DNA from: Flavobacteriales bacterium | Lineage (GTDB): Bacteria; Bacteroidota; Bacteroidia; JACJYZ01 | Reading direction: 5' to 3' | NCBI GenBank assembly: GCA_020635855.1 | Contig: JACJYZ010000003.1 | Coordinates: 49,937-113,936 of the forward strand | DNA length: 64,000 nucleotides | Notes under the pieces: generated by a model | What the model was told of the DNA's origin: nothing | Seen by the model: the letters and a program-made list of their open reading frames with translations, nothing else | Database searches by the model: none | Shown: positions 1 through 64,000 of the stretch, piece by piece | Position numbering within the stretch: position 1 is the first letter of the stretch | Layout: each line of letters starts with the position of its first letter | Translations under genes and position numbers: made by a program

Positions 1-420
1 TGAAGGATGCCATCTCTTGCTCTTGCTGTATGCAGTTGCTGTATGCTCTTGCTGTATACAGTTGCCGCATCCTCACCCCGCCAGGTGATCCTTCGCCATT
101 TCCTCCATTTTCTTCCTCAGCGACAAGGGCCGCATATCGGTCCACACTTCTTCGATGTAATCCAGGCATTCCTGTTTGGTGCCTTGTTTGCCGGCGGCAT
201 TCCACCCGAGGGGGACTTCCCGGTCGGCCGGCCAGATGTTGTATTGTTCTTCTGCATTCACGACAACCTGGTATTGGATGCCGTCGTCTTCAGGATCTTC
301 CCATGACATGGCGATGAGGTTTTGGTTTGGAGGGAAAGGTAGGGGAAAATTGGAAGGGATGTGTCATATGGTCATGCAATGGGTGTCGGTAGAATGACAC
401 ACAACATTGTAAAGGAATAT

Positions 421-1494
421 CTACTCCTTCACCCACCTTACACACTTCACTCCGTCCATACCTTCAATCATCACGTTGTACAATCCGGCCGGAAGATTTT
501 CCGTGGGGAGGGTTGTGTGAAGATCGCCGGATGATCCGACCTGCAAGGTCTGTTCATGCACCACCTGTCCGACCGAATTGATCATCCGTGCACGGTATAT
601 GCAATCACCCGCACTCTGCACATGCAACGTTGGATTGACATGATCACCGGCCGGGTTGGGGTAGAGCGTGGCGGTGAAGGCTTGCTGATCTTTTTGAGGA
701 AGGGTGGTGGCCACCTGGTATACGCGCACGTAATCCACGAACATCGTATCCGGGAAAACAGTGGTGCCGTCGGGGTATCCGGGCCAGTTGCCGCCTACAG
801 CCATATTCAGGATGATGAACTGGGGACTATGAAACTCTTCGGTGCTGTTGATGTTGTTGGAGATGTTGCCCTCCCAGTATTGGGTGCCATCCAGGAACCA
901 GCGGATGGCGGTGTTGTCCCACTCGATACCATACACGTGGTAGTCAGTGGCTGTGCAGGTGGTGTTGCCTCCGTACTGGGCATGGCCGTTGTTGTCCCAA
1001 TGCATGGTACCGTACGTTTTCGTTTCGGTGTTGATGTGTTCCATGATGTCGATCTCCCCACACTTGGGCCAGCCCACCTGGGTGATGTTCTCGCCCAGCA
1101 TCCAGAAGGCGGGCCAGATGCCTTTGCTTTGCTGCAGTTTGATGCGTGCCTCCACCTTGCCATAGGTCCAGTTCTGAAGGCCCTGCGTTTTCATTCGTGC
1201 AGAAGTGTAGTCGCTTCCTTTGTACGATTCTTTCCTGGCGATGATGAGCAGGTTGCCGTTGTGGGTGACGGCGTTCTCGGGGCGGTTGGAGTAGTATTCC
1301 CATTCGTTGTTACCCCATCCGCCGGCACCGGTTTCGAAAACCCAGTTGGCGGCATTGATGCTGTCGATGTCGAACTCATCCGACCAGACGAGTGACCAGG
1401 ATTGGGCTTGTACGTTCGGGGCAATGAGCATCAGTGCAAACGACAGGACACGGACCAGAGGTCCGCGCCAGCGGGTGGGAAGGTGGTGTGGCAT
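421..1494 (-). CDS. Glycoside hydrolase family 16 beta-glucanase (laminarinase-like), secreted, with T9SS C-terminal sorting domain
   Basis: Signal peptide MPHHLPTRWRGPLVRVLSFALMLIAPNVQAQ. GH16 catalytic motif GEIDIMEH (ExDxxE). ConA-like jellyroll signatures WSLVWSDEFD and WPAFWMLG. C-terminal ~80 aa resemble a Por/T9SS CTD (YPNPAGDHV ... YNVMIEGMDG). ATG confirmed at 1492-1494 (minus). Confidence 0.85.
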   Translation of the reverse strand: MPHHLPTRWRGPLVRVLSFALMLIAPNVQAQSWSLVWSDEFDIDSINAANWVFETGAGGWGNNEWEYYSNRPENAVTHNGNLLIIARKESYKGSDYTSARMKTQGLQNWTYGKVEARIKLQQSKGIWPAFWMLGENITQVGWPKCGEIDIMEHINTETKTYGTMHWDNNGHAQYGGNTTCTATDYHVYGIEWDNTAIRWFLDGTQYWEGNISNNINSTEEFHSPQFIILNMAVGGNWPGYPDGTTVFPDTMFVDYVRVYQVATTLPQKDQQAFTATLYPNPAGDHVNPTLHVQSAGDCIYRARMINSVGQVVHEQTLQVGSSGDLHTTLPTENLPAGLYNVMIEGMDGVKCVRWVKE

Positions 1495-1507
1495 GCTGCC
1501 AATGTAA

Positions 1508-1532
1508 GATGAAAAGGCACGGATTACAAATC
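1508..1532. repeat. Partial copy (core GATGAAAAGGCACGGATTACAAATC) of the intergenic repeat family seen at 5425-5534, 6243-6356 and 6633-6745
   Basis: 25-nt core identical to copy B (6320-6344). Lies immediately 3' of the LytTR gene stop (1538-1540) on the minus strand. On the minus strand it reads as hairpin plus TTTTC. Confidence 0.6.
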
Positions 1533-1537
1533 TGAAC

Positions 1538-2293
1538 CTATAACCGGAGCCGGGAGAGGCGGTTCAGCAATTCACCCTTTTTGCGGCGGGAAACCTCCAC
1601 ATGGTTTCCGTCGCTCATCAATACATAACCGCCATCACCCTTTACATATTTAACCACATGGTTCAGGTTGATCAGGTAAGAGTTATGGATGCGAAAAAAA
1701 TTCAGGTCAGACAGCAATTCCTCGTATTCCTTCAGGATGCGTGAAACAACCAGCCTGCTTCCGTTGGTCAGCGAGATCTCGGTGCAGCTTTCCATGGCTG
1801 TGCATCTGACAATCTCATCGGTATGTACCATCTGCAATCCGTCGAATGTGGGCACCGCAATCTTGGCCGATTTTCCCTTGGCTTGCAGGTTGGCCAGGAG
1901 AAGTTCAAGGTCGGATGAACGGAAGGAGGCGGAAGCTTGCTTTTGCTTCATCTTTTCCACCGCGGCGATGAGTTCATCGGGATCCACGGGCTTCAGGATG
2001 TAATCCAGCGCACTGTACTTGATGGCCTTGATCGCATAGTGATCGTAAGCAGTGACAAACACCACGCCGAATGTGGGCTCCTTTATTTTTTCGAACAACG
2101 TGAACCCATTCTGGAAGGGCATTTCAATATCCAGGAATATCAGGTCCGGGTTATGTTCTTCAATGGCTTTCAAGGTGCTGCTCACCGAATCGCAGTGTGC
2201 GGTTACTTTCACGTCAGCGCAATAGGTGGAGATGAGATGATCCAGGGTGATCCTGCTTTTCTCTTCGTCGTCAACAATCAGTGTTTTTAGCAT
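1538..2293 (-). CDS. LytTR-family two-component response regulator (receiver + LytTR DNA-binding domain)
   Basis: N-terminal receiver (LIVDDEE ... D-containing FLDIEMP). C-terminal LytTR signature FFRIHNSYLINLNHV. Adjacent and co-oriented with a LytS-type kinase. Confidence 0.9.
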   Translation of the reverse strand: MLKTLIVDDEEKSRITLDHLISTYCADVKVTAHCDSVSSTLKAIEEHNPDLIFLDIEMPFQNGFTLFEKIKEPTFGVVFVTAYDHYAIKAIKYSALDYILKPVDPDELIAAVEKMKQKQASASFRSSDLELLLANLQAKGKSAKIAVPTFDGLQMVHTDEIVRCTAMESCTEISLTNGSRLVVSRILKEYEELLSDLNFFRIHNSYLINLNHVVKYVKGDGGYVLMSDGNHVEVSRRKKGELLNRLSRLRL

Positions 2294-2340
2294 AAGGCGT
2301 ATTCAAAATATCAGTATCCGTTTGTCATTCCTTGTGTGCT

Positions 2341-5300
2341 TCATGACAGTGGAATGTGCAATTCAACGCGGGTTCCTATGGGGAAACCTTCCGCATCGGT
2401 CAGGTCAATTATTTCAACGCTCAATGCCCCTTTCCGGTGCTCATTCAAAATATCGAGTCGTTCTTTGGTGATCGACATTCCCATGGATTTGTGTTGTTTT
2501 GTTCTCGACCCGACATTGATCTCGGCGGACTTTTGTCTGCCTATTCCATTGTCTTCAATCACGCACAGCAGGTTGTTTTGCTCCATGCGGATGTCAATGA
2601 TTAATTTTCCTTTTTCCGTTTTGTGCATCAGGCCATGCCAGATGGCATTTTCCACATAGGGTTGGATCAGCATCGATGGGATATTGGTGTGGTTTACGTC
2701 CACATCCTCGTGTACGATAACATGGTATTCGAACCGGTTTCCGAAACGCAATGATTCCAGGTCGAGGTAGAGGTTCAATGCTTCGAGTTCTTTCTCCAAC
2801 GGGATCAGCGATGGCTTTGAATTGTCGATCACATAGCGGATCAGCCTGGCGAATTTGGACAAGTACTTTTGGGAAGACTTGGGATCATTACCGGTGATGA
2901 AGTATTGAACGGAGTTGATCGTGTTGAAGATGAAATGCGGGTTCATTTGCGCACGCAACGCTTTGAGTTCGGCCACGGACATCCGGGTTTTTCGGATCAT
3001 CCTCAACCGCTCCTGCCTTTGAATCACTTTCAATCTGTAGCGGAAGGCAAGGCCGATCAAAAGGCCGATCACGCCCATACCAATGAGCCTCACCGTCCAC
3101 GTATTCCACCAGGCCGGCCGGATGGTGAATTCGAGTGTGGCGGGCGTAGCGCTAAGAAAACCATCGCTGTTCATGGCATACACCACGAACCGGTAGGTGC
3201 CTTCAGGAAGTGTTTGGTATTTTACGGAAGTGTTGGTGCCATAGGTCCAATTGCTGTCGAGTCCTTCCAGCATGTACTTGTATTCCAACTGTCCCGGATT
3301 TTTGTATGAAAGGCCGATGTAGCGGATGGTGACATCATTCTGGTTGTGCATGAGGGCCGTCATACGGGTGGAGCTGTCGGGCAGGTTCCCATTGATCAGC
3401 ACCTTGTTGATATATATGGGAGGTGGGGTTCGGTCGTTTTTGATGTTGTCGGGATCAAATACGGTGATGCCGTTGTTGTGTGCGAGCCAGAGACGATCTT
3501 CCCTGGGAACGATGAAGTTCACTTCGTTGGTAAGCAGCCCGTTCCCTGCATTGTATGTTTCAACCGTATACTGAAAAGGTGTGTAGCTGCTGACAGTTAT
3601 TTTGTTCAATCCGTTGTTGGTTCCCACCCAAACATGTTGGTCGCCATCAACATACAACGTGCGGCACATATTGCTTGACAGGCCATCGCTCCGGCGGATA
3701 CGTAGGTAGCGCTTGTTCAGCCTCACCAGGATACCTTCACCCCGGGTGGCCATCCAAAGCGCATCATGGGCTCCTTCCGCAAATTCCACGATTCTGGCGG
3801 CGAGCTCACCATTGCCTTTGTTGCCTTCATACCGAAGGGCATGTTGTTCGTTCAGGGTATATATCCCGTTGATCGTGCAGATCCAGATGGTTCCATCGTG
3901 ATCTTCATAAAGGTTGTCGGCATAATAGGGGATGGTATCAACCAGCAGTTTTTCATGTTGCAGGTTGGAGTCTGCTTTTAGCACGGCGCGGTATTTCAGC
4001 ATGAGGATGTGGCCATCCCGCAGCTGGATAATTTTTTTTATGCCTTTTTCATCTGATCTCCGGAATTCATTTGTTGACGGAAGGAAGGTGAAGCCGGCAT
4101 TCCCCGTTTCAATGTGCAGGTAGCGGTCACGGTCGTTCCACATATCGGTGATCTCATTCCATCCTGTGGGCAGAATCCGGCCCCAGTCGGGTTTGATTGT
4201 TTGAACACCATGTTGGTTGAGAAAGCTTACCTCCCCGCTCAGGTGTCCGGTGACGATGTTGTTCCGGAACCGGCGCATGCAGGTGATGCCGCTTTGGGTC
4301 AGGCCGTCATCGGGGGTGAAGTACCTCAGGTTGCGATGAGGTATGCAATAGATGCCATGCCCTTTGGTACATATCCAAAGATTGTTTTCGGTATCACGGC
4401 AGACACTGGTGATGATCTTTTCCTCCAGTTTCCCGAAAAGTTCCGGCGATTCGGCATCGTAGTCCCCGAAGATCCGAATGCCACGATAGGTACCCACATA
4501 GGTAATGTGTGGGGTGTCTGCCAGCAGAGAGATCACGATGTCGTCGAAATGCTTCATGCTGATCAGGCCATCCCGATTGAACGTAAAAACAACGTTGTTC
4601 ACCGATGCCAGGTAGTGGTCATCCATGCGGTGAACGATGCAGCGCCCGGGGCCTGACAGGTTGCTTTGGCCGGTGTTGATGGTATACGGAGGCTGGTTCT
4701 GTGTGTACACGTTCAGAAGCAGTTGTTTGCCGGAAGCGCCGCCATATACCTGCCCGCCCGATTGGGTTTGGTAGAGGTAGGAGCCTTTCCTTGGCAGCGT
4801 GATTGTATCCACGGCGGCATTTGAACCGGGCGAGACCCTGATCAGGTAGTAGGAGGAGGTGCCCAGCCAGATGGTATCTTTAGGGCCAATGTACATGGAG
4901 GTGATGACGTCCCTTTGAATGGTCCGGGTAAGCGTTTCGTTCGCAGCAATGGTGTGAATTTTCCCATCCGTATAGCTGAAATAGGAGAGTTTACCCAGGG
5001 AAGACTGGAACCAGATGTTGTGGTTTCGATCTTCATAAACGCCAAAAATGGTGTTGTCTGTCAGTCCGTTTTCGGTGGTGAAGTTCGTGAAATGATAACC
5101 ATCGAACCAGCTTACCCCCATGTCTGTGGCAAACCACATATACCCTTTCGAATCCTGCAGCATGCCATACACCTCGGAGGAAGGCAGCCCGTCTTTCACA
5201 TTGAAATTCCGGAACTGGTAGAATTGCGCAGCACCCGGGAGCGACCAGGCAAGAAAAACAACAAACCATAGGGCTATGAATGGCCTTCGATGGTTTGTCG

Positions 5301-5382
5301 CTAGATGTTTTACCCCCCTCGAATGGTCTGGCATGAAGGTGAATGATAAGCGATTTTGTCTGTACTTATGGTAGGGGGGCAT
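2341..5382 (-). CDS. Sensor histidine kinase, LytS/YehU-type (His_kinase + HATPase), with large periplasmic two-component-regulator-propeller repeats and a Y_Y_Y domain
   Basis: Signal/TM segment FIALWFVVFLAWSLPGAAQ. Repeated beta-propeller motifs (YMWFATDMG, IWFQSS, IWLGTS, LWICT, LWMATRGEG, VWVGTNNG). Y_Y_Y-like EYKYMLEGLDSNWTY. Second TM LIGMGVIGLLIGLAFRY. LytS-type kinase motif MNPHFIFNTINSV. ATP-binding IEDNGIG. Alternative ATG at 5334. Confidence 0.85.
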   Translation of the reverse strand: MPPYHKYRQNRLSFTFMPDHSRGVKHLATNHRRPFIALWFVVFLAWSLPGAAQFYQFRNFNVKDGLPSSEVYGMLQDSKGYMWFATDMGVSWFDGYHFTNFTTENGLTDNTIFGVYEDRNHNIWFQSSLGKLSYFSYTDGKIHTIAANETLTRTIQRDVITSMYIGPKDTIWLGTSSYYLIRVSPGSNAAVDTITLPRKGSYLYQTQSGGQVYGGASGKQLLLNVYTQNQPPYTINTGQSNLSGPGRCIVHRMDDHYLASVNNVVFTFNRDGLISMKHFDDIVISLLADTPHITYVGTYRGIRIFGDYDAESPELFGKLEEKIITSVCRDTENNLWICTKGHGIYCIPHRNLRYFTPDDGLTQSGITCMRRFRNNIVTGHLSGEVSFLNQHGVQTIKPDWGRILPTGWNEITDMWNDRDRYLHIETGNAGFTFLPSTNEFRRSDEKGIKKIIQLRDGHILMLKYRAVLKADSNLQHEKLLVDTIPYYADNLYEDHDGTIWICTINGIYTLNEQHALRYEGNKGNGELAARIVEFAEGAHDALWMATRGEGILVRLNKRYLRIRRSDGLSSNMCRTLYVDGDQHVWVGTNNGLNKITVSSYTPFQYTVETYNAGNGLLTNEVNFIVPREDRLWLAHNNGITVFDPDNIKNDRTPPPIYINKVLINGNLPDSSTRMTALMHNQNDVTIRYIGLSYKNPGQLEYKYMLEGLDSNWTYGTNTSVKYQTLPEGTYRFVVYAMNSDGFLSATPATLEFTIRPAWWNTWTVRLIGMGVIGLLIGLAFRYRLKVIQRQERLRMIRKTRMSVAELKALRAQMNPHFIFNTINSVQYFITGNDPKSSQKYLSKFARLIRYVIDNSKPSLIPLEKELEALNLYLDLESLRFGNRFEYHVIVHEDVDVNHTNIPSMLIQPYVENAIWHGLMHKTEKGKLIIDIRMEQNNLLCVIEDNGIGRQKSAEINVGSRTKQHKSMGMSITKERLDILNEHRKGALSVEIIDLTDAEGFPIGTRVELHIPLS

Positions 5383-5424
5383 CCCCTTGCGTCAGATCAA
5401 AATTACCGTTTTTATGAATAGAAA

Positions 5425-5534
5425 TGTGTGTGACGGATGCTACTTGATAGCCCGGATGAAGGAGCAACCTTCGCCCACCGCATTCCAACATCAGGTATGA
5501 TGATAAAAGGCACGGATTGCAAATCCGCACCAGC
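5425..5534. repeat. Structured intergenic repeat, copy A (~110 nt)
   Basis: Aligns over its full length with copies B and C (GGATGCTNCGGGATNNCCGG-N-CGAAGG...CCTTCGCCCA-N-GATGNNAAGGCACGGATTGCAAATCCGCNCCAGC). Internal hairpins are kept by compensatory changes. Located between the OMP gene stop and the kinase start. Confidence 0.7.
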
Positions 5535-5568
5535 TACACGAACGTGAACGTACCCACCGGCAGGATAT

Positions 5569-6144
5569 TTATTTGGATGAATGCCTGCCCAACATCCAAC
5601 CGATCCCGAAGGTCAGGCGGTTCGGCTCGGACAGTTTGGCACCGCTTCCGGGAGAAAGTACCAACCCTTCGTAATGAGCATACAACATAAGCCGGTGAAT
5701 GCGAAGTGCCGGTCCGACCTTATAACCGACCCCGTCTTTGCGAATGGAAAGGTTGTTGTTCAGGTCGTGGTCAACGGCGAATATGCGGTTGTAGGTGGGG
5801 CCGCCTTCAACGGACAGCGGTCCGAGCAGGTGAAGGCCTACCATCACCGGGAACTGAATACGGTGCAGGGTGATGTGGGCGTTGTTGTCGTTGTTCACCG
5901 TACCGGTACGGAACAGGTACAGGGCTTCGGGTTGCAGGTAAATGCCGTTCATGTCGAGCCGGTAGAACAGTCCGGCTTCCATGCCGGTGATCTGGTTGCC
6001 GCTGATGAAATCTTTGAACGAATCATATTGGAGGCGGATGTTTCCGTTGCCGGCACCGGCTTTGATGCCCAGGCCCGATTGGGCATTCACTGCAGTGAAT
6101 GTGCCCAGCAACAGGATGAGGGATATATATCGGATTTGTCTCAT
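5569..6144 (-). CDS. Small outer-membrane beta-barrel protein (OmpA-like/porin family)
   Basis: Signal peptide MRQIRYISLILLLGTFTAVNAQ. ~170-aa mature part with alternating amphipathic strands and an aromatic-rich C-terminus, as in Bacteroidetes OMP_b-brl proteins. Confidence 0.6.
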   Translation of the reverse strand: MRQIRYISLILLLGTFTAVNAQSGLGIKAGAGNGNIRLQYDSFKDFISGNQITGMEAGLFYRLDMNGIYLQPEALYLFRTGTVNNDNNAHITLHRIQFPVMVGLHLLGPLSVEGGPTYNRIFAVDHDLNNNLSIRKDGVGYKVGPALRIHRLMLYAHYEGLVLSPGSGAKLSEPNRLTFGIGWMLGRHSSK

Positions 6145-6242
6145 GATACCATGCTTTTGTATATCCTAACGAAAAAATCGTTCCAATCTGTGTGAACGGG
6201 AGATGAAGAATGAAGGGTGGGATAGAAAGCGGTGTCGGATCC

Positions 6243-6356
6243 GGTGAGGTGTGGCGGATGCTTCGGGATGACCGGGCGAAGGTGAAACCTTTGCCCAACG
6301 CATTGCCGGATCAAACGTGGCGATGAAAAGGCACGGATTACAAATCCGCGCCAGCG
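6243..6356. repeat. Structured intergenic repeat, copy B
   Basis: See copy A. Contains hairpins GGGCGAAGGT/ACCTTTGCCC and GGCACGGATT/AATCCGCGCC. Confidence 0.7.
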
Positions 6357-6632
6357 GCTGGAATTGTCACATGATGTTGGTTTATATTCTTGTTATTGAA
6401 GCACAATGCCCTGTAGGACGATTTGTGTGCGGTTGGGAACGATATGGTGGGCAGCGTGGCGCGAAGGTGCCGTGCCTGATGGGATCGGGCAGGGCTGGCT
6501 GGTGCGGCAAACATCAGGCGCAGGGCATATATCGTTCTTGATTTTTTGGTTCTTTTTCATCAAGGAAAAACGAACAAAAAGAACAGAAGTGACATCGATC
6601 TGCCACCTGTCACTTAGCCGGTGGGTGAAAGT

Positions 6633-6745
6633 GGTGTGAGGTAGCGGATGCTACGGGATAGCCGGACGAAGGTACAACCTTCGCCCAACGGTTTGCTGAA
6701 TCAGATGTGACGATGTAAGGCACGAATTGCAAATCCGCGCCAGCG
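6633..6745. repeat. Structured intergenic repeat, copy C
   Basis: See copy A. Roughly 80% identical to copy B with stem-preserving substitutions. Confidence 0.7.
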
Positions 6746-6898
6746 CCACTAACATAAAACCGGCGACAACGACCCGCCACCTGCCCTCTAGCCGGGATAG
6801 CAGTGGAAAGGCACGCCTTGGCAGGGGTGGTGGCGATGGAGGCGGGACTTGCAACGGATAGCCCGACGGCAGTTGGAGAGAACGATAACCCGTCCGCT

Positions 6899-7561
6899 TC
6901 AGAAAGAATAGGAATAACTCACCCCGGTGATGAAAGACGTCCAGGGGTTCTTCACCTGCACTTCTTTGTTGATCATGTAAAACAGTTCTATGCTGCTGAA
7001 CTTGTTCAACTCATAGTCGACTCCGCCGCGAAAGCGCACCTTGGTGACCCACTCGTCCATGCGGTAGAAGATTTCCGATTCGAGGTAGGGCGTGTACTTC
7101 TTTTCCAGGTTGTATTTCAGGGTGAGGCGGCTGCGCAGGTAGTTCTTTGCAACATCGCCTTTTTCGCGGCGGTTGATGTCGTTGTAGCTCGACTGGTACC
7201 TTTCTCTCAGGACCAGGCTGAGGGGTTTGAACTTGATCTTGTAGGACAGGTCAATGTAATAGCGATGACGTTGGCTGTAGTGGTTGTCGGGTTCCCGTTC
7301 CTGCCCGAAACGATAGAAAGCGGAAGCCTCCAGGCGGCGCATGAGCTTGTATGAGCCGCCGATTTCGGTGAAGGCAGATCCCAGTTCGGATACATTCTCG
7401 TTCCAGCGGAGGGCCTGGCCAAGCTCAACGGAAAACGATTGTGTGAGCTTCTTTTTCGCTGAAGCTTGTAACCAGAGTCCGGCGTCTTTCACCTGCGCAT
7501 GGCAGATGACGGGGAGGACCAGCAGGCCGATAAAACAGGTTGCCAGCCGCCTATACCTCAT
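6899..7561 (-). CDS. DUF2490-like outer-membrane protein (predicted beta-barrel)
   Basis: Signal peptide MRYRRLATCFIGLLVLPVICHAQ. Y/R/K-rich amphipathic strands. C-terminal ...GVSYSYSF (aromatic terminal residue typical of OM beta-barrels). Start overlaps the upstream DUF4956 gene end by 11 nt. Confidence 0.5.
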   Translation of the reverse strand: MRYRRLATCFIGLLVLPVICHAQVKDAGLWLQASAKKKLTQSFSVELGQALRWNENVSELGSAFTEIGGSYKLMRRLEASAFYRFGQEREPDNHYSQRHRYYIDLSYKIKFKPLSLVLRERYQSSYNDINRREKGDVAKNYLRSRLTLKYNLEKKYTPYLESEIFYRMDEWVTKVRFRGGVDYELNKFSSIELFYMINKEVQVKNPWTSFITGVSYSYSF

Positions 7562-8174
7562 AGTAATAAATGCGGATGACAGCGGTGTCCCGGAGAAAGT
7601 CGACGCGGTGCAGGGTGATGCGGTTGATCTTGAGTCCGGTCCGTTGTTCCAGGTCTTTGATGAGTTCTTCGCGGTGTTCGGGTTTGATCATGTCTATGTT
7701 CTCATACTGGATGACCTTGGACGCTTCCTTCTTGATGAGGATGTTGCTTTCCAGCAGGTAGGTGACACCAATGATGATTGCGTTCAGTAAGATGAACTCG
7801 TCTGCGCTTCCCTTGGTGACGGCGGTCAGCAGACCGATGGCGATGACCAGAAACAGGTAGGTCATGTCTTTCATGGAGATGCCTTCGGTTCGGTATCGCA
7901 ACATGGAAAAGACGGCGAACAAGCCGAATGCGGCCCCCATGCTCATGTCTACCTTGTTGAGCAGGTAGGTGATCAGGAAGATGATCAGGTTGAAGATGAA
8001 GAACGTGAAGAAGTATTCCCGGTTGCGGTAGATGGGGTAGTAGATCAACCGAACCAGGACAAACACGGAGGCGAAATCCACGGCCAGCCTGACAAAAAAT
8101 TTCTCCGACAATTTATTGAAGAGGGTGAAGGCCTCTCTGGTGTTATCTTCGTTCAGTAGTTCAACGAGTAGCAT
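7551..8174 (-). CDS. DUF4956 domain membrane protein
   Basis: Four predicted TM helices in the N-terminal 130 aa (VRLAVDFASVFVLVRLIYY; FFTFFIFNLIIFLITYLL; MGAAFGLFAVFSMLRY; YLFLVIAIGLLTAV), then a soluble C-terminal domain. Family assignment from recalled DUF4956 signature. Start overlaps the VTC gene end by 14 nt. Confidence 0.6.
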   Translation of the reverse strand: MLLVELLNEDNTREAFTLFNKLSEKFFVRLAVDFASVFVLVRLIYYPIYRNREYFFTFFIFNLIIFLITYLLNKVDMSMGAAFGLFAVFSMLRYRTEGISMKDMTYLFLVIAIGLLTAVTKGSADEFILLNAIIIGVTYLLESNILIKKEASKVIQYENIDMIKPEHREELIKDLEQRTGLKINRITLHRVDFLRDTAVIRIYYYEV

Positions 8175-8919
8175 GTGCGAGTTTGTTTAATTGAGAGACC
8201 TTTAGCTTGAAATTGTTATGCTTGATGCCCTGGAAGAGGGCGATCACACCGAAACAATACTTGCTGACGGAGCCTTCCCTGATCTTGTATTTTTTCATGG
8301 CCCGGATGAAAGGGGAGGAGATGGAGTATTTCTCCTGCTTCACTTCTGCGATCACCAGGTTGTGTAGTTCGCGGGTGTCTTCGTCATTCCTGAATTGGAG
8401 ATCGAGGTCGATGGTGACCCGTTCGGTGGAATGTTTACTGACCAGCGTAATCCGCGAGTAATTTACCCAGATCTTTGCTTCCAGTTCCTCAGCGGGTAAA
8501 CTGGTTTTCTCCTTGAGCAGCACCTGCGCATGATCGGTGATCTTATCGTTGATCTGCGGTTGCTTCACCCGGTCTTTGATTGTACGGCCTTTGTTGTTTT
8601 TGAACTTCACCTCGAAGAAATTCAGTTCTGATTCCACATATTTCCGGAAGCGGATTTTGAACCGGTTCATTTTTCCCCGATGGTGGTTGTGGTACAGGTC
8701 GAATTCCGGGGTGTCGAAGTACAGCGACTCGTAGCGACTCACACGGTGGTGGTTCACTTCCAAGACCTGGTATTCGTCGCGAAGTTGGTCAAGGATGCCT
8801 GCCAGACGCGACAGCGGAAACACGAACTTGGTGTCTACACGGTTCATCAGCTTCACCCGGTCCATTTCTTCAAGAGAAACAGGATCAAATGTGTTCAGTA
8901 TGTCATGCAGCTGCTTCAT
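8161..8919 (-). CDS. VTC-domain protein (polyphosphate polymerase / CYTH-like tunnel domain)
   Basis: N-terminal ...MDRVKLMNRVDTKFVF... and K/R-rich beta-strand region (FKIRFRKYVESELNFFEVKFKNNKGRTIKDRVK), typical of bacterial VTC (Vtc4-like catalytic) domains. No signal peptide, so predicted cytoplasmic. Confidence 0.65.
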   Translation of the reverse strand: MKQLHDILNTFDPVSLEEMDRVKLMNRVDTKFVFPLSRLAGILDQLRDEYQVLEVNHHRVSRYESLYFDTPEFDLYHNHHRGKMNRFKIRFRKYVESELNFFEVKFKNNKGRTIKDRVKQPQINDKITDHAQVLLKEKTSLPAEELEAKIWVNYSRITLVSKHSTERVTIDLDLQFRNDEDTRELHNLVIAEVKQEKYSISSPFIRAMKKYKIREGSVSKYCFGVIALFQGIKHNNFKLKVSQLNKLAHATR

Positions 8920-8922
8920 GAA

Positions 8923-9486
8923 TCAGTATTCATACCTGTACTTCCGGGTTTGTTTCAGGGTGCCGTTTCCGTCGTATGTTTTCTTCTCGGTTTTCATGCC
9001 GTACTTGTCATACGTAAAAACAACTTTTTTGATCACCTTTCCTTCTGAATCATACGTCGTCTCCTGGGTTTTCTCTCCCATGGCGTTGTACGAGAATCCG
9101 GTTTTTTTCACCACGTTGCCCTTCCCGTCGTAGACCGTTTCCAGCTTGGGATCCTTCCCGTTGTATTCGGTGGTTTTGCGTTCTGCAACGGCGCCGGTTT
9201 CATCGTAGGTCACCTCCTCCACCTCGTCGTTGTTCTTGTTGTACTTGTGAGCTTTCTTCTCCTTCAGGCTGCCGTCTTTTGCGTATTCTTCCTTGGCGGT
9301 GACATTGGCGTTGGCATCGTATTTCTTAAACGACTCCGTGTGCTCTTTGTCCGTGCCGGCATCCACCACGGTAACGGTCACCGACCGGATGTGCAGTTTC
9401 TTCACATCCTTCTTGCTTTGTGCAAACACGTGACCGAAGGAACAGCAAGAAAGTGCGATGCAGAGATATAGGTATATGTAGCGCAT
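8923..9486 (-). CDS. Repeat lipoprotein (tandem ~23-aa TYD...G...K repeats)
   Basis: Signal/lipobox-like MRYIYLYLCIALSCCSF. At least 6 tandem repeats of the pattern (T)EYxxxG/KxxKKTxYDxxGxV. ATG at 9484-9486; the longer ORF start uses an upstream in-frame M. Confidence 0.5.
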   Translation of the reverse strand: MRYIYLYLCIALSCCSFGHVFAQSKKDVKKLHIRSVTVTVVDAGTDKEHTESFKKYDANANVTAKEEYAKDGSLKEKKAHKYNKNNDEVEEVTYDETGAVAERKTTEYNGKDPKLETVYDGKGNVVKKTGFSYNAMGEKTQETTYDSEGKVIKKVVFTYDKYGMKTEKKTYDGNGTLKQTRKYRYEY

Positions 9487-9499
9487 GGTCCGGAGGGTA

Positions 9500-9907
9500 T
9501 TAGTCAAAGATCACCAGGGTTCCCGCATCCGCCTGTTCTTTGTTTTCGGAGATGGTGACTTGCACCTGCACCGATGTGGTGAGGGAGGGGGAAGTCAGCG
9601 TGCTGTCTTTGGAGTACACATAAATGGTGTACTTGCCTTTTCGCAGGTATTTGAATTCGAACCGGCCGTCGGGAGAGGCCCTGAGCCTGTCGCTGTAACT
9701 GATGTCATCTCCGTAAATGATATACACATCCTCGTCTGCGCCGGGATATTCTCCATTCAGTACTGTGAAGCTGGGGTTGTAATCTTTCACCCAGATCATT
9801 CCTTTGATGCTGGCATTGCCTCCTTCACCCGCTTCCTTGGAACAGGCGGCAAAAAGTGAGGCCAGGAGTGCCAGCAGGGTGATGGATCGTATGTGGTTCT
9901 TTTTCAT
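9500..9907 (-). CDS. Small lipoprotein with carboxypeptidase-regulatory-like/transthyretin-like beta-sandwich
   Basis: MKKNHIRSITLLALLASLFAACSKE (lipobox LFAAC). Core DGRFEFKYLRKGKYTIYV resembles CarboxypepD_reg-like domains. The ORF track's longer start is a TTG codon. Confidence 0.5.
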   Translation of the reverse strand: MKKNHIRSITLLALLASLFAACSKEAGEGGNASIKGMIWVKDYNPSFTVLNGEYPGADEDVYIIYGDDISYSDRLRASPDGRFEFKYLRKGKYTIYVYSKDSTLTSPSLTTSVQVQVTISENKEQADAGTLVIFD

Positions 9908-9942
9908 GGATTGTATGTGTATCAAATTGGGTACTCCGAAGG

Positions 9943-12216
9943 TTATTTCATCACCACCAGTTTCAATGCCCGTGATTCATTTACGCGCACAAAGTAGATG
10001 CCGTTTGATAAGGTACGGATATCAACCGTTTCGGTAGAAGTACCGGTTGTTTTTTCCAGCACCTGTTCTCCCAGGTGGTTGTAGATGCGGATGGTGCGCA
10101 GGTCGCGCCCGTCCTCAAAATTCAAGCGGATGGTGGAGCCGGCAGGATTCGGATAACATTGAAAGGTGATGGCGGCCAGGTCTTCCACAGAGGAAGTCTT
10201 GCAGTTCGAATACCCATGACTTGTGTACGGCAATACCACAACCGGACCGGTACCGTTGGGGCATCGGCCTTCCGATACATCCGGCTGTTGGGGTCCGTAA
10301 CTGAGGCTGTCGATGATGGTGCCCGTGACCGATGACAGGATCAGGTGCTCACCTTCCGTGGCCAGTTTGAAATTGGCATGCAGGTAGTTTGGGATAGAAA
10401 CATCTTCATCGGCCCAGATGATGAGGTAGTCTTTCGGAGCGATGGTGGTACCCTGGGGAAAGGCGAACTTCTTAGGGTTCTCAATATCATCGCTCAGGTA
10501 CAACCCAAACAGGTCCACCGCGGAAGAGGTGGTGTTGTACAGTTCGATCCAGTCTTCACGGTCACCCGACTCGTCTTTCTCGCCACTTTGGTTGGAGGCG
10601 AGGTATTCGTTGATGGTCACATCGCCCGGATGGCTCACATCGATGTGGGCGGTGAGGGTGTAGAATTCATGTTCGGCACGTTCAGGTGAGAAAATACCCG
10701 CATCATTGTTCTCGGCGTAGATGTAGTACTGGGCCTGCAGCGATTGCATGTTGAAAGACGCACCATATATGCTGTCGCCGGCTGTGCCGTCGTTGTGGGC
10801 GCCGTCGTCATACATCTCCACGCGTGTGAACCGGTCGGTCAGACTATGGCGATAGCCCAGGTATACTGCAGTGCCGCCAGATACCCTGGCGGTGATGGTC
10901 ACCTGGCTGTTCAGGTCCGGGGCGGAGCTGCTAGCTTGTATGGATGTTACCCCAGGAGGAACGGCCTTGAATTCCGTGGTGGATTGCAGGTAGGTGACCC
11001 TGGCGTTCATCAGGTTGCCGATGCCCGGAATGGTGAGGCTGCCGTTGGCCACGTCGGCCGTCATGCCATTCTGAAAATCGCTGTATGAATAAAACTTGTT
11101 GGAGTCGGATTGCACGGAGGCATCGATCGTGGTTTGCATCTGTGCCGCCATCGATTCGTACGTGCTGTTGGCGAAGAACTCATTTGCGATGGTGCGGGCA
11201 TGCGCGATGTACATACGCTTGTACATCGGGATGGCCAGCAGGTTTTTGATCAGCGGCCAGTAAGTGTCGGTAGCGTGCAGCGTCAGGGGCAACTGCTGCA
11301 TGTTGGTGGGGGAGAGGGTGCCCAGGCTGCTGTTACCGCTGCCTGCAAAGGCAAATCCGCCGAACGACATGTTCAGGTCCCACACGATGGGATTGAAGCG
11401 GCCGGTCGCATCCTTGTATATGTAATAGTTCTGGCAGAAGGCGCCGCTGTAGCTGTCGAGGTTCACCAGGAGGTTGTCGAAGGCCAGCATCCACAGGGCC
11501 CGGTCGATGTCGAGCACGTTGTCGATGGCGTTCGGCACATTGGTGACGGTATCGCAGAGGTTTACCAGTTCATTCCATCCGAAATCCGACTTCAGCTCAT
11601 AAAAATTAAAATACTGTGAGCTGTCCGCCGACAGGTACCTCAGGCTGGCCTTGGTGGCCGGCGTGGGGTTTACGATGGGGTTGCATTTGACGAATGCATT
11701 CGAAGACGAGTAGAAGTGCGACGACAGGAATTGTTTGTTGATGCTCTCATCATTGGAATACACACCGATGTACCGGCCGTTGATGTAGAGTTCCGCAAAG
11801 TTCGACCGCGGGCAATCCATGTAATTCCCCAGCACGGCATACGACAACACCTCCCGGATCATGGAGGGGTCGGCGTAACCGTTCCCCAGCTTGATGTCCT
11901 TGATCCCCTGGTACGACTGGTTCTTGTAGGTGTCCAGCTCTATGTGGAGGGGATTTTTGATGTAGGTGGAATCGTACGAACTGTTGCCTTTGTACTTCAC
12001 ACCCACACTGTCTAACAGCGTTCCGTTGATGCGGATGGAATCGGCCATGGTGTACCCTTCGTTTCCGTACTTGGCGGTGTCCATGGCGAGATCCCAGTCG
12101 GGTTGTGAAAAGAACACTTCTATCTTTTGAAGCGTGTTCAGGTCATACAGATCGGTTTGCGCTTCAGATGAAAGAAAAAAGAAAACCAACAACACCAGGC
12201 TCGATACCCTTCTCAT
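9943..12216 (-). CDS. CotH-family atypical protein kinase with lamin-tail (LTD) domain and T9SS C-terminal sorting domain
   Basis: Signal peptide MRRVSSLVLLVFFFLSSEAQ. CotH core (ELYINGRYIGVYSNDESINKQFL ... WDLNMSFGGF). LTD-like VTINEYLASN...DWIELYNTTSSAVDLFGLYLSDD. CTD YPNPAGSTIRLNF...IYFVRVNESRALKLVVMK. Confidence 0.75.
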   Translation of the reverse strand: MRRVSSLVLLVFFFLSSEAQTDLYDLNTLQKIEVFFSQPDWDLAMDTAKYGNEGYTMADSIRINGTLLDSVGVKYKGNSSYDSTYIKNPLHIELDTYKNQSYQGIKDIKLGNGYADPSMIREVLSYAVLGNYMDCPRSNFAELYINGRYIGVYSNDESINKQFLSSHFYSSSNAFVKCNPIVNPTPATKASLRYLSADSSQYFNFYELKSDFGWNELVNLCDTVTNVPNAIDNVLDIDRALWMLAFDNLLVNLDSYSGAFCQNYYIYKDATGRFNPIVWDLNMSFGGFAFAGSGNSSLGTLSPTNMQQLPLTLHATDTYWPLIKNLLAIPMYKRMYIAHARTIANEFFANSTYESMAAQMQTTIDASVQSDSNKFYSYSDFQNGMTADVANGSLTIPGIGNLMNARVTYLQSTTEFKAVPPGVTSIQASSSAPDLNSQVTITARVSGGTAVYLGYRHSLTDRFTRVEMYDDGAHNDGTAGDSIYGASFNMQSLQAQYYIYAENNDAGIFSPERAEHEFYTLTAHIDVSHPGDVTINEYLASNQSGEKDESGDREDWIELYNTTSSAVDLFGLYLSDDIENPKKFAFPQGTTIAPKDYLIIWADEDVSIPNYLHANFKLATEGEHLILSSVTGTIIDSLSYGPQQPDVSEGRCPNGTGPVVVLPYTSHGYSNCKTSSVEDLAAITFQCYPNPAGSTIRLNFEDGRDLRTIRIYNHLGEQVLEKTTGTSTETVDIRTLSNGIYFVRVNESRALKLVVMK

Positions 12217-12223
12217 GCTTCAC

Positions 12224-13228
12224 TTATTCAATGATGAGTTTTTCTGCGGAAAATGAATGGTCGTCGTACAGCACGTGGATGAAGTAGGTGCCGGCGCTCA
12301 ATCCTTCGGCATCCACCCTGAATGTGTCTCCATCCACCTCGGCATACCTGCTTGACACACGGCCGAGCGCGTCTGTGATCACGACGGATTTGTTACCGGC
12401 CTTGTTCATGAACGACAAGGTAAAGGCACCGTGTGTGGGGTTCGGGTACACCTTGATGGGATGGGCCCGCAGCAGATCACGGATGCCGCTGGTGCTGCAA
12501 TCGCTGCAGCCGGCAAAGCACACCACGGGTAAAACCGAGTCGGCCGACAGGGTGATGGCGCGGTTTGAATTGGTGGCACATGCGCCGGGAACGGTCTCGG
12601 CCATGGATGTCATCTCACCATTGTAGTATTTGTATTCGTAGGTGCCGGATGTCACATAGCAGATCTTTTCATGCACATCTGCAGGTGCGGCATCGAAGTG
12701 GTAGAGGAAGTCGCTTTGGGTGTCCCAGGATTGGAAGTCGCCGGCCACGTGTGCGCCATCCGCATCCACGGTTTCTTTTTGCATATCCACCTGGAAGCGG
12801 AGCAGCAATTGGCCCTCGGGTGCATTTGAGGCGAAGACGATGTTGCCTATGAAGGTGGTGTCATCGGCGAGGGAGTCCACGTACAACCAACGGTTGTCGT
12901 TGAAGTCGTAACCCACCCGTGAGGGTTCGGGCACGAATTCGGCTTCGTAGAACTGGTCACCGTTCAGAAACTTGTACTCATACTTTTGGAAGGCGGGGAT
13001 GTCTACAACGATGCTGTAGATACCGCTGCTGTCTTCCTCGGTGAGGGGGGTGCATTCTGCGCACCAGTCGCTCGCGTATCCTGCCGCCACCTGGAAGTCG
13101 CCGGAGATATGCACACCGGTGGTATTCACAATCTCGTTGCGCATGTCCACCGCAAACTTCACTTTCTTCGCAAACAGGGAGCCTGTAAGTCCGACCAACA
13201 GGCATAGCATCGTACTGAATCGTTTCAT
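12224..13228 (-). CDS. Secreted protein with two tandem carbohydrate-binding-module-like domains and T9SS CTD
   Basis: Signal peptide MKRFSTMLCLLVGLTGSLFA. Two ~100-aa repeats (KVKFAVDMRNEIVNTTGVHISGDFQ... / LLLRFQVDMQKETVDADGAHVAGDFQSW...) resembling starch/glycan-binding beta-sandwich modules. CTD VYPNPTHGAFTLSF...YFIHVLYDDHSFSAEKLIIE. Confidence 0.5.
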   Translation of the reverse strand: MKRFSTMLCLLVGLTGSLFAKKVKFAVDMRNEIVNTTGVHISGDFQVAAGYASDWCAECTPLTEEDSSGIYSIVVDIPAFQKYEYKFLNGDQFYEAEFVPEPSRVGYDFNDNRWLYVDSLADDTTFIGNIVFASNAPEGQLLLRFQVDMQKETVDADGAHVAGDFQSWDTQSDFLYHFDAAPADVHEKICYVTSGTYEYKYYNGEMTSMAETVPGACATNSNRAITLSADSVLPVVCFAGCSDCSTSGIRDLLRAHPIKVYPNPTHGAFTLSFMNKAGNKSVVITDALGRVSSRYAEVDGDTFRVDAEGLSAGTYFIHVLYDDHSFSAEKLIIE

Positions 13229-13287
13229 AGGCGGGTGTTATTTCAGGCAGCGGAGGGCGATCACCCTCCGCTGCCTGGTGGAGAAGA

Positions 13288-14970
13288 TTATCTGGTTAAT
13301 ACAATTCTTTGTTGAACAGGCTGTGCATGTTCCGGCCGGATGATGATGGTGTACACACCGTTCTCGTATTCCGACATATCCACCTGGTAGAGGTTCTTGT
13401 TTTGCAGAACGGTTCTGCCGGCGGCATCCATCACATACAGGTCAAAGCGTTTGCCGGTCATTCCGGCATCTTTGATGTGTACAAGGCCTGTGGTGGGATT
13501 GGGGTAGATGTTGAAGTTCACTGTTTCTTCCGGCATATCCAGGCCGGTGACCAGGAAGTTGTAGCCGGTTGAATAGCTGTAGATGCAGCCGTTGGCATCC
13601 AGCACCCGCACCAGGTAAATTCCGTTTTCGGCCGGGGTATAGGTTTGGTTGGTGGCACCATTGATGGGTTGTCCGTTCAGGTACCATTGGTAGGCGGTTC
13701 CGGATGTGCTGCTCAGTGTGGCACCGTTCAGCGTGATCTGCGGAATGGTGGGTACGCTGCTGCTGACATAACACTCCGAGTAGCGCTGTGCCTGCGGAAC
13801 GGTTCCGCTTACTGTTTTTGACCAGATGGTGGTACCGTTGGGATCCACTTCATAGATGAGGCCTGAAGTAGCCATGCACACCTGCATGTTGCCGTTGGGC
13901 AGCTGCACGGAGTTGGCCATGTTGCTGCTGTAACCGTTACAGGCGTGCCGTTCGGTGTAGGTGGTCGGACTGTAAGCGGAGCCGAGGGTGATGTCATAGT
14001 TGTAGCCGTTCAGGGGAACGTCGATCTGGTCTACGGAAGACTTGGAAGATGACACGCCCCTGTTGTTGAATCCTACGAGGCGTCCGGCATTGGGCACGAA
14101 CTCGGGAATCCAGTGGGCATCGTGGGTCACGTCGAGTGCTGTTGATCCGGAAGCGCCGTACGATGACGGGTTGCCATAGCGGTAGAGGAAATCCCCGCCT
14201 TTACCGGCGTTGCCGCCGCTGTGTGAGGCTGCTTCGGAGGTGGTGGTGCTGTGGTCGATGATGAACCACATGTCCTGGTTGTGTGAGCTGAGGGCGATCT
14301 GATCAAGTACGGGATTGTAGTCGATGCCGTTCATGTGAAACCAGTCTTTACTGATGGAGAAGTTCACGTTCATTAATTCAGGGTGGTTCACAATGGAGCT
14401 TTGGTAATTGGGTTTGTTGGCATCCACATTTTGCAGGATGTGGTCCCAAAGGCGCCATTCCCATACCACGTTGCCGGTGGTGGCGCCGGTGGGTTGCACT
14501 TCCATGATCTTTTCACTCCATACGCTGCCGTTGTAGGTACAGCCGGCTGCGGCCACATCGGTGGAGGAGATCACGTCATAGGAAATCAGGAGTACGTTGC
14601 CGTTCGGCAGCGGACAGAAATCGTGATGGAGGCAGTAGGTGGAAGAGGAGTATGTGAAGTCCCACAGCACCGTTCCGTTCCAATCTACTTTTTGCACGCG
14701 GCCGGTCATGCCACCTCCATTGAGTGAATTGGAGTTGGTCAGTGAGCGCCACAGGATACCGCCGGGCATCAGGTAAATGGAATACCCGGTCTGGTCGGAT
14801 GAGTTGTGGTTCCATGTATGGTAGGTGGTACCTGCGGTATCAATCAGGTAGGTGGTGGAAGACCTTTGCACGCTATACAGGATATAGCCTGGATATTGCT
14901 GTGCTTTTGAGTCGGAAGATGCGAAAAGAAAGGCAATGCAGGCGATGCCCAAAAGTAGTTTTCGGTTCAT
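13288..14970 (-). CDS. Secreted beta-propeller protein (arylsulfotransferase/ASST-like fold) with T9SS CTD
   Basis: Start refined to the internal ATG (14968-14970) preceding signal peptide MNRKLLLGIACIAFLFASSDSKAQQ. The longer ORF N-terminus is an artefact running through a tandem repeat. Repeated W/H-containing blades (HMNGIDYN, DFLYRYGNPSSYG). CTD IYPNPTTGLVHIK...IVLTR. Confidence 0.45.
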   Translation of the reverse strand: MNRKLLLGIACIAFLFASSDSKAQQYPGYILYSVQRSSTTYLIDTAGTTYHTWNHNSSDQTGYSIYLMPGGILWRSLTNSNSLNGGGMTGRVQKVDWNGTVLWDFTYSSSTYCLHHDFCPLPNGNVLLISYDVISSTDVAAAGCTYNGSVWSEKIMEVQPTGATTGNVVWEWRLWDHILQNVDANKPNYQSSIVNHPELMNVNFSISKDWFHMNGIDYNPVLDQIALSSHNQDMWFIIDHSTTTSEAASHSGGNAGKGGDFLYRYGNPSSYGASGSTALDVTHDAHWIPEFVPNAGRLVGFNNRGVSSSKSSVDQIDVPLNGYNYDITLGSAYSPTTYTERHACNGYSSNMANSVQLPNGNMQVCMATSGLIYEVDPNGTTIWSKTVSGTVPQAQRYSECYVSSSVPTIPQITLNGATLSSTSGTAYQWYLNGQPINGATNQTYTPAENGIYLVRVLDANGCIYSYSTGYNFLVTGLDMPEETVNFNIYPNPTTGLVHIKDAGMTGKRFDLYVMDAAGRTVLQNKNLYQVDMSEYENGVYTIIIRPEHAQPVQQRIVLTR

Positions 14971-15067
14971 AGGGGTTCGGTTTAAGTTCATTAATACGTA
15001 AGCTCCTGATCTGATTCCGGAGGATTCGGACCAGGCGGATGGATGCGACCGGTTCGGACACACGCCA

Positions 15068-15110
15068 CCCATTTCCACAGCGCCAGTTCCAATTTCCACA
15101 GCGCCAGTTC
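15068..15110. repeat. Perfect tandem duplication of a 21-nt unit (TTTCCACAGCGCCAGTTCCAA x2) ~100 nt upstream of the 13288-14970 gene start
   Basis: Direct reading: cacccatttccacagcgccagttccaatttccacagcgccagttccaataag. Confidence 0.8.
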
Positions 15111-15248
15111 CAATAAGATACAAAATGTTAACAGAAGTTTAATTTGGGGTGGCCGAAAAATGAAGGGCGGATATGCCAACGTCGCGGAATGCCCGTTGGG
15201 GCATCAAATTCACCCGATGGGGTTTTCGTATCACCCGATGATTTTTTT

Positions 15249-15318
15249 GCTGTATGCTGTATGCTGTTGCCGTATGCTTGCCCGCCGTAGCCTTGGCGAA
15301 GGAGGGCTGTATGCTCAC
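15249..15318. repeat. GCTGTATGC-type repeat element with 26-nt core CCGCCGTAGCCTTGGCGAAGGAGGGC
   Basis: gctgtatgctgtatgctgttgccgtatgcttgcccgccgtagccttggcgaaggagggctgtatgctcac. The same core recurs at 22864-22889. Confidence 0.7.
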
Positions 15319-15935
15319 TTCCTTCTCTTCTCCATTTCCTCCGCGATCACCCTCCCTGCCTCATCCTGTTGTTTCAGCATGGAGATGATGTGTTCATAGC
15401 TTTCGGGGTCACGATCCTGGCTCAGCTTGAACACCGTGTCCAGTTTGGTGATCTCGATTTCGAACGCCACGATGGCTTTCAGCAGCTTTTGTCTGTAGTC
15501 GGCGGGCAGGTTGCTGTACACGGTGGGGGATTGTTCGTTGCCACCTTCGAAGTGCAGCGAGGTGAGTTGGAGCACTTCTTCCAATGCGGTCTCATCCAGG
15601 AAGCGGATGGTTCCGCCGGCGTGTACGCTCATGTAGTTCCAGGTGGAAGGGGTGTGCGGGTTGCTGTACCACGAACCGCTCACATAGGTGTGATGCCCTG
15701 AAAAAACAACCAGCACGTGGGGGTTGTTCGTGAAAGCCAGGTGGTGATCGGTTTTTTTCATCATGTGTCCACGGAGGATTTGTCGCCCGTTGTGTGTTTC
15801 GATGAACATGGGGATCTGCGTGGCGATGGGCCGGTTGTTGGCATCGCACCCCGAGATGTAGGCAAATGGGTACCTGGCGATGAAGTCAACAACGACTTTG
15901 GGGTCGTTTTCTTTGTGGTAAGGCAGGTTATACAT
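15315..15935 (-). CDS. paiB: FMN-binding negative transcriptional regulator PaiB family protein
   Basis: MYNLPYHKENDPKVVVDFIARYPFAYISG...FEIEITKLDTVFKLSQDR matches the PaiB-like family pattern. ATG at 15933-15935. Confidence 0.7.
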   Translation of the reverse strand: MYNLPYHKENDPKVVVDFIARYPFAYISGCDANNRPIATQIPMFIETHNGRQILRGHMMKKTDHHLAFTNNPHVLVVFSGHHTYVSGSWYSNPHTPSTWNYMSVHAGGTIRFLDETALEEVLQLTSLHFEGGNEQSPTVYSNLPADYRQKLLKAIVAFEIEITKLDTVFKLSQDRDPESYEHIISMLKQQDEAGRVIAEEMEKRRK

Positions 15936-16008
15936 AATCAGGCGCCGGGTTAGCAACGGCATGCCCAAGATAGCACATTGCCTGTTCAAAGGCCGGATGC
16001 ATACGGTT

Positions 16009-16044
16009 TGTTACTCTTGCAGTATGCTGTATGCTCTTGCAGTA
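16009..16044. repeat. GCTGTATGC-type repeat element (ctcttgcagtatgctgtatgctcttgcagtatgctt)
   Basis: Direct reading. Lies immediately 3' of the DUF2200 gene. Confidence 0.7.
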
Positions 16045-16047
16045 TGC

Positions 16048-16398
16048 TTATTCCCTCAGAATCTTCTCCATCTTCCTTCCTTTCGCCAGTTCATCCACCA
16101 GCTTATCCATGTACCGGATCTTTTGCATGAGCGGCTCTTCGATCTCTTCCACGCGATAGCCGCAGATCACACCGGTGATTTTGGACGCGTTGGGGTTCAT
16201 GCGGGGTGCTTGTGCGAAGAAATCCTCGAAGTTGGTTTTGTTGAGGATCTGTTGTTGGAGGGACGTGGCGTCGTACCCGGTGAGCCAGCAGATGACGGTA
16301 TCCACTTCTTCCTTGGTGCGTCCTTTCCGCTCCGCTTTGTTCACGTAATGCGGGTACACGCTGGCAAAGGACATTTTAAAGACGCGTTCGTTGTTCAT
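16048..16398 (-). CDS. DUF2200 domain protein
   Basis: [36 protein letters not shown] is the recalled DUF2200 signature. 116 aa. Confidence 0.6.
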
Positions 16399-16522
16399 GA
16401 CTATTTCTTTATAAGGCCAGGTTCAAGAGATACCGGTGCACGAAATATAGGGAAGTTCCCACAAAAAAGGCGACCGATATTCGATCGCCTTTTTGATTTG
16501 GAAAGTAAGAGATGTGGTTCGC

Positions 16523-18055
16523 CTAGCGATTCAGAATCAGGCGTTGCACCTTCTCTTCTCCTGTGAGTGTTTTAACCTTGATCAGGTACAGGCCTTGTTT
16601 CATGCCCGTCAGATCCAAGGTTGATTGCCGGCCGTTCAGATCAAGTTGCTTGACGATCTTCCCTGTGATATCCATCACTTGTACTTGTGCCATTTGGTCA
16701 TCACCGGTCAGTTCCATGTTGAAGATACCGGATGAAGGATTGGGATGAACATTCAGCTGAACAGCACTTTCAGCTGTGCTGATGCCGTCTGTTTTGCCTG
16801 AAGCATCCAGGTCCAGTGACAGGTCCCATGTACGCAGTTGCAATTGCTCGTCTGCATTGGTATATGCCGTAACAAAATACTGATCATACAGAATGGAGCT
16901 GGTTGACAATTGACAGGTACGTAACTGTTTGGCATATTCTCCGGATAACAATAGGTTTCCGGCAAGGTCAACCGAACTGGAATTGGTGTTGTAAACACTG
17001 ATCCTTATACCTTTTAGCCATTCTCTGTCTACCGTCACAAACCGGCCGTTGGAACCTGAGCCTTGCGCGATCACCGCATTATCCGGGGCGGGAGCTCCTT
17101 CAAGATCGGAATAGAGTTCTCCGGAATCAGCTTGCCTGAGCACCGAACCTGATGAGTAAACATTCCAGCGGATGGATTTCAGTTTTCCGTTGCTCTGACG
17201 AACAGTTGTCATGACTGCCAGTTGGTTGAGACGTGTAACGCTCACCGAGCTTATCGAATAAGCGCCATTTACATAAACGACAGTAGGTGTTCCGGAACTG
17301 CTGATGGTCACGCCCAAAACAACCAGGTTTGATGTGGCATCATCCCCGTAGCAAACAACCATTTTTGAAGGATTCACAGCAACACCGGTCAAGCTATATC
17401 CCACGTTATTAGCTGCGAAGGAAGTTTGCCCTACCTGCTGCAGATTGCCAGAGCTGGTCACGTCGTACACCGTGATATCAAGGTCAAACCCTGTTGATGA
17501 TTTCGATAGAACGGCAAAGCGATCATCATCCACTTTCAGAATATTATATTCTTTTTTGGCACCGAAGGAGATGCTTCCCCTGCGAATGATGTATCCGGCA
17601 GAGCTGATATCCCATACTTCAATGAGTTTGTTGTTGTATGTGGTTGACCACGTCCCGCTTATTGTAACAATCCGCGACTCGGACAGTACAGCGGCTTTGA
17701 CCACTTCAATTTCAGGACCAGGGGAGGTTTGCGTATCCCACAGGCTGATGTTTGTTGCTCCTGTGGTGATGTTCCAGGTTGACAGGGAGAGCTTGTTGTT
17801 AACGTTTCGGTAGGGCGTAACTACCCGTTCGGAATTGAGGCGCAACACGTCAAGCTGTTTCCCATATGCATAAATGTTATCTTCTGTTGTACTTACAATG
17901 CCGCCAAGTGCACTTCCCTTCGGGTTGATGTTTACATCCTGTGCGTAGGTGGTGGCCATTGCCATTGCGGAGATGGTCACTGCCAACAGAAAGCGTTTGT
18001 TCAGGCATTCCTCAACCCTACTGGCGGGCCTGGAGTTTTTGTAAAATAGTTTCAT
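16523..18055 (-). CDS. Secreted hypothetical protein (Ser/Thr-rich, beta-rich) with T9SS CTD
   Basis: Signal peptide region ...KRFLLAVTISAMAMATTYAQ. CTD HPNPSSGIFNMEL...LYLIKVKTLTGEEKVQRLILNR. Confidence 0.5.
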   Translation of the reverse strand: MKLFYKNSRPASRVEECLNKRFLLAVTISAMAMATTYAQDVNINPKGSALGGIVSTTEDNIYAYGKQLDVLRLNSERVVTPYRNVNNKLSLSTWNITTGATNISLWDTQTSPGPEIEVVKAAVLSESRIVTISGTWSTTYNNKLIEVWDISSAGYIIRRGSISFGAKKEYNILKVDDDRFAVLSKSSTGFDLDITVYDVTSSGNLQQVGQTSFAANNVGYSLTGVAVNPSKMVVCYGDDATSNLVVLGVTISSSGTPTVVYVNGAYSISSVSVTRLNQLAVMTTVRQSNGKLKSIRWNVYSSGSVLRQADSGELYSDLEGAPAPDNAVIAQGSGSNGRFVTVDREWLKGIRISVYNTNSSSVDLAGNLLLSGEYAKQLRTCQLSTSSILYDQYFVTAYTNADEQLQLRTWDLSLDLDASGKTDGISTAESAVQLNVHPNPSSGIFNMELTGDDQMAQVQVMDITGKIVKQLDLNGRQSTLDLTGMKQGLYLIKVKTLTGEEKVQRLILNR

Positions 18056-18256
18056 GGTGGTGTGTGTTGGTTTGTGTGGGTATTCGATGAATATCGCGGC
18101 CCATCAAAACTACCGTGAACAGGTGCTTCTTCGCGCCACAAATGTATGAACCGGTGGTTTGGATTCATCAGTGGCATGTGAGGGTTATTCTGGAGGTGGG
18201 TGTTGAAAAGCCGCATGCGGCAGGTGCCTTCCACCATACCATCAAACGGAGTGGGG

Positions 18257-18634
18257 TTAAATGGCAAAACGCAGCACGCCCAGCAGAAGCAAAACACCGA
18301 TGGATACAAGTATCATCAGGCGCAGTTCCACACGCAGGTTTTTCAGAAGCGGGAGTTGTGATGTAGCATCATCGAGCCAGGACAGGCTGTTGTATGGCTG
18401 CAGGTCTTCTTCTGTCAGGTAGCCGCCTTCTTTCAGAATGTCAACGGCCTTTTGCAGGTTCGTTTGCTTTACCTGAAGTTTCACCCCGCCGATGGCCTGG
18501 GAATACATGGGGTTGACTTGTGCAGTCAGCTCGTCCAGCGTACGGCATTCAATTCCTTCGGCCTCGAGCAACATCCGTGGCATGACAAGTTCCGTCGGGT
18601 AGTTGACAGTAATGATGGTGATGAAGCGGTTCAA
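18257..18634 (-). CDS. DUF2007-like small protein with C-terminal TM helix
   Basis: N-terminal FITIITVNYPTELVMPRMLLEAEGIEC resembles the DUF2007 fold. C-terminal LRLMILVSIGVLLLLGVL. Start codon is TTG in the ORF track; a shorter ATG start is possible. Confidence 0.4.
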   Translation of the reverse strand: MNRFITIITVNYPTELVMPRMLLEAEGIECRTLDELTAQVNPMYSQAIGGVKLQVKQTNLQKAVDILKEGGYLTEEDLQPYNSLSWLDDATSQLPLLKNLRVELRLMILVSIGVLLLLGVLRFAI

Positions 18635-19057
18635 CTATTCAGGATCAAAAGCCACCATCCATTCAATGCCGTACTTGTCCCTGAACATACCAAAACAGGA
18701 ACCGCCGGGGCTTTCTTCCATGGGTATTTCAACCTGTCCGCCTGCCGAAAGTCCGTTGAATAATCGGACGGCTTCTTCTTTGCTTTCCGCGGTGATGGAA
18801 ATTTTGCTTCGGTTTTCGTTTTCATTCGTTCGCCCCATCATTTCCGGAACATCATTGGCCAACAAAAAGTTTTTTCCAATGGGCAAGGCAATGTGCATGA
18901 TCTTGTTTGCCTCATGTTCCGGTACCTGGAATTCCGGACCTGCCAGGTCTTTGAACCGGACGATTTTCGCGAACGCTCCGCCGAAAACGGATTGGTAAAA
19001 GGTAAATGCTTCCTCGGTATTTCCATTGAAGTTAATGTGGGGATTGATCTGTGCCAT
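18635..19057 (-). CDS. VOC/glyoxalase-family protein (PhnB-like)
   Basis: MAQINPHINFNGNTEEAFTFYQSVFGG...MHIALPIG...GGSCFGMFRDKYGIEWMV is the typical VOC/3-demethylubiquinone-9 3-methyltransferase-like pattern. Confidence 0.65.
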   Translation of the reverse strand: MAQINPHINFNGNTEEAFTFYQSVFGGAFAKIVRFKDLAGPEFQVPEHEANKIMHIALPIGKNFLLANDVPEMMGRTNENENRSKISITAESKEEAVRLFNGLSAGGQVEIPMEESPGGSCFGMFRDKYGIEWMVAFDPE

Positions 19058-19190
19058 TGTGTTTGTTGGTTGTTGATGTAATACCAATTCTTGAGTGGTG
19101 CCGGTCGGTAAGCGGCGCTGTGGAATGACTACCAGCTCGCGTAAGTGCGCATTGCGGTCATGCGTATACGTTTGCTCTTACCGAATCTTG

Positions 19191-19236
19191 CCCCTCAATT
19201 TCGTTGAAAATGTAAGTAAAAAAGCGGAAAGGGATA
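19191..19236. repeat. Left imperfect direct repeat flanking the R-M island
   Basis: cccctcaatttcgttgaaaatgtaagtaaaaaagcggaaagg compared with cccttcaattaccctgaaaatgtaagctaaaaaaccggaaaac at 22371-22419 (about 33 of 40 identical; cores TGAAAATGTAAG, TAAAAAA and CGGAAA shared). Confidence 0.65.
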
Positions 19237-19360
19237 TGGGAATTTTATGATTTGGTTTAGTGGTGATGAGGTTCTGGCCCGTACCATTGTTCTGATGTTA
19301 ATAAGTATTTGATTCCACCATGGATTTACGCTCTCCGAAATTCTATTTTTGTTCGGAGAG

Positions 19361-20644
19361 ATGGGAGCGAAATACTCGGACATACGCAGGAAGCTCAACC
19401 TTCCTGAACTTAACGGAACCCCCAACGGTTCTGCTTACCTTACGCATTACTGGCAGGGAAATAATGAACGTATCAGGAGTTATTTCAAGGACGAAGCCCT
19501 GGAATATCTGGAGACAATTGTGGAAGACCCGGCGTTCAATTACGAACTGCCGCTTGAATATGACGTTCCGTTTCCTCCTCCAGCACGACCTTCCTTTACA
19601 TTCATCGACCTGTTCGCGGGGATAGGTGGGTTTCGTATTGCATTTCAGGAAATGAACGGTAAATGTGTATTCAGTTCGGAATGGGATAAGTACTCTCAAA
19701 AAACCTATGAAGCCAACTTTGGTGAAATACCGTTCGGTGACATCACCAAAATTGACGAGAACAAGATACCAGAGCACGACATCCTTTGCGGTGGTTTTCC
19801 CTGTCAGCCGTTCAGTATTGCCGGGGTATCCAAAAAGAACAGCCTGGGCCGGAAGCATGGATTCGAGGACGAAACCCAAGGAACTTTATTCTTCGACATC
19901 AAGCGTATTATTAAGTCCCGGAAACCAAAGGCATTTCTCCTGGAGAATGTAAAGAACCTTCGGGCGCACGATAAAGGCAGAACCTTCGAAGTAATTGAAC
20001 GGAATCTGAGAAATCTGGGGTACATGGTATTCAGTCAGGTGCTGGATGCGAAATACTACGTTCCTCAGCATAGAGAACGAATCTTTATAGTAGGTTTCAG
20101 CAAGGAACATTTCCCCAAAAACCTCGTGTATAAGTTCCCGGAGCGGCCTGCTGAGCAGCCGCTATTCAAAGAAATTCTTGAACGAAATCCCAGTGAGAAG
20201 TACACACTGTCTGATCATTTGTGGAACTATCTCCAGGATTACGCAGCTAAACACAAGGCAAAAGGAAACGGATTCGGATTCGGACTGACTGACCTTAATG
20301 GTGTTGCCCGGACTTTGAGCGCCCGGTATCACAAAGATGGTTCAGAAATCCTGATCCCACAGAGAAACGGAAGTAACCCTCGTAGGCTGACTCCGGAAGA
20401 ATGCAAAAGGTTGATGGGATACCCGGATCAGTTCAGAATCCACGATACAGGCGTTTCGGATACACAGCTTTACCGGCAGTTTGGAAATTCAGTCGTTGTA
20501 CCGGTAGTACATGCTGTTGCTGCAAGCATACTGGATGTTTTCCGTCAATATGAAAGACAGGAGGAACGCCAGAAGCAAAGGGAAGCTCTACTGAATGGTA
20601 GGCCGTCAACGACACAGGCCATCAGCGCACGATCTTCTGAATAA
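19361..20644 (+). CDS. dcm: DNA (cytosine-5)-methyltransferase (Dcm-like)
   Basis: Motif [12 protein letters not shown]. Motif [31 protein letters not shown]-terminal [10 protein letters not shown]. The ORF-track start at 19349 is TTG; first ATG at 19361. Partnered with vsr. Confidence 0.9.
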
Positions 20645-21038
20645 GCTTTTTGAGGGTAATATCTCTTTTCTTCTTCATCAGATCACATTCCCACACGGTA
20701 ATGATTTTCCAACCACTTCTTTTTAGCTGAGTGCAGCTTTCAGCGTCCTTGGCCTTGTTGCGGTTGATTTTGTCCAGCCACCACTGGGTACGAGTCTTCG
20801 GAACAACAAAGTACCTGCACCCGTCATGACCATGCCAGAAACAGCCATGAATAAAGATTACTGTGTTGTGTTTTTTCAGGATGATATCAGGCTTTCCAGG
20901 CAGGAGCTTATCGTGTAACCGGTAACGGAAACCGTTTGCATGAAGAAACCGGCGTACGAGCATTTCGGGTTTTGTGTCCTTGCCCCTGATCCGGCTCATG
21001 TTGTATGAGCGTACTTCAGGTTCATGAACATCAGTCAT
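20622..21038 (-). CDS. vsr: Very-short-patch repair endonuclease Vsr
   Basis: HGCFWHGH motif and [12 protein letters not shown]. 138 aa. Overlaps the convergent dcm 3' end by 23 nt. Confidence 0.9.
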
Positions 21039-22249
21039 CAGATTTGTTGTTGTTTTTCCCGAACTACATCAATAAAATCAGAAAGTGTTATCAGGTGCGC
21101 ACGTTGTTCTTCGGTGTACGTTTCCATAAGTGGTTGCGGAAGCACAAGCTGTAGATTTTGGGCAATCATTTCATCCGTTTGGTTTCTGCTTATAGCAGGT
21201 TCCAGTGTAATCAGATGTTTGTTGTTAATCCGGTCAGCTTCAGCCAAAACCTGCCGCCACCGTTCTTTTGCAGAAGTTTTTACGCCAAGCATGGTCAGCA
21301 ACTGCGCAGTAAAATCTGCATTGTGATAATGGTCTATACCGGGAAAAAGAAAATCAGGCTTATTATTCCGTTCTGTTTTTGCACCCTTTGCATATTGAAT
21401 TCCACTGGCATCAAAGATATGCGCCAAATGATTCTCAAAAGCAAAACCTGCTCTTGATTTTCTTCTATTCTGAACGCTTAAAGAGAAGGAAATAAATTCA
21501 TCCACATCGGTTCCCTGTGCACCGAAACCCTGTTGCAATTTTTTGGCCACTATGTGCTTTTCGAGCGTTTTAAAAAGCAGTTCTTCCCGTTCTAGCCAAG
21601 CCATCAGGGTATCGTCAGGTTCTTCAATAGGAGATACGTCTGTTAGTGTCGAGCGTGCATAAGCAGAAAACTGGGCAGTTGTTGGGAAGCCCACACCAAA
21701 CAAGTTTATTAGCTGTTCAAGAAAATCGGGCGCAGTGTCAGGCACTTCAAAGCCCAGTGATGTAATAATGTATTGCCCTGCGAAGTTCAGTTGTGTATCT
21801 GCTCCGGTAAAGTCACGAATAACAAATTTTGAACCCGCTTCCTCAAGACCGAAAAGCCATAGTAGCTGCTGCTCGGATGTGGAACCTTGCGGGGCAACAA
21901 TTACTGCCAGTTTGTTTTCACCGGTTTGTCCAATTACGACCAGGTCACCGGCAACCGCTATATCAATGACTGGATTAGTAGAATAGTAAAGTCGATATTC
22001 GGTTCTTGAGGGGTGATTCTCTCGGGCATCGTACCATGTTAGTGTTCCGGATTCTTTAATAATTTGTTCTTCGTCATCAGTCAGGTAAATAAAATGTCCC
22101 TGAAAGTTGATTCTCTCTGAACCGAAGATTTCCCTAAACCCGGATATACCATTGAATTCATGTTGATTGGAAACATCCGGAGCTACTTCAACATCACTAA
22201 GTCTTTTTGCTCCGATTCCAGTGAAATATTGTGATAATGGACTTGGCAT
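21038..22249 (-). CDS. EcoRII-family (type IIE) restriction endonuclease
   Basis: 403 aa. C-terminal half aligns by eye to EcoRII as recalled from memory (VDEFISFSLSVQNRRKSRAG...NKKPDFLFP...ERWRQVLAEADRI versus EcoRII VDEFIALANSVSNRRKSRAG...NKKPDFLFP...DRWRQILNEADKI). N-terminal domain shares KRLS.../YY motifs of the EcoRII-N effector domain. Confidence 0.8.
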   Translation of the reverse strand: MPSPLSQYFTGIGAKRLSDVEVAPDVSNQHEFNGISGFREIFGSERINFQGHFIYLTDDEEQIIKESGTLTWYDARENHPSRTEYRLYYSTNPVIDIAVAGDLVVIGQTGENKLAVIVAPQGSTSEQQLLWLFGLEEAGSKFVIRDFTGADTQLNFAGQYIITSLGFEVPDTAPDFLEQLINLFGVGFPTTAQFSAYARSTLTDVSPIEEPDDTLMAWLEREELLFKTLEKHIVAKKLQQGFGAQGTDVDEFISFSLSVQNRRKSRAGFAFENHLAHIFDASGIQYAKGAKTERNNKPDFLFPGIDHYHNADFTAQLLTMLGVKTSAKERWRQVLAEADRINNKHLITLEPAISRNQTDEMIAQNLQLVLPQPLMETYTEEQRAHLITLSDFIDVVREKQQQI

Positions 22250-22370
22250 AATTGATTACAAATGTACTTTTTCAAACGAATAAATTCTAATTGTCTGCAG
22301 ATAGAGGAGCAAGCGATTTTGCAGGTTTACCGGAGGTCATGCAGAAATTGCTTCCCACAAAACTTACACG

Positions 22371-22419
22371 ATTTCACCCTTCAATTACCCTGAAAATGTA
22401 AGCTAAAAAACCGGAAAAC
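22371..22419. repeat. Right imperfect direct repeat flanking the R-M island
   Basis: See 19191-19236. Confidence 0.65.
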
Positions 22420-22477
22420 GACAAAAGAAAACACCCTCACTTTCCCTCCGTTCTGAAAAAACGGCACTCCCAAAAAT

Positions 22478-22575
22478 CAGCATACGGCATACAGCAACAG
22501 CATACAGGGTAAAACAACCAGTGCAGGAAGGCTTACGCAACGCACTGTATGCTCTTGCCCTTGCTCTTGCTCATT
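22478..22575. repeat. GCTGTATGC-type inverted-repeat element
   Basis: Left arm cagcatacggcatacagcaacagcatacagg ... right arm tgtatgctcttgcccttgctcttgctc. Same family as 1-75, 15249-15318, 16009-16044 and 60541-60758. Confidence 0.7.
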
Positions 22576-22700
22576 CCAGGATTGCTCCCTCCGGTCGCGG
22601 ACCTCAAAGGGGGAGCTTTACAAGCAAACCCCAACCCTTGCTGCGCCGGGTTGTTTTTTTGTTTTCAAGCCTTGCTTACAAGCAAGCTTGACGCAGGCCT

Positions 22701-22740
22701 TGAAAACAAAAAACCCAAACCTGAAAAAGGTTTGGGTTTC
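22701..22740 (-). terminator. Rho-independent terminator downstream of tRNA-fMet
   Basis: Minus strand reads GAAACCCAAACC-uuuuuca-GGUUUGGGUUU followed by UUUGUUUUC. The 11-bp stem begins immediately 3' of the tRNA. Confidence 0.7.
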
Positions 22741-22744
22741 CTAG

Positions 22745-22817
<73 letters not shown>

Positions 22818-22835
22818 ATGTATTTTAAACAGATC

Positions 22836-22857
22836 AGCGAGCTATCAACTGCTCCAC
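22836..22857. repeat. Partial duplicate of the tRNA 5' half (gagctatcaactgctccac versus gagctaccaactgctccac at 22789-22810)
   Basis: Direct reading, 19 of 21 identical. A tRNA-fragment duplication of this kind can be a remnant of site-specific integration or excision at the tRNA. Confidence 0.5.
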
Positions 22858-23010
22858 TTTTACCCGCCGTAGCCTTGGCGAAGGTGGGCCCGCATCTGTA
22901 TTCAAGATCTTAAGAACGAATCCTTACCGGATGATACTTCGAGAAAACTGTTTTCCGAAGTGGGTGCAAAGTAACACAAAATTAAAGACACGTCAAAATA
23001 CACAACGCAT

Positions 23011-24816
23011 TTAGAGCGGTGTACGCCCGGCATTGACGGAACGGCGCAGGTTTGAGGTGAACTCACCGAAGTCGGTTTGGATGATGCCTTTCTGACGGAG
23101 CTTCTTCATGATCTCTTCCGGCGTGCCCACGTCCGTAATACGGCATTGGTTCCGCGGATTTGCGGTGGAGAGGTTTCTTATGTCATGCGCATCTACCAGC
23201 CCGAGGCGTCCGTCATTCATCACCAGCACCACGATGGATGGATACACCTTGGTCAGTTTCATGCGATGCACGTCATTGGGCACCACGCCCCTCGGGAAAA
23301 GGTACAGTGTGTACGATTTGCGGATGGGCAGTTCATCGTTTCCGGGAGATACGTATTGTGTCACGTATTCTTCCTGTCCTTTCAATACCTGGTCGCAATT
23401 CCACAGTCCCAACCGGTCGGCGGAAAACGTTCTGCGTACCAGGTAGTCGGTCTCAAGGGCGGTGCCCCTGTTCTTTTCACTCAGGATCTCTGCCACATTC
23501 GGTCCGGGTACAATGCCTGCCTTGGCGCCCTTGTAATCGCGGTAGAGGTCCCCACAGGTTTTGTCGGCATAGGGTCCATCCAGCGAGGGGAACAAACGCA
23601 CCGATACCTGGCTGGCAATCTCGCTCCTGGATGAATCCGGTTCCAGGCCGTTGTTCTTTTTCAGGAAAACCAGGGTGAGGTAATCCGTGGGGACGGACAC
23701 ATCATAGGTCACCTCCACATAGTCCCAGAACCGGTAGATGTAGTTGCCACCTTTGAAATCATTGGCCAGCAGAGATTCGAAGAATTCCAGGTCCTGTCCG
23801 GGTTCCTGCACCGATTGGTCGTAATGCCATGCCAGTCCGCGCAGCGCAGCAAAACCCCGGTTGCGCCATTCGATGTTGGTGAAGGTGAAGTCGTAGGATT
23901 TTCCCGCTTTGGAATGCCCCTTCTTTTTGAACCGTTTGATCACGGGTTTGTAGTTCACCAGGTTCTGCACGCCGATCCCCAGGGCCGAATCCGCTTCCAG
24001 AGGAGTGATGGTACTTGCCGTTGCGGCATCCGTCCGCACATCTCCGCGTTCATTCGTCCGGTCGGAGGTTTTGGTTGTCACCGGTTCTTCGGTGTTTTCA
24101 AATACCGTTACGTTGTCTTTGCCTTCAAGCGTCCACAGGCTGCGCTGCTCATCGAGGTGGTACAGGTTGAATGCGGTTTCGCTTTGATCCGATACCATGT
24201 CCACTTCAATGGCTTTTCCAGGTAGCATCTGCAAGGGGTTGTCATTCATGTCGAATGCGCGGATCTCCATCATGCCCGCTGATACCAGGGACATCCGCTC
24301 ACCCAGGGTGTCGTACTCCATGGGTACACCACCGGCAAACACCGATAGGGCATCGTGGAATTCACGGTACTTTAAAACCACCTTGCCGTCATAGACGCGG
24401 GATGAAGCATCCAGGAACGCACCTGCAGGAATGTGCAATACCGTGCCCGTGCTGTGTGTGATCTCTGCGCCTTTGCTTGCCTCCAGGGTATAGGAACCGA
24501 ACGGCACGTCCCATGCTGAAACGGGTGGCTTGAGACAGGCCGGAATGCTTTCGGCAGAGGAGTCAACCATGGCAACTACCGCCTTATCTGTAGGCAGGGT
24601 TTCAGGTGTACGATGCATTTGGGTGATCAGCAAAACGACCCCTGCGCTCAGCGCCAATCCGCCCAACACAACTTTGGCCAGGGATGAAAGGCCTTTTCCT
24701 TTCGGGGTGCCTGCTTGACCCTGGGCCATGGTCCGGTTCACCAGCGAATCAAAATTCATGGTTGAATCCACATCCGCTTTGCCCGGCATTTTTCTGTTCC
24801 TGATGATTTTATTCAT
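23011..24816 (-). CDS. Membrane-anchored protein co-transcribed with an ECF sigma factor (putative anti-sigma/sensor)
   Basis: ATGA overlap with the sigma gene stop (24813-24816). Cytoplasmic N-terminus of about 55 aa, single TM LAKVVLGGLALSAGVVLLI, then ~530-aa extracytoplasmic domain without recognisable family motif. Confidence 0.45.
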   Translation of the reverse strand: MNKIIRNRKMPGKADVDSTMNFDSLVNRTMAQGQAGTPKGKGLSSLAKVVLGGLALSAGVVLLITQMHRTPETLPTDKAVVAMVDSSAESIPACLKPPVSAWDVPFGSYTLEASKGAEITHSTGTVLHIPAGAFLDASSRVYDGKVVLKYREFHDALSVFAGGVPMEYDTLGERMSLVSAGMMEIRAFDMNDNPLQMLPGKAIEVDMVSDQSETAFNLYHLDEQRSLWTLEGKDNVTVFENTEEPVTTKTSDRTNERGDVRTDAATASTITPLEADSALGIGVQNLVNYKPVIKRFKKKGHSKAGKSYDFTFTNIEWRNRGFAALRGLAWHYDQSVQEPGQDLEFFESLLANDFKGGNYIYRFWDYVEVTYDVSVPTDYLTLVFLKKNNGLEPDSSRSEIASQVSVRLFPSLDGPYADKTCGDLYRDYKGAKAGIVPGPNVAEILSEKNRGTALETDYLVRRTFSADRLGLWNCDQVLKGQEEYVTQYVSPGNDELPIRKSYTLYLFPRGVVPNDVHRMKLTKVYPSIVVLVMNDGRLGLVDAHDIRNLSTANPRNQCRITDVGTPEEIMKKLRQKGIIQTDFGEFTSNLRRSVNAGRTPL

Positions 24817-25412
24817 GACGGTTGTTTCGTTGTTAGTTTGGCGCATTCTTTCCGTATGCGCTGCAGGATCCGTTGCATTTTCATTTTCACTGCGGCTTCG
24901 GTGGTTCCCAGGATATCTGCTATTTCTTTGAAGGGACGTTCCTCGAAGTACCGCATCTCAATCAGCCACGTGGCTTCCCCATTCAGGCTTTTGATGATCT
25001 GAAGCATGGCATACATCCTGTCATCTGCTTCTGACCCCGCTTCTGCAGCCAGGGTCACCAACCGGCTGTCGTCGTCAATGCTGATGATGCGGTGCCGGCT
25101 CTTCTTCCTGAAATTTGTATTCATTTCGTTCAGGGCGATCCTGTACAGCCATGCGGAGAATGGTAGTCCGCGGTCCTTGTATTGGTGGATCCGGGTCATC
25201 GCTTTATAAAACACTTCCGCCGTTACATCGGTGGCTGTTTCCATGGCATCGCAGCGACGAAACACAAACCGGAAGATGGCATCGTAGTATTTTCTGTAAA
25301 GGGGCTCAAAGTTCCGGATGTCTTCACGCGCGGCGGCAACAAGGTGGCTTTCAGCTTCGATGTCGACAGCGGTCATGTGGTATTTGGCAGTGAGCGTCAT
25401 GGTGGCTTTCAT
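24813..25412 (-). CDS. ECF-type RNA polymerase sigma-70 factor
   Basis: Region 2 EPLYRKYYDAIFRFVFRRCDAMETATDVTAEVFYKAMTRIHQYKDRGLPFSAWLYRIALNEM. Region 4 EERPFKEIADILGTTEAAVKMKMQRIL. Alternative start at 25400. Confidence 0.85.
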   Translation of the reverse strand: MKATMTLTAKYHMTAVDIEAESHLVAAAREDIRNFEPLYRKYYDAIFRFVFRRCDAMETATDVTAEVFYKAMTRIHQYKDRGLPFSAWLYRIALNEMNTNFRKKSRHRIISIDDDSRLVTLAAEAGSEADDRMYAMLQIIKSLNGEATWLIEMRYFEERPFKEIADILGTTEAAVKMKMQRILQRIRKECAKLTTKQPS

Positions 25413-25639
25413 GTTACCCTAATGTCGCAGGAAGAAAAAGGTAACGCTGAAGGCAAAATACCGGTATAAGTCCGGTATTTTATCTGGCACACCGGATTTT
25501 TATGTGAATCCGGCTAAAAACCCTTGTAAAACGTAACAATCCGCGTAAATCACGTACAAATCCGTAAACACATTCCGCTAGACACCTGCGGAGTGTTGGA
25601 AGACCCGAAGATGAAAAGTTTGCGTCCATAGATATCGTT

Positions 25640-28600
25640 ATGTGTAAAAAATACCTTTTATCCCTCCTTTCGTGTTTTGTCGGATTCGGAGCGTTGTACG
25701 CGCAAACCGGCCCCGGAGGTGTTGGTGATGCATCAACGAACATCGTTTGGCTGAGGGCCGACGATCTCTCTGCCAGCCCCGTGTCTGCCTGGTCAGATCA
25801 GTCGGGCAATGGCAATGACATGTCGCAGGGCAATGCCACCTATCAACCCACATGGGTGGATGGGGTTTTGAATGGCAAACCCGTGCTGCGCTTCGACGGT
25901 GCCAATGATGATCTGGATGGGCCCGCTACCAATACCCTTCTTGGCGGAGGCATAGATGACATTACCATCATCACTGTTTTTCGTACTTCCTCCTCTTCCA
26001 AGGGGTACCTTTCGGCATTGAAAAGAGATGGTGGTACCAGTTCGCTGTATTCCATTGACATCAATTCAAACGCCGGATCGGGTTCCGGAGGTTATGCCGG
26101 ATACGTAACCAGGAATGACGCCAATTCAGCTCACAACTGGATTACTTACAACGGTGGGTACAATGATGGCGGTGGCCACATCCTGGTGGGATGGGTCAAC
26201 GGTGCAAATAAAGAACTTTTCATGGACGGAACTTCCCGTGGTACCGATGCGAACGGGATGCAGAACATTTCCTCGAACACAGGATTGTTTACCATCGGCG
26301 GTTCGGCTGCTGCAAGCAACAACTACAACGGGGACGTGGCGGAATACATCATGTTCACCTCCGCCATCAATGATGCCCAACGCATCATTATCGAAAACTA
26401 CCTGGCCTCCAAATACGGCCTCACCATTGCCAATGATTATTTTACCAGCGATGCTACACATTCCAATGAGCTGGCCGGTATCGGACAGGAAGATGCATCC
26501 AACATACACGCGGATGCCGAATCCGGGGGTGTCCTGGAGGTGAGTTCTCCCTCGGATTTGGGCGACGGTGAATACCTGCTCTTTGCACATGACAACGGTT
26601 CCATTGCCGCATGGACCACCACCGAGGCACCTCATGCAGGCGACAACATGCAACGCCTGACCCGCGAGTGGATCATGAATGAGACGGGTGATGTGGGTAC
26701 GATCACCGTTACAGTGGACAATACGCTTCTTCCGGCACTCCCGGCTGAATATACCGATTACTACCTTCTGGTGGATGACGACGGGGATTTTTCCAGCGGC
26801 GCTACCGAATACCTGCTGAGTCCCGTTGGAGGCAGCGACTATCAAGCCACAGGTGTGGATGTAGCTGACGGAAGCTATGTCACCATCGCTGTGGTGCGGC
26901 CGGAGATCGACTTTACCATTACCGCCGATGACGATTTCGAAACGGCGGGCGCCGTCAATATTCAGGTTGAACTGAATTTCGCCATCAGCTCGGATGCAAC
27001 GGCGGTCTTTACGGAGAACGGCGGAAGCACCGCCACATCCGGTGCATTGAATGATTACACCCTCTCTGCAGGTCCGGTTACCATATCGGCAGGTACCACC
27101 ACAGCCAATATAACCCTTACCCTGAATGACGATGTGGACCTGGAAGATGACGAAACCGTGATCCTGGATCTCAGCGGACCCACTGTGGCCCAACTCGGAG
27201 ATGACGTTCAGTTCACCTATACCATTCACGATGATGACAACCCGAGAAAAGTAGGATTCACCGCGGCGGGTTCTTCGGGCGATGAAAGTGTGAATCCGTT
27301 CAGTCTGACCGTGCAGAGTACCACTGCCAGCTCATCAGACATCACCGTGAACTATACCGTAACAGGTGGTACCGCCACCGGGGGAGGAGTTGACTATACC
27401 CTGGCCTCCGGCACCGCAACCATTCCGGGTGATAATTCGAGTATCTCCACCACCATCGATATTGCCATTAATGAAGATATTTTGGATGAGGTGGATGAGA
27501 CCATCGAGATCACTTTATCCACGCCCGGCAATTGCAACCTGGATGCCGGGAATACAGTCTACACATACACCATAACAGATAACGACAATCCTCCGGTTGT
27601 CCAGTTTTCCTTCACCACAACCGATGCTTCTGAAGCGGTAAGCCCGGGGCAGGTGGAAGTGTCGTTATCCGGCATCACCGGGCAGGATGTTCAGGTTTCC
27701 TATACGGTGGCGGATGGTACGGCGACAGGAAGCGGATCGGATTATACCCTGGCAGATGGTACCCTGACCATTCCGGCGGGAAGCACATATGGTTACATCA
27801 CACCAGTGATCGTGGACGACAGCAACATCGAGCCTTCCGAAACTTTTACCATCACTTTGTCTGCCGGTCCTACCAATGCAACGCTGGGTGCGAACACGGT
27901 GAACACCTATACCATAGGCGACAACGACGACACCGGATTCACCGGACCCGGAGGGGTGGGAAATGCAACCAACAATGTGTTGTGGCTGCAAGCCGATGAC
28001 CTGTCTGCAAGCCCGGTTTCTTCCTGGGCGGATCAATCCGGTAACGCCAATGACATGAGTCAGGGCACAGGAGGTTATCAGCCGTTGTGGGTGGATGGCG
28101 TGATCAACGGCAGGCCCGTGATCCGTTTCGACGGCAGCGATGATGTGCTGAATGGCACAGCATCCAATACATTGCTGGGAGGCGCCATCGAAGACATCAC
28201 TGTGCTCACGGTTTTCAGGACGTCCTCTACCTCCAGGGGATACCTGTCGCAGTTAAAACGTGATGGGGGTACCAGTTCCCTCTATTCCATCGATATCAAC
28301 TCAACCGGGGGCAGTGCAAGCGCCGGGTATGCCGGTTTTCTAACCAGGGATGATGCCAATGCCAACCACTACTGGCTGGATTACAACGGGGGTTATAATG
28401 ACGGTGATGGTCACATCCTGATAGGATGGGTGGATAACGCCAACCGGGAATTATTCATAGACGGTACCTCGCGCGGAACCGATGCCAACGGCATGCAAAG
28501 CGTATCCAGCAACACCGGGGCCTTCACCCTTGGCGGAACTTCATCCGGTGGAACCCCATACACCGGAGATGTAGGGGAGTACATCATTTATACCATGGCG

Positions 28601-31600
28601 TTGAACAGTGCCCAGCGAATCATTGTGGAGAATTACCTGTCATCCAAATACGACATTGCGGTGGCAAACGATTATTACAGTCACGATGTGTCGTATGAGG
28701 AAGACGTAGCGGGTATCGGCCGGGAAGATGCATCCAATGAACATACCGCTGCTCAGTCGGCCGGTATACTGAAGGTCTCAAGTCCATCCGGAATGGGTGA
28801 CGGAGAGTACCTGTTGTTCGGTCATAACAATGGGTCAATTGCTTCATGGACCACCACGGAAGCCCCCAACTCGGGAACCAACATCCAACGTCTGGCCAGG
28901 GAATGGCAGGTAGATCAAACAGGAAATGTGGGTACCGTTACGGTTACCGTTGATTCCACATTGCTGCCCGCCCGCCCGTCCGAATACTCAGAGTATTTTC
29001 TTCTGGTGGATGGCAACGGTGATTTCAGCAGCGGTGCCACCCAGTACAAGATGAGCAATGTCAGCGGCGCCAACTTTGAAGCTTACGGTGTGACACTTGC
29101 CGACAACGATTACATTGCCATTGCGGTGAAGCGCCCGACCATAGGGTTCACACTTGCAAGTTCAGGAACCTTCGAACCCAATGGTCCCGCAACCGTGCAG
29201 GTTCAACTCAACATGGCGCTGGCCCATAACGTTACCGTTGACTATGCCGTCAATGGCAGCAGCACGGCAACCGGTGGAGGAGTGGATTACACCTTGTCGG
29301 CGGGAACCGTAACCATTACAGCAGGTAACACCACGGCCAACATCAACATTCCCCTGGTGGATGACATCCTGGTTGAGAATTCCGAAACGATCATCCTGGA
29401 ACTTTCCAACCCTTCTTCGGGAATCACCCTCGGAACCAATACCACCCATACTTTCTCCATCAACGACGATGACAATGCGCGCAAGATCAACTTCACCGCA
29501 TCGTCCTCTTCAGGTGCGGAAAGTGTGAATACGGTTACATTAACGGTACAGGCAACCACGGCCAGTTCATCCGATATCACGGTGGATTACAGCGTGACGG
29601 GCGGTACAGCCACCGGCGGGGGAACCGACTATACATTAACCAGCGGCACGGCCACCATCCCCGGCGATAACTCAAGCACTACCACCACATTCGATATCGC
29701 CATCAACGAAGATGTCCTGGATGAAGATGACGAAACCATCATCATTACCCTCACCAATCCCACCAACGGAAACCTGGCTGCCACCAACACATCCTACACC
29801 TACACCATTACGGACAATGACAATCCGCCGGTTGTTCAGTTCACCAGCACCACTACCAGTGCTTCGGAAGATACAAGTCCGGGAGCCATTGAGGTCAGTC
29901 TTTCCGCCCCATCAGGTCAGGATGTGGTCGTAAGTTATACCGTTGCCGATGGTACAGCCACGGGCGGTTATGTGGATTACTACCTGGCCGACGGCTCACT
30001 GACCATCCCCGCCGGAAGTTCCGTTGCCAATATAGGTCCGGTCATTGTTGACGATGCCAATGTGGAGGGAGGGGAAACATTCACGGTGACTTTATCCGCC
30101 GGTCCGACGGGCGCCACATTGGGTGCGAATACCACCAATACATATACCATCAGTGATAATGACAATGCGATGGGCTTCACAGGCCCGGGTGGCGTTGGTG
30201 ATGAAGATGACAACGTGCTGTGGTTACGTGCCAGCGACCTGTCGGCAAGTCCGGTTTCATCCTGGACGGACAAGTCGGGAAACAGCAACGACATGAGCCA
30301 GGGAACAGGAGGATACCAACCCACATGGGTAAACAGCGTGATGAACGGACAACCGGTGATCCGGTTCGACGGCAGTGACGATGTGCTCAACGGGGCTGCC
30401 TCAAACACGTTGCTTGGAGGGGCAATTCAGGATGTTACCACTATCACGGCTTATCGTACAAGTTCCACACAACGAGGTTATTTATCGGCATTGAAGCGAG
30501 ATGCCGGAACCAGTTCGCTCCTTTCCATCGACATCAACTCGAACGGAGGAAGTTCGAGCACCGGGTATGCGGGTTTCTTATCCAGGGATGATGCCAACGC
30601 GAGCCACCAATGGCTCAACTACAACGGTGGATATAACGATGGAAACGGTCACATCATGGTGGCATGGATTGATGATGCCAACCGTGAATTGTTTATGGAT
30701 GGAACATCCCGCGGCACCGATGCCAACGGCATGCAAAGCGTATCCAGCAACAGCGGTACGTTCACCATAGGCGGGGCAGCATCCGGAAGTACCCCGTACA
30801 GTGGTGACGTAGGGGAGTATATCATATATACAAAAGCCCTGAATTCCGCGCAGCGTATCATTGTCGAGAACTACCTTTCATCCAAATTCGGAATTGCGGT
30901 CGCCACCGATGTATATAACAAGGAAGCCCTGAGTAAGTATGAGGTGGCTGGTATAGGTCGCGAGGATGTCAGCAATCAACACACCGCCGCCCAGTCGGCC
31001 GGTATTCTCAAGTTTTCAAGTGCTTCCGATCTGGGTGACGGTGAATACCTGTTGTTCGGTCATAACAACGGATCAGTGGCCTCATGGACCACCACTGAAG
31101 CACCCAACTCCGGTACCAACATCCAACGACTGGCCAGGGAATGGCAGATTGCGGAAACCGGCGATGTAGGTACCGTCACCATCACCGTGGATACGACTTT
31201 ATTACCCGCCCGTCCTTCCGGCTATTCGGTATACACCGTACTTGTGGACGCCGATGGTAACTTCAGCAACGGCGCTACCCAGTACAAAATGACCCAGTCT
31301 TCCGGCGCCAACTTTACCGCCACGGGTGTGGATGTATCCGATGGCAATTTCGTGGCAATTGCTGTTGTTCGTCCGGTGATTCAATTCTCGAACACCATCA
31401 GCAGTACCTTCGAACCGAACGGGCCGGCCCTGGTTCCGGTTACCCTGAACTACGCCCTTCAGTCAAACGTTACGGTTGATTATACCATCACCGGGGGAAC
31501 GGCAACGGGGGGAGGCACCGACTATGTTCTTTCCAACGGTACCCTGACCATCACCGCAGGTAATACTTCTGCCAATATCAGCATCACCCTGGTGGATGAT

Positions 31601-34600
31601 ATCGTATCGGAGTCGGATGAGACCATTACCCTTGCGCTGTCAAACCCCTCATCAGGTCTTGTTCTGGGCAGCAATGCATCCCATACGTTCACGATCAATG
31701 ACGATGACAATGCCAGAAAGATCAGCTTCACTTCCACTTCTTCCTCGGGAGACGAAAGTGTTACCCCTGTAACGCTCACCGTTCAGGCTACTTCCCCGAG
31801 TTCGTCCGACATTACGGTTGACTACATTGTCAGCGGTGGTACGGCCACCGGAAGCGGCACGGATTACACGCTTGGATCCGGAACAGCAACCATTCCCGGG
31901 GATAACAGCACAACAACCATTACATTTGATGTGGCCATTGTGGATGATGGTGTGGATGAATCCGATGAAACAATCATCATCCAGTTGGTGAATCCGACCA
32001 ACGGAAACCTGGCCGCATCCAATACAAGCTACACGTATACCATTCAGGACAACGATGCGGAACCTACGGTGGAGTTTGCCAGCACCACCACATCCAAATC
32101 GGAATCAGCAGGCACGATGAACATCGAGGTTGAGCTTTCGGCAACAAGCGGTCAGGATGTGACCGTAGACTACACTGTGGCAGACGTTTCGGCAACCGGT
32201 GGCGGAACGGATTACATATTGGCTGATGGAACACTGACCATTCCTGCAGGTGATGCAAGCGCCTACATTTCAGCCACCCTGATTGACGACGCGACGGTGG
32301 AAGGCCTGGAAGAATTTACCGTTACCCTGTCCAATCCCTCGGGAGCCACACTTGGCGGCAATACCGTAAACACGTGCTACATCACTGATGATGACAACGA
32401 AGGATACATAGGTCCGGGCGGTGTCGGTGATGCGAACAACAACGTGATCTGGCTGAGGGCGGATGACTTGTCTGCAAGTCCTGTTACATCCTGGTCCGAT
32501 CAATCCGGTAACGGCAACGATGTGAGCCAGGGTACCGCCGCCAATCAACCTACCTGGGTGAACACCGTGGTGAATGGATTTCCCGTGGTCAGGTTTGATG
32601 GGGCGAATGATGTGCTGAATGGTCCTGCAACCAATGCGTTGATAGGTGCCAACCAGGATGATCTGACGGTGATCACAGTATTCCGGACTACGTCAACCGC
32701 ACGCGGTTATCTCAGCACCCTCAAGCGAGATGCGGCCACCAGTACCCTGTTCGGGGTAGATATCAACTCGAACGGCGGAAGCGCAAGCTCCGGTTATGCT
32801 GGTATCCTCTCCAGGAATGATGCCAATAGCGCTCACAACTGGCTCACGTATAATGGAAGCTATAACAGCGGCACCGCACATATTCTCACGGGCCGGATTG
32901 AAGGTACGAGCAAGGAAGTTTTTATAGACGGAACCTCCAGGGGCTCTGATGCCAACGGATTGCAAAGTGTTTCCACCAATACGGGAGTGCTTACGATCGG
33001 AGGCGCTGCGTCCGCAAGTACACCCTACAACGGAGATGTAGCGGAATACATCATATATACCACGCCTTTGAATACCGCCCAGCGCATTATCGTGGATAAC
33101 TACCTGGCAGCAAAATATGGTCTCACCATTGCCAATGATAAATACACCGAAGGTTCTTATTACTATGAAGTGGCGGGTATAGGAAGAGCCGATGCCTCCA
33201 ATCTTCACAATGCCGCCCAGTCGGCAGGGATGTTTCTTGTGAACAATGCCAGCTCCCTGGGAGATGGCGACTACCTGCTCTTCGGCCATAACAATGGCGG
33301 AGTCGCCAGTTGGACCACCACGGAGGCACCCAATGCAGCTACAGAAAGGGTTGCACGGGAGTGGATGTTTGGTGAAACCAATGATGTAGGTACGATCAAG
33401 GTCACTGTGGACCTCTCATCTTTCGCAGCCATGCCCGGTGGTTACAATGCCTACCTGCTGATGATGGATACGGATGGTGACGGAGACTTCACCACTGGTA
33501 CACCAACCTATTATCCGCTGTCACTCGTGAGCGGAAGTACCTATGAGGCAACCGGCGTGGATGTGGCCAGTAACTATTATGCCACCATAGGTGTGGTGCA
33601 GAACATTAGCCAAACTTCCGGGGATTTCGATGATGCCGGTACGTGGTTGTCCGGAATCGTGCCCGGTTCCGGTCAGGATGCGATCATTGACAACGGCGAT
33701 GTGGTCACACTGACAGCCAATCAAACCGTAGGATCGGTGACCATCAATGGCACCGGTACACTCAACCTGGGTTCTTACACCCTCAGCATAGACAACGGTA
33801 CCATATCCAACAGCGGAACATTCAATGCAGGCACAGGTACGGTGAGATACAATGCCAGTGCAGCGCAGTGTGTGAGCGGACTCACATACTACAACCTGAT
33901 CCTGGGTGGCAGCGATACAAAAACATTGTGTGGTGATATCGCAGTAGGTCATGACCTCACCATCTCGTCCGGCGTGACCATGGACGTTTCCGGAAGCAAT
34001 TATCAGGTGACGGTAGCCGGCAATTGGTCCAACAGCGGAACCTTCACATCACAGAGCGGTACGGTGACGTTCGACGGCGGCTCAAACCAGACATTGTCCG
34101 CCTCCACAACCGAAGCATTTAACAGCCTGGTGGTGAACAAAGGAGGCGGAGACCTCGTGCTCTCCAGAAGCATAAGCGTATCGGGCACATTGACGATGAC
34201 CGCAGGTAATATCAACCTGGGGTCCTATGACCTCTCCATTGGTACTGCCGGTTCTATTTCCGGTGGAAGTTCCACCAGCTACATAGAAGCCAATAGTGTG
34301 GGCAAAGTGATCAAGTATTATGCGGCGGTTCCGGCTGCAACGGTTGACTTCCCTATCGGAGATGATGATGATTATTCACCGTTTTCATTCACACTGAATG
34401 ACGGGACACTTGGCGGTGGTGCATGTGTATCCATCAACCTGCGGGATTCCAAACACCCGAATATGCCGGCAACCGTTACTTACATATCCAGGTACTGGAC
34501 CGTGACACCAACCAATATATCCTGTAACGGCAGTTGCGATGCAGGACCGGGTGATATTGATTACGACATGAGTTACGTGTACACCAATGCCGACGTGAAC

Positions 34601-35323
34601 GGGAACGAGGCCAATCTGTTGCCCATGAAGTATTCCGGTGGTGCATGGACCACGGATGGGAGTGTGACCGTGGCTACCAATACCCTCAGCTGGAGTGGTG
34701 TGACCTCATTCAGTGACATGTCCGGAGGTTTGGATGGGGATGTGCTTCCCATCGAATTGCTTAGCTTTTCAGCTGAGCCGGCAGAGAATATGGTGAACCT
34801 GACCTGGATCACAGCGTCGGAAATCAACAATGACTATTTCACGGTTGAACGGTCTGCGGATGGAAAAACCTTCCGGCCCGTGGCAAAAGTAGACGGTGCC
34901 GGTAACAGCAACCGGTTGCTGCAATACTTTACAAAGGATGAGGCCCCACTGCCCGGCATCTCTTATTACCGACTGAAGCAAACCGATTATAATGGTGAGG
35001 TCTCCTATTCCGCCATCGTTGCCGTTCAATTTGATAACGATAAGAATTCCATGGGGCCCGTTAACATACAGGTATATCCGAACCCGGTTCGTAGTGGCGA
35101 AAAGTTTTACTTGGCTTTCGACGGATTGAAAGGAGAGAAAGAAGTATTGATCGTGTTGGTGGATGCCTACGGTCATGAATTATATACCAAAGCAGTGGTA
35201 ACCAACAACAAAGGTGGATTGCTGGAGGTGATCGATATACAGGGCAGGGTCTCACCCGGCATCTATTTTGTGATCGCCAGTTCGGAACAAACCATCGTGA
35301 ACCGCAAAGTGGTGTTCAAGTAG
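25640..35323 (+). CDS. Giant (3227 aa) T9SS-secreted adhesin-like protein: 4 tandem LamG-like modules, 9 Calx-beta domains, unique C-terminal region, T9SS CTD
   Basis: Signal peptide MCKKYLLSLLSCFVGFGALYAQ. Four modules start GPGGVGDxxxNVxWLRADDLSASPV...DQSGNGNDxSQG...QPTWV...NGxPVxRFDG (LamG/ConA-like jellyroll) at about aa 23, 770, 1515 and 2255. Each of modules 1-3 continues with three Calx-beta domains (GGTATGGGxDYTL.SGT.TIPAG...DDxxxExDET). The C-terminal region (aa ~2650-3150) is Gly/Thr-rich with beta-helix-like repeats. CTD ...IYFVIASSEQTIVNRKVVFK. Confidence 0.8.
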   Translation: MCKKYLLSLLSCFVGFGALYAQTGPGGVGDASTNIVWLRADDLSASPVSAWSDQSGNGNDMSQGNATYQPTWVDGVLNGKPVLRFDGANDDLDGPATNTLLGGGIDDITIITVFRTSSSSKGYLSALKRDGGTSSLYSIDINSNAGSGSGGYAGYVTRNDANSAHNWITYNGGYNDGGGHILVGWVNGANKELFMDGTSRGTDANGMQNISSNTGLFTIGGSAAASNNYNGDVAEYIMFTSAINDAQRIIIENYLASKYGLTIANDYFTSDATHSNELAGIGQEDASNIHADAESGGVLEVSSPSDLGDGEYLLFAHDNGSIAAWTTTEAPHAGDNMQRLTREWIMNETGDVGTITVTVDNTLLPALPAEYTDYYLLVDDDGDFSSGATEYLLSPVGGSDYQATGVDVADGSYVTIAVVRPEIDFTITADDDFETAGAVNIQVELNFAISSDATAVFTENGGSTATSGALNDYTLSAGPVTISAGTTTANITLTLNDDVDLEDDETVILDLSGPTVAQLGDDVQFTYTIHDDDNPRKVGFTAAGSSGDESVNPFSLTVQSTTASSSDITVNYTVTGGTATGGGVDYTLASGTATIPGDNSSISTTIDIAINEDILDEVDETIEITLSTPGNCNLDAGNTVYTYTITDNDNPPVVQFSFTTTDASEAVSPGQVEVSLSGITGQDVQVSYTVADGTATGSGSDYTLADGTLTIPAGSTYGYITPVIVDDSNIEPSETFTITLSAGPTNATLGANTVNTYTIGDNDDTGFTGPGGVGNATNNVLWLQADDLSASPVSSWADQSGNANDMSQGTGGYQPLWVDGVINGRPVIRFDGSDDVLNGTASNTLLGGAIEDITVLTVFRTSSTSRGYLSQLKRDGGTSSLYSIDINSTGGSASAGYAGFLTRDDANANHYWLDYNGGYNDGDGHILIGWVDNANRELFIDGTSRGTDANGMQSVSSNTGAFTLGGTSSGGTPYTGDVGEYIIYTMALNSAQRIIVENYLSSKYDIAVANDYYSHDVSYEEDVAGIGREDASNEHTAAQSAGILKVSSPSGMGDGEYLLFGHNNGSIASWTTTEAPNSGTNIQRLAREWQVDQTGNVGTVTVTVDSTLLPARPSEYSEYFLLVDGNGDFSSGATQYKMSNVSGANFEAYGVTLADNDYIAIAVKRPTIGFTLASSGTFEPNGPATVQVQLNMALAHNVTVDYAVNGSSTATGGGVDYTLSAGTVTITAGNTTANINIPLVDDILVENSETIILELSNPSSGITLGTNTTHTFSINDDDNARKINFTASSSSGAESVNTVTLTVQATTASSSDITVDYSVTGGTATGGGTDYTLTSGTATIPGDNSSTTTTFDIAINEDVLDEDDETIIITLTNPTNGNLAATNTSYTYTITDNDNPPVVQFTSTTTSASEDTSPGAIEVSLSAPSGQDVVVSYTVADGTATGGYVDYYLADGSLTIPAGSSVANIGPVIVDDANVEGGETFTVTLSAGPTGATLGANTTNTYTISDNDNAMGFTGPGGVGDEDDNVLWLRASDLSASPVSSWTDKSGNSNDMSQGTGGYQPTWVNSVMNGQPVIRFDGSDDVLNGAASNTLLGGAIQDVTTITAYRTSSTQRGYLSALKRDAGTSSLLSIDINSNGGSSSTGYAGFLSRDDANASHQWLNYNGGYNDGNGHIMVAWIDDANRELFMDGTSRGTDANGMQSVSSNSGTFTIGGAASGSTPYSGDVGEYIIYTKALNSAQRIIVENYLSSKFGIAVATDVYNKEALSKYEVAGIGREDVSNQHTAAQSAGILKFSSASDLGDGEYLLFGHNNGSVASWTTTEAPNSGTNIQRLAREWQIAETGDVGTVTITVDTTLLPARPSGYSVYTVLVDADGNFSNGATQYKMTQSSGANFTATGVDVSDGNFVAIAVVRPVIQFSNTISSTFEPNGPALVPVTLNYALQSNVTVDYTITGGTATGGGTDYVLSNGTLTITAGNTSANISITLVDDIVSESDETITLALSNPSSGLVLGSNASHTFTINDDDNARKISFTSTSSSGDESVTPVTLTVQATSPSSSDITVDYIVSGGTATGSGTDYTLGSGTATIPGDNSTTTITFDVAIVDDGVDESDETIIIQLVNPTNGNLAASNTSYTYTIQDNDAEPTVEFASTTTSKSESAGTMNIEVELSATSGQDVTVDYTVADVSATGGGTDYILADGTLTIPAGDASAYISATLIDDATVEGLEEFTVTLSNPSGATLGGNTVNTCYITDDDNEGYIGPGGVGDANNNVIWLRADDLSASPVTSWSDQSGNGNDVSQGTAANQPTWVNTVVNGFPVVRFDGANDVLNGPATNALIGANQDDLTVITVFRTTSTARGYLSTLKRDAATSTLFGVDINSNGGSASSGYAGILSRNDANSAHNWLTYNGSYNSGTAHILTGRIEGTSKEVFIDGTSRGSDANGLQSVSTNTGVLTIGGAASASTPYNGDVAEYIIYTTPLNTAQRIIVDNYLAAKYGLTIANDKYTEGSYYYEVAGIGRADASNLHNAAQSAGMFLVNNASSLGDGDYLLFGHNNGGVASWTTTEAPNAATERVAREWMFGETNDVGTIKVTVDLSSFAAMPGGYNAYLLMMDTDGDGDFTTGTPTYYPLSLVSGSTYEATGVDVASNYYATIGVVQNISQTSGDFDDAGTWLSGIVPGSGQDAIIDNGDVVTLTANQTVGSVTINGTGTLNLGSYTLSIDNGTISNSGTFNAGTGTVRYNASAAQCVSGLTYYNLILGGSDTKTLCGDIAVGHDLTISSGVTMDVSGSNYQVTVAGNWSNSGTFTSQSGTVTFDGGSNQTLSASTTEAFNSLVVNKGGGDLVLSRSISVSGTLTMTAGNINLGSYDLSIGTAGSISGGSSTSYIEANSVGKVIKYYAAVPAATVDFPIGDDDDYSPFSFTLNDGTLGGGACVSINLRDSKHPNMPATVTYISRYWTVTPTNISCNGSCDAGPGDIDYDMSYVYTNADVNGNEANLLPMKYSGGAWTTDGSVTVATNTLSWSGVTSFSDMSGGLDGDVLPIELLSFSAEPAENMVNLTWITASEINNDYFTVERSADGKTFRPVAKVDGAGNSNRLLQYFTKDEAPLPGISYYRLKQTDYNGEVSYSAIVAVQFDNDKNSMGPVNIQVYPNPVRSGEKFYLAFDGLKGEKEVLIVLVDAYGHELYTKAVVTNNKGGLLEVIDIQGRVSPGIYFVIASSEQTIVNRKVVFK
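25700..32410 (+). repeat. Three consecutive ~2.24-kb tandem nucleotide repeats inside the giant gene (module starts ~25700, 27940, 30180, 32410)
   Basis: Long runs of near-identical nucleotide sequence between modules, for example ggtaccagttcgctgtattccattgacatcaattc versus ggtaccagttccctctattccatcgatatcaactc versus ggaaccagttcgctcctttccatcgacatcaactc. Confidence 0.8.
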
Positions 35324-35349
35324 TTGGCGCCATCGCATCCGATAAAAGA

Positions 35350-35385
35350 AAAAGCCTTCCGTCGACAGACGGAAGGCTTTTTCGT
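35350..35385. terminator. Bidirectional rho-independent terminator between the convergent giant gene and M4 protease gene
   Basis: AAGCCTTCCGTC-gaca-GACGGAAGGCTT perfect 12-bp hairpin, followed by TTTTCG on the plus strand and preceded by an A-run (a U-run on the minus strand). Confidence 0.8.
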
Positions 35386-35403
35386 GAAAGAGGGTTCTGA
35401 CGC

Positions 35404-38400
35404 TTACAACCCTTTCACAAGACGAATGACTTTCTGCGCCTGGGTGTCGGTAGCGATCAAGCGTACCATGTACACGCCGTCGGGCAGTGCGGTCAGGCTG
35501 ATGGTGTGTGTGCCTGTTTGCAGGTTGCGTTTCACGATCACGGTCTCACCGATCAGGTTGATCACTTCCATCTGAAGGGTACCCTTGCCTTCGATGCTCA
35601 GGTTCACCTGATCACCGGCGGGGTTGGGGAAAAGCCTGAGGGCCACATCCTGGTCTAGCTGTGAGAGTCCTACATTCAGCACCGTCAGTGGTGAAGACTC
35701 ACCGGTACAACCGTTACCGTCTGTCACCTTCACGGTGTACACGCCGTTCACGTTGGGAATGTAGGTATCGTTGGTAGCACCGCTGATCATGGCGCCATCA
35801 CGGAACCACTGATAAGAATGTGTACCTGTAATACCCGAGATGATCAGGGTGCCGTTGCCATCCTGTGTGATGGTTGGGGTCGGCAGCGGGTTCACGCTGA
35901 TGGATGTGCTGGTGTTGCCCGTGCATCCGCCGCTGGCGGTTACCGTTACACTGTAAGTGGTATTGGCAGTCGGGTTCACAGTAACAGTCTGGGTGGTTGC
36001 ACCTGTAGACCATTGGTAAGCGGTATATCCGCTACCGGCATCCATGTTCACCGCATCGCCTGCACACACCGTTGAATTGTCTGCGGAGATGGTCGGGTTC
36101 ACACCGTTGGGATCCACCGTAGCCACCACTTCCACGCGCTCGCTCACGCACTCCTTCTCCTGGATCTCCCAGTCGTAGAAATAGTAGTAGTATCCATCCG
36201 AACCGGCATTGGTACCTGTGATGGACACCACACCTCCTACATTGAGGGGGAAGGTACTGCCGGCATCATTCCGGTAGAGGTCCACGTCTGAAGGCGTGGT
36301 GGTCGGATCACCGGTACACTTGATGAAATAATTGGTACCGGGTTGCAGGTAGAAGTCGAGGGTCACGCGGCTCTCACCCGCAGGGATGGTAACGGTTTTG
36401 GAAGCATATACCGGACCGGTATCACTGCCTTGCAGCACCTCGATCAGGCGGTCGCCTGCGGTGTTGGCATACACCTTCACGGTGCGCAGGTATACCGATG
36501 AAGTTACATCGAAGAACAAACCGCGCAGGTCATTGGCGGTGAAATAGCCACCCGTACCGATGGTGTTATCGGCCGGTCCGCCTTTCACCTTTGCCTTCTC
36601 ATCCACGGCCTCCACCCAGTAACTGGTGGTGTTGGACACCGAAGGTGAGTAGGTGCCACCGGTGTACAGCAGGGTGCCCCCGTTGGCAGCGTCGTACCAA
36701 TTGTACTTGTTGCCTGAACCGGAAGCGGACAGGTTCACCGTACCTGAGCCACAGATCTGGTCGCCCTGGGTGGTGGGCGGACTGAGCAGGCTGATGGTCA
36801 CATAAGACGTCTTGGTGTCGGTGTTTTGTCCATAGGCATTGGTAGCGGTCAGCTTCACGGTGAAGGTACCGCTGGCGGTGTAGGTGTGAGACGGGTTTTG
36901 TTGTGTGGAGGAAGCGCCGTCACCGAAATCCCATGCCCATGAAGTAGGGGCGAAGGTACTCTTGTCGGTGAACTGCACCTTGCCGTCGCAGCTGGCGGTT
37001 ACGTCGGCCACGAAATCGGGTTCGGGGGCCACGTTGCACTGAACGGGATCACCCACACCCACTGCATACCATGCATTGGCGGTTTGCGCATACTCATTGG
37101 AGCAGTCGCCGTAGAGATCCTTGGCAGATTCCAGGGCGTAATAGCGGGCGTCGGAATAATCCGAGTTGGCGCCCAGGTAAACGGTCAGGTTGCGGAAGGA
37201 GATGTGTCCTGCCTTTTCAATACCGATGCCGGTTACATTATAGGAATCACCGTTGTCGTTTGATCCTGATTCACCTTCCGAGAGTACATAAAACCAGTGG
37301 TTCTGCACACCGCTGTTTGTGTGCACACCGCCGTTGTCGTTCGAGCTGGTTTCCCAATAGGTTCCTTTATAGGTATCGGGGTTGGAATAGGTATTCGGGT
37401 TGGAAAGGCTGCGGATGGCACCGATGTCGGCCCCCATCAGCCAGTCGGCTTTGCCGGGAGTGGCGTACCATTCCACGAGGGTTCCGAAGATGTCGCTGAA
37501 GGATTCGTTCAGGGCGCCTGATTCATAAGAGTAAACCAGGTTGGCACTTTCGGAAGTAACGCCGTGTCCCACTTCATGTGAACCGATGTCGATGGTGGTG
37601 AGCGGGTTGTTGTTGCCGTCGCCGTAGCGCATGTAGCTGCCGGTCCACTGGGCGTTGTTCCAGTTGCTGTCCCAATGCACATAACCGATCAGCTTGAGGC
37701 CGTTTCCGTCAATGCTGTTCTGGTTTTCCCGGTCTTTCAGGAAGTCGTACATCTTTTCGGCGGCGAGGTGCGCATTGGTGGCAGCATCATCCATGTTGGC
37801 CGTAGATGTCCAGTTGTTATCGGAATCGGTGAAGTCAACAGCGCCGCCGGTGGAGGTGCCGTTCTGGGCATTCATGGTTTGGATACCATTGCCGCGTCCG
37901 GTTTCACGCAGGCGGTAAGAGCCGTTGTAACTATCGGTGATGATGGTTTGCGTACCATCGTAGCGGGTGTTGGCAGAACCTGTGGCGTCTACCGAGTGGA
38001 TCAGTTCATTCTTTGCAATGACCTTGCCGGTTTGGGCATCCACATAGATCTGTGCACGTGAATCGGGTTCCAACGACCAGATCTCGTAGCGGTAAGCCAG
38101 GCGGAATCCGTTGGTGGGATTGAAGTCGGGCGCCACGATCCACAGTTCGGCTTTGGGTTCGAAACTGAGATCGGGTTTTTCCAGGGCTTTTCTGAGGCTT
38201 TCCACTTCAGCCTTATCTTCCCACATGTACCTTTTACCTCCCACGAAATTAAGGGCATCGGAAAGGCTTTGTTCTTCGGAGATGGCGGGCACCACGTTCA
38301 GGTCCTTTACATCCATGAACAGTCCGTTCACAGAGCTGACCACACCGCCTTCGAGGTGGGCGCGGAACTCACCGCCCTGCACCGGGATGCCCTTGTACAG

Positions 38401-38709
38401 TTGCTGGTACTGGATGTGGGTCATGCCGATCCGGTCGGTCTTGGTCTTCACTTGTTGGAAATCGTCTTCGGGTCGGGCCGCCACGGTTGACATGACAGCT
38501 GCTTTGGGAGACTGTTGCTTGTGTCGTGCAGATGTACGATCAAATCGTACAAACAGGGGTTTGGATGACCTTTTCTGGTCGAGTCGGATGGTCTCCGCAT
38601 CAGGGAGGATCGATGCTGCCGCCTGGCCGCTCAATACCTGCGCCTGAAGTCCTGTCCAATTGAGGAGAAATATAGCACACACTATTCCTCCTGCTACCTT
38701 TCTTTTCAT
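35404..38709 (-). CDS. M4 (thermolysin-like) zinc metalloprotease with propeptide, C-terminal Ig/PKD-like domains and T9SS CTD
   Basis: Signal peptide MKRKVAGGIVCAIFLLNWTGLQAQ. Zinc site HEVGHGVTSE. Third ligand and substrate-site GALNESFSDIFG (thermolysin HExxH...ExxxD). Long Thr/Ser/Gly-rich beta-domains follow. CTD LFPNPAGDQVNLS...VYMVRLIATDTQAQKVIRLVKGL. Confidence 0.85.
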   Translation of the reverse strand: MKRKVAGGIVCAIFLLNWTGLQAQVLSGQAAASILPDAETIRLDQKRSSKPLFVRFDRTSARHKQQSPKAAVMSTVAARPEDDFQQVKTKTDRIGMTHIQYQQLYKGIPVQGGEFRAHLEGGVVSSVNGLFMDVKDLNVVPAISEEQSLSDALNFVGGKRYMWEDKAEVESLRKALEKPDLSFEPKAELWIVAPDFNPTNGFRLAYRYEIWSLEPDSRAQIYVDAQTGKVIAKNELIHSVDATGSANTRYDGTQTIITDSYNGSYRLRETGRGNGIQTMNAQNGTSTGGAVDFTDSDNNWTSTANMDDAATNAHLAAEKMYDFLKDRENQNSIDGNGLKLIGYVHWDSNWNNAQWTGSYMRYGDGNNNPLTTIDIGSHEVGHGVTSESANLVYSYESGALNESFSDIFGTLVEWYATPGKADWLMGADIGAIRSLSNPNTYSNPDTYKGTYWETSSNDNGGVHTNSGVQNHWFYVLSEGESGSNDNGDSYNVTGIGIEKAGHISFRNLTVYLGANSDYSDARYYALESAKDLYGDCSNEYAQTANAWYAVGVGDPVQCNVAPEPDFVADVTASCDGKVQFTDKSTFAPTSWAWDFGDGASSTQQNPSHTYTASGTFTVKLTATNAYGQNTDTKTSYVTISLLSPPTTQGDQICGSGTVNLSASGSGNKYNWYDAANGGTLLYTGGTYSPSVSNTTSYWVEAVDEKAKVKGGPADNTIGTGGYFTANDLRGLFFDVTSSVYLRTVKVYANTAGDRLIEVLQGSDTGPVYASKTVTIPAGESRVTLDFYLQPGTNYFIKCTGDPTTTPSDVDLYRNDAGSTFPLNVGGVVSITGTNAGSDGYYYYFYDWEIQEKECVSERVEVVATVDPNGVNPTISADNSTVCAGDAVNMDAGSGYTAYQWSTGATTQTVTVNPTANTTYSVTVTASGGCTGNTSTSISVNPLPTPTITQDGNGTLIISGITGTHSYQWFRDGAMISGATNDTYIPNVNGVYTVKVTDGNGCTGESSPLTVLNVGLSQLDQDVALRLFPNPAGDQVNLSIEGKGTLQMEVINLIGETVIVKRNLQTGTHTISLTALPDGVYMVRLIATDTQAQKVIRLVKGL

Positions 38710-39168
38710 AGAAGCAGAGTTTATTAATTAAGGTTCGTAAAGTGAATCACCTCCCGGGGAGTTCAGGTGATCGGATGAATAAAAAATTGAGAAAGCGTTA
38801 ATTCAGAAGCCAAAAGATACAGAATTGTGAATCTAAAAACAATAAAAAAATTTTGAGAAACTTTAAAATTCAGTAATGAAAGTTCGAAAGTTCGTTTGTA
38901 ACTCGTTGATATAGCTATTGTTTTGGCTATGTCGGTTTTAATATTCCAATCTACTTTCTGAAAATCAAAACCAGTGATTTATGTGGTATTCGTGCCCATC
39001 AGATCAAAGAATCGTGAATTCTTTGGCTTAAATACAAGGTGCAAGATTCTTTGGTGATTCGGTTGGGAATGTGACCCGCAAACCATCCGAAAGGTATGGT
39101 GGAAAAACAGAATGACACGGGATGAATCCCCTGGCTTTCCTTACATTTGCGCACGAATTGTACCTGAT

Positions 39169-40473
39169 ATGTCAAACATTGTTGCCATCGTAGGACGCCC
39201 GAATGTGGGCAAATCAACTTTTTTCAACCGCATGGTGGGAGGAAGAGACGCCATTGTAGATGAGGTCAGCGGCGTTACCCGCGACCGGCATTACGGCGTA
39301 GGTGAGTGGAATGGTAAGCGGTTCACCCTGATTGATACCGGTGGTTATGTGGTGGGATCCGATGACGTGTTTGAGGAAGAGATCCGCAAGCAGGTGACCG
39401 CCGCCATTGAAGAAGCTGACCTGATCATCTTTGTGGTGGATGTGGAAACCGGCATCACCGACATGGACAAGACCGTTGCCAACATGCTGCGCCAAAGCGA
39501 GCGGAAGGTCCTCCTTGCCGTGAACAAAGTAGATAACAGCATGCGTGTGAATGACGCTACCGAGTTTTATGCGTTGGGGCTGGGTGAATACCATTGTGTG
39601 TCGGCCATAAACGGCAGCGGCACCGGCGAACTGCTGGATGAAATGGCGTCGGAACTCAGCGATGAAGATCCGGATTCAAATTCCGAACTGCCCCGTTTCG
39701 CCATCGTTGGCCGGCCCAATGTGGGTAAGTCTTCACTGGTGAATGCCCTGCTGGGGGAAGACAGGCACATCGTAACGCCGGTAGCCGGAACCACGCGGGA
39801 TGCCATCCACAGCCGGTACAACAAGTTCGGTTTTGATTTCATGCTGGTGGATACTGCCGGTTTGCGTAAGAAAGGAAAGGTGCACGAAGACCTGGAGTTT
39901 TATTCCGTCATGCGCACAGTGAGGGCCATCGAGAATTGCGACGTGTGTTTTTTGCTGCTGGATGCCCAGGAAGAATTCGGCGCCCAGGACATGAACATCT
40001 TCCGCCTCGCCCAACGCAACAAAAAGGGCATCGTAATCCTGGTCAACAAGTGGGACCTGGTGCAAAAAGACACCCATACGGCGCTCCAATACGAAAAGCT
40101 GATTAAGGAAAAGATCCAGCCGTTTACCGATGTCCCCATCCTGTTTATATCCGCACTCACCAAGCAGCGCATCATGGATGCCATGAAGATGGGTGTTCAG
40201 GTGTATGAGAACCGCCGCAAGAAGATCGCAACCTCCGTTCTGAACGAATGGATCGAACCCGTGCTGGAAAAATATCCCCCTCCGGCGGTGCGTGGATTGT
40301 ATGTCAAAATCAAATATGTAACCCAGCTTCCGATCTTCACACCCACCTTTGCATTCTTCTGCAACCACCCGCAACACGTGAAAGACCCTTACAAAAGGTT
40401 CCTTGAAAACAGGCTCAGAGAGTCTTTTGATTTCACCGGAGTGCCGATCAATATCGTGTTCAGAAAGAAATAA
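39169..40473 (+). CDS. der: Ribosome-biogenesis GTPase Der (EngA), two tandem GTPase domains + KH-like domain
   Basis: GD1 [14 protein letters not shown]...DTGG...NKVD. GD2 [18 protein letters not shown]...DTAGLRKK...NKWD. Start refined to the ATG at 39169. Confidence 0.9.
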
Positions 40474-40479
40474 ATGCGT

Positions 40480-40736
40480 AATTTTTTTTGCTGGAAATAC
40501 TTGACAGGTACAAATTCACGTTTTACTTTTACAAAGCAGTTTGAAACAAGTCAGTTCTTTTATTCTTTGAATTAAGTTAGAACTTCACAATACGAAGGGG
40601 CTCACTTCACAAGTCATGGTTACGGACGCAAATGGATGCACATCAACACTCTTACTTCCATTCTTGACTTAGGGCCCCTTTTTCTTTTTCAGCCCGGCAG
40701 GGCACAGAACCCCGTAAACCTTTACGGGGTTTTTTT
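40480..40736 (+). ncRNA. Candidate small RNA / structured 3'UTR ending in a strong intrinsic terminator
   Basis: 257-nt non-coding interval. Long-range helix GAAGGGGC...GCCCCTT (40587-40594 with 40670-40677). Terminal hairpin CCCCGTAAA-cc-TTTACGGGG followed by TTTTTTT (40710-40736). No family identified. Confidence 0.3.
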
Positions 40737-40784
40737 ATGTCCGGGCCGTATCTTCGCTCCCACGATCCCGGCCTTTCGCTTTCC

Positions 40785-41192
40785 ATGGAACACCTACCTG
40801 ACCATATCATTTTCTTTGACGGCCACTGTCACCTCTGTAGCGGCGCCGTGCAATGGATCCTGAAACGCGACAAACGCAGGGTGTTCTTCTTTGCACCCCT
40901 GCAGTCCGGCACCGCAGCTACACTTCTTCCGCCCGAGATGTCAGATCTGCAAAACATGGGTACGTTCGTATATGTCAGAAACGGAGTACTTCTCATCCGG
41001 TCAACGGCAGCACTCGCCATGCTGAATCAACTCGGTGGTATCTGGTCGGTGTTGTCCTGGCTGAAGGTTGTGCCCAGGCCCATCCGTGATGCCGCGTACA
41101 ACCTCGTGGCACGCAACCGCTACAAATGGTTCGGTAAAAGGGAAGTTTGCATGATGCCCCAACCGGGGAATGCAGAACGGTTCCTGGATTAA
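40785..41192 (+). CDS. Thiol-disulfide oxidoreductase, DCC family (DUF393)
   Basis: IIFFDGHCHLCSGAVQWILKRDKRRVFFFAPLQS is the hallmark FDGxCxLC motif of DCC1/DUF393 proteins. Start chosen at ATG 40785 (an alternative ATG at 40737 abuts the terminator). Confidence 0.75.
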   Translation: MEHLPDHIIFFDGHCHLCSGAVQWILKRDKRRVFFFAPLQSGTAATLLPPEMSDLQNMGTFVYVRNGVLLIRSTAALAMLNQLGGIWSVLSWLKVVPRPIRDAAYNLVARNRYKWFGKREVCMMPQPGNAERFLD

Positions 41193-41196
41193 AATG

Positions 41197-42363
41197 TCAG
41201 GCGATCTTGTCCAGCGCAGCTTTCAGATCTTCCCACAACGCATCCACATCTTCAAGTCCGACATACAGCCGCACCAAATTCAGGCGCAGGACCGGAGATG
41301 CATAGTTGGGTGATTCGGAGAGTACGCACAGCGGGTATACCAACGACTCATATCCGCCCCACGATGTGGCCAGCAGGAAATGATGCAGGTTGTTGCAGAA
41401 TGTTTCCGTGTCTTCCACGCGCTCCGATTTAAGTGCGATCGAGAGCAGTCCGCTTCCGCTTTTCATCTGGCGTTTGGCCAGTTCATGCTGAGGATGACCG
41501 GGAAGGAACGGGTGATACACGGTTGCTACGGCGGGGTGGCCTTCCAATCGCTTCGCAAGCTCAAACGCAGACGCCGCACTCCGTTCCATGCGAAGAGGCA
41601 GGGTTCTCAGCCCGCGCAACATCATCCATGCATCATGGGGAGAAATGATGGCGCCGAGTGTCATGAACTCCGCGTTGAACATGCGCATGATGCGTTCTTT
41701 CGATCCGCACACCACACCGGCCACCACATCACTGTGACCGTTCAGGTATTTGGTTGCCGACTGCACCGTCATGTCAATGCCCATCCGTATGGGTTGCTGC
41801 AACAGGGGGGTGCAGTAGCTGTTGTCGCAGATGGTGGTGATGCCTTTTTCTTTTGCCAGCCGGGCCACTGCTTCCAGGTCCTGCAACTCGAAGGTGATCG
41901 AGTTCGGACTTTCCAGGTAGATTAGTTTGGTTTGCTCATTGATGGCTGCGGAGATCTGTGCGGTATCGGTGCCATCCGCCATGGTGGTGGTCACCCCGTA
42001 TTGTACGAGGTATTTGTTCAGCAACTTGTTGGTCCAGCTGTAGGGCTTCTGCACACACACCACATGGTCACCGGCCTTTACCACCGACATGATGGCTGCT
42101 GCAATGGCAGCCGTTCCGCTGGAAAACACCAGTGCATCTTCGGCGCCGTCGAGGGCGGCCAGTTTGCTGCGAAGGATGGCAACGGTGGGGTTGTAGCCCC
42201 GGGTGTAGAAGGGTACTTCCAGTTCGCGTTGCAGTTCCGTGCGCATGGTAGCCACATCGGGGAATGCAAAGTTGGAAGACTGAAAAAGCGGGGGAGCAAC
42301 CGCATTCAGATAATCTTCACGGTGCTCCCCCAGTTGGTTCAGGATGTAAGACAGATCATCCAT
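41197..42363 (-). CDS. Cys/Met-metabolism PLP-dependent enzyme (cystathionine beta-lyase/gamma-synthase / methionine gamma-lyase family)
   Basis: PLP-lysine motif SATKYLNGHSDVVAG. Fold-type I pattern YTRGYNPTV...FSSGTAAI. Start at ATG 42361-42363 (the ORF track uses an upstream TTG). Confidence 0.85.
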   Translation of the reverse strand: MDDLSYILNQLGEHREDYLNAVAPPLFQSSNFAFPDVATMRTELQRELEVPFYTRGYNPTVAILRSKLAALDGAEDALVFSSGTAAIAAAIMSVVKAGDHVVCVQKPYSWTNKLLNKYLVQYGVTTTMADGTDTAQISAAINEQTKLIYLESPNSITFELQDLEAVARLAKEKGITTICDNSYCTPLLQQPIRMGIDMTVQSATKYLNGHSDVVAGVVCGSKERIMRMFNAEFMTLGAIISPHDAWMMLRGLRTLPLRMERSAASAFELAKRLEGHPAVATVYHPFLPGHPQHELAKRQMKSGSGLLSIALKSERVEDTETFCNNLHHFLLATSWGGYESLVYPLCVLSESPNYASPVLRLNLVRLYVGLEDVDALWEDLKAALDKIA

Positions 42364-42383
42364 CAATCCTTATGGTGCTATGT

Positions 42384-43652
42384 TTACAGGTTGAAGGCTT
42401 TCTTCACTTTGTCCTTATAGTCGATGTTCTCCCAGCTGAAGAACTCCACGTTGCGCTTGATTTTTTTGCCGTCGCGGACCAGCGCAATGGATTTCGTGTA
42501 GGGACCACGGCCGAAGTGACCGTATGCTGCGGTTTCCTGGAAGATGGGGTTCTTCAGTCCGAATCGCTTCACGATGGCTGCCGGACGCATATCGAACAAC
42601 TTGGTCACCATGGCCGCCACTTCTCCGTCGGAGAGCACTTTGCCTTTGCTGTTCTTGGCTTTGCAGGTGCCATAAGTGTTCACGTAGATACCCACGGGTT
42701 GCGCCACGCCGATGGCATAAGCTACCTGAACAAGCACTTCATCAGCCACACCGCCGGCCACCAGGTTCTTGGCAATGTGCCTGCTGGCATAGGCTGCCGA
42801 CCTGTCTACCTTGGAAGAGTCTTTGCCGGAAAACGCACCGCCTCCGTGTGCACCTTTTCCACCGTATGTATCTACGATGATCTTACGGCCGGTCAGACCG
42901 GTGTCGCCGTGCGGACCGCCGATCACGAACTTACCGGTGGGATTCACCAGCAACTTGTATTTCTTCTTGAACAATTTCTGCACGCGTGCGGGAAGCTTTT
43001 TGAGTACACGGGGGATCAGGATCGTTTCGATGTCCTTCTTGATCTTGTCCAGCATTTTCTTCTCCGTGTCGAAGTCGTCATGCTGGGTGGAGATCACGAT
43101 CGTGTCTACATGCATGGGTTTGTTGTCATCGTCGTAAGCGATGGTCACCTGCGACTTGGAGTCGGGGCGGAGGTATTTCATCTGCTTGCCTTCGCGACGA
43201 ATGGCTGCCAGCTCGATCAGGAGTTTGTGGGCCAGGTCCAGTGCAAGGGGCATGTAGTTGTCGGTTTCATTTGTGGCGTAACCGAACATCATTCCCTGGT
43301 CGCCGGCGCCCTGGTCTTCTTCTTTTTTGCGGACAACACCCTGGTTGATGTCGGGTGATTGTTCGTGGATCGCACTGATTACGCCGCATGATTCCGAGTC
43401 GAACATGTAATCGGACTTGGTGTAGCCGATCCTGTTCACCACATCACGGGCGATCTTCTGGGCATCGATATAACCCGATGTTTTTACCTCGCCGCTCAGC
43501 ACAACGAGACCGGTCGTTACGAGCGTTTCGCAAGCAACTTTCGCGTTCTCGTCCTGCGCCAGGAAGGCATCCAGCAGGGCGTCGGAAATTTGATCGGAAA
43601 CTTTATCCGGGTGTCCTTCGGAAACTGATTCGGATGTAAAAAGATAGGGCAT
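42384..43652 (-). CDS. metK: S-adenosylmethionine synthetase
   Basis: [31 protein letters not shown]...GGGAFSGKD...; full-length 422 aa. Confidence 0.95.
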
Positions 43653-43745
43653 AGTATTCAGATGGTTTGTTTGGTGAAAGGCAAATTTATGATAATCCTA
43701 GAATTTGCAAGGGGGATGGGTGAAAATGAAATGCAATGGAAAATG

Positions 43746-44654
43746 CTACTTCGTCAATTGTTGGAAGACCTCCTCCAGCTTGATCTCTTCTTTCTGCAGG
43801 GTGAGGATGGTGACCTTGTTCTCCACCGCGAACTGAAACAATACCGTGCGGAGATCCGCCTCGGCCGCAGATTCGATCCGGTATCTGCGCGTTGTTTCGC
43901 TGTGAATGGCTGAGATGCCGGGCAGCGCCTGGAGCGCATCCACGCTGATTTCCGCTTCAAACTCGATGGTAACCACCTGTCCTTTTCCGAGCCCTTCCTT
44001 CAGGTCTGATGCCGGTTTGTCGGCCACGATCTTTCCCCGGTTGATGATGATTACCCGGTCGCACATGGCTTCTACTTCCTGCATGATATGGGTGGATAGC
44101 ATGACGCTTTTCTCAGCCCCCACGCGGCGGATCAGGTTCCGGATCTCGCGCAGCTGGTTCGGATCAAGGCCCGAGGTAGGTTCATCCAGGATCAGCACTT
44201 TGGGATCGTGGATCAGCGCCTGTGCCAGTCCGACCCGCTGCCGGTATCCCTTTGACAAGGCGCCGATCTTTTTGTGCTGTTCCAGTCCGAGGCCTGTGAT
44301 CTCCACCATTTCATCCACCCGCTGCCGGATTTGTTTTCCTTTGAAGTGAAGTCCGCCGATGAACGCCAGGTACTCTTTCACATACATGTCGAGATACAGC
44401 GGATTGTGTTCGGGCAGGTAGCCTACATTCTTCCTCACTTCCAGGGACTGTTCCACCACGTCGTAGCCGCACACGTTCACGTCCCCTTCGGTTTGCGGGA
44501 TGAAGCAGGTGATGATCTTCATCATGGTCGACTTACCCGCGCCGTTCGGTCCTAGAAATCCGACCACTTCCTTGCCGCCCACATCGAAGCTCACATTGTC
44601 GAGCGCTTTCTGCTCGCCGTACACTTTGGTGATGTTCCTTACCCGGATAGACAT
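43746..44654 (-). CDS. ABC transporter ATP-binding protein (ABC-2/gliding-motility GldA-like ATPase)
   Basis: Walker A GPNGAGKST. Signature LSKGYRQRV. Walker B LILDEPTSGLD. H-loop LSTHIM. Start refined to the internal ATG (MSIRVRNITKVYG); the longer ORF N-terminus is non-coding. Confidence 0.85.
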   Translation of the reverse strand: MSIRVRNITKVYGEQKALDNVSFDVGGKEVVGFLGPNGAGKSTMMKIITCFIPQTEGDVNVCGYDVVEQSLEVRKNVGYLPEHNPLYLDMYVKEYLAFIGGLHFKGKQIRQRVDEMVEITGLGLEQHKKIGALSKGYRQRVGLAQALIHDPKVLILDEPTSGLDPNQLREIRNLIRRVGAEKSVMLSTHIMQEVEAMCDRVIIINRGKIVADKPASDLKEGLGKGQVVTIEFEAEISVDALQALPGISAIHSETTRRYRIESAAEADLRTVLFQFAVENKVTILTLQKEEIKLEEVFQQLTK

Positions 44655-44742
44655 GTGACAAATGTACGTATTGCCTTCAGAGACGGCAAGGCCATCTTCG
44701 TCTCTTTGAAGAATTCCCCTACATTCGTGGTAACGATCGCAC

Positions 44743-45663
44743 ATGAAAGGCATTGTCATCAAATCAACCGGAAGCCGGTACCTTGTGGAAGATCCCGACG
44801 GGCATCTGCTCGACTGCCGGGTCAGGGGAAAAGTTCGCCTGGAAGAACGCGACACCACCAACCCGGTGGCCGTGGGCGATCACGTGGAGATCGAACAGAA
44901 AGGCGACGATTGGATCATCTCCACCATTTTTCCACGCACCAACTACATCGTGAGAAAAGCCACCAAGCTGTCGAGTCAGCGACACATCATCGCGGCCAAC
45001 ATCGACAGGGCCTACCTGGTGGTTACGCCGGCATTCCCGCGTACCAGCTTCGGGTTCATCGACCGGTTCCTGGTGACGGCAGAGGCTTATCATATCCCCG
45101 TTACCCTGATCTTCAACAAGGCCGACCTGTTCCGGGAAGGCGATGCGGTGGAAGTGCTGGAGGAAATGAAGCAGGTGTATGAAGCCATCGGCTATCCGTG
45201 CCTGGTTGTTTCTGCATACAACGAAAAAGATGTACAGATACTGCGGGAGCAGATGCAGCACCGGACACAACTGATGAGCGGGCACTCGGGCGTGGGCAAA
45301 TCCACCCTGATCAAAGCCCTTGAACCCCGGTTGGACCTGGTCACCAAAGAAATATCTCCCTTCCACCTGAAAGGACAACACGCCACTACCTTTGCCGAAA
45401 TGCACAGGGTGACCGGCGGTGGATATATCATTGACACACCAGGCATCAAAGAACTGGGACTGGTGGACATTCCCCGGGATGAGATCTCCCATTACTTTGT
45501 GGAAATGCGTGCCCTGCTACCGGGATGCAGGTTCAACAACTGCATGCATGTGAATGAACCCGGATGTGCTGTGCTGGAAGCCGTAAAGAACGATATGGTG
45601 ACGCCCACCCGGTACCAAAGTTACCTGGGCATGCTGGAAGAAACCGAAAACCTACAAAAATGA
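44743..45663 (+). CDS. rsgA: Ribosome small-subunit-dependent GTPase A
   Basis: N-terminal OB fold ([15 protein letters not shown]). Circularly permuted GTPase (NKADL ... [14 protein letters not shown] ... DTPG). Zinc-finger Cys ([14 protein letters not shown]). Confidence 0.9.
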
Positions 45664-46112
45664 GGGTGTTGATTCAACGGGTATCGGAAGCTTCGGTCAC
45701 CATCGAAGGGCGGGTACACGGTTCCATCGGAAAAGGTGTGCTGGTGCTGGTGGGAATAGAAGAGGCCGATACGGAGGAAGATGCCGACTGGCTGGCGGGG
45801 AAGGTAACGAGGTTGCGGATCTTCCCGGACGCGGAAGGGGTGATGAACGTGAGCTTGTCGGATGCCGGTGGTGGCGCCCTGGTGGTGAGTCAGTTCACCT
45901 TGCATGCCAGCACGAAGAAAGGCAACCTCCCGTCGTACATCAAAGCCGCCCGGCCCGAACATGCCATTCCCCTGTACGAGTACTTCGTGCGGCAGCTGAA
46001 GCAGGAAGGGATATCGGATGTGCAGACCGGCGTGTTCGGAGCAGATATGAAGGTAGCGCTGATCAATGACGGTCCTGTCACCATCTGGATTGACAGCCGG
46101 AACAAAGAATAA
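45660..46112 (+). CDS. dtd: D-aminoacyl-tRNA deacylase
   Basis: [41 protein letters not shown]...[17 protein letters not shown] (Dtd SQFTL motif). ATGA overlap with the rsgA stop. Confidence 0.9.
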
Positions 46113-46115
46113 GAA

Positions 46116-46445
46116 ATGACACTGGAAGAAGCACAAAAGAAGGTAGACGAATGGATCCGGACCGTAGGTGTCCGTTACTTCAGCGAACTCACCAACATGG
46201 CCGTTCTGACTGAGGAAGTGGGGGAACTGGCCCGCATCATGGCCCGCAAATACGGCGACCAGAGTTTCAAATCAGGAGAGGCGGAAGACCCGGCGCCGGA
46301 AATGGCAGATGTGTTGTTTGTGCTGATCTGCCTCGCCAACCAAACCGGCGTGAACCTGACCGAGGCGCTGGAAGCATCCCTGGAAAAGAAAACCAACCGG
46401 GATGCAAACCGGCACAAAGAGAACCCGAAGTTGAAGGATGTTTGA
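46116..46445 (+). CDS. MazG-like nucleotide pyrophosphohydrolase
   Basis: LTEEVGELARI and EMADVLFVLICLAN motifs (EExxE...D metal site). 109 aa. Confidence 0.8.
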   Translation: MTLEEAQKKVDEWIRTVGVRYFSELTNMAVLTEEVGELARIMARKYGDQSFKSGEAEDPAPEMADVLFVLICLANQTGVNLTEALEASLEKKTNRDANRHKENPKLKDV

Positions 46446-46590
46446 AGCCACGAAGGCGCAAAGGCTCAAAGAGAATAATGGGGTTTTATCCGGTGTTTCC
46501 GCACTTGGGTAATAAACACTGAACCGGCTTACCGACAACACCCACCACTTTCTTCGCGTCTTTGTGCCTTTGTGGCAATATCCCTCCAGC

Positions 46591-47334
46591 CTAGAAGGAT
46601 GACTCCTTGTTCTTGAGTTTCGACAAAAACCGGATCAACGACATCCAGCATTCCTGCTGACTTTCGCATGTTTTCCACAGGGCCCTTGAGCCATGCATGC
46701 CTTCTCTGCCGGGGGTGAACTGGGTGCGTTTGCTTTCCGGTACCTGGCTGACCAGGTTGCGCACATGATCGCTTTCGCCTTTGGTGGAAGCCACGAATAC
46801 GGGTTTGTCGAGGTGGCTGATGGCTTGTTTTACATTCAGTTTGTCGCCGAAATATTCGCCCGGACTGAAGGCGATCACCGCTTCCACCAACTCGTTCTCG
46901 CTGGCGATCTTCAACGCCAGGGATGCTGAATAGGAGCTGCCGAAGAGGATCACGGGTTGACCGGCCAGGTGGCTCAGGTATTCAACGCCCGCGAGCATGT
47001 CCTGTTCGGCATCGAGGTATTCAGTGGGCAGGTTTTTGGCGGCAGCCTTTTTGGCGGTTTCGTTCTCTACGCCATTTACGGCACCCCCTGACCGGAGGTC
47101 GATGGCCAGGCAGTTGTAGCCGAGTTTGTTCAGTCGTTCGGCGGTAACCACATATTCACCCCTGCTGTAACCGGCCTGGTGGCATAGCAGGATATAAGGT
47201 GCATGCGGATCGATCTGATAAAGATCTCCCGTGATCTCCAATCCGTCTTTGGAAGGAAAATGAACTTCTTTCTTTTCAGAGGTGGGCAAACCGGCAGCCA
47301 CGGAGAAAGCTGCCATCAACAACAAATATTTCAT
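46591..47334 (-). CDS. Secreted alpha/beta hydrolase (dienelactone-hydrolase-like)
   Basis: Signal peptide MKYLLLMAAFSVAAG. Nucleophile elbow GSSYSAS. Alpha/beta hydrolase layout. ATG at 47332-47334. Confidence 0.65.
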   Translation of the reverse strand: MKYLLLMAAFSVAAGLPTSEKKEVHFPSKDGLEITGDLYQIDPHAPYILLCHQAGYSRGEYVVTAERLNKLGYNCLAIDLRSGGAVNGVENETAKKAAAKNLPTEYLDAEQDMLAGVEYLSHLAGQPVILFGSSYSASLALKIASENELVEAVIAFSPGEYFGDKLNVKQAISHLDKPVFVASTKGESDHVRNLVSQVPESKRTQFTPGREGMHGSRALWKTCESQQECWMSLIRFLSKLKNKESSF

Positions 47335-47407
47335 CAGGACGCATTTGATGAACACGCCCTGCAGGGTTCATCCTGAAGGGCATATTGCGGTATCCGACAA
47401 TCTTCGG

Positions 47408-47659
47408 TTACTGCTTTGCGGCTGATTCTGCGAGTACGGTGATGTTGTTGTTCAGAACTTCGACGACGCCTCCAGTGATCTCAAAGGATTTCTCCTTCTG
47501 ATCCTCACCGATCAACCGAACCTTTCCTACCGACAAGGTGGAGATGATGGGTGCGTGGTTTTTCAGGACCTGGAACCTGCCTTGGGCGCCAGGAACCTCA
47601 ACCATGGTAACGTTGCCGCTAAACAGGTTTGCATCCGGGGTGACTATGTCTAAATGCAT
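47408..47659 (-). CDS. atpC: F0F1 ATP synthase subunit epsilon
   Basis: MHLDIVTPDANLFSGNVTMVEVPGAQGRFQVLKNHAPIISTL...; 83 aa; immediately follows atpD. Confidence 0.9.
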   Translation of the reverse strand: MHLDIVTPDANLFSGNVTMVEVPGAQGRFQVLKNHAPIISTLSVGKVRLIGEDQKEKSFEITGGVVEVLNNNITVLAESAAKQ

Positions 47660-47771
47660 TTTTTTCTTTTGTTACCCGACTGCAATCTGACTCGGCTTGA
47701 TCAGCTATAAAGCCGTATCCTCAGCAAACTACAGCGGGAAGGTACAAAACTTCGCTGTTCGGCGCAACTTA

Positions 47772-49785
<2,014 letters not shown>

Positions 49786-49858
49786 TATTTTTGACGGCGG
49801 CTGAAAACGGTTCGTTACATTCGCCCGTTGGATATCAACCCGCCGCCCTTATTCGGAA

Positions 49859-50794
49859 TTGAAAGTATACAGAAGCATTGAATCCTTTGAGGTGAAAGGC
49901 CCCAAGGTGGTGACGCTGGGCACCTTTGACGGTGTGCATTCAGGGCACCGGAAGATCCTCAACAGGCTGCGGCAGATCAGCCGTCAGCAGAACATGCCGA
50001 GTGTGTTGCTGACGTTCTTCCCTCACCCCAGGATGGTATTGCAAAACAAACAAAGCGACCTGAAGTTGCTCAATACCCTCGATGAAAAGATTGCCTTGCT
50101 GGAATCCGAACAACTGGATCACCTGATTATCCATCCATTCACCCTTGAGTTTTCCCGTATGTCACACACCGAATTTGTGCGTGAAATGCTGGTGAACCGG
50201 ATAGGAGTTAAAAAACTGGTTGTCGGCTACAACCACCAGTTCGGGAGGAACCGCGAAGGCAGCTTTGAGCAATTGAAAGAACTGTCCCAAACCTTCGAAT
50301 TTGACGTGGAGGAAATTCCCGCGGAAGACATCGATGAGGTGATTGTAAGTTCAACCAAAATCAGGGAAGCCCTGATGGAAGGACAACTCAAGGTGGCCAA
50401 CCTCTACCTGGGGTATGATTACCAGCTGTCGGGAAAAGTGGTGGCAGGAGACCGGATCGGGCGGTCCATCGGGTTTCCCACCGCCAACATACAAATCGGT
50501 GACCCCAACAAACTCATCCCGGCCAACGGGGTATACGCAGTTACCGTTCAGGTGGAGGATACCTGGTACAATGGCATGCTGAACATAGGCAACCGGCCCA
50601 CGGTAAAGGGACAGGAACAGAGGGTGGAAGTGCACATTTTTGACTTTCAGCGTTCTATTTACGACCTTGAAGTGGTAATCAGGCTGAAGGAAAAGATCCG
50701 GAATGAAAAGGATTTCGGTGATCTGACCGCGCTGACAAGCCAGTTGAGATCCGATAAGGAAAAAGCGCTGAAAGTATTGGCAGATGAAACTTGA
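49859..50794 (+). CDS. ribF: Bifunctional riboflavin kinase / FMN adenylyltransferase
   Basis: VVTLGTFDGVHSGHRKIL (nucleotidyltransferase HxGH). Kinase domain ...GFPTANIQ...; start codon is TTG at 49859. Confidence 0.9.
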   Translation: MKVYRSIESFEVKGPKVVTLGTFDGVHSGHRKILNRLRQISRQQNMPSVLLTFFPHPRMVLQNKQSDLKLLNTLDEKIALLESEQLDHLIIHPFTLEFSRMSHTEFVREMLVNRIGVKKLVVGYNHQFGRNREGSFEQLKELSQTFEFDVEEIPAEDIDEVIVSSTKIREALMEGQLKVANLYLGYDYQLSGKVVAGDRIGRSIGFPTANIQIGDPNKLIPANGVYAVTVQVEDTWYNGMLNIGNRPTVKGQEQRVEVHIFDFQRSIYDLEVVIRLKEKIRNEKDFGDLTALTSQLRSDKEKALKVLADET

Positions 50795-51413
50795 TGTTGC
50801 TATGAACAAGAACCGGTTCAGGATGTTATGGGTGGTTTGCGGACTGCAATTCTTCTTCTGGAATGCTGTAGCACAACCTTTGGATTCTGCTGCAACGGCT
50901 CAGTTGCCTTTGTTCACGAGCCTGTCTGAGGCAATGAAAGACCCCGGCTCGGTGTACCGCCTTTCCCTCCGGAAAAACAAGCTGGATACATTTCCATCCC
51001 AGATATTTTCCTTCCCCAACCTGCAGGAACTGGACCTGAGCCGCAACAAAATCAGGGAAATTCCGCGCCGCATTGCTGAATTACAAAACCTGGAGAAGCT
51101 CAACCTTACTAACAACAAAATCGATGAACTTCCCGCAGAGCTGGGACTGCTCATTCACCTGAAAGAGTTTCGCGCCGCACGCAACTATATTGAAAAGATT
51201 CCACCCGAAATGGGCAAGCTGGAACAACTGGAAGTACTGGACATCTGGGACAACGAGATCACCACCTTCCCTGATGAGTTGCGCAACCTGAAAAGCCTGA
51301 AATACCTTGATCTTCGTGCCATCCTCATCCCGGAAGATGAACAAACGCGCATCAGGGGTATGCTGCCCGGCGTTGATATTTATATGTCGCCGGCGTGCCA
51401 GTGCAAGTGGTAG
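50784..51413 (+). CDS. Secreted leucine-rich-repeat protein
   Basis: Signal peptide MLWVVCGLQFFFWNAVAQ. At least 6 LRRs (LQELDLSRNKIREIP, LEKLNLTNNKIDELP, LKEFRAARNYIEKIP, LEVLDIWDNEITTFP, LKYLDLR). Confidence 0.8.
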   Translation: MKLDVAMNKNRFRMLWVVCGLQFFFWNAVAQPLDSAATAQLPLFTSLSEAMKDPGSVYRLSLRKNKLDTFPSQIFSFPNLQELDLSRNKIREIPRRIAELQNLEKLNLTNNKIDELPAELGLLIHLKEFRAARNYIEKIPPEMGKLEQLEVLDIWDNEITTFPDELRNLKSLKYLDLRAILIPEDEQTRIRGMLPGVDIYMSPACQCKW

Positions 51414-51414
51414 T

Positions 51415-52542
51415 TCAGGAAGCGTTCAATACCCGGTCCCAGTCTTTCCAAACAACTTCAAGTCCCGCATCCCTGATCACCTTGGCCATTTCAGCCGGAC
51501 TCCGGTCATCGTCGATCTCAAACTGTTCCAGGCTTTCTTCCTTTTCGGTATAACCGCCGGGATTCGTTCGTGATCCCGCGCTCATGGTGGTGATGCCGAG
51601 ACCCAGGATGTGATTCCTGAAAGTCGGGCGTTCCCGGGTAGACAGTGACAGTTCCACATTTTCATTGAAGATGCGGTATGCGCAGATCAGTTGCGTGAGG
51701 TCCTTTTCAGATATACTCACCCTGGGTTCTATGATCCCTTCTGCCGGCCTTAGCCTTGGGAAAGAAATTGAAAAGCGACTTTGCCAGTAGGTACGTTCCA
51801 GGTAGTACATGTGAAGGGCGGTGAAGAAGGCATCGGTGCGCCATTCTTCCAGTCCGATCAATGCACCCAGTCCGATCTTGTGAATGCCCGCTTTTCCCAG
51901 CCGGTCCGGTGTATCCAGCCTGTATTCGAAGTTCGACTTCTTGCCCTTGGGATGATAATCTTTATAGGCATCCCTGTGATATGTTTCCTGGTATACCAGT
52001 ACGGTATGCAGTCCGAGTGCGCCCAGGCGTTCGTATTCGTCCTGTTCAAGCGGCTGAACTTCAAGTGAGATATGTGAGAAATAAGGACGGATCAGGGAGA
52101 TGGCATGCGCGAGGTAATCAACCCCTACTTTGCGGTTGGCTTCTCCGGTAACCAGCAGTACATGATCCATGCCCATGGATTTGATCACCTTCACCTCCTC
52201 CAGGATCTGTTCGTCATTCAGCGTTACACGGGGTAGCTTGTTGTCGAAGCTGAACCCGCAATAGGTGCAGATGTTCTGGCACTCGTTGCTCAGGTACATG
52301 GGGATGTACATCTGCATGGTTTTCCCGAATCGCTTTTGGGTGAGCATGCGGCTGGTACGCGCCATGGTTTCCAGGTAGGGGGCGGCAGCGGGAGATATCA
52401 GGGCCATGAAATCATCCGGACTTCCCTTCCCGGCACGGTGAAGCGCAGCTTCCACATCCGATGCTTTCATGGAGTAAATCCGGTCACGGCACCGATCCCA
52501 GTCGAGGTTTTCAAAAACCGACAAAAAACCGGAGGTGTTCAT
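51415..52542 (-). CDS. thiH: 2-iminoacetate synthase (tyrosine lyase), radical SAM
   Basis: Radical-SAM Cys motif [11 protein letters not shown] (CxxxCxxC). 375 aa. Last gene of the thi operon, overlaps the thiG stop. Confidence 0.85.
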
Positions 52543-53327
52543 GCAATGGTGGATTCAGGTGTTTCCAGGAAGGAGGTGAGTGGGCTGGTGGCGTCGGCGA
52601 TGTGCGATACGCTTCCCAGCCTGGCTTCGAAGGCCATGCGTCCTGCTTCAACAGCCATGCGGAATGCTTTGGCCATCTCTACGGGATGATCGGAAACGGC
52701 AATGGCTGTATTCACCAGTACGGCATCTGCACCCATTTCCATTGCTTCCGCGGCATGGCTCGGCGCACCGATGCCGGCATCCACCACAACGGGAACACGG
52801 CTCTGGTCGATGATAATCTCCAGCATCGATTTCATTTTCAATCCCTGGTTCGAACCGATGGGTGCCCCCAACGGCATTACGGCAGCGGTTCCCACGTCTT
52901 CCAGTCGTTTGCATAAAACCGGATCGGCGTGAATGTAAGGAAGCACCACGAACCCTTCTTTTGCGAGGATGCGGGTGGCTTCAAGGGTTTCCACCGGGTC
53001 GGGTAGGAGGTAACGGGGATCCGGGTGAATTTCCAGTTTGATCCAATGGGTACCCAGTGCTTCTCGTGCAAGGCGGGCGGCCAGTACGGCTTCCTTGGCG
53101 TTGCGAACACCGGAGGTATTGGGTAGCCAGCGGATGTGGTTGTGCTTCAGGTAATGCGTGAGGTCATCTTCTCCTTTGCCTATGTCAACGCGTTTCAGGG
53201 CCATGGTCACCAGTTCCGACCCTGAGGCCAAGAGGGCATCTTCCATCAACCGGTTTGAACTGAATTTACCGGTGCCTGTAAACAGCCTGGATTGGAAGGT
53301 TTGATCTGCTATTTGTAAAGGTTTCAT
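52539..53327 (-). CDS. thiG: Thiazole synthase
   Basis: [22 protein letters not shown]...[14 protein letters not shown]...; canonical ThiG N-terminus. Confidence 0.9.
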
Positions 53328-53971
53328 GCGAGGGGCTGGGATAAAAGTTGCAAAGTGGCAATGAACCGGTGTGCTTCGTGGATTGGCGATGCAGCCTCGT
53401 TGATCGCGGAGGCTACAGCCACACCATGGATACCTGTATGCAGAATGTTCAGGACATCCTCCGGCAGGATGCCACCGATGGCTACCAGGGGGATGTCGAT
53501 GGATGCCTGACGCATCCGGTGAACGATGTCGGTCAACCCTTCCGGTCCCAGGATGGGGCTCAGGTTTCTTTTGGTTGATGTGAAGCGGTAGGGGCCGATG
53601 CCAAAGTATGCGATATCGGATGTAGCATGCTGGAGGATATCATCAAAAGAATTGGCTGTGCAACCGATGATGGCCTCTTGCCCCAGAATGAGACGTGCTT
53701 CGTCGGGGGTGGGGTCGTTCTTTCCCACGTGTACACCGTCTGCACCGGTTTCCAGTGCCAGGTAGGGGTTGTCGTTGATGATGCACACCGAATCGTAGTG
53801 TCGGCATACTTTCACCACTGCTTTTGCTTCAGCGGTGATTTTGCTGCGGTCGGTACGTTTGCTGCGGAACTGGATCCAGCGTATACCTGCCTCGCAGGCT
53901 TCTTCTGCCTGCATGGCGTGGGATTTTCCTTCAAGATCCTGGGTGATGAGCTGTAATTCGGGGATGGTCAT
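53324..53971 (-). CDS. thiE: Thiamine-phosphate synthase
   Basis: TMP-synthase fold pattern (...HVGKNDP...[12 protein letters not shown]...AIGGI). 4-nt overlaps with both neighbours. Confidence 0.85.
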
Positions 53972-54726
53972 GGTAGTGGGGCGTGGATGCCCATTTTAGA
54001 TGAGTCACTGGCGAGGAAGGTCCGGGTAAATGCGATGCCGTCGGTTACTGCATGGCTCAGGGAATGTCCTTTGGCCAGGCCTGCGGCAATGGAAGCGGAG
54101 AGTGTGCATCCCGAGCCGTGTTTCTCTCCGGATTCGATATAATCGTTGGTGAAGCATTCACCCATGCCGTTTATAAACAAGGTATCGGTGACCGTTTCTT
54201 GGTTTGTATGTCCACCGGTCAGCAGCACCGGACACGACGCCGAAAGTTTCCGGGCTGCTTCGTTCGGGTCGGAACAACCTGTCAGCCGGCACGCTTCCAT
54301 GATATTTGGTGTGATCAGGTCGCAGGATGTCAGTGGAAAATCGTCGGTAAGCATGGAGTGTGTGTCCCAGAATGCATGGCCTGTGGACGATGTAAGAACG
54401 GGATCCCATACCACCTTGGTGTCGGGGATGACCTCTTTGATGAGGTGGATAATATTGGCACATACCCGGGCACTTTCCGTGATGCCAATTTTAACGGCGC
54501 GTGGGCGGAAGCGTGCCATCACCGAGCGCATTTGCCGGAAGATCATGTCCGGTGCCATCCACAAAAGCCGGTCGAACTCTTGGTCGCTTTGCGCGGTAAC
54601 AGCGGTGCAGATGCCAAGGGATCGGACCCTGTGGCACTCCAACGTTTTGATATCAGCCAGCAGGCCCGCGCCTCCACTCGGGTCAAGGCCGGCAACCGAC
54701 ATTGCGTATGGGAGGACTTCAGACAT
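53968..54726 (-). CDS. thiD: Hydroxymethylpyrimidine/phosphomethylpyrimidine kinase
   Basis: MSEVLPYAMSVAGLDPSGGAGLLADIKT...; ribokinase-like GSGC (HGSGCTLSASIAAGL). Confidence 0.9.
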   Translation of the reverse strand: MSEVLPYAMSVAGLDPSGGAGLLADIKTLECHRVRSLGICTAVTAQSDQEFDRLLWMAPDMIFRQMRSVMARFRPRAVKIGITESARVCANIIHLIKEVIPDTKVVWDPVLTSSTGHAFWDTHSMLTDDFPLTSCDLITPNIMEACRLTGCSDPNEAARKLSASCPVLLTGGHTNQETVTDTLFINGMGECFTNDYIESGEKHGSGCTLSASIAAGLAKGHSLSHAVTDGIAFTRTFLASDSSKMGIHAPLP

Positions 54727-55408
54727 GTTGGGAGATTTTCTTTATGTGGAGGATACCATCCTTGTCTACCGACATGGCGGTATCAGCATTCATGGAACCG
54801 AGCACCCGACTCTGCACTTGTGCATAGGTTCCAACCGGATCATCCGTATTCCAGATATACCCGAGCATGGCCATTCCGTAGAAACCAACTTCACAAACTT
54901 CATCCACCTTGGTTTCGTCCACACCGCCAAGTGCAATCACATGTTGTGAAGAATTCATAATGGCGGCTTTCAGCATATACTTGGAAAACCCGGCCTGGTA
55001 TCCGCCTTTGGAAATGCTGTCGAACACCGGACTGATAAAGACATAGTCGTACCGGGTCTTGTCGTTATACAGGCTGTTCAGGTTGTGAAAAGAAGTGCTG
55101 ATGTGGAGTTGGGGGTGAAACCACCGGTACATCCTGGTGTATTTCCATCGGTTGAAACGTTTCTTTCTGACTTTGGAAGTGAGATGGATGCCTTTGAGTT
55201 TCATCCGGGTGGCCAGGTTGAAATGAGAATGAATCACGATCCGGTTCCAGTAGACCTTGGGAATTTTCAGGAGCAGCGCGCGCATTTGTCCGCTGGATGC
55301 ACCAGGTTTGCGAAGGTGGAGGATCGGTAGTCCTTCTTCAAACATGCGCGTCAATATTTCAGCTTCCTGCTTGAAAAATGTCGGTTTTGTGATCACGATT
55401 GTTTTCAA
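54719..55408 (-). CDS. Thiamine-phosphate synthase-like protein (TenI/ThiE paralogue)
   Basis: MKTIVITKPTFFKQEAEILTRMFEEGLPILHLRKP... and C-terminal ...ALGGV... typical of the TMP-TENI family. Position between thiC and thiD is conserved in Bacteroidetes thi operons. Confidence 0.7.
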   Translation of the reverse strand: MKTIVITKPTFFKQEAEILTRMFEEGLPILHLRKPGASSGQMRALLLKIPKVYWNRIVIHSHFNLATRMKLKGIHLTSKVRKKRFNRWKYTRMYRWFHPQLHISTSFHNLNSLYNDKTRYDYVFISPVFDSISKGGYQAGFSKYMLKAAIMNSSQHVIALGGVDETKVDEVCEVGFYGMAMLGYIWNTDDPVGTYAQVQSRVLGSMNADTAMSVDKDGILHIKKISQHV

Positions 55409-55441
55409 GTCTTCCTTGTTTTAGAGGGTTTGAACTGGGTG

Positions 55442-57265
<1,824 letters not shown>

Positions 57266-57505
57266 TTAGCCTCCCTGGGTGGCGTGGATAATCAGAATAT
57301 GGTCGCGATCATTCAGCAAGGTCCTGTTCCAGTCGGAAAGGGGGATCACGTCACTGTTGACTGCAAGGGCGATTCCCTGGCGTGCTTCAAGTGACAGTTG
57401 CCGTATCAGGTCCGAAACGGAATAACCCGATTGAACCCGGTGGATTTGATCGTTCACATGAACGGTGATGTGTTCCCCTGTATCTGTGTTGTCGAACGCT
57501 TGCAT
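57266..57505 (-). CDS. thiS: Sulfur-carrier protein ThiS
   Basis: 79 aa ending ...HATQGG (C-terminal Gly-Gly). First gene after the TPP riboswitch. Core HITVHVNDQ... Confidence 0.75.
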   Translation of the reverse strand: MQAFDNTDTGEHITVHVNDQIHRVQSGYSVSDLIRQLSLEARQGIALAVNSDVIPLSDWNRTLLNDRDHILIIHATQGG

Positions 57506-57534
57506 TGAATGCTCAATGTCTGCAAGGGGTGCGA

Positions 57535-57625
57535 GAGTCCAGCCAATCCCTTCGCCGGCATGATCCGGAGCAGGTTCGATGGGTATGTTCTCAGCCCCGG
57601 ATCAACCGGGACACCCCTTTGCTTG
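57535..57625 (-). ncRNA. TPP (THI-box) riboswitch
   Basis: Minus strand reads AGGGGUGUCCCGGUUGAUCCGGGGCUGAGAACAUACCCAUCGAACCUGCUCCGGAUCAUGCCGGCGAAGGGAUUGG. It contains the conserved GGGGUG, CUGAGA, UACCC, GAACCUG and AUCAUGCC...GAAGGGA elements of the TPP aptamer, about 35 nt upstream of the thiS ATG. Confidence 0.9.
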
Positions 57626-57696
57626 GTCGTACAAAATTGACCAAATACAACTTGATTTCCAAAGTTGTTTCCAAAAAGTTACCAACCGGTAGATGC

Positions 57697-58434
57697 TTAC
57701 GCGGATTTGACAGCTGTTCCGAGCACATCAAGCAGGGAGCTGTTTGACTCGATGGCGTTGCCCACCACGATGACATCGGCCCCTGCATGGCATGCGGCTA
57801 TCACCTGTTCGGGAGTGCATATCCCTCCTCCGGCAATGATCGGCAGGTCGGTGGATTGCCTCACGGCGGAGATCATTTCGGGTGGAATGGGGTGTTTGGC
57901 TCCGCTTCCTGCATCCATATAAAGTACCTTCAGTCCCAGCAACTCACCGGCCATGGCTGTGCATGCGGCGATGTCGTATTTGGTGCGCGGAATAGGAAAG
58001 GTATTGCTGATATAAGAAACGGTAGTGGCCTGGCCACCGTCGATGAGCATATAACCCGTCGGGATCACTTCCAGTTGGGTTTGTTTGATCATCGGGGCTG
58101 CGATCACGTGGTTCCCGATAAGCATTTCCGGGTTTCTGCCGGAAATCAGGGACAGAAAGAACAATGCATCGGCGTTGTCAACCACCTGGAGGATGCTGCC
58201 GGGGAACAAGACCACGGGTTTGCCCGTCACCTCCTTGATCCTGTCAATACAGGTGCGGGTAGATTGTGCCCTGACCAGGCTACCGCCCACGAAGATGAGG
58301 TCCACGCATGCTTCTCCCGATTGCATCAGGGATGTGAGTTGGCCATCGTTCAGGTCGTCCGGATCGATCAGGACGGCGAACAGTTTGCGGTTCTCTTTGC
58401 GGGCCGCTGCTATGATCTTGTATACGTGGCTCAT
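57697..58434 (-). CDS. Geranylgeranylglyceryl-phosphate synthase family protein (PcrB/GGGPS-like, TIM barrel)
   Basis: VLIDPDD...IFVGGSL...YMDAGSGA...IIAGGGICT pattern of the GGGPS/PcrB family. ATG at 58432-58434. Confidence 0.7.
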   Translation of the reverse strand: MSHVYKIIAAARKENRKLFAVLIDPDDLNDGQLTSLMQSGEACVDLIFVGGSLVRAQSTRTCIDRIKEVTGKPVVLFPGSILQVVDNADALFFLSLISGRNPEMLIGNHVIAAPMIKQTQLEVIPTGYMLIDGGQATTVSYISNTFPIPRTKYDIAACTAMAGELLGLKVLYMDAGSGAKHPIPPEMISAVRQSTDLPIIAGGGICTPEQVIAACHAGADVIVVGNAIESNSSLLDVLGTAVKSA

Positions 58435-58445
58435 GGCTGGCAATA

Positions 58446-59081
58446 TTAACCATATTTCGTCACGTACACCAGCACAAAATCTTCCCTTGATATGAATCCG
58501 GCCTGTAATAGGTGATCCCTGCAACGAATCAAAAAACCGTTTTCGGGTTGTTTGGGGTCGGGCCAGCTTTGTATGTGAAGGTCTTTCCGGAAATCAAGTC
58601 CACCCGCCCCGTCCCACTTATATGCCGCTTCTTTCCCGCTCCAGGCCAGTGCTAGTATTTCGGGCAAATGGGTTCGGATGTGCTGAGCCTTTGACAACTC
58701 GTCTTGCGAAAGGTATCGATCGGCGATGCGATCAAAGGTCCGCGACCGCATCTCTATGTCAATCCCGATGTTGCGGTCGGCCACGGCTACGGCAGCATAG
58801 GTGTGGGCATGGGAAAAGGAGACCCCGGTGGATGTGTCACGTAAGAATGGTTTTCCCTGTTCATTGTAAGAGATGTTGCATGGATCGTGGCCCATGCGGG
58901 TTAGCAAGGCCCGGGCGGCGAGGAACTGGCATTGTCGTTCTTTCTGTTTGAATGTGGCCAATCGGTCCAGGTCAACCGGCGTGAGTGAGGTCAGGGTCAT
59001 CAATTCATCCCGTTGTTGGGAAATGCCCCAGATGCCGATCTGAAGGCTTCCGCTTGAATGAATGATTTGGTCCGACTGCAT
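58446..59081 (-). CDS. 4'-phosphopantetheinyl transferase (Sfp/EntD type)
   Basis: ATFKQKERQCQFLAARALL, GIDIEM and WSGKEAAYKW motifs. Confidence 0.8.
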   Translation of the reverse strand: MQSDQIIHSSGSLQIGIWGISQQRDELMTLTSLTPVDLDRLATFKQKERQCQFLAARALLTRMGHDPCNISYNEQGKPFLRDTSTGVSFSHAHTYAAVAVADRNIGIDIEMRSRTFDRIADRYLSQDELSKAQHIRTHLPEILALAWSGKEAAYKWDGAGGLDFRKDLHIQSWPDPKQPENGFLIRCRDHLLQAGFISREDFVLVYVTKYG

Positions 59082-59217
59082 GATGCGGGGTGGTGGTACC
59101 CGGCAAAGATAGGAGGTTTGGTCTACACGCGGGGTTGCCCCTTGAATTGGTAATTGAAAAGGTGTTTTCTACCTTTGCCCATCCATTGAGTATTCATCAA
59201 AAAAGGAAAATCTCAAA

Positions 59218-60537
59218 ATGAGCCAAACTACGGTGCAAAAATTTGAAAAATATAAGGTAAAGGACATTTCACTTGCCGCCTGGGGCCGCAAGGAAATCGA
59301 ACTGGCCGAGGCAGAAATGCCCGGTCTGATGGCCATTCGTGAAGAATATGGCGCGAAGAAACCGCTGCAAGGCGCACGCATTGCAGGTTGTTTGCACATG
59401 ACCATTCAAACCGCTGTTCTGATCGAGACCTTGGTGGAACTGGGTGCGGAAGTTACCTGGTCATCATGCAACATCTTTTCAACCCAGGATCATGCTGCTG
59501 CAGCGATCGCGGAAAAAGGTATTTCCGTATATGCCTGGAAGGGAATGAACGATCAGGAGTTCGACTGGTGCATTGAGCAAACATTGTTTTTCGGTGAAGA
59601 CCGGAAACCACTGAACATGATCCTCGACGATGGTGGAGATCTCACCAACATGGTGCTGGATCGTTATCCCGAATTGGTGGAAGGCATCAAAGGTATTTCC
59701 GAAGAAACCACCACCGGTGTGCATCGCTTGTACGAGCGCGCAAAAAAAGGAAAACTCCCGCTGCCGTGTATCAATGTGAACGATTCCGTTACGAAATCCA
59801 AATTCGATAACAAGTACGGTTGCCGCGAATCATTGGTTGACGGCATCCGCCGTGCTACCGATGTGATGATCGCAGGTAAGGTGGCCGTGGTTGCAGGATA
59901 TGGTGATGTGGGCAAAGGTTCCGCACAATCGTTGAGCGCTGCCGGTGCCCGTGTGATCGTGACCGAGATTGATCCGATCTGCGCCCTGCAGGCTGCCATG
60001 GAAGGTTACCAGGTGATGAAAATGGATGATGCGGTGAAGCTTGCTGACATCGTGGTTACCGCTACCGGTAATAAGGACGTGGTTGTAGGCCGTCACTTCG
60101 AGAACATGAAAGACAAGGTCATCGTTTGCAACATCGGTCACTTCGACAATGAGATTGACATGGCATGGCTCATCAAGAACCATGGTTCAACCAAAGTGAA
60201 CATCAAGCCGCAGGTGGATAAGTTCACCGTGAAAGGTCATGATGTGATCGTATTGGCGGAAGGTCGCCTGGTGAACCTGGGATGTGCAACAGGTCACCCG
60301 TCGTTCGTGATGTCAAACAGCTTCACCAACCAGGTGCTGGCTCAGATCGAGTTGTGGAAGAACAGCGGCGGCTACGAAAACAAGGTGTACACGTTGCCGA
60401 AGCATCTGGACGAAAAAGTGGCTGCGTTCCACCTCGCCAAGATTGGGGTGCAACTGGAAACCCTGACTCCGGAACAAGCCGAATACATTGGCGTGGAGCA
60501 GAAGGGCCCGTTTAAACCCGACTACTACAGGTACTAA
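59218..60537 (+). CDS. ahcY: Adenosylhomocysteinase
   Basis: [39 protein letters not shown]...; NAD site [13 protein letters not shown]. 439 aa. Confidence 0.95.
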
Positions 60538-60540
60538 TTA

Positions 60541-60758
60541 CAGCATACTGCAAGAGCTACAGCAACAGTTCGCCGTAGCTTTAGCGGAGCAACCATACAG
60601 CAAGAGCATACAGTGGGAGGTTTCCCGGACTGTATGCTCTTTTGTTTTGTTCTATGTTAAGTCTTGTATTGAGCCTCACACTTGCTGTTGCTGTATGCTG
60701 TTGCAGTATGCTGTTGCGGTATGCTCTTGCAGTATGCTCTTGCAGTATGCTCTTGCTC
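60541..60758. repeat. Largest GCTGTATGC-type inverted-repeat element
   Basis: Left arm cagcatactgcaagagctacagcaacag. Core ttcgccgtagctttagcggagcaacc. Right arm gctgttgctgtatgctgttgcagtatgctgttgcggtatgctcttgcagtatgctcttgcagtatgctcttgctc (about 11-nt tandem units). Confidence 0.75.
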
Positions 60759-61215
60759 AATTAAAAATATGCACCCACGTTCCGTCGAACGAGGTTTCAT
60801 ATTGTTTGAGGGGCAGGGTGGCCGGGCCTTTGACAACCGACCCGTCAAACAAAAGAAAGGTTGATCCGCAGCAGGGGTCTGTCACCTGGATGTTGGTGGA
60901 GTCTACTTCCACTTTACCACAGCTAGATGATGGTTGATAAGGGCAGTGCCGGTCGAAGGCCAGGAAGGCGTCAAGGGATTGGCGGTACACAACGATTCCC
61001 CTTGAACCTCCTACAATGTAAACCCATCCTCCGGGTGCGTTCAGGTCGGTGAACCCTGGTTCTGTCGGAGAAACATAGATGTCCACAGCAACGTCAGGAA
61101 CCCTTTCATCGTTCTTTTTGCATGCAGCTATCAGGGCTGCGCATGCGAACAACATAAGGAAGGACAGATGTCGTGACTTGAGCTTTTTTGTTATCTTCAT
61201 GGAGAATGGAATCAT
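60757..61215 (-). CDS. Hypothetical lipoprotein
   Basis: MKITKKLKSRHLSFLMLFACAALIAACKKN lipobox. No family motif recognised. Confidence 0.45.
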   Translation of the reverse strand: MIPFSMKITKKLKSRHLSFLMLFACAALIAACKKNDERVPDVAVDIYVSPTEPGFTDLNAPGGWVYIVGGSRGIVVYRQSLDAFLAFDRHCPYQPSSSCGKVEVDSTNIQVTDPCCGSTFLLFDGSVVKGPATLPLKQYETSFDGTWVHIFN

Positions 61216-61282
61216 CAGGCAAAGTTATGAAAGTCTCGCCTGGTATTAATTGTAACTTTGACACGCGACTGTTAAACAGAAT

Positions 61283-61621
61283 GTGCAAAAGATGAAAAGG
61301 AAACGTTGGATACGAGGTTTGGTTGCGGTTTTGCTGGTGCTGATGTCCGGTGTGGTGATGGCACAGGCTGAGGGGCCCGGCGACAGTCCGGCATCCAAGA
61401 AGAAGCCCAAAACCCAGCAGGAGCGTGCGGCGCAAAAGGACAAGCAGAAAAAGCTGAATGAAGCCAAGAAGATTGATAAGATGCTTCATAAACGGGCGAA
61501 GAAAATTCAGTCCAAGGAAACGCGGAAAATGATGAAGAAGAGCAAGCGAAAATCCAAACGGATCGTGGAAAAAAGAAGGGATCCTTTTTATATTCGCTGG
61601 TTCAGAAACAGGAGGCATTGA
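61283..61621 (+). CDS. Secreted lysine-rich small protein
   Basis: Signal peptide LVAVLLVLMSGVVMAQA, then a highly basic K/R-rich tail (about 40% K/R). Confidence 0.45.
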   Translation: MQKMKRKRWIRGLVAVLLVLMSGVVMAQAEGPGDSPASKKKPKTQQERAAQKDKQKKLNEAKKIDKMLHKRAKKIQSKETRKMMKKSKRKSKRIVEKRRDPFYIRWFRNRRH

Positions 61622-62148
61622 CCATGATGACGATCACTCCCATTGTGATGACAATGGACTTCAACTACACTACGCTGATATACATCCTGATCGGGATCGT
61701 GTACTATGCATTCAGGGCCATTGGAAAAGGAGCCAAAGAAGATGGCAAGCCGAAGAAGGCACCGAAGAAAAACCTGCTTGAAGAGCTGGAGGACATGATA
61801 CGGGAAAAGCAGGAACCTGCTCCCAAACCCGCGCCTGCCCCCGTTCAGCAGTCATCTCCGCCTCCCCAGCGCGATCGCCAGAAGTCGGCAAAATCCACAC
61901 ATTCGGATTCAACGCATCTGAAGGAGACGTACAGTTCGCGCATAAGGATGATGGACCAGGTCACGGCAGAAGGCAGCAGCATCATGCATCCCGTGCCACC
62001 GAGTGCGCACATGCATGACCCGAAAAAAAGCAAGGTTAAAATCGTGCGCCTGAAGAAAAGGAAAACAGCCTTCAACCTGCGCCGGGCGGTGATTCAATCC
62101 GCAATTCTGGAAAGGCCGTACGCTGACACGGGAAATCCTACCGCTTAA
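61618..62148 (+). CDS. Hypothetical membrane protein with lysine/proline-rich linker
   Basis: TM helix TLIYILIGIVYYAF. KPKKAPKK and PAPKPAPAP low-complexity linker. Overlaps the previous gene by 4 nt. Confidence 0.4.
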   Translation: MTMMTITPIVMTMDFNYTTLIYILIGIVYYAFRAIGKGAKEDGKPKKAPKKNLLEELEDMIREKQEPAPKPAPAPVQQSSPPPQRDRQKSAKSTHSDSTHLKETYSSRIRMMDQVTAEGSSIMHPVPPSAHMHDPKKSKVKIVRLKKRKTAFNLRRAVIQSAILERPYADTGNPTA

Positions 62149-62352
62149 TAATTATTCATTGACATTACCCCCTTTCTTTGCTACTTTCGATTTAACATTC
62201 CCTCCTAACATAAAAGCCACCGCATCAACGGCTTGTCATTTTTCAGAAAGATTTTGCGATTAAAAACTTCTTTTTTATACCTTTACCCCCTCTGAAAATC
62301 TCGCATCACATTTTCGGTTTTTTGATTTTTTAGTTACCAAAAAAATTGCATT

Positions 62353-64000
62353 ATGCTACGAAAACTGTCCGTTTTCTGCGCGCTCATTTCTTTGTGCGGT
62401 ATGAGTGCGTTTGCGCAAACCGGTACCTTGAAAGGTAAAGTCGTGGATAAGCTGAACGGAGAACCGATTCCGTTCGCTAACATCATCATTGAACGCAATG
62501 GTGTTCAGGCCGGCGGTGCCACCACGAATTTCGACGGAGAGTATACGATCAAGCCGATCGATCCCGGTAAGTATTCGGTAAAGGCCAGTTACGTCGGCTA
62601 CCAGCAGATACAGGTGGATGGGGTGACCATCAACTCCGATAAGATCACGGATCTTAAAATCGAAATGTCAGCAGGTGTTGAGCTGCAGGAGGTGGAGATC
62701 GTGAAGTACAAAGACCCCGTGTTCAAGAAGGATGAAACGGTGGTTCAGAAAACCGTTACCCGCGAAGATTTCGACAAGATGCCCACGCGCAGTGCGGTAT
62801 CCGCTGCGGCTACTTCTGCCGGTGCTTATCAAGGAACGGATGGAAAGATCAGCATGCGCGGACAACGTTCAGGTGGTACGGTTTACTACGTGGATGGTGT
62901 GAAAGTACGCGGTAATGTAACGCTTCCACAGAGAGGTATCGAGCAGGTAAGTACTGTATTGGGCGGTATCCCCGCACAGTACGGTGATGCCGTAGGTGGT
63001 ATCATCAACATCACCACGCGCGGTCCGTCCAGCACGGTGAGTGGAGGTGTTGAAGCCCTTACATCCGAGTTCCTGGATGGATATGGATACAACCTGGTGG
63101 GCGGTAACATAACCGGTCCCCTCTGGTCTAAGAAAGATACAGCAGACCCCACCAATTCACGCGCCATTGCGGGTTTCTTCCTGTCAGGTGAAGGTGCCTA
63201 TATTCAAGATGGTAACCCTTCGGCCATTGGTGCATGGAAGGTGAAAGACAATGTGCTTGCTGATTTGGAAAAGAATCCATTGAGGGCACGCGGTAGCGGT
63301 CTGGGAACTTTTAGGAATTCCGAATTTCTCACCAAAAATGATCTTGAGAATGTGAAAGCCAAGATGAACGTGGGTTCTGCCCGGATGACCATGCAAGGTA
63401 AATTTGACATTAAACCATCCAATTCCACTACCATCACTTTTGGCGGTTCTTATGACTATGAAAACAAGCACGACTATTTTTACACGTATTCATTGCTGAA
63501 CTATAACAAGAACTCGCAAACGATCAATAGCACATGGCGCGCGTATTCACGCTTTACACAGAAATTTGACTCCGACACCGGGTCGGCCATTCAAAATGCC
63601 TTTTACAGCATCCAATTGGATTACTCTATGGATAACAGCAAAACCTGGGATGACATTCACAAGGATGACATGTTCGCTTACGGTTATGTCGGAAAGTTCA
63701 ATACGCACAAAATTAACCACTATAGTGTAATTGGAACAGACCCTGTGTCCGGGAAGACCGGTTGGCTGCATGATGGGTTTAGTGACACACTTGTGGAATT
63801 TGAGCGGTCGGAGATCAATCCTTTGATGGCCAACTATACCAGTCAATATTTTAACTTTTATGATGAAACGGCAGGCAATTATGAAAATTTGAGTCAGGTG
63901 CAATCGGGCGGTGGCTTGCTCAATGGCGACCGACCTGGACATGCCTATTCATTGTGGTATAATACCGGACGTTTGAATAATCAGTATGGCTACAGCGAAA
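62353..64000 (+). CDS. TonB-dependent outer-membrane receptor (SusC/RagA-like; N-terminal carboxypeptidase-regulatory-like domain + plug), 5' part; continues past the window
   Basis: Not in the ORF track because no stop occurs before the window end. Frame read manually from ATG 62353. Signal peptide MLRKLSVFCALISLCGMSAFAQ. CarboxypepD_reg-like TGTLKGKVVDKLNGEPIPFANIII...GEYTI. Plug motifs ...RGQRSGGTVYYVDGVKV...GIEQVSTVLGGIPAQYGDAVGGIINITTRG. Confidence 0.8.
   Translation, partial: MLRKLSVFCALISLCGMSAFAQTGTLKGKVVDKLNGEPIPFANIIIERNGVQAGGATTNFDGEYTIKPIDPGKYSVKASYVGYQQIQVDGVTINSDKITDLKIEMSAGVELQEVEIVKYKDPVFKKDETVVQKTVTREDFDKMPTRSAVSAAATSAGAYQGTDGKISMRGQRSGGTVYYVDGVKVRGNVTLPQRGIEQVSTVLGGIPAQYGDAVGGIINITTRGPSSTVSGGVEALTSEFLDGYGYNLVGGNITGPLWSKKDTADPTNSRAIAGFFLSGEGAYIQDGNPSAIGAWKVKDNVLADLEKNPLRARGSGLGTFRNSEFLTKNDLENVKAKMNVGSARMTMQGKFDIKPSNSTTITFGGSYDYENKHDYFYTYSLLNYNKNSQTINSTWRAYSRFTQKFDSDTGSAIQNAFYSIQLDYSMDNSKTWDDIHKDDMFAYGYVGKFNTHKINHYSVIGTDPVSGKTGWLHDGFSDTLVEFERSEINPLMANYTSQYFNFYDETAGNYENLSQVQSGGGLLNGDRPGHAYSLWYNTGRLNNQYGYSE

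Follow-up and report, generated by a model that had tools for sequence, protein, structure and literature searches.

The window analysed here, a 64-kb stretch of DNA from a Flavobacteriales bacterium, carries in its first part a series of genes that, as the original prediction described, all lie on the minus strand: a GH16 gene (421-1494), a LytTR regulator gene (1538-2293), a histidine kinase gene (2341-5382), an OMP gene (5569-6144) and a DUF2490 gene (6899-7561). Among these genes are three intergenic copies of a repeated unit of ~110 nt. An nhmmer profile made from the three window copies placed copy 1 at 5424..5545 (E 1.7e-36), copy 2 at 6240..6364 (E 2.8e-38) and copy 3 at 6629..6754 (E 2.2e-40), all on the plus strand, and the repeats that had been predicted are therefore real. 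Their pairwise identities over the unit are 73.0, 75.5 and 80.0%, with copy 1 showing 73-75.5% identity to the other copies, and a 28-nt core occurs three times in the window at one mismatch or fewer, compared with an expectation of 0.00 (100 shuffles). Copy 1 lies in the interval that separates the OMP stop (5569) from the histidine kinase start (5382); copies 2 and 3 are arranged in tandem, 390 nt apart, both in the 754-bp gap that precedes the OMP gene. At 32 nt (6755-6785) past copy 3 begins a plus-strand match to the Flavo-1 RNA motif (RF01705; 6786..6872, 43.6 bits, the gathering score being 42), which is outside the repeat family.

On the plus strand, each unit consists, in order, of a small hairpin, a hairpin that we designate REP-A, a linker of ~30 nt and a second hairpin that we designate REP-B, all in direct orientation. 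Both of the predicted hairpins were found in all three copies. REP-B lies at 5509..5534 in copy 1 (GGCACGGATT-GCA-AATCCGCACC plus an AGC tag; CM R1 50.3 bits), at 6330..6355 in copy 2 (GGCACGGATT-ACA-AATCCGCGCC-AGC; 56.8 bits), where the tag and a 10-bp hairpin are read on the minus strand, and at 6719..6744 in copy 3 (GGCACGAATT-GCA-AATCCGCGCC-AGC; 46.0 bits), where it was also recovered by a tag and hairpin search; the plus-strand consensus is GGCACGGATT-NCA-AATCCGCGCC-AGC. REP-A is found at 5454..5479 (GGATGAAGG-AGCAA-CCTTCGCCC-ACC), 6274..6299 (GGGCGAAGGT-GAA-ACCTTTGCCC-AAC) and 6664..6689 (GGACGAAGGT-ACA-ACCTTCGCCC-AAC), again on the plus strand, with the consensus GGACGAAGGT-NNN-ACCTTCGCCC-AAC; the third of these, also recovered by the tag and hairpin search, reads GTTGG-GCGAAGGT-TGT-ACCTTCGT-CC on the minus strand. 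The small 5′ hairpin is clearest in the sequence and fold of copy 3 (6641..6654, plus strand, GTAGC-GGAT-GCTAC), and weaker counterparts occur at 6251-6264 in copy 2 and 5430-5443 in copy 1. The modules have not diverged equally, in that REP-B is identical between the window copies at 24 of 26 positions and the linkers are only 60-70% identical.

A scan with CM R1 detected five REP-B family members in the window, four of which are intergenic; three full copies and one remnant of the repeat all lie within the first 7 kb, and no further copies of the repeat were found in the remaining 57 kb. The remnant corresponds to a core fragment previously reported at 1508-1532. This fragment is genuine, but it is a REP with a decayed right arm, and it reaches 1538 (1508..1540 on the plus strand with CM R1, 20.5 bits; 1507-1538 with nhmmer, E 3.6e-4). 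Its left arm and loop are intact, its right arm is AATCTGAACC, and it shares one base with the LytTR stop codon (1538-1540). It is possibly what remains of the 3′ end of a fourth, truncated unit (1484-1540), the similarity of 1484-1506 to the left end of the unit being marginal (reached by 13-14 of 500 shuffles). A variant REP, GACACGGACC-AGA-GGTCCGCGCC-AGC, is present on the plus strand at 1447..1472 (CM R1 11.1 bits; also found by the tag, stem and loop search), inside the GH16 ORF at codons ~8-16, and shows a compensatory change of the inner stem from ATT/AAT to ACC/GGT. The combination of a tag, a 10-bp stem and a 3-nt loop thus occurs in the window in the three REP-B hairpins, in REP-A of copy 3 and in this variant, in every case tag-first on the minus strand.

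Are these hairpins maintained by selection? It had been proposed that the differences among the three copies preserve the hairpins; this did not hold, in that no pair shows a compensatory double change, and the base-pair changes are one-sided only, producing wobbles or mismatches on either strand. Evidence that the hairpin is selected is provided by the REP-B family as a whole. A genome scan with the pattern AAGGCACGRATTRCAAATCYG identified at least 120 loci across the Bacteroidota, and among the loci listed were members of the Bacteroidales, the Marinilabiliales/Prolixibacteraceae and the Flavobacteriales, the last including Myroides, Empedobacter, Lutibacter, Aquimarina and Salinimicrobium. 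What these loci share is a 26-28 nt core (approximately HMM positions 87-119) with unrelated flanks, often in tandem arrays or inverted pairs. At three mismatches or fewer, 862 kb of these loci contain 269 REP-B copies, of which 250 (93%) lie outside ORFs, although ORFs make up 81% of the sequence. Among 103 distinct copies that were not picked by the search pattern, the REP-B stem contains 76 compensatory cells against 16.7 +/- 3.5 expected, a value reached by none of 500 shuffles, and double changes occur at 8 of the 10 stem pairs. The inner stem of REP-B occurs in the variants GATT/AATC, GAAA/TTTC, GACA/TGTC and CGAT/ATCG. Pair 4 is an A.C mismatch (G.T on the other strand) in 102 of the 103. 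Of 220 unselected copies, 124 carry the 3′ tag AGC, which reads GCT on the opposite strand, and 30 carry ATC. The REP-B hairpin, with its 10-bp stem and 3-nt loop, is under selection.

The identity of REP-B is indicated by the genes beside it. In seven of the 120 loci there is a gene for a Y1 transposase of ~176 aa with the motifs TNH[LV]H and YIHQNPV. This protein matches Pfam PF01797 (Y1_Tnp; E 3.9e-11) and the NCBIfam model NF047646, ‘REP-associated tyrosine transposase’ (102.7 bits; cut-off 80), its homologues are annotated as RayT in public records, and at least 7,941 homologues were recovered in a profile search for RAYTs. Its best PDB match, a weak one, is E. coli TnpA-REP (PDB 4ER8; E 1.4e-3). 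At six loci (L009, L011, L040, L052, L101 and L106), an inverted core lies upstream of the RAYT ORF and a direct core downstream of its stop; in five of these, 26-115 nt separate the upstream core from the ORF and 20-51 nt separate the stop from the downstream core, and in L052 the nearest cores lie at distances of 165 nt on the upstream side and 117-161 nt on the downstream side. At L099, the RAYT has a co-varied form of the hairpin on its flanks. The REP listed for the Flavobacterium johnsoniae RAYT of subclass 2.6 contains GGCACGGATTGCAAATCCGCGC, and other REPs of this subclass have the form GCT[GA]GCGCG-stem-loop-stem-CGTGCC (Quentin et al. 2018, BMC Genomics 19:475, Table S1; PMC6006769). 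The core of REP-B is likewise GGCACGGATTGCAAATCCGCGC; REP-B of copy 1 has the core of the published F. johnsoniae REP, the tag-first reading (GCTGG...) being on the minus strand. REP-B also shares with the subclass 2.6 REPs a GCT[GA]G tag without a GT[AG]G tag, a stem of ~10 bp with one G.T, a 3-nt loop, and a distribution in which some copies flank a RAYT of ~176-179 aa (NH[LIV]H, YIH[QN]NP) and others are scattered in the genome. REP-B is the cognate REP of this Bacteroidota-specific RAYT clade, namely subclass 2.6 of Quentin et al., which is Bertels group 5 (Bacteroidetes) and to which the F. johnsoniae protein ABQ05095.1 belongs.

REP-A, having the same architecture as REP-B, appears to be a second REP-like type, and in this respect it resembles the subclass 2.6 REP of F. 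litoralis, CTGGCGCAAGGTTCTACCTTGTGC. The module is multi-copy in metagenome contigs, where a comparable GTAGCTGTAAGCTAC hairpin occurs upstream of it, and the 24 metagenome loci carrying REP-A contain no RAYT. The full 110-nt unit was not found beyond the source locus and near-identical assemblies in the genome loci, the metagenome scan or the protein look-up. In the 120 genome loci, nearly all nhmmer matches aligned the REP-B core and none covered the full unit, the longest alignments, all at a single locus, extending only over HMM positions 43-118. The metagenome scan with the REP-A pattern returned only REP-A-sized matches, together with unrelated coding matches in human-gut contigs, and the exact-protein look-up recovered only the same locus, in GCA_020435405.1 and two Logan assemblies. 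The only OMP homologue found (56% identity), in the sister MAG GCA_020435415.1, lies in a locus that is not syntenic and carries no REP. Unlike the published description of subclass 2.6 REPs, REP-B in the window is one module of a ~110-nt mosaic whose other parts are REP-A and a small hairpin, and a motif scan found no RAYT gene in the 64 kb; the window copies may be linked to an active RAYT. This direct REP-A/REP-B mosaic unit is not described in Quentin et al. 2018 (PMC6006769).

From these observations, we consider it very probable that the ~110-nt units of the window are lineage-specific mosaics of REP (repetitive extragenic palindrome) hairpins, short palindromic repeats of DNA which a domesticated transposase, the RAYT, would disseminate through the genomes of Bacteroidota, and hence a known kind of element and not a new RNA family. 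Several other readings were weighed against this. The original prediction included a MITE-like mobile element, which came close, since the hairpins are non-autonomous REPs tied to a RAYT, but these are not classical MITEs, having neither terminal inverted repeats nor target-site duplications. That the units are a classical MITE or a plain local segmental duplication, with a merely coincidental resemblance to REPs, is very improbable. Such an origin would suit two observations, namely that the full copies (three) and the remnant all occur in the first 7 kb and none in the other 57 kb, and that the full unit was not found anywhere else; however, a sequence and repeat search revealed no terminal inverted repeats or target-site duplications at the unit ends, REP-B is far better conserved between the copies than the linkers are, and its sequence is identical to one that flanks RAYTs throughout the phylum. 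This conservation and this identity mean that the resemblance to REPs is not coincidental. Nor is the unit a REPIN, because its two REPs are direct and not inverted: REP-A and REP-B of each unit lie on the same strand, and no inverted partner was found. The possibility that the unit has at its left end an inverted REP-B that has decayed, which would make it a REPIN, was unconvincing, the similarity being confined to G.GCGGAT. A BIME of the E. coli type was likewise rejected, given the direct orientation and the lineage-specific linkers.

Could the repeats instead be defined by a function in RNA? A dedicated intrinsic terminator or attenuator cassette for the minus-strand genes OMP, DUF2490 and LytTR is improbable, but some observations favour it. 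The copies sit past the stops of minus-strand genes, the REP-B hairpin resembles a Rho-independent terminator in its GC-rich 10-bp stem, and a lax consensus scan called the hairpins of copies 2 and 1 (6352-6330 and 5531-5509), as well as the variant at 1469-1447, terminator-like. Each copy had been said to end in UUUUC on the minus strand, which is true of copy 2, but copy 1 has UUUUA and copy 3, with UUACAU, lacks a U run, so that four U residues follow the hairpin on the transcribed strand in two of the three copies. In the wider family, REP-B copies are enriched at gene 3′ ends (convergent contexts 39, divergent 15), and in tandem-gene contexts the tag-first strand is co-directional with the genes in 75 of 122 cases; yet the remaining 47 have the opposite orientation, and TTTT follows the hairpin within 8 nt in only 45 of 263 copies (17%), the first two T residues being imposed by the search pattern in half of them. 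Thus 83% of the family has no U-tract, and the family is defined by its tag and fixed mismatch, which, like the flanking of RAYTs, have no rationale in a terminator; the need for a terminator is also not obvious in the case of two tandem copies 390 nt apart upstream of the OMP gene. A small structured RNA family of ~110 nt, whether a trans-acting sRNA or a cis-regulatory RNA on either strand, is extremely improbable. Two of the folds do beat shuffled sequences (copy 2 on the plus strand, z -2.9; copy 3 on the minus strand, z -4.1), and the Flavo-1 ‘sRNA’ motif adjoins copy 3. Against this, the other four folds give z values of only -1.2 to -1.8, the three copies lack compensatory changes, no sigma-70-type promoter-like site was found at the copies by a scan that does not cover Bacteroidota-type promoters, and only the short hairpins, not the unit, are conserved beyond the source locus. 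The repeats match no known RNA family, as the original prediction had stated: the Rfam scan gave no match to the copies, whether the gathering threshold or a limit of E 10 was applied, and no Rfam family fell on REP-B in 38 other loci. The proposal of a transcribed structured RNA (terminator, attenuator or sRNA) as the definition of the family is consequently not supported, in view of the conservation elsewhere of only the ~26-nt cores with unrelated flanks, the occurrence of both gene-relative orientations, the rarity of TTTT and the absence of an Rfam match.

Two further candidates were rejected. The Flavo-1 model does not recognise any of the three copies, even when matches with E values up to 10 are admitted, and two short local similarities between Flavo-1 and the unit were each reached by 2 of 300 shuffles; Flavo-1 did not co-occur with REP-B in 38 other loci, its sole match lying ~7 kb from the REP. 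Flavo-1 is, like the present repeat, a Bacteroidota intergenic hairpin motif, and its matches in F. psychrophilum are sense or antisense to transcripts and often lie in untranscribed DNA (PMC9723704). The sequence GGATTGCAAATCC resembles the arm of a GCA anticodon, suggesting a mimic of the tRNA-Cys anticodon arm or a tRNA-derived element, yet no tRNA was called at any copy in the window or the 120 loci by ARAGORN or the Rfam tRNA model.

How might the REP mosaics have arisen? By analogy with E. coli TnpA-REP and the biochemistry of IS200/IS605, we propose that the RAYT, a Y1 HUH enzyme, would recognise the folded single-stranded DNA hairpin together with its tag, and that it would cut and rejoin DNA at the REP, so that copies are seeded and maintained in intergenic DNA. 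The whole ~110-nt unit may later have been duplicated locally, the REP cores being kept while the linkers drifted; such a local duplication would account for the presence of three copies in a stretch of 1.3 kb. The window copies all run in the same direction as the minus-strand genes and so probably end up in transcripts, as parts of 3′ UTRs or of intergenic RNA. E. coli REPs also serve as mRNA 3′ stabilisers or terminators. Similarly, the hairpins described here may cause transcription to pause or end, or may stop 3′ exonucleases, as a by-product and not as the reason for which the family exists, and an incidental role as 3′-end hairpins is a secondary proposal for the two copies that bear four U residues.

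The REP-B system resembles the REP/BIME elements of E. coli and their TnpA-REP in that both comprise extragenic imperfect palindromes with a conserved tag at the foot and an irregularity in the stem, cluster into mosaics of different REP types, and flank the gene of a Y1 HUH transposase. The tag of the E. coli REPs is GTAG, in contrast to GCTGG here, BIMEs alternate in orientation whereas the present modules are direct, and the RAYT of the REP-B loci belongs to a different subclass from TnpA-REP. Pseudomonas REPINs differ between species, whereas the REP-B core is near-invariant across orders, while the RAYTs that flank it diverge to 66% identity; because the genome scan chose loci by an exact 21-mer, this phylum-wide invariance is partly an effect of ascertainment, which we countered by using the 220 pattern-unselected copies in the same loci. 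The REPIN-RAYT systems of Pseudomonas (Bertels and Rainey 2011) likewise comprise non-autonomous hairpin repeats, which there are tied to a single-copy, vertically inherited RAYT. The window unit has no inverted doublet of the kind seen in those REPINs, although REPIN-like inverted doublets of REP-B are present in six of the other Bacteroidota loci. We regard it as rather unlikely that the mosaic is a co-opted module, or that the invariance of the core reflects a host function or a rigid RAYT-DNA code as opposed to the joint drift of REP and RAYT. A co-opted mosaic, as opposed to one that is only REP debris, could serve in 3′ UTRs or between genes to determine where transcripts end or how stable they are in this Flavobacteriales lineage.

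The mosaic of the window does not overturn the current understanding of REPs, but it indicates that a larger, duplicated mosaic can arise by the fusion of two types of REP. Our study also provides a concrete, covariation-backed consensus for the ‘atypical’ REPs of RAYT subclass 2.6, whose REP-B core recurs from the Prevotellaceae to the Flavobacteriaceae. Rfam has no model that flags REP-B, and a structured-looking intergenic repeat of this kind in Bacteroidota should be labelled as a RAYT-associated REP and not as a new riboswitch or sRNA. F. johnsoniae, which carries the REP-B core and is genetically tractable, should be a convenient organism in which to study the recognition of REPs by RAYTs and the side effects of these hairpins at the RNA level.

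Direct reading of region 5200-7000, together with an nhmmer profile built from the three proposed copies, recovered the intergenic units on the plus strand at 5424-5545 (copy 1), 6240-6364 (copy 2) and 6629-6754 (copy 3), with E values from 1.7e-36 to 2.2e-40 and pairwise identities of 73.0, 75.5 and 80.0%, confirming the three-copy repeat of the original prediction. Allowing one mismatch at most, the second hairpin's 28-nt core has three occurrences, against 0.00 expected. The neighbouring genes lie without exception on the minus strand: a GH16 gene with a T9SS sorting domain (421-1494), a LytTR response regulator (1538-2293), a histidine kinase (2341-5382), a beta-barrel OMP (5569-6144) and a DUF2490 gene (6899-7561). 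This gene set assigns the window to Bacteroidota, and exact protein matches lead to a Flavobacteriales MAG, GCA_020435405.1, as the source. Three full units, perhaps with a truncated fourth, fall within 5.3 kb, and none is present in the other 57 kb of the window. Both of the hairpins said to be preserved were found in every copy, but the changes among the three copies are one-sided, and none of the pairs has undergone a compensatory double change.

What kind of element is this? The second hairpin, REP-B, proved informative. When one genome per species was scanned for the pattern AAGGCACGRATTRCAAATCYG, at least 120 loci were returned, and the matches listed are from Bacteroidota save for L073, a chance match in a contig of the Rhizobiaceae group; the carriers among them include Bacteroidales, Prolixibacteraceae, Marinilabiliaceae, Rikenellaceae, Prevotellaceae, Myroides, Empedobacter, Lutibacter, Aquimarina, Salinimicrobium and Crocinitomicaceae. 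In nearly all matches listed, the alignment is confined to a core of about 30 nt (HMM positions ~87-119) with unrelated flanks, and the longest alignments to the unit profile, in locus L001, cover HMM positions 43-118. The motif CGCCAGC, which lies outside the search pattern, is at least 90% conserved in the matched loci. Tandem arrays are frequent (e.g., L070, period 42-44; L079, period 45), and inverted doublets occur in L015, L031, L045, L087, L103 and L110. The head-to-tail arrays at L070 4391-4644 and L079 4305-4436 (42-45-nt period, near-identical spacers) are CRISPR-like at first sight, but without variable spacers. Many Bacteroidales MAGs (L004, L024, L039, L098, L107, L114, L120) carry a larger, different conserved mosaic around REP-B, in which repeated GGCACGGATTACAACCGAGCAAA units are followed by REP-B and then by ...TTTGCGAGCTCGGCG AAGCCAAATCCGCGCC, and which could form a long hairpin by CCGAGC/GCTCGG pairing. 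At L023 1218-1259 and in L116 (Paenimyroides), REP-B adjoins 5S rRNA genes at rRNA operon ends.

A motif scan of six-frame translations identified a protein of ~176 aa bearing the motifs TNH[LV]H and YIHQNPV in 7 of the 120 REP-B loci listed, where a single-copy gene would be expected in ~0.2 loci if an 8-kb locus contains ~7 genes and a genome ~4,000. The protein matches Pfam Y1_Tnp (E 3.9e-11) and the NCBIfam model NF047646, 'REP-associated tyrosine transposase' (RAYT; 102.7 bits, cut-off 80); its best PDB match, to E. coli TnpA-REP (4ER8), is weak (E 1.4e-3). Its homologues in the database number at least 7,941, and many of them carry the annotation RayT. In six loci (L009, L011, L040, L052, L101, L106), the gene lies between inverted REP-B cores, GCTGGCGCGGATTTGCAATCCGTGCC upstream and GGCACGGATTACAAATCCGCGCCAGC downstream. 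Five of these loci have the upstream core 26-115 nt ahead of the ORF and the downstream core 20-51 nt past the stop; in L052, the distance to the nearest cores is 165 nt on the upstream side and 117-161 nt on the downstream side. A co-varied hairpin, GCCACGCGAT-GCA-ATCGCGCGG-CAGC, stands on both sides of the most divergent RAYT, that of L099, which shares 59-64% identity with the others. Such bracketing of the RAYT gene is what defines a REP-RAYT system.

RAYT subclass 2.6 (Bertels group 5) has already been described, mostly from Bacteroidetes; its members have the motifs NH[LIV]H and YIH[QN]NP and a median of 179 aa (Quentin et al. 2018, PMC6006769). On either side of subclass 2.6 genes lie 'atypical secondary structures' that lack the GT[AG]G tag, further copies of which lie elsewhere in the genome (PMC6006769). 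Table S1 of that study gives the REPs of F. johnsoniae (CTTTGCGGGCACGGATTGCAAATCCGCGCAATCG), Spirosoma linguale (GCTGGCGCGAGCATATGCTCGTGCC), Aequorivita (GCTGGCGCGGGCGTCCCGCCCGTG) and Flexibacter litoralis (CTGGCGCAAGGTTCTACCTTGTGC), from which the general form is GCT[GA]G-CGCG-inner stem-loop-inner stem-CGTG-CC. The F. johnsoniae core is identical to that of the window REP-B, which reads GCTGG-CGCGGATT-TGC-AATCCGTG-CC on the minus strand and fits this form exactly, as does a variant at 1472-1447 (minus), GCTGG-CGCGGACC-TCT-GGTCCGTG-TC. REP-B is the REP already published for subclass 2.6. It brackets RAYT genes, is extragenic and has a covarying stem.

We also considered the two identities proposed in the original prediction, a structured RNA or terminator family and a MITE-like mobile element. 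The lack of a match to any RNA family held for the window copies: Rfam gave none there, whether with gathering thresholds or with E relaxed to 10, and the sole nearby match was Flavo-1. A tRNA-Cys anticodon arm, suggested by GGATTGCAAATCC, was rejected, as ARAGORN and the tRNA model call no tRNA at any copy. Selection on the hairpin is evident in the wider family, where covariation bears out the stem. Because the scan pattern is an exact 21-mer, bias was avoided by limiting the sample to pattern-unselected copies in the same loci (103 distinct sequences; raw counts from 220 copies). Pairing cells reached 78.3%, compared with 69.1% in shuffles, and compensatory cells numbered 76, a count attained by 0 of 500 shuffles (16.7 +/- 3.5); double changes affect 8 of the 10 stem pairs, and shifting the partner by 1-3 columns lowers pairing to 22-46%. 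Pair 4 is A.C in 102 of the 103 copies, or G.T on the tag-first strand, where the foot tag (GCTGG) precedes the stem. A generic RNA stem needs neither a fixed mismatch nor a fixed foot tag, and both would be expected from a sequence- and shape-specific DNA-binding enzyme.

The terminator reading drew on a UUUUC said to follow the second hairpin in each copy on the minus strand; U4 is present in copies 1 and 2, which look terminator-like, but copy 3 has UUACAU. Among 269 REP-B copies with up to three mismatches, 250 lie outside ORFs (counted at >=100 aa), though ORFs make up 81% of the loci, and convergent contexts outnumber divergent ones (39 versus 15). Between tandem genes, the tag-first strand runs with the genes in 75 cases and against them in 47, and TTTT follows the hairpin within 8 nt on that strand in 45 of 263 copies, its first two T's being imposed by the search pattern in about half of these. 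These counts describe an extragenic family with enrichment at the 3' ends of genes, a mild orientation bias only and no conserved U-tract, a combination that is a REP signature rather than that of a dedicated terminator family; a structured RNA or terminator as the nature of the family is unsupported, and copies 1 and 2 may act incidentally as terminators. The mobile-element proposal came close to the mark, REP-B being a RAYT-flanking REP. By analogy with E. coli TnpA-REP and IS200/IS605 biochemistry, the RAYT would bind the folded single strand and cut or join at the tag, and such reactions could spread and maintain the copies.

The first hairpin, REP-A, is GGACGAAGGT-ACA-ACCTTCGCCC-AAC, or GTTGG-GCGAAGGT-TGT-ACCTTCGT-CC on the minus strand, and shares with REP-B the tag-stem-loop-stem architecture and one G.T. 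It was not found in the at least 120 REP-B loci listed. In a metagenome scan, REP-A was multi-copy in several contigs (four copies in L131, four in L135 and two in L139, plus others), with a small hairpin, GTAGCTGTAAGCTAC, ahead of it and with T-A replaced by C-G in the stem, a compensatory change; contigs from soil and other metagenomes carry multiple copies of the module GTAGCTGTAAGCTAC-N10-GGTCGAAGGTGCAACCTTCGCCCAACG. This module is a second REP-like family. No RAYT adjoins REP-A in the loci examined, and it is by architecture only that REP-A might be classed as a RAYT-type REP. Since the window units carry an equivalent of the small hairpin (GTAGCGGATGCTAC, 6641-6654), we take the unit to be a small hairpin followed by REP-A, a linker and REP-B, all direct. 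Identities among the three copies (REP-B, 24/26; REP-A, 20-22/26; 5' part, 66-77%; linker, 60-70%) agree with conserved REP cores and drifting linkers. From this local anatomy, we infer a lineage-specific origin of the 110-nt mosaic, followed by local duplication.

Two further REPs overlap genes. The variant REP at 1447-1472 falls inside the GH16 ORF (421-1494, minus; codons ~8-16), where it encodes RWRGPLVRV, within the basic n-region of a predicted signal peptide (MPHHLPTRWRGPLVRVLSFALMLIAPNVQA). Because the ORF has no alternative in-frame start that leaves the variant out, the REP seems to have been absorbed into the coding 5' end. The profile recovered a further fragment at 1507-1538; the core fragment reported at 1508-1532 is thus real, but is rather a REP (1516-1538) whose decayed right arm, in the stretch 1529-1540, shares one base with the LytTR stop codon (1538-1540), so that gene end and repeat are fused.

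The match to the Flavo-1 RNA motif (RF01705) at 6786-6872 (plus; 43.6 bits, gathering 42) lies 27 nt (6872-6898) past the DUF2490 stop on the strand opposite to the genes; over short stretches it resembles both an inverted REP-B and the unit's 5' part. In the F. psychrophilum transcriptome, Flavo-1 matches are sense, antisense and outside transcripts (PMC9723704), which suggests that Flavo-1 itself may be a DNA-level repeat. Between copies 2 and 3, AT-rich 6520-6580 contains nested inverted repeats (GTTCTTTTT...AAAAAGAAC and CTTGAT...ATCAAG) and gave a chance-level Rfam match only (Plastid-rpoB, E 5.6). The window also holds a TPP riboswitch (RF00059; 57529-57628, minus, 58.8 bits), a tRNA-Met (CAT; 22744-22817, minus) and, at its very start (18-69), a 13/26-nt unit (TGCTCTTGCTGTATGCAGTTGCTGTA) repeated three times in tandem.

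The window element is therefore of an already known kind, a REP, and the mosaic arrangement is the new part. Rfam has no model able to flag such elements. Of modest note are the near invariance of the REP-B core between Bacteroidota orders, the fixed A.C/G.T mismatch within that core, and the joining of two REP types in one duplicated unit.

Follow-up and report, generated by a model that had tools for sequence, protein, structure and literature searches.

Layout of the locus and its gene products

Positions 6899–14970 of the window (the whole 64,000-nt stretch of DNA that was analyzed, from an uncultured Flavobacteriales bacterium) hold eight co-directional, tightly packed minus-strand genes, whose coordinates and junctions we read from the sequence. 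From gene 1 to gene 8 the successive junctions measure +59, +7, +35, +13, +3, −14, and −11 nt, with the DUF4956 start overlapping the VTC stop by 14 nt and the DUF2490 start overlapping the DUF4956 stop by 11 nt. An earlier note on this DNA had counted seven genes; the count is corrected to eight, while the tight packing that it described (gaps of 3–59 nt, overlaps of 11–14 nt) stands. A consensus scan placed a terminator-like hairpin followed by a T-run on the minus strand at 6762–6781, 118 nt past the last stop codon, and this element is probably the end of the transcription unit. The scan found no terminator-like site in the minus-strand intergenic gaps of 6899–14970, and the remaining minus-strand matches there all lie within coding sequence and are weaker (5–7 pairs, 3 G-C pairs).

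Domain calls were made with the Pfam and NCBIfam profile libraries, and all the family assignments proposed earlier hold. The first three genes encode predicted type IX secretion system (T9SS) cargo. Gene 1 (13288–14970, 560 aa) matches Pfam Arylsulfotrans (3.7e-18), Arylsulfotran_2 (4.5e-9), and Por_Secre_tail (2.1e-10) as well as NCBIfam TIGR04183, which refines the previously noted beta-propeller cargo to the arylsulfotransferase (ASST) family; the product is predicted to be secreted and to combine a beta-propeller with an Ig-like domain and, at its C terminus, a T9SS sorting domain, and its relatives in 14 loci show a median identity of 55%. Gene 2 (12224–13228, 334 aa) matches X25_BaPul_like (6.9e-8) and Por_Secre_tail (7.5e-12) and, below Pfam cutoffs, AMPK1_CBM (1.3e-4) and CBM_48 (1.8e-4). 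Its product, for which no sequence relative was found in the PDB, is predicted to be secreted and to carry two X25/CBM48-like modules of the alpha-glucan-binding type ahead of a T9SS sorting domain. Gene 3 (9943–12216, 757 aa) falls in the CotH family (3.4e-45) and carries the expected lamin-tail (LTD, 6.8e-20) and T9SS (Por_Secre_tail, 1e-12) domains, predicting a cell-surface or secreted enzyme with a CotH kinase fold. The best solved relative is Bacillus cereus CotH (5jd9; 8e-9), and Asp254 and Asp280 align with Asp228 and Asp251 of B. subtilis CotH, whose mutation inactivates the kinase (PMC7821199). Both positions are at least 95% conserved among 25 Bacteroidota CotH domains.

Genes 4, 5, and 8 encode predicted envelope proteins. 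The 135-aa product of gene 4 (9500–9907) has a lipobox (...FAAC) and a "C-KKEAGEGG" motif kept in orthologues, and is predicted to be a small lipoprotein with a beta-sandwich domain, whose domain matches are weak (fn3_3, 5e-5; Y_Y_Y, 8e-5; CarboxypepD_reg, 0.03). Of the transthyretin-like lipoprotein described earlier, the lipoprotein part is thus upheld by the conserved motif, whereas the transthyretin-like fold is tentative, given the weakness of the fn3_3 and CarboxypepD_reg matches. The product of gene 5 (8923–9486, 187 aa) consists of about nine Lys-rich, YD-type beta-hairpin repeats of 12–14 residues; it belongs to no Pfam family and has faint matches to MORN_2 (0.058) and RHS_repeat (0.42). 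Its 74 orthologues have a median pI of 9.2 and 18% Lys. At E≤1e-10 it has relatives among 410 cluster representatives, and giant multi-repeat proteins carry the repeat as well. The signal peptide (...FAQ-SKK) is of the signal-peptidase-I type and lacks a lipobox Cys, a lipobox pattern being present in 9 of the 74 orthologues; the protein is probably soluble and periplasmic, so that the YD-type repeats of the earlier description are retained and its lipoprotein label is not. Gene 8 (6899–7561, 220 aa), predicted to encode an outer-membrane beta-barrel with a signal peptide, matches Pfam DUF2490 (1.1e-23) and, weakly, the KdgM porin family (4.7e-4; 20.3 bits against a cutoff of 22), and its signal sequence, ...AQ-V(N/K)DAGLW, is conserved. 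DUF2490 has been described as an outer-membrane barrel family, a subset of which reportedly has a lumen filled by a buried charge network (bioRxiv 10.64898/2026.07.29.741452); such a filling speaks against an open pore. Little weight can be put on the basic pI of the repeat protein and of the barrel, because an unrelated neighboring outer-membrane protein is equally basic. Together, the predicted localization of the eight products covers cytoplasm, inner membrane, periplasm, outer membrane, and surface, bearing out the earlier proposal that the parts reach from the cytoplasm to the cell surface.

Upstream of gene 1 by 100–140 nt, at 15070–15111 on the minus strand, lies a tandem direct repeat of 2 × 21 nt (GGAACTGGCGCTGTGGAAAT[T/G]). 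Among 13 related loci, 10 likewise show a 21-nt spacing in the best direct repeat ahead of the ASST gene, a spacing seen in 20% of 390 control windows (binomial P 1.6e-5). By analogy with AgrA-type sites, the repeat is a candidate binding site for a LytTR-type regulator. Downstream of the operon, and on the same strand, Pfam identifies a Reg_prop/Y_Y_Y/LytS-type histidine kinase (2341–5382) and a receiver-LytTR response regulator (1538–2293). In 12 related loci, homologous kinase-regulator pairs share the strand of the cluster and lie within it or beside it; two further loci have a response regulator at the contig edge, and one (L090) has another kinase-regulator pair whose regulator is LytTR-type by Pfam. 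The kinase and regulator at 1538–5382 are therefore candidates for control of the operon.

The VTC and DUF4956 proteins

The product of gene 6 (8161–8919, 252 aa) belongs to the VTC family (Pfam VTC 9.6e-30; 104 bits against a cutoff of 23), as had been proposed, and has 6344 homologues. Its AlphaFold2 model (pLDDT 85, pTM 0.82) adopts the expected triphosphate-tunnel fold, and in a Foldseek search against the PDB the top 13 matches are yeast Vtc4, Vtc3, and Vtc2 (E about 1e-11, TM 0.6), with YgiF and other triphosphate tunnel metalloenzymes (TTMs) ranking below them. Lys31, Arg90, Arg92, and Lys105 align in sequence with Lys200, Arg264, Arg266, and Lys281 of Vtc4, and their equivalents are invariant in 20 VTC homologues. 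Gene 6 is predicted to encode a cytoplasmic triphosphate-tunnel enzyme and is a candidate polyphosphate polymerase; the conservation of the Vtc4 catalytic residues strengthens the phosphate-polymer idea of the earlier note. Against this idea, no bacterial VTC-domain protein is known from biochemistry to make polyphosphate, and the other TTMs, which also appear in the fold search, are hydrolases or cyclases.

Gene 7 (7551–8174, 207 aa) encodes a DUF4956 protein (Pfam 3.4e-54) predicted to lie in the inner membrane, with 4–5 helices and a small C-terminal beta-alpha-beta-beta domain. No other protein of the cluster is as well conserved (median identity 66%, maximum 77%), and VTC comes second. 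The two genes adjoin or overlap in 70 of 80 Bacteroidota loci, and the adjacency extends, in either gene order, to Deinococcota (Deinococcus), Alphaproteobacteria (Aminobacter, Shinella, and Nitratireductor), and Chloroflexota-like contigs, making the pair the invariant unit across phyla. This adjacency, together with the high conservation of both proteins, fits a physical VTC-DUF4956 complex. We detected no homology between DUF4956 and the VTC transmembrane (DUF202) domain (hhalign probability 0.15%), and the DUF4956 model, which is poor (pLDDT 63.5), matches no solved channel; a conduit role for DUF4956 is thus pure analogy.

Conservation of gene order

We surveyed 80 related Bacteroidota loci, of which the 60 with enough upstream sequence were used to count CotH. 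The conserved core comprises the lipoprotein, the repeat protein, VTC, DUF4956, and DUF2490, beginning with gene 4. The two signal-peptide proteins and the outer-membrane barrel keep a fixed order in 58–68 of the 80 loci (gene 4 is adjacent in 65, gene 5 in 68, and gene 8 in 58), and linkage persists even in a rearranged paralogous module, in which VTC is convergent to the other four core genes. CotH, which immediately precedes the core in 31 of the 60 loci, is a frequent but optional partner; the earlier core, which included CotH and left out DUF2490, is revised on both points. ASST, X25, and CotH precede the core in the full eight-gene order in 14 related loci. Dozens of genomes repeat the same order, so the arrangement is not peculiar to this one and is far beyond chance.

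Across phyla, Cthe_2159 proteins and two-component systems lie near the VTC-DUF4956 pair, as do CotH and phosphate-handling genes. In Gram-positive bacteria the cotH-VTC-DUF4956 triad has been reported, without a mechanism, as an accessory unit of pel operons (bioRxiv 10.1101/768473; PMC12345266), and the same co-occurrence has been described in Clostridium perfringens NELoc-2 (PMC2879425). Survey and literature thus agree with the earlier statement that it is recurrent, and the Bacteroidota envelope version appears to be undescribed.

A possible envelope-spanning polyphosphate system

The reading that we favor, although we would place it somewhat short of an even chance, is that 6899–14970 is one operon for an envelope-spanning polyphosphate synthase/translocase system that feeds envelope and surface enzymes. 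The VTC enzyme would dock on the DUF4956 membrane protein, to which it is translationally coupled, and build polyphosphate from the gamma-phosphate of ATP on the cytoplasmic side of the inner membrane; as the chain grows, it would pass outward through DUF4956 or beside it. Three Bacteroidota additions (the YD-repeat protein with its many Lys residues, the DUF2490 barrel, and the small lipoprotein) would handle the polyanion in the periplasm and at the outer membrane, and the T9SS-delivered CotH kinase, two-module glucan-binding-type protein, and ASST-like transferase would bind, use, or modify it, polyphosphate possibly serving as phosphoryl donor in a compartment without ATP. We know of no protein kinase, CotH included, that uses polyphosphate as donor. 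The LytS/LytTR-type two-component system would probably drive transcriptional control through the 21-nt-spaced direct repeats.

Phosphate scavenging and storage, which we consider unlikely, would instead keep the polyphosphate cytoplasmic and membrane-anchored and export nothing; the barrel would be an uptake channel for anions or phosphoesters, the periplasmic proteins would be binders, and the surface enzymes would release or capture phosphorylated substrates. The fold and residues of VTC suit a polymerase wherever its chain ends up, and two loci (L089 and L091) carry the pair alone, without an envelope partner. The pair also lies beside a PiT transporter and a phytase-like esterase in Nitratireductor, Aminobacter, and Shinella and beside a HAD acid phosphatase and phnDCE in Deinococcus QL22, but the proteobacterial neighbors also fit a periplasmic store that is hydrolyzed and then re-imported. 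Furthermore, Pfam and NCBIfam searches recognized no inner-membrane phosphate importer in the Bacteroidota cluster, CotH has the fold and the intact catalytic residues of a kinase, not those of a phosphatase, and the strict linkage of a cytoplasmic enzyme to two periplasmic proteins and an outer-membrane barrel is simpler as a single trans-envelope path.

We regard it as improbable that VTC is instead a tripolyphosphatase, NTP hydrolase, or nucleotide cyclase that, with a ligand-sensing DUF4956 C-terminal domain, forms a membrane signaling or regulatory unit for CotH activity or polysaccharide output. TTM enzymes are functionally diverse (PMC4641920), and YgiF, CYTH cyclases, and thiamine triphosphatase do match the VTC model (E 1e-5 to 3e-9); the best structural matches, however, consistently belong to the VTC polymerase subfamily, and the four Vtc4 residues are invariant. 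An ACT domain has been proposed for the streptococcal DUF4956 homologue, yet the ACT-like matches in our DUF4956 C-terminus do not reach significance (best E 0.07, TM about 0.2). Two-component systems are common among the neighbors, which suits a signaling unit. In Streptococcus intermedius, deletion of the DUF4956 or CotH homologue lowered Pel-dependent aggregation by >50%, in favor of the envelope-spanning polyphosphate system, whereas deletion of the VTC homologue SIR_1593 had no reported effect on aggregation, which counts against it; loss of the DUF4956 homologue raised Pel levels, again with no reported effect for VTC, in line with a regulatory unit (PMC12345266).

It is similarly improbable that ASST, the CBM-like protein, and CotH are mere neighbors of the five-gene core, sharing ancestry among related MAGs rather than function: T9SS cargo genes are abundant in the genome (the window holds a GH16 protein, a 510-aa protein, and an M4 peptidase besides), about half of the related loci lack all three, with an SBBP propeller, DUF4114-like, PorP/SprF, PGI-like, DUF420, or other cargo or unrelated genes in the CotH slot, and the sampled loci are all Bacteroidota and therefore not independent, but CotH also accompanies the pair in unrelated phyla that secrete proteins by other routes (Deinococcus in our survey; Firmicutes, Actinobacteria, and Clostridium in bioRxiv 10.1101/768473, PMC12345266, and PMC2879425), the ASST-X25-CotH-core order holds down to 53% VTC identity, and junctions of 7–59 nt leave little space for separate promoters.

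Yeast Vtc4 is the closest fold relative of the gene 6 product, which retains the Vtc4 catalytic set, and the proposed DUF4956 route is modeled on the coupling of synthesis to translocation in the eukaryotic VTC complex. The yeast vacuole combines VTC with a polyphosphatase and a phosphate exporter, a set paralleled by the phosphate-gene neighbors of the bacterial pair.

Organization and probable regulation of the eight-gene operon

Eight genes occupy positions 6899-14970 on the minus strand, in the order ASST-like (13288-14970), X25/CBM-like (12224-13228), CotH (9943-12216), a 135-aa lipoprotein (9500-9907), a 187-aa repeat protein (8923-9486), VTC (8161-8919), DUF4956 (7551-8174) and DUF2490 (6899-7561). 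From the ASST-like gene to DUF2490 the junctions measure +59, +7, +35, +13, +3, -14 and -11 nt, in agreement with the gaps and overlaps described in an earlier note made from the sequence alone; that note had counted seven genes where there are eight. No terminator-like site was found in the intergenic gaps of the operon, the other minus-strand matches being weaker and located within coding sequences, and a hairpin with a T-run lies downstream of DUF2490, the last gene (6781-6762, minus strand). A sigma-70 promoter scan was set aside: it returned 3 sites versus 7.9 expected, and the tool does not cover Bacteroidota promoters.

The 755-nt gap downstream of the DUF2490 gene is occupied by two copies of a repeated intergenic element of ~100-115 nt, which occurs at 5452-5548, 6243-6355 and 6633-6758 (plus-strand coordinates; copies 77-78% identical) and as a core-only copy at 1516-1538. 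Every copy contains the 23-nt palindrome GGCACGGATT[A/G]CAAATCCGCGCC (four matches versus none expected from shuffles), which on the minus strand reads as a hairpin followed by TTTT, a terminator-like arrangement just 3' of minus-strand genes. Directly 3' of the DUF2490 stop codon, on the opposite (plus) strand, positions 6786-6872 score 43.6 bits against the Flavo-1 RNA motif (Rfam RF01705; gathering score 42, E = 1e-7).

A Reg_prop/Y_Y_Y/LytS-type kinase (2341-5382) and a receiver-LytTR regulator (1538-2293) are encoded downstream of the operon on the same strand. In 12 related loci a homologous kinase-regulator pair stands within the cluster or next to it, and in two more the regulator sits at a contig edge. 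LytTR regulators bind direct repeats at about 21-nt spacing, and a 2 x 21-nt tandem direct repeat (15111-15070) lies within the 343 nt upstream of the ASST-like gene. The spacing recurs in related loci, where the best direct repeat upstream of the ASST gene is spaced by 21 nt in 10 of 13 cases versus 20% of 390 control windows (P = 1.6e-5). We infer that the LytTR regulator acts on the 21-nt repeats of the operon.

The encoded proteins

The VTC protein matches Pfam PF09359 along the entire profile (1-235 of 235; 104.3 bits versus a cutoff of 23, E = 9.6e-30). When its AF2 model (pLDDT 85, pTM 0.82) was compared with the PDB by Foldseek, ranks 1-13 were all tunnel domains of yeast Vtc4, Vtc3 and Vtc2 (E 1e-11 to 1.5e-9, TMq 0.54-0.64), followed by YgiF and other triphosphate-tunnel enzymes. 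A HMMER alignment to 3g3q_A, in which C-terminal Vtc4 residues such as E426 could not be placed, puts K31, R90, R92 and K105 on Vtc4 K200, R264, R266 and K281, and all four are invariant among 20 homologues. In Vtc4 these are reportedly the basic tunnel residues that Hothorn et al. found in 2009 to be required for activity. The protein is 252 aa long and consists of the VTC domain alone, with neither an SPX domain nor DUF202-type transmembrane helices. Judged from alignment and model, it appears to be an active enzyme; no activity report for a bacterial VTC-domain protein was found in the literature searched. Textbooks attribute bacterial polyphosphate to PPK1 and PPK2, with VTC polymerase seen as a eukaryotic enzyme.

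The adjoining gene encodes a DUF4956 protein (Pfam DUF4956, 3.4e-54), and homologue counts for the two are 6344 (VTC) and 6395 (DUF4956). The AF2 model of DUF4956 was of poor quality (pLDDT 63.5), its input alignment being shallow, and had no significant Foldseek match in the PDB, with weak ACT-like matches to the last ~58 residues only. A streptococcal homologue has been described as MgtC+ACT (PMC12345266), a description not confirmed for the window protein by Pfam, which at E<=10 returned DUF4956 alone. Homology between DUF4956 and the VTC transmembrane domain was also considered and rejected: hhalign comparison of the DUF4956 alignment with yeast Vtc1 (sequence identical to 8i6v_A) gave a probability of 0.15%, leaving analogy only.

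The 135-aa protein is a lipoprotein with the conserved motif 'C-KKEAGEGG', for which weak profile matches hint at a beta-sandwich domain. The 187-aa protein comprises approximately nine 'YDxxG...K' repeats of 12-14 residues and matches no Pfam family, with faint MORN_2 and RHS_repeat matches; repeats of this type occur widely (410 representatives at E<=1e-10, giant multi-repeat proteins included). Its 74 orthologues are rich in lysine (18% Lys, pI 9.2), and because their signal peptide ('FAQ|SKK') is an ordinary one that lacks a lipobox, we do not retain the lipoprotein label that the earlier note had given it. The DUF2490 protein (PF10677; 1.1e-23, 84.3 bits versus a cutoff of 29.8) has a conserved N-terminus ('...AQ|VNDAGLW') corresponding to a Sec signal peptide, as well as a weak, full-length KdgM porin match (4.7e-4) that falls below the Pfam cutoff. 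The family has been described as an outer-membrane barrel with a buried charge network in a subset of its members (bioRxiv 10.64898/2026.07.29.741452). The charge of the repeat protein and of the barrel was down-weighted as evidence for polyanion binding because an unrelated neighbouring outer-membrane protein is equally basic.

The CotH protein combines a CotH domain (PF08757; 3.4e-45, 155.4 bits versus a cutoff of 23.8) with an LTD (6.8e-20) and a T9SS tail, and its nearest solved relative by sequence is B. cereus CotH 5jd9 (8e-9). Residues D254 and D280 align with the catalytic D228 and metal-binding D251 of B. subtilis CotH, mutation of which inactivates the kinase (PMC7821199), and both are at least 95% conserved among 25 Bacteroidota CotH domains. 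CotH, too, looks like an active enzyme on the basis of these residues. The ASST-like protein (Pfam Arylsulfotransferase, 3.7e-18) and the X25/CBM-like protein (X25_BaPul_like, 6.9e-8, with weak CBM48/AMPK-CBM matches) share with CotH the Por_Secre_tail/TIGR04183 C-terminal domain of type A T9SS cargo. Pfam identified no CotB/CotG-type Ser-rich substrate genes in the cluster. PDB sequence searches with the ASST-like, X25-like, repeat and DUF2490 proteins gave no usable relatives, and NCBIfam recognised the T9SS tails only, with no models for the five core proteins. The family assignments of the earlier note (VTC, DUF4956, DUF2490, CotH with LTD, the CBM-like protein and the T9SS tails) were all recovered by Pfam HMM searches, and for VTC the fold and the retained basic residues point the same way.

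T9SS cargo is dense in this genome. Elsewhere in the window, all on the minus strand, lie a GH16 protein with a tail (421-1494), a 510-aa protein whose sole recognisable part is a T9SS tail (16523-18055) and an M4 thermolysin-like peptidase with PKD domains and a T9SS tail (35404-38709). The window also contains a restriction-modification pair, consisting of a C5 cytosine methylase (19349-20644, plus strand) and an endonuclease with an EcoRII-C domain (21038-22249, minus strand), and a giant ORF of 3227 aa (25640-35323, plus strand) with at least eight Calx-beta domains, Laminin_G_3 and G8.

Gene neighbourhoods in Bacteroidota and other phyla

A genome scan found 473 loci, 80 of which were fetched, all of them Bacteroidota-like; because the peptide patterns used were Bacteroidota-specific, the scan sampled that phylum only. 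Searching the ORFs of the fetched loci with the window proteins showed DUF4956 adjoining VTC in 70/80 loci, with the repeat protein, the lipoprotein and DUF2490 as VTC neighbours in 68, 65 and 58 of the 80, respectively; loci short of a core neighbour are mostly contig ends. The conserved core therefore comprises the lipoprotein, the repeat protein, VTC, DUF4956 and DUF2490, a five-gene unit in Bacteroidota for which no description was found in the literature searched. Median identities to the window proteins are 66% for DUF4956, 61% for VTC, 58% for CotH, 55% for ASST, 48% for the lipoprotein, 47% for X25, 46% for the repeat protein and 33% for DUF2490. Seven MAGs have a second VTC locus, in which VTC is mostly convergent to the lipoprotein, repeat protein, DUF4956 and DUF2490 genes; since these second copies keep VTC near the other four, core linkage outlasts both rearrangement and duplication. 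In the numbering of the fetched loci, second loci L061, L064, L066, L067, L075 and L081 belong to MAGs that also carry L045, L035, L028, L027 and L022, and further two-locus MAGs hold L004/L068 and L015/L070. VTC genes 52-57% identical to that of the window also occur on contigs of MAGs labelled as an archaeon (Methanoperedens; L058, L059), a gammaproteobacterium (Hydrocarboniphaga; L072) and a verrucomicrobium (Akkermansia; L082), the last two with Bacteroidota-type neighbours, and probably reflect binning contamination, not transfer.

Upstream sequence exceeds 3 kb in 60 loci, and in 31 of these CotH directly precedes the core; the full order of ASST, X25, CotH and core is kept in 14 loci, down to a VTC identity of 53%. 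One variant combines a CotH protein of ~1030 aa (LTD, CHB_HEX_C, CotH and T9SS tail) with a second CotH of ~500 aa; loci without CotH there often have other T9SS cargo or PorP/SprF in its place, and sometimes an unrelated gene.

Wider contexts were sampled on a small scale, from five annotated plasmid or chromid loci and nine contigs. Plasmid p_TS293_4 of Deinococcus taeanensis (L083) carries CotH, VTC and DUF4956 together with no pel genes nearby, so that the co-occurrence of these three genes, which the earlier note had described as recurrent, is indeed found beyond this genome, both there and in the 31 related loci. Deinococcus QL22 has VTC and DUF4956 beside a HAD acid phosphatase and phnDCE, and Aminobacter, Shinella and Nitratireductor have DUF4956 and VTC with a phytase-like esterase, a PiT phosphate transporter lying in between in Nitratireductor. 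The pair is adjacent in 8 of the 9 further contigs and stands alone in two. One contig (L090, 8583-13125) adds DUF2490, two Cthe_2159 proteins and a LytS/LytTR system; two others (L094, 4919-6763; L095, 5044-6888), one of them Anaerolineales-labelled, add Cthe_2159 and an OmpR-type regulator, with the histidine kinase present in one and the other ending before it. A further contig pairs VTC and DUF4956 with another two-component system and has a CotH gene 6.6 kb away, and a Runella contig has no DUF4956, its VTC gene coming after that of a CHU_C protein. VTC with DUF4956 is therefore the invariant unit, usually accompanied by a secreted protein, phosphate-handling genes and a two-component system. 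The Cthe_2159 genes flanking the pair, of a beta-helix, carbohydrate-binding type, suggest a second class of secreted partner besides CotH.

Proposed function and comparison with known systems

The reading that we prefer, to which we give somewhat less than an even chance, is that the cluster is a bacterial counterpart of the VTC machine, joining synthesis, outward passage, and envelope and surface proteins. The observation made in the earlier note thus stands, and its interpretation is supported in part. The tunnel enzyme, bound to DUF4956, would polymerise the gamma-phosphate of ATP at the membrane, and the resulting polyphosphate chain would be handed outward. In Bacteroidota the chain would be received by the basic repeat protein, the lipoprotein and the DUF2490 barrel, and CotH with its LTD, the glucan-binding-type protein and the ASST-like transferase, delivered to the surface by T9SS, may act on or with it. 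The phytase-like esterase and PiT neighbours in proteobacteria are compatible with a store in the periplasm that undergoes hydrolysis and re-import, a set paralleled in the yeast vacuole by VTC, polyphosphatases and a phosphate exporter. Several observations count against this model: no relationship of DUF4956 to the VTC membrane helices could be detected and its own structure prediction is poor, some DUF2490 barrels may be plugged, and deletion of the VTC gene SIR_1593 in S. intermedius produced no reported change (PMC12345266).

Among the alternatives, phosphate scavenging with cytoplasmic storage fares best, although we consider it unlikely. It is less likely again that the tunnel enzyme is no polymerase and forms a signalling unit with DUF4956, a reading that the two-component systems near the pair favour and the retained Vtc4-type tunnel residues speak against. 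That the T9SS genes are mere neighbours of the core seems equally improbable, and the linkage of CotH to the pair in unrelated phyla speaks against it.

A bolder form of the VTC-machine model, in which the tunnel polymerase and DUF4956 extrude polyphosphate across the inner membrane, in Bacteroidota onward by a dedicated route through periplasm and outer membrane, and the polymer supplies energy and phosphoryl groups to secreted CotH kinases that phosphorylate surface glycans or proteins where ATP is lacking, strikes us as a long shot. Thousands of bacterial genomes encode a VTC-domain enzyme in which the Vtc4 residues are retained and which is firmly tied to a membrane partner. Were the pair an active synthase and translocase, bacteria would have a third way of making polyphosphate as well as a source of it in the periplasm or at the surface, and secreted CotH kinases could draw on a phosphoryl donor. 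The last, if true, would account for the accessory genes found in Gram-positive pel biofilm loci and in a virulence locus of C. perfringens, and the module looks amenable to experiment.

Compared with the eukaryotic VTC complex (yeast Vtc4/Vtc3/Vtc2/Vtc1; PDB 3g3q/3g3r, 7ytj, 8i6v), the window enzyme shares the Pfam catalytic domain, the tunnel fold, equivalents of K200, R264, R266 and K281 and an obligatory pairing with a membrane component; synthesis may likewise be coupled to transfer out of the cytoplasm. In contrast to yeast, it lacks SPX, its catalytic and membrane parts are separate polypeptides, and the partner is DUF4956, without detectable homology to the DUF202 helices of Vtc1. The destination would be the bacterial periplasm or surface, with additional periplasmic, outer-membrane and T9SS parts.

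In Gram-positive pel operons, cotH, a 'polyphosphate polymerase' and DUF4956, together with DUF4832, form an accessory block (Whitfield et al., bioRxiv 10.1101/768473). As in S. intermedius SIR_1594-1591 (PMC12345266), the three families are close neighbours, CotH being secreted and the VTC protein cytoplasmic; in the window they share one operon, with cotH and VTC parted by two extra genes. Deletion of SIR_1592 (DUF4956) or SIR_1594 (CotH) reduced aggregation by >50% in sputum medium and altered Pel levels (PMC12345266). Unlike the pel block, the window has a T9SS-exported CotH with a lamin-tail domain, adds DUF2490, the lipoprotein and the YD-repeat protein, and lacks DUF4832; Pfam found neither DUF4832 nor pel-type genes among the flanking genes and most larger ORFs of the 64-kb window. 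The statement in the same mBio 2025 paper that CotH/VTC/DUF4956 synteny was not found outside pel loci (PMC12345266) is contradicted by the window, the 31 related loci and Deinococcus taeanensis.

Bacillus spore-coat CotH (5jd9/5jda) has the same Pfam domain and the retained catalytic and metal-binding Asp residues, whereas the window protein belongs to a non-sporulating phylum, is directed by T9SS to the cell surface, carries an extra LTD and has no CotB/CotG-type substrates nearby. In C. perfringens NELoc-2, VTC-domain genes are each followed by a gene for a ~225-aa membrane protein and adjoin a CotH gene (PMC2879425). That Gram-positive locus differs from the window in its duplicated pair with a resolvase between, its link to a chitin-synthase-like glycosyltransferase and its absence of outer-membrane and T9SS parts. 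Its membrane protein, annotated 'tubulin/FtsZ', is presumably DUF4956. The DUF2490 protein resembles the KdgM/NanC acidic-oligosaccharide porins in being a small outer-membrane barrel with a signal peptide and a weak KdgM match, but in some DUF2490 barrels a charge network is predicted to fill the lumen. BT3498-99 of Bacteroides thetaiotaomicron are annotated as DUF4956 and DUF2490 (PMC10434189). The gene association is already on record, and the envelope-spanning variant linked to T9SS and DUF2490 appears to be new.

Follow-up and report, generated by a model that had tools for sequence, protein, structure and literature searches.

An EcoRII-like endonuclease, a Vsr mismatch endonuclease and a Dcm-like methyltransferase enclosed by direct repeats in a Flavobacteriales genome

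Genes of the cassette and their upstream regions

In the 64-kb window, by which the whole stretch of DNA analysed is meant, the genes for a C5 cytosine methyltransferase (M), a Vsr T:G mismatch endonuclease and an EcoRII-like restriction endonuclease (R) lie between two copies of an imperfect direct repeat, close to an initiator tRNA gene (Table 1). The initial annotation had claimed a complete triad of this kind, exactly enclosed by repeats, and indeed all three genes were found intact and the 3132 bp between the two copies (19231-22362) contain M, Vsr and R alone. Such a three-gene defence cassette is an ordinary, previously described kind of element. The start of vsr overlaps the stop codon of R (TGATG), and its 3' end overlaps that of the M gene by 23 nt, tail to tail.

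Table 1. Position, strand and supporting evidence of the features at the locus
Feature	Position	Strand	Evidence or remark
VOC/glyoxalase-family protein, 140 aa, left host neighbour	18635-19057	-	PF06983/PF00903
Direct repeat, left copy; putative target duplication	19177-19230	.	shuffle test
62-nt spacer, left repeat to first L257-homologous base	19231-19292	.	L257 alignment start
9-bp perfect inverted repeat	19331-19339 / 19352-19360	+	ends at M ATG
M, C5 cytosine methyltransferase, Dcm/M.EcoRII-like, 427 aa	19361-20644	+	PF00145 E=5e-94; TIGR00675; NF007772
Vsr T:G mismatch endonuclease, 138 aa	20622-21038	-	PF03852, TIGR00632
Recombination breakpoint between two module lineages	21015-21016	.	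sliding-window identities, informative sites
R, EcoRII-like restriction endonuclease, 403 aa	21038-22249	-	PF09019 E=8e-70
Module-borne R upstream region	22250-22353	-	last segment homologous to other module copies
Direct repeat, right copy	22363-22417	.	shuffle test
Host intergenic sequence, dispersed 13-nt tandem repeat family (GCATACWGCAAS)	22478-22575	.	motif count
Two stem-loops directly 3' of tRNA	22655-22739	-	inverted repeat; RNA fold -59.3 kcal/mol
tRNA-Met(CAT), initiator features	22744-22817	-	ARAGORN; Rfam 67.5 bits
20-nt copy of tRNA positions 7-26	22838-22857	-	19/20 identical, E=8e-4

M carries a 78-aa N-terminal extension and shares 47% of its residues with E. coli Dcm, the alignment of the two covering motifs I, IV (GFPCQPFS), VI, VIII, IX and X. 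It has the PF00145 fold, the PCQ of motif IV, the ENV of motif VI and the QxRxR of motif VIII, together with a Dcm-like target-recognition region whose alignment with Dcm keeps KY.L...LW.YL..YA.KH.A.GNGFG and RTLSARY.KDG.EILI. Vsr belongs to its family by score (PF03852, 113 bits against a cut-off of 27; TIGR00632, 142.8 bits against 97.85) as well as by the motifs around the active site of E. coli Vsr, to which it is 40% identical and with whose GKPD and HGCFWHGH motifs it aligns. The vsr gene of E. coli runs in the direction of dcm and overlaps it, whereas here vsr is coupled to R and convergent with M.

R contains at residues 226-393 an EcoRII-C domain of the PD-(D/E)XK kind (PF09019, 234.7 bits with the cut-off at 25), which is 41% identical over 218 columns to the catalytic domain 3hqg. 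Phmmer comparison with 1na6 and 3hqg gives E values of about 1e-40, and the match to EcoRII among PDB sequences spans residues 186-393 only. Within this part the segments FENHL (LELHL in EcoRII), KPDFLFP, VKTSAKERWRQ (VKTTCKDRWRQ) and EADR (EADK) are kept, which presumably are those where the EcoRII catalytic residues sit. The statement that R closely matches EcoRII holds for this catalytic domain but not for the N-terminal 185 residues, in which no sequence match to EcoRII-N was found. At the level of fold, however, a predicted structure (AF2, pLDDT 85.8) matches full-length 1na6 in Foldseek with E=7e-25, 3hqg with a TM score of 0.85 and EcoRII-N (3hqf) with E=3e-5 and a TM score of 0.54, and it also matches BfiI, LlaJI and plant ARF B3 domains. 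By fold only, then, the N-terminus of R is a B3-like domain of the effector type; its sequence does not recognisably resemble that of EcoRII-N, to which it is just 15% identical in the structural alignment. R resembles the type IIE enzyme R.EcoRII in the sequence and fold of the catalytic domain and, by the model, in a two-domain architecture with a B3-like N-terminus. For annotation this means that the endonuclease family of R, in whose listed members the EcoRII-C Pfam domain alone appears, is by this model one of full two-domain EcoRII-type enzymes, with an effector domain that escapes sequence profiles.

In sequence R matches EcoRII much better than it does the CCNGG enzyme Ecl18kI (E=1e-40 versus 2.5e-4), which favours recognition of CCWGG; the family of M cannot by itself tell CCWGG from CCNGG, and the specificity is one predicted from homology. 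R would most likely cut unmethylated CCWGG and, by analogy with EcoRII, would depend on a second site, to which the B3-like N-terminal domain would bind. M would protect the CCWGG sites of the host, and Vsr, translationally coupled to R through the TGATG overlap, would repair the T:G mismatches that arise from deamination of 5-methylcytosine. The count of CCWGG sites proposed as a check on avoidance of the site gave an observed/expected ratio of 1.08 in the window; the sites are neither depleted nor otherwise marked, and no genomic signature of activity is seen there. Protective methylation is not expected to deplete such sites in any case.

Each of the two transcription units carries its own TAnnTTTG box of the Bacteroidetes type, a putative promoter element. 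One box (19344-19351) lies within the 12-nt loop of a perfect inverted repeat, 9 nt before the M ATG, and the other (TACATTTG, 22259-22266) lies in the upstream region of R at an equal distance from its ATG; no start other than those of M and R shows the pattern TAnnTTTG-N9-ATG. Both the host, a member of Bacteroidota, and these boxes set the locus apart from the EcoRII and Dcm-Vsr systems. The inverted repeat, one of 11 of its kind in 64 kb, is indeed present and abuts the M ATG, but the suggestion that it may be an operator fares less well, in that a conserved operator is not seen. In the closest related module (L257) its arms are not kept, only 4 of 9 arm positions being still complementary, while the loop is conserved and the M N-terminus is identical at 75 of 78 positions. 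Autoregulation by M at a promoter operator is on record for M.EcoRII (Som & Friedman 1994) and M.SsoII (Karyagina et al. 1997), both cited in PMC3874152. The locus shares with those systems an N-terminal extension of M ahead of the catalytic domain and a perfect palindrome that spans the presumed -7 box of the M promoter. It differs in that the closest relative does not keep the palindrome arms, and a profile search of the M extension detected neither HTH nor any other DNA-binding family. An autoregulatory operator of the EcoRII/SsoII type is accordingly not supported.

Flanking direct repeats and the host neighbourhood

The imperfect direct repeats initially described as about 40 bp long are real and significant, and proved to be slightly larger (54-55 nt), with 45 of 56 aligned columns identical (about 80%). 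Their local alignment score is 51, against 18.7 +/- 2.2 (maximum 30) in 1000 dinucleotide shuffles, and the corresponding z is 14.6, whereas none of 65 control modules exceeds 7.3. Apart from one site in each copy, the 12-mer core TGAAAATGTAAG is absent from the window. Because three independent assemblies (L003, L004 and L005) each span both copies, the repeat is not an assembly artefact, and because its sequence is absent from every related module checked, it is not borne by the module. Both copies lie close to the ends of homology between modules: alignments to L014, L016, L103 and L104 stop at 22342-22353, 10-20 nt before the right copy, and the alignment to L257 begins at 19293, 62 nt beyond the end of the left one, leaving a spacer in which no homology to M-upstream regions of other modules was found. 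Flanking repeats were found in 1 of 65 related modules and were absent from the other 64; a second module of the family, at the Aquimarina locus L117, has an unrelated 30-nt flanking repeat of its own.

These observations suggest that the direct repeats may mark the insertion. The cassette would have entered the intergenic region between the VOC gene and tRNA-fMet without a recombinase of its own, there being no mobility gene between the repeats, and would in doing so have duplicated about 54 bp of target, the copies having since diverged to about 80% identity; such a level of identity would mean either that the event is old or that the copies were never identical. A search for an empty site, with one repeat copy and no cassette, gave none, every assembly of the population being occupied and the nearest other genome not syntenic; since this is so, the target duplication is an origin that we infer. 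The flanking genes led to no such site either: no relative of the 611-aa flank protein turned up in species-representative genomes, the closest homologue (34% identical) is not syntenic, and VOC homologues that are 76-84% identical in 80 metagenome loci include none syntenic with this locus. The exact VOC protein is present in assemblies made independently from this population.

Insertions of restriction-modification genes with long flanking repeats, for example of 46 bp in H. influenzae, are known from Furuta, Abe & Kobayashi 2010 (PMC2853133), where they are defined by R and M genes in an insert of less than 20 kb, no other mobile-element gene, a repeat of more than 30 bp that is not dispersed, and an empty site. 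The locus described here resembles them in having R and M in a 3132-bp insert, no mobility gene and a 54-55 nt repeat with two copies in the window. It differs in that for the published cases a sister genome shows the empty site and the repeats are 93-98% identical, against no empty site and about 80% here, and in that the taxa named in the available part of the article are Proteobacteria, a cyanobacterium and an actinobacterium, whereas the present host belongs to Bacteroidota.

The same article recognises a class of "chance insertions between repeated sequences", and the cassette could similarly have landed between pre-existing copies of an intergenic repeat or regulatory motif, or one copy could have arrived with the incoming DNA, so that the repeats would not be a product of insertion. 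The modest identity of the copies would fit this account, as would the dispersed intergenic repeat families of this genome, one of which, the 13-nt family GCATACWGCAAS (15 matches in the window, where 0.87 would be expected, spread over five intergenic sites), is of host type and starts directly beside the locus at 22478. The minus strand of the repeat moreover has TACATTTT, a TAnnTTTG-like sequence that lies 120 nt upstream of VOC and 114 nt upstream of R. On the other hand, a third copy was found neither in the 64-kb window nor in 2.16 Mb of other loci nor in IMG/VR, related modules without the repeat sequence argue against its having come with the module, and chance does not predict repeats lying within 10-62 nt of the ends of inter-module homology. 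We consider such a chance insertion unlikely.

That the cassette is an island which a site-specific recombinase integrated at tRNA-fMet, the repeats serving as attL and attR, is far less probable still. The tRNA-Met(CAT) gene shows A11:U24, a G29-31:C39-41 stack and a 1:72 mismatch, which we take to be initiator features, and the presence of an initiator tRNA with a 5' fragment nearby was borne out (19 of 20 nt). Two stem-loops follow the gene, the nearer of which (22711-22739) precedes a T-run and is terminator-like; an Rfam match to MIR837 in this region is spurious and reflects the long hairpin. The tRNA lies 326 nt beyond the right repeat, measured to its 3' end, and three other related modules lie less than 500 nt from a tRNA gene, about 4 of 61 in total as compared with roughly 1% expected by a rough estimate. 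However, no integrase or other mobility gene lies between or beside the repeats, these contain no tRNA sequence, and no copy of the tRNA 3' end is found at the far boundary; the fragment comes from the 5' part of the tRNA (positions 7-26) and sits 46 nt upstream of its gene, which thus lies between it and the cassette. The proposed link of the insertion to the tRNA was hence not upheld.

Composition, recombinant structure and acquisition

R has a GC content of 42.7% and the interval between the repeats one of 44.6%, as compared with a mean of 51.8% for the window, in which sliding 3.1-kb windows average 52.4 +/- 1.5% (minimum 48.0%) and the cassette is the lowest-GC 3.1 kb. The low GC noted at the outset (R at 40-45% versus about 56% in the flanks) is thus real but the contrast was overstated, as the adjacent VOC gene has 47.5% and the 611-aa gene 54.4%. 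Related modules have 42-44% GC, with host flanks that range from 38 to 52%. The R->Vsr<-M unit recurs at 73-78% nucleotide identity in at least six unrelated genomic contexts, 457 homologues are distributed across phyla in species-representative genomes, and the full triad is found on 14 IMG/VR viral contigs. In the only other sampled relative, the metagenome-assembled genome GCA_020435415.1, M has 91% and Vsr 90% identity to the proteins described here, whereas its homologues of the flanking genes, a sigma factor and a 601-aa protein, reach only 50% and 34%, and its module has other surroundings, on a contig apart from them. Horizontal acquisition of the cassette is well supported by its composition, by the at least six contexts and by the divergence of M and Vsr on the one hand (about 90% identity) and the flanks on the other (34-50%).

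A further feature, which went unnoticed in the initial annotation, is that the three proteins do not share one closest relative. The identities of M, Vsr and R are 91, 90 and 62% to those of L257 (90.9% for M) and 68, 78 and 89% to those of L016. A single breakpoint at 21015/21016 accounts for 644 of 754 informative sites, the sequence to its left (M and Vsr) being like L257 and that to its right (R) like L016 and L103. Judged by sequence, the cassette is a recombinant of two module lineages, one the source of M and Vsr and the other that of R, which a crossover at the junction of the R stop and the vsr start would have joined. Ancestral, vertically inherited genes with incidental low GC and repeats are hardly credible against the lowest GC in the window, the differently placed module and divergent flanks of GCA_020435415.1 and the separate closest relatives of R and of M with Vsr, even though in every assembly of the population the genes are 99.9-100% identical and have the neighbours seen here, and no empty site is known.

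Taken as a whole, this account of the interval 19231-22362, as an EcoRII-like type II restriction-modification cassette that was gained by horizontal transfer, recombined from two lineages and inserted with duplication of its target, seems to us slightly more likely than not. The inserted mobile defence cassette of the initial annotation stands as to its horizontal acquisition and falls as to the tRNA, while the repeats as a mark of insertion are plausible, though unproven. The locus documents a restriction-modification-repair cassette, imported and, by its sequence relationships, recombined from two lineages, in a poorly sampled lineage of Flavobacteriales; the current understanding of restriction-modification biology is unchanged by it.

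[quoted passage not shown] 2010, PMC3091744). Both loci thus combine these protein families, with one division of labour proposed for them, in a compact module, which in KL3 is carried by a mobile element. The KL3 genes, however, are co-directional (M, Vsr, R) inside a prophage, whereas here the order is R->Vsr<-M and the module occupies an intergenic site of the chromosome that has no neighbouring phage genes.

A more general reading, which we put forward only tentatively and hold to be rather doubtful, is that modules of this family move between Bacteroidota chromosomes without a recombinase of their own, duplicating tens of bases, with this locus and L117 as independent footprints, and re-assort R against M-Vsr at the R-stop/vsr-start junction, the hybrids keeping their specificity. 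If this were true, insertion of restriction-modification genes with long target duplication would extend beyond the taxa named in the available part of Furuta et al., and there would be a defined hotspot for the swapping of R and M between modules. A target duplication, if it holds, would carry the pattern of restriction-modification genes as mobile elements without transposase, as described by Kobayashi, into another phylum. The sharp breakpoint between R and vsr points to a way in which toxin and antitoxin halves can be swapped between systems that share a specificity. The Flavobacteriales lineage of the locus turns up in several metagenome sequencing runs.

Gene content and horizontal acquisition of the cassette

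The cassette, a recombinant unit of an EcoRII-type endonuclease (R), Vsr and a Dcm-like methyltransferase (M), is real and well delimited and was acquired horizontally, and the initial annotation of a complete triad is borne out by family matches for all three genes, which are intact and are the only ones between the direct repeats. M shares 47% identity with E. coli Dcm, the alignment taking in the target-recognition region as well as every catalytic motif, and has an N-terminal extension of 78 aa. The R stop codon overlaps the vsr start in the sequence TGATG, while vsr and M overlap tail to tail by 23 nt at their 3' ends. The close likeness of R to EcoRII noted earlier holds at the sequence level for aa 186-393 and not for the first 185 aa, for which neither Pfam nor PDB sequences gave a match; the alignment with EcoRII retains segments that we take to hold its catalytic residues. 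An AlphaFold model of R built from 30 homologues (pLDDT 85.8) was searched with Foldseek and matched full-length EcoRII (1na6, E=7e-25), the EcoRII catalytic domain (3hqg, TM 0.85), the EcoRII N-terminal effector domain (3hqf, E=3e-5) and further B3-like domains of BfiI, LlaJI.R1 and plant ARF. R thus has the two-domain architecture of EcoRII, with an effector domain that retains only about 15% identity to EcoRII-N.

Positions of features of the cassette and its surroundings in the window
Feature	Position	Strand	Remarks
Left direct repeat	19177-19230
TAnnTTTG-N9-ATG at M start	19344-19363	+
M, C5 cytosine methyltransferase	19361-20644	+	PF00145, E=5e-94
Vsr	20622-21038	-	above Pfam and NCBIfam cut-offs; 40% identity to E. 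coli Vsr
R	21038-22249	-	EcoRII-C domain, aa 226-393
TAnnTTTG-N9-ATG at R start	22247-22266	-
Right direct repeat	22363-22417
tRNA-Met(CAT)	22744-22817
tRNA fragment	22838-22857		20-nt copy of tRNA positions 7-26
GCATACWGCAAS repeat family	22-59, 15246-15277, 16016-16047, 22478-22575, 60543-60750		tandem 13-nt units
Companion motif CCCGCCGTAGCCTTGGCGAAGG	15278-15307, 22860-22889		often beside the GCATACWGCAAS family

Such triads are an already known system, to which the cassette adds another example; an EcoRII-type endonuclease/Vsr/methylase triad of this kind is likewise carried by Burkholderia phage KL3 (PMC3091744). The endonuclease family has 457 matches in species-representative genomes, including those of Bacteroidota, Proteobacteria, Firmicutes, Nitrospirae and Calditrichaeota; of the best 80 genome loci, 13 have the gene order of the window and 40 have co-directional orders. 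On viral contigs 18 full-length endonuclease matches were found, with the whole triad on 14 of them.

The unit R→Vsr←M recurs at 73-78% nucleotide identity in at least six unrelated neighbourhoods (loci L014/L015, L016-L019, L020/L021, L103, L104 and L257), and five of the six modules have 42-44% GC regardless of whether host flanks are at 38% or 52%, the L257 module being the exception with 51.7%. The low GC content reported for the cassette stands, since the 44.6% between the repeats is below the value of any other 3.1-kb stretch that was sampled (52.4 +/- 1.5%, minimum 48.0%), but the flanking value of 56% was too high, the mean of the window being 51.8% and the adjacent VOC gene having 47.5%. 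The strongest single support for horizontal acquisition comes from sequence comparison with the genome GCA_020435415.1, whose module (L257) encodes M and Vsr proteins 90.9% and 89.8% identical to those of the window, as against only 50.5% and 34.3% for its homologues of the window sigma factor and of the 601-aa flank protein; this module lies on another contig and in another context. At locus L257 (1-12840; JAGQZQ010000050.1) the module adjoins a helicase-like gene and is itself followed by same-strand ORFs without Pfam or PHROG match. A PHROG search of the genes beside it returned one weak helicase match only, which gives no reason to regard this copy as borne by a phage.

Comparison of the modules also shows that the cassette is a chimera of two module lineages, joined sharply where the R stop meets the vsr start. 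Between 19293 and about 21015, nucleotide identity of the window to L257 is 76-91%, as against 45-79% to the group of L016, L103, L014 and L020, whereas from about 21016 to 22353 it is 76-92% to this group and 52-75% to L257. One breakpoint at 21015/21016, which falls in the first eight codons of vsr beside the R stop, accounts for 644 of 754 informative sites, and the M, Vsr and R protein identities of 91, 90 and 62% to L257 versus 68, 78 and 89% to L016 agree with it.

Module boundaries and mode of insertion

The direct repeats reported to delimit the three genes are real, being identical at 45 of 56 aligned columns with a local alignment score of 51; shuffling both intergenic regions 1000 times by dinucleotides gave 18.7 +/- 2.2 (maximum 30). 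Their 12-nt core has no other occurrence in the window, and no weaker copies were found in the window, in 2.16 Mb of other loci or in IMG/VR. On the right side, homology to L014, L016, L103 and L104, including a segment of about 100 nt upstream of R conserved between these loci and the window, ends at 22342-22353, the right repeat starting at 22363, and a dispersed repeat typical of host intergenic regions is present by 22478. On the left side, homology to L257 begins at 19293, which is 62 nt past the end of the left repeat and has as its L257 counterpart the stop codon of the unrelated helicase-like gene; the other five modules have a common region upstream of M that the window lacks. Because inter-module homology stops near both repeats, these closely bracket the imported DNA.

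The insertion was probably of a known kind. Target duplication is weakened as an account of the repeats by an identity of only about 80%, as compared to 93-98% for the flanking repeats of published RM insertions (PMC2853133), by the occurrence of flanking repeats at only one of the related modules, and by the 62 unassigned nt on the left. That module is L117 (Aquimarina sp., CANLEM010000003.1), where a 30-nt repeat (5743-5772 and 8974-9003, 27 of 30 positions identical), unrelated in sequence to that of the window, surrounds an R→Vsr←M module; since it is alone in this among 65 modules, flanking repeats as a general family trait are ruled out. A terminal sequence borne by the module itself is likewise ruled out, as none of the related modules has the direct repeat. 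Mobility genes, such as one for an integrase or a transposase, are lacking both between the repeats and next to them.

No related empty site with one repeat copy, the comparison that would define a target duplication, was found, because the lineage is too thinly sampled. The window belongs to a Flavobacteriales metagenome-assembled genome, and the 611-aa flank protein, encoded beside the locus, is identical to NCBI protein H6585_08615, whose contig measures 891 kb. This protein has no relative in GTDB species-representative genomes; its homologues are at most 34% identical, and the locus at which this value is reached, L002, has neither a tRNA gene nor synteny to the window. Contigs matching the window at 99.9-100% identity come from a second NCBI MAG (GCA_020435405.1), Logan assemblies of five runs and four ENA assemblies, and exact-protein look-ups of R, Vsr, VOC and the flank protein gave only occupied contigs, 99.9-100% identical. 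Among 80 JGI metagenome loci matched by the VOC protein, none was syntenic. The window and GCA_020435405.1 have 13 differences over 13.7 kb, nine of which cluster within 41 nt (24577-24617) of the 601-aa gene and two of which are adjacent in vsr (20836-20837). Population heterogeneity as the cause of Logan contig ends at 22773-22791 was set aside, the tRNA sequence being shared by metagenome members. At L002 (positions 8460-10852 of the locus; GCA_020435415.1, JAGQZQ010000086.1), genes for an N6/N4 methyltransferase, an HTH protein and an unrelated Bpu10I-like endonuclease are found at a distance of 6 kb from the gene homologous to that of the 601-aa flank protein.

Promoters, inverted repeat and CCWGG sites

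The -7 promoter consensus of Bacteroidetes, TAnnTTTG, is present in the arrangement TAnnTTTG-N9-ATG exactly twice in the 64-kb window, at the starts of M and R, host genes in the window lacking this spacing. Because of these boxes, which are conserved in related modules, it is probable that the M and R units each carry a promoter of their own and that their mRNAs are nearly leaderless. The 9-bp inverted repeat next to the M ATG is present as described and encloses the M box in an operator geometry, and autoregulation of the promoter by the methyltransferase is known for M.EcoRII and M.SsoII (references in PMC3874152). A conserved operator finds no support in L257, where 75 of 78 N-terminal residues of M and the entire box-bearing loop are identical, yet the arms are complementary at only four of nine positions; perfect 9-bp palindromes are not rare in the window, with 11 as against about four counted per 9-mer in shuffles. 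A role of the palindrome as an operator for M thus appears unsupported by these comparisons. A hairpin in the RNA that would occlude the M start (predicted fold -13 to -16 kcal/mol) seems doubtful as well: the arms are not conserved, and transcription from the putative -7 box would not include the left arm, which is situated before that box.

The suggested check for CCWGG avoidance revealed none, with 257 sites in the window and an observed/expected ratio of 1.08 under a maximal-order Markov model. The ratio says nothing about activity, since a host whose sites are protected has no need to lose them, and loss by deamination is counteracted by Vsr.

tRNA surroundings and dispersed repeats

The neighbouring tRNA-Met(CAT) has A11:U24, three G:C pairs at the base of the anticodon stem and a 1:72 mismatch, which we read as initiator features. 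The duplicated tRNA fragment noticed initially was confirmed; it comes from the 5' part of the tRNA and lies beyond the gene as seen from the cassette. Integration directed by the tRNA is not supported: the direct repeats share no tRNA sequence and a search for an att copy of the tRNA 3' end at the far boundary found none. A tRNA gene is found within 500 nt of three further related modules, giving with the window about 4 of 61 versus about 1% expected by our own estimate. This hints weakly that variable regions near tRNA genes receive such modules, and is no evidence that the tRNA directed integration in the window. A match to Rfam MIR837 at 22620-22745 was discarded as far below the gathering threshold, with a long hairpin behind its score. 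The modules at L129, L167 and L168 are about 250-450 nt from tRNA-Asp, tRNA-Lys and tRNA-Leu genes, respectively.

The repeat element recorded beyond the cassette was identified as a dispersed intergenic family of tandem 13-nt units, unrelated to the direct repeat of the cassette, with 15 matches as compared to 0.87 expected; pieces of this family and its companion motif flank the tRNA-fMet gene on both sides. Elsewhere in the window, a very large Calx-beta/DUF8202 surface-protein gene contains two internal repeats (about 27257-29077 and 29492-31315) that are about 72% identical.

Follow-up and report, generated by a model that had tools for sequence, protein, structure and literature searches.

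The 64,000-nucleotide stretch of Flavobacteriales bacterium DNA analysed here (the window) contains a gene for a very large, modular secreted protein, and it raises two questions: what a protein built from four similar tandem modules might do, and whether the repeats that encode it are recombining today. An initial annotation, made from the DNA letters, had described a giant protein of lectin-like and Calx-beta modules carrying a type IX secretion system (T9SS) signal. We find that this description of the gene and its domain plan is borne out. Positions 25640-35323 of the forward strand constitute a single uninterrupted open reading frame (ORF) with an ATG start, open over 9.7 kb and encoding 3227 amino acids (aa), and the translation is identical to NCBI entries MCB0431355.1 and MCB9448393.1, under which the protein is already available with a generic name. 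The predicted product has a mass of 334 kDa and is very acidic (pI 4.05), with 369 Asp and Glu residues against 111 Lys and Arg. Its plan (Table 1) comprises a Sec signal peptide and four copies of a LamG-like jelly roll joined to a DUF8202 beta-sandwich, with three Calx-beta domains after each of modules 1-3; downstream of module 4 lie a G8 and beta-strand-repeat region, a pair of additional beta domains and, last, the type A T9SS C-terminal domain. The signal peptide, read from the translation, combines MCKKY, a hydrophobic core and a YA/Q junction, and the consensus AQTGPGGVG forms the N-terminus of family members, with a nearly invariant Q.

Table 1. Features of the 3227-aa protein gene and its 3' flank (positions in the window; aa, residues of the protein).
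Feature	Position	Strand	Basis
Sec signal peptide (MCKKYLLSLLSCFVGFGALYA/Q)	25640..25705	+	read from translation; mature N-terminus = Q
Module 1 LamG/ConA-like jelly roll, aa 24-268	25709..26443	+	Laminin_G_3 19.5 bits; 62-67% identical to modelled module 4 unit
Module 1 DUF8202 beta-sandwich ('S' domain), aa 269-420	26444..26899	+	precomputed PF26628:DUF8202; HMM census
Calx-beta triplet 1, aa 421-768	26900..27943	+	Pfam Calx-beta 22.8, 36.9, 62.8 bits
Module 2 LamG + DUF8202, aa 769-1165	27944..29134	+	Laminin_G_3 26.3 bits; DUF8202; alignment
Calx-beta triplet 2, aa 1166-1514	29135..30181	+	Pfam Calx-beta 51.1, 43.0, 57.6 bits
Module 3 LamG + DUF8202, aa 1515-1911	30182..31372	+	Laminin_G_3 29.5 bits; DUF8202
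Calx-beta triplet 3, aa 1912-2257	31373..32410	+	Pfam Calx-beta 68.8, 48.2, 67.8 bits; phmmer match to NCX1 CBD12 (3us9)
Module 4 LamG + DUF8202, aa 2258-2655, without Calx-beta after it	32411..33604	+	Laminin_G_3 29.2 bits; AF2 model
G8 domain + Gly/Thr/Ser-rich beta-strand repeats, aa 2656-2905, putative beta-helix stalk	33605..34354	+	G8 36.9 bits
Beta-rich domain, aa 2906-3034, with the cassette's conserved FPxG...ISRYW motifs	34355..34741	+	conserved in >1,800 T9SS proteins
'LPIEL...SYYRLKQTD' ~100-aa domain ahead of the C-terminal domain	34742..35044	+	invariant residues in family alignment
Type A T9SS C-terminal sorting domain	35072..35320	+	PF18962, TIGR04183
Palindromic terminator, 16-bp stem, common to this gene and the convergent M4 protease gene	35348..35383	none	

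The domain reading put forward initially (ConA/LamG jelly roll, beta-sandwich, Calx-beta triplets in modules 1-3 and a terminal Por domain) agrees with Pfam, with confident AF2 models and with Foldseek comparisons. The profile scan that had been proposed as a check matched Laminin_G_3 four times and Calx-beta nine times. For Laminin_G_3 the whole protein scores 41.2 bits and single copies score 19.5-29.5 bits against a cut-off of 27.6, which two of the four exceed on their own. Precomputed PF26628 matches on the identical protein place four DUF8202 domains interleaved with the Calx-beta domains, and a profile built from the family alignment (A2) also finds four copies. The AF2 model of the LamG and DUF8202 domains of module 4 (pLDDT 91.9, pTM 0.93) fits one rigid unit, and the S domain modelled alone is a 12-strand all-beta structure with a pLDDT of 96.1. 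Searches of PDB sequences by phmmer and profiles with LamG plus S, with S alone and with the whole family matched only the C-terminal domain, and gave no match for LamG or DUF8202.

The top 50 Foldseek matches to the two-domain model are all to the lectin-like jelly roll of the clostridial neurotoxin HC/NTNH (E ~1e-9), and precomputed Toxin_R_bind_N or Pentaxin matches are present in some relatives. Although these neurotoxin domains are the best structural neighbour of the model, the likeness is limited to the jelly roll, with a TM score of only 0.36-0.44, an rmsd of 14-17 A and 8-14% identity. The alignment of neurotoxin HC over both domains had suggested a beta-trefoil, the second domain of HC, for DUF8202; this was ruled out, since Foldseek returned no trefoil (HCC) match for the S domain by itself. 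The LamG fold does not in itself imply lectin activity. In the LamG part, conservation falls mainly on Gly, Trp, Pro and hydrophobic residues, with no catalytic-type residues conserved, and this favours a non-enzymatic reading of that domain. The conserved polar cluster sits instead in DUF8202 (an invariant His, two Arg, Trp and Asp), which also has a DxDxDG-type loop; judging from conservation, the cluster could be catalytic rather than ligand-binding.

With DUF8202 alone, no Foldseek neighbour reaches an E-value of 1e-3. The top neighbour is the GAIN domain of adhesion GPCRs (BAI2 8oek, BAI3 4dlo and CD97 8ikj), aligned over ~130 columns with a query TM score of 0.43-0.45, an rmsd of 4.4-5.4 A and an E-value of 0.011 or weaker. 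The domain was not assigned to GAIN: besides the low TM score, it has no GPS motif (HL/T) before the last strand, and unlike GAIN it carries an invariant His mid-domain, at the end of the fourth strand. On the models, the resemblance may reflect generic beta-sandwich topology. GEVED, a Pfam lead in 5 of 35 members with a best E-value of 0.012, was judged too weak. We consider it improbable that either of two bolder readings applies, namely that LamG-DUF8202 is an unrecognised two-domain ligand-binding or sensing unit with a GAIN-related second domain, or that DUF8202 is a new Ca2+-dependent glycan-binding or catalytic fold. The ectodomain of ADGRV1 contains Calx-beta, LamG-pentraxin and GAIN domains, the same domain vocabulary as that of the Calx-beta/LamG/DUF8202 proteins, and if the GAIN-relative reading were true these bacterial proteins and the ectodomains of animal adhesion receptors, ADGRV1 among them, would have a common ancestry. 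If the new-fold reading were true, DUF8202 at a fixed pitch of ~740 residues would read a periodic polymer.

Eight of the nine Calx-beta copies (PF03160) score 36.9-68.8 bits against a Pfam cut-off of 27; the first, at 22.8 bits, falls below it, yet is clearly homologous to its counterparts. Triplet 3 matches the CBD1-CBD2 pair of the Na/Ca exchanger NCX1 (3us9) with a phmmer E-value of 4e-17. These NCX1 domains (PDB 3us9, 2dpk and 2fws) are homologous and likewise tandemly joined, and their acidic DDD and ExxE Ca2+-site motifs, those of CBD1 among them, align with acidic motifs of the 3227-aa protein. NCX1 Calx-beta domains are cytoplasmic regulatory sensors, whereas here they are predicted to be extracellular spacers of a bacterial secreted protein, and they differ from NCX1 also in occurring as nine copies arranged in three a-b-c triplets.

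Behind module 4, aa 2668-2741 match the G8 domain with 36.9 bits, above the cut-off of 22.9. The surrounding region (aa 2656-2905) is 42% Gly, Thr and Ser, contains an internal duplication at a 74-aa offset, and gives a weak Pectate_lyase_5 match (E 0.016) together with weak profile matches to the beta-helices of CEMIP2 and gp5 (E 0.15 and 0.11). Autocorrelation revealed no significant rung periodicity in the G8/beta-strand-repeat region; from its composition and these matches, a beta-helix stalk is plausible. The following domain (aa 2906-3034) has no Pfam or NCBIfam match. The 'LPIEL' domain, which is also found in single-module homologs, has L387, P388, F394, W407, Y447, D451 and others as invariant residues (alignment A3). 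The C-terminal sorting domain expected at the protein end is recognised there as Por_Secre_tail/TIGR04183 (aa 3145-3226), with scores at the cut-offs: 27.0 against 27 bits for PF18962 (isolated segment) and 23.3 against 23 for TIGR04183. The family profile matches solved T9SS C-terminal domains (8glk_D, E 1.3e-9, and 8glj_D), and the NCBI protein name agrees with this assignment.

The 3227-aa protein is an ordinary member of the large, functionally uncharacterised DUF8202 family, and its architecture is common and already catalogued as DUF8202, Calx-beta, Laminin_G_3 and Por C-terminal domains. A single-protein search of genome contigs detected no close relative, whereas an alignment-based search did find relatives, and the best database match to a module has only 42-58% identity. 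Clustered at 50% identity, the proteins matched by the DUF8202 profile amount to 4,563 representatives, some of which carry as many as 11-14 copies. Most family members have one or two modules and no G8 cassette, and the single-module form of ~610 aa is the commonest among the first matches; homologs with one or two modules occur, for example, in the cultured relatives Acidiluteibacter or Roseivirga. T9SS type A cargo with DUF8202 in Bacteroidota shares the same unit order (signal peptide, GPGGVG-LamG, DUF8202 and repeated Calx-beta triplets, then LPIEL and the C-terminal domain), and across 78 Bacteroidota loci most complete ORFs follow a rule of 3(n-1) Calx-beta domains for n modules, with n ranging from 1 to at least 7. 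Two relatives (L004 and L039) have four modules and nine Calx-beta domains, the formula of the 3227-aa protein, and a third (L001) shares 58% identity with it in the final module and carries the same cassette at the C-terminus. No paper was found in literature searches on PF26628, DUF8202 and Calx-beta with type IX secretion.

The gene neighbourhood contributes few constraints. T9SS-related genes in the 64-kb window are GldA and two other cargo genes with a C-terminal domain, no core T9SS genes were seen in it, and a T9SS protease gene adjoins the giant gene. All-against-all BLAST of the ORFs flanking 79 loci gave no family common to more than 8 loci, and the 611-aa neighbour shows no relationship to the ORFs of ~600 aa beside the L001 and L002 homologs. 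A divergent ECF sigma gene, paired with a putative anti-sigma gene, may control the giant gene.

As to the repeats, the GPGGVG motif marks four module starts at aa 24, 769, 1515 and 2258, so spaced that modules 1-3 measure 745, 746 and 743 aa (2235, 2238 and 2229 nt), module 4 matching over its first ~400 aa only. This regular period, and the fact that module number varies between species of the family, favour the initial proposal of a contingency or size-variation locus, in which frequent recombination between highly similar 2.24-kb repeats would generate strain-variable module number and antigenic or size variation, at the risk of assembly collapse. The DNA repeats are nonetheless old and diverged. 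Between modules, pairwise identity is 61-73% for protein and only 61-68% for nucleotides; at third codon positions 38-44% of the bases agree, where chance alone would give 27%, and dS is saturated (2.2-2.8 or not computable), with dN of 0.22-0.33 and dN/dS of ~0.1. The longest exact string common to modules is 14-37 nt, and Tandem Repeats Finder reported nothing over 25000-36000. With such identities, dS above 2 and such short exact strings, the modules are neither good recombination substrates nor an assembly hazard; the high similarity that had been suggested fails on these measurements, and ongoing homologous recombination and assembly collapse are not supported. Even the youngest module pair seen in relatives (L001 modules 2 and 3, 87% identical in protein) has 75% DNA identity and a longest match of 20 nt. 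Furthermore, the independent assembly GCA_020435405.1, from a near-identical strain (11 SNPs in 13,363 bp), encodes the identical 3227 aa. An exact 32-nt pattern of module 3 had no match in metagenome contigs, and the comparison of module number between strains thus covers this second assembly. A contingency locus is thus largely refuted and we regard it as very improbable. Still more improbable is a four-module structure produced by mis-assembly: the sequence comes from a metagenome-assembled genome, and wrong joins at repeats are a general risk, but these repeats are too diverged for k-mer collapse, every module is intact within the open frame, and both the independent assembly and the four-module relatives agree with it. 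Module gain and loss stands as history, and not as ongoing recombination. Modules cluster by protein, with adjacent modules most alike and the terminal module an outlier; this greater likeness within proteins than between species indicates that module number changed by old tandem duplications. We infer from the alignments that the modules arose by old tandem duplication of a [LamG-DUF8202-Calx x3] unit and are now held distinct by purifying selection, with no recombination hot spots today.

Taken together, we favour, as probable though far from assured, a four-headed T9SS cargo of the DUF8202 family, spaced by Calx-beta domains and binding its ligand with avidity, whose modules derive from old duplications. 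On sequence grounds it would most likely serve, after T9SS export, as an extended, multivalent adhesin or glycan-binding protein stiffened by Ca2+; the acidic Calx-beta motifs conserved with NCX1, together with the secretion signal, make the initially suggested Ca2+-dependent surface lectin or adhesin a reasonable inference. After Sec export, the C-terminal domain would be recognised and the T9SS would carry the protein through the outer membrane; once the domain had been removed, the protein would either stay fixed to the cell surface or be shed. By binding at the acidic Calx-beta motifs, Ca2+ would stiffen the spacers, displaying the four similar heads at a fixed pitch of ~740 residues, and the heads would bind a repetitive ligand, a polysaccharide or the surface of another cell being the likeliest. 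In flavobacteria, cargo bearing a type A C-terminal domain frequently ends up released instead of anchored, which leaves a surface location uncertain. This solubility, the extreme acidity, the many putative Ca2+ sites and the sludge- or sediment-type sample labels of several related metagenome-assembled genomes are compatible with a matrix or scaffold protein, shed after C-terminal-domain removal as a Ca2+-crosslinked component of biofilm or flocs; its binding logic is the same as that of an anchored adhesin, nothing discriminates the two, and we consider it a rather unlikely alternative. A multi-headed enzyme, processively degrading polysaccharide with a catalytic LamG-like domain (for example a ConA-fold glycoside hydrolase or lyase) or with DUF8202 as, for instance, a new hydrolase, appears unlikely. 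Enzymes such as GH16 and PL7 share the ConA-like fold, and the invariant polar residues of DUF8202 and the T9SS protease next door point the same way; against this, no Pfam or NCBIfam enzyme family was matched, the LamG part has no conserved acidic catalytic pair, and there are no conserved polysaccharide-utilisation or CAZyme neighbours.

The favoured multivalent adhesin or glycan-binding protein may be compared with known adhesins. Marinomonas MpIBP, Salmonella SiiE and Pseudomonas LapA are very large, acidic fibrillar adhesins with Ca2+-stiffened beta-sandwich extenders and lectin-like ligand-binding domains; they are T1SS substrates, whose binding domains are grouped at a single end of a long, uniform stalk. 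The 3227-aa protein resembles them in size, acidity and beta-sandwich spacers with putative Ca2+ sites, and differs in its predicted T9SS export and in repeating the putative binding unit itself, at a constant pitch with short spacers in between. In gliding Bacteroidota, Flavobacterium johnsoniae RemA and SprB are large T9SS-exported surface adhesins, RemA having a lectin domain and SprB using a type B C-terminal domain. No sequence relationship to either was detected, the lectin type differs, and the C-terminal domain is here of type A.

A regular repeat period in coding DNA therefore does not imply repeats that recombine or break assemblies; nucleotide identity must be measured. Across Bacteroidota, the 3(n-1) Calx-beta rule and the constant pitch of ~740 residues may be useful beyond this locus, as may the lineage-specific expansion of modules. 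DUF8202 itself has a confident predicted fold, yet solved structures offer it no convincing neighbour and the literature searches found nothing on it; with more than 4,500 clusters, often comprising the largest proteins of environmental Bacteroidota, the family would be a sensible choice for a first structure and a ligand screen.

The giant gene encodes a 3227-aa protein of 334 kDa and pI 4.05 (369 Asp and Glu versus 111 Lys and Arg residues), and its GC content of 52.9% matches that of the window (51.8%); an identical protein is deposited at NCBI (MCB0431355.1/MCB9448393.1) as 'T9SS type A sorting domain-containing protein [Flavobacteriales bacterium]'. A direct-repeat search recovered three repeat families in the gene, whose starts lie 2235, 2238 and 2229 nt apart, and GPGGVG opens each module at aa 24, 769, 1515 and 2258. 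Modules 1, 2 and 3 are 745, 746 and 743 aa long, while module 4 matches them only along its first ~400 aa, beyond which a different C-terminal region follows. In the family alignment the mature N-terminus, directly after the signal peptide, is Q-T-GPGGVG with a nearly invariant Q; GPGGVG is invariant also at internal positions, the starts of modules 2-4. The position of this Q agrees with the 'Q-rule' for signal peptidase I substrates of Bacteroidota. Antisense ORFs of up to 367 aa within the gene are most likely shadow ORFs of its Gly/Thr/Ser/Asp-rich coding frame, not genes.

Whole-protein Pfam searches matched Calx-beta (363 bits, 8 stretches), Laminin_G_3 (41.2 bits, 4 stretches), G8 (aa 2668-2741) and Por_Secre_tail, and NCBIfam TIGR04183 matched right at its cut-off. 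Scanning pieces separately yielded nine Calx-beta domains, eight at 36.9-68.8 bits and the first, homologous to its counterpart copies, at 22.8 bits; the four single Laminin_G_3 copies scored 19.5-29.5 bits (cut-off 27.6), G8 36.9 bits and the C-terminal domain 27.0 bits. Local Pfam and NCBIfam copies gave no match for the ~150-aa domain after each LamG or for aa ~2906-3135, and the precomputed annotation of the identical protein assigns the former to PF26628 (DUF8202), in four copies alternating with Calx-beta. The initial annotation, which read LamG domains, a beta-sandwich (DUF8202), Calx-beta triplets and a Por C-terminal domain, was therefore correct in its domains.

It had also described the modules as highly similar nucleotide repeats, fit for homologous recombination and prone to assembly collapse, and this does not hold. 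Between pairs of modules, protein identity is 61-73% and DNA identity 61-68%; at third codon positions it is 38-44%, where composition alone would give 27%, and Nei-Gojobori estimates between modules give dN of 0.22-0.33 and dS of 2.2-2.8 or not computable, with purifying selection on all modules. The longest exact string common to any two modules is 14-37 nt, and Tandem Repeats Finder reported no repeat for the region. Because RecA-dependent recombination falls steeply in frequency with divergence and needs tens of identical bases, the modules are, judged from their sequences, very poor substrates for it; nor can they collapse when an assembly is built from k-mers or read overlaps. Compared with the window over 13,363 positions, contig JAGQZR010000149.1 of an independent assembly (GCA_020435405.1) has 11 differences, and its version of the protein is the same in all 3227 residues. 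Recombining repeats are thus very improbable, and we give just as little credence to a four-module structure arising as an assembly artefact.

Module identity within one protein is 62-76% in the window, 73-89% for modules 1-4 of the homologous locus L001 and 52-68% in another relative, L033; between species it is 58% at most among the matches listed. Adjacent modules are the most similar and the terminal module is an outlier, window module 4 and L001 module 5 looking orthologous. This pattern fits repeated lineage-specific tandem duplication of an internal [LamG-DUF8202-Calx x3] unit. The most recent pair among the matches listed, L001 modules 2 and 3, has 87% identity in protein but only 75% in DNA. 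The proposed module gain and loss is accordingly real on evolutionary time scales, as the relatives' module numbers and clustering by protein indicate, but is not ongoing here.

The closest protein-database matches to a module reach 42% identity at best; most are proteins of ~610 aa that combine a signal peptide and a single LamG-DUF8202 unit with an 'LPIEL...SYYRLKQTD' domain and a C-terminal domain. Scanning 185,579 species genomes with a pattern gave at least 600 matches; all 78 loci kept for analysis, among the matches listed, are Bacteroidota MAGs. An HMM census of their ORFs revealed a usual rule of 3(n-1) Calx-beta domains per n LamG-DUF8202 units: three for n=2 (at least 20 complete ORFs), six for n=3 (at least 2) and, among the matches listed, nine for n=4 (the window, L004, L039), 12 for n=5 (L001, L021), 15 for n=6 (L012, L061) and 21 for n of at least 7 (L016, a truncated 5047-aa frame). 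Other complete ORFs among these matches break the rule, for example with six units and 13 Calx-beta domains. The module pitch, 734-746 residues, is kept across distant Bacteroidota. Searching 1.84 billion representatives with the DUF8202 profile retrieved 4,563 proteins at E <= 1e-3, some of them reaching 11-14 copies in ~6,100 aa (P0243, P0336); within this family the window protein is regular and of medium size.

The giant gene is monocistronic and separated by 227 nt from a divergent ECF sigma gene (see table). The adjacent 611-aa single-pass membrane protein is a putative anti-sigma factor in a sigma/anti-sigma pair; this pair is not conserved beside homologs elsewhere, and no neighbour gene is conserved across the DUF8202 family loci examined. 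The palindrome is likely a bidirectional terminator for two convergent T9SS cargo genes, and the Dcm-type and EcoRII-C genes form a probable type II restriction-modification pair.

Features of the giant gene and its neighbourhood (window coordinates)
Feature	Coordinates	Strand	Description
Giant gene	25640-35323	+	Single unbroken ORF, ATG start
Mature N-terminus	25703-25726		Q-T-GPGGVG
Antisense ORF (example)	26126-27229	-	
ECF sigma factor	24813-25412	-	TIGR02937, 79 bits
611-aa ORF	23011-24846	-	Overlaps sigma gene and lies downstream; one predicted TM helix (aa ~53-77); no family match
Palindrome	35348-35383		Perfect, 16-bp stem (GAAAAAGCCTTCCGTC...GACGGAAGGCTTTTTC), between giant gene and convergent M4 protease gene
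1101-aa T9SS cargo	35404-38709	-	FTP propeptide, thermolysin-like M4 peptidase, PKD, CHU_C-associated Ig, Por C-terminal domain
510-aa protein	16523-18055	-	Uncharacterised T9SS cargo; Por C-terminal domain (45 bits), no other recognisable domain
Dcm-type cytosine methyltransferase	19349-20644	+	
EcoRII-C endonuclease-domain protein	21038-22249	-	Adjoins Dcm-type gene
GldA gene			8 kb from giant gene

An AF2 model of the module-4 LamG and DUF8202 domains, built from 96 sequences, is confident (pLDDT 91.9, pTM 0.93) and fits their packing as one rigid unit. Its best 50 Foldseek neighbours in the PDB are all clostridial neurotoxin/NTNH receptor-binding domains (E ~1e-9), with TM of 0.36-0.44 and rmsd of 14-17 A, so the likeness is confined essentially to the lectin-like jelly roll. 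Modelled alone, DUF8202 is a 12-strand all-beta domain (pLDDT 96.1). Foldseek found nothing in the PDB for it at E <= 1e-3, and adhesion-GPCR GAIN domains came nearest (8oek, E 0.011, TMq 0.43; 4dlo_B, TMq 0.45, rmsd 4.4 A; 8ikj). That DUF8202 has a GAIN-like fold, or some other new fold for binding or catalysis, seems improbable. DUF8202 holds most of the unit's conserved polar residues (AGIG, GH[DN]NG, RxxRxW, an Asp and a DxDxDG-like loop), the conserved residues of LamG being mainly Gly, Trp and Pro besides the GPGGVG start, which would make it the better candidate for any ligand or active site.

The third Calx-beta triplet matches NCX1 CBD1-CBD2 (3us9, E 4e-17) with acidic 'DDD' and 'ExxE' stretches aligned, and these motifs recur in other Calx-beta copies; together with the strong acidity of the protein, they make Ca2+ binding likely. 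The last 578 aa form a C-terminal cassette common to more than 1,800 T9SS proteins with differing N-terminal parts, and its profile matches solved T9SS C-terminal domains (8glk_D, E 1.3e-9; 8glj_D; 5jvk; mirolase; PG93). After G8, weak matches to Pectate_lyase_5 (E 0.016), CEMIP2 and gp5 (E 0.1-0.15) make a beta-helix plausible on sequence grounds; no significant rung periodicity was found there, only an internal duplication with a 74-aa offset.

The window protein is a typical representative of its T9SS family, which is large and catalogued but functionally unstudied: our literature search found no paper mentioning DUF8202 or PF26628, and one paper (PMC12998431) states only that LamG-like T9SS cargo is generally regarded as adhesion-related. 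Conserved polar residues could also serve an enzyme with active sites in DUF8202 or LamG, which we consider quite unlikely; a shed matrix protein, sharing the same binding logic, is unlikely. With its Sec signal, type A C-terminal domain, four LamG-DUF8202 heads and nine Calx-beta spacers, the protein is more probably an adhesin or lectin, a reading we hold with moderate confidence. It would be exported through Sec and then T9SS, its C-terminal domain then being removed; Ca2+-stiffened Calx-beta spacers would keep the four similar heads at fixed pitch on a C-terminal stalk, and the heads may bind a repetitive ligand multivalently, for example a polysaccharide or the surface of another cell.
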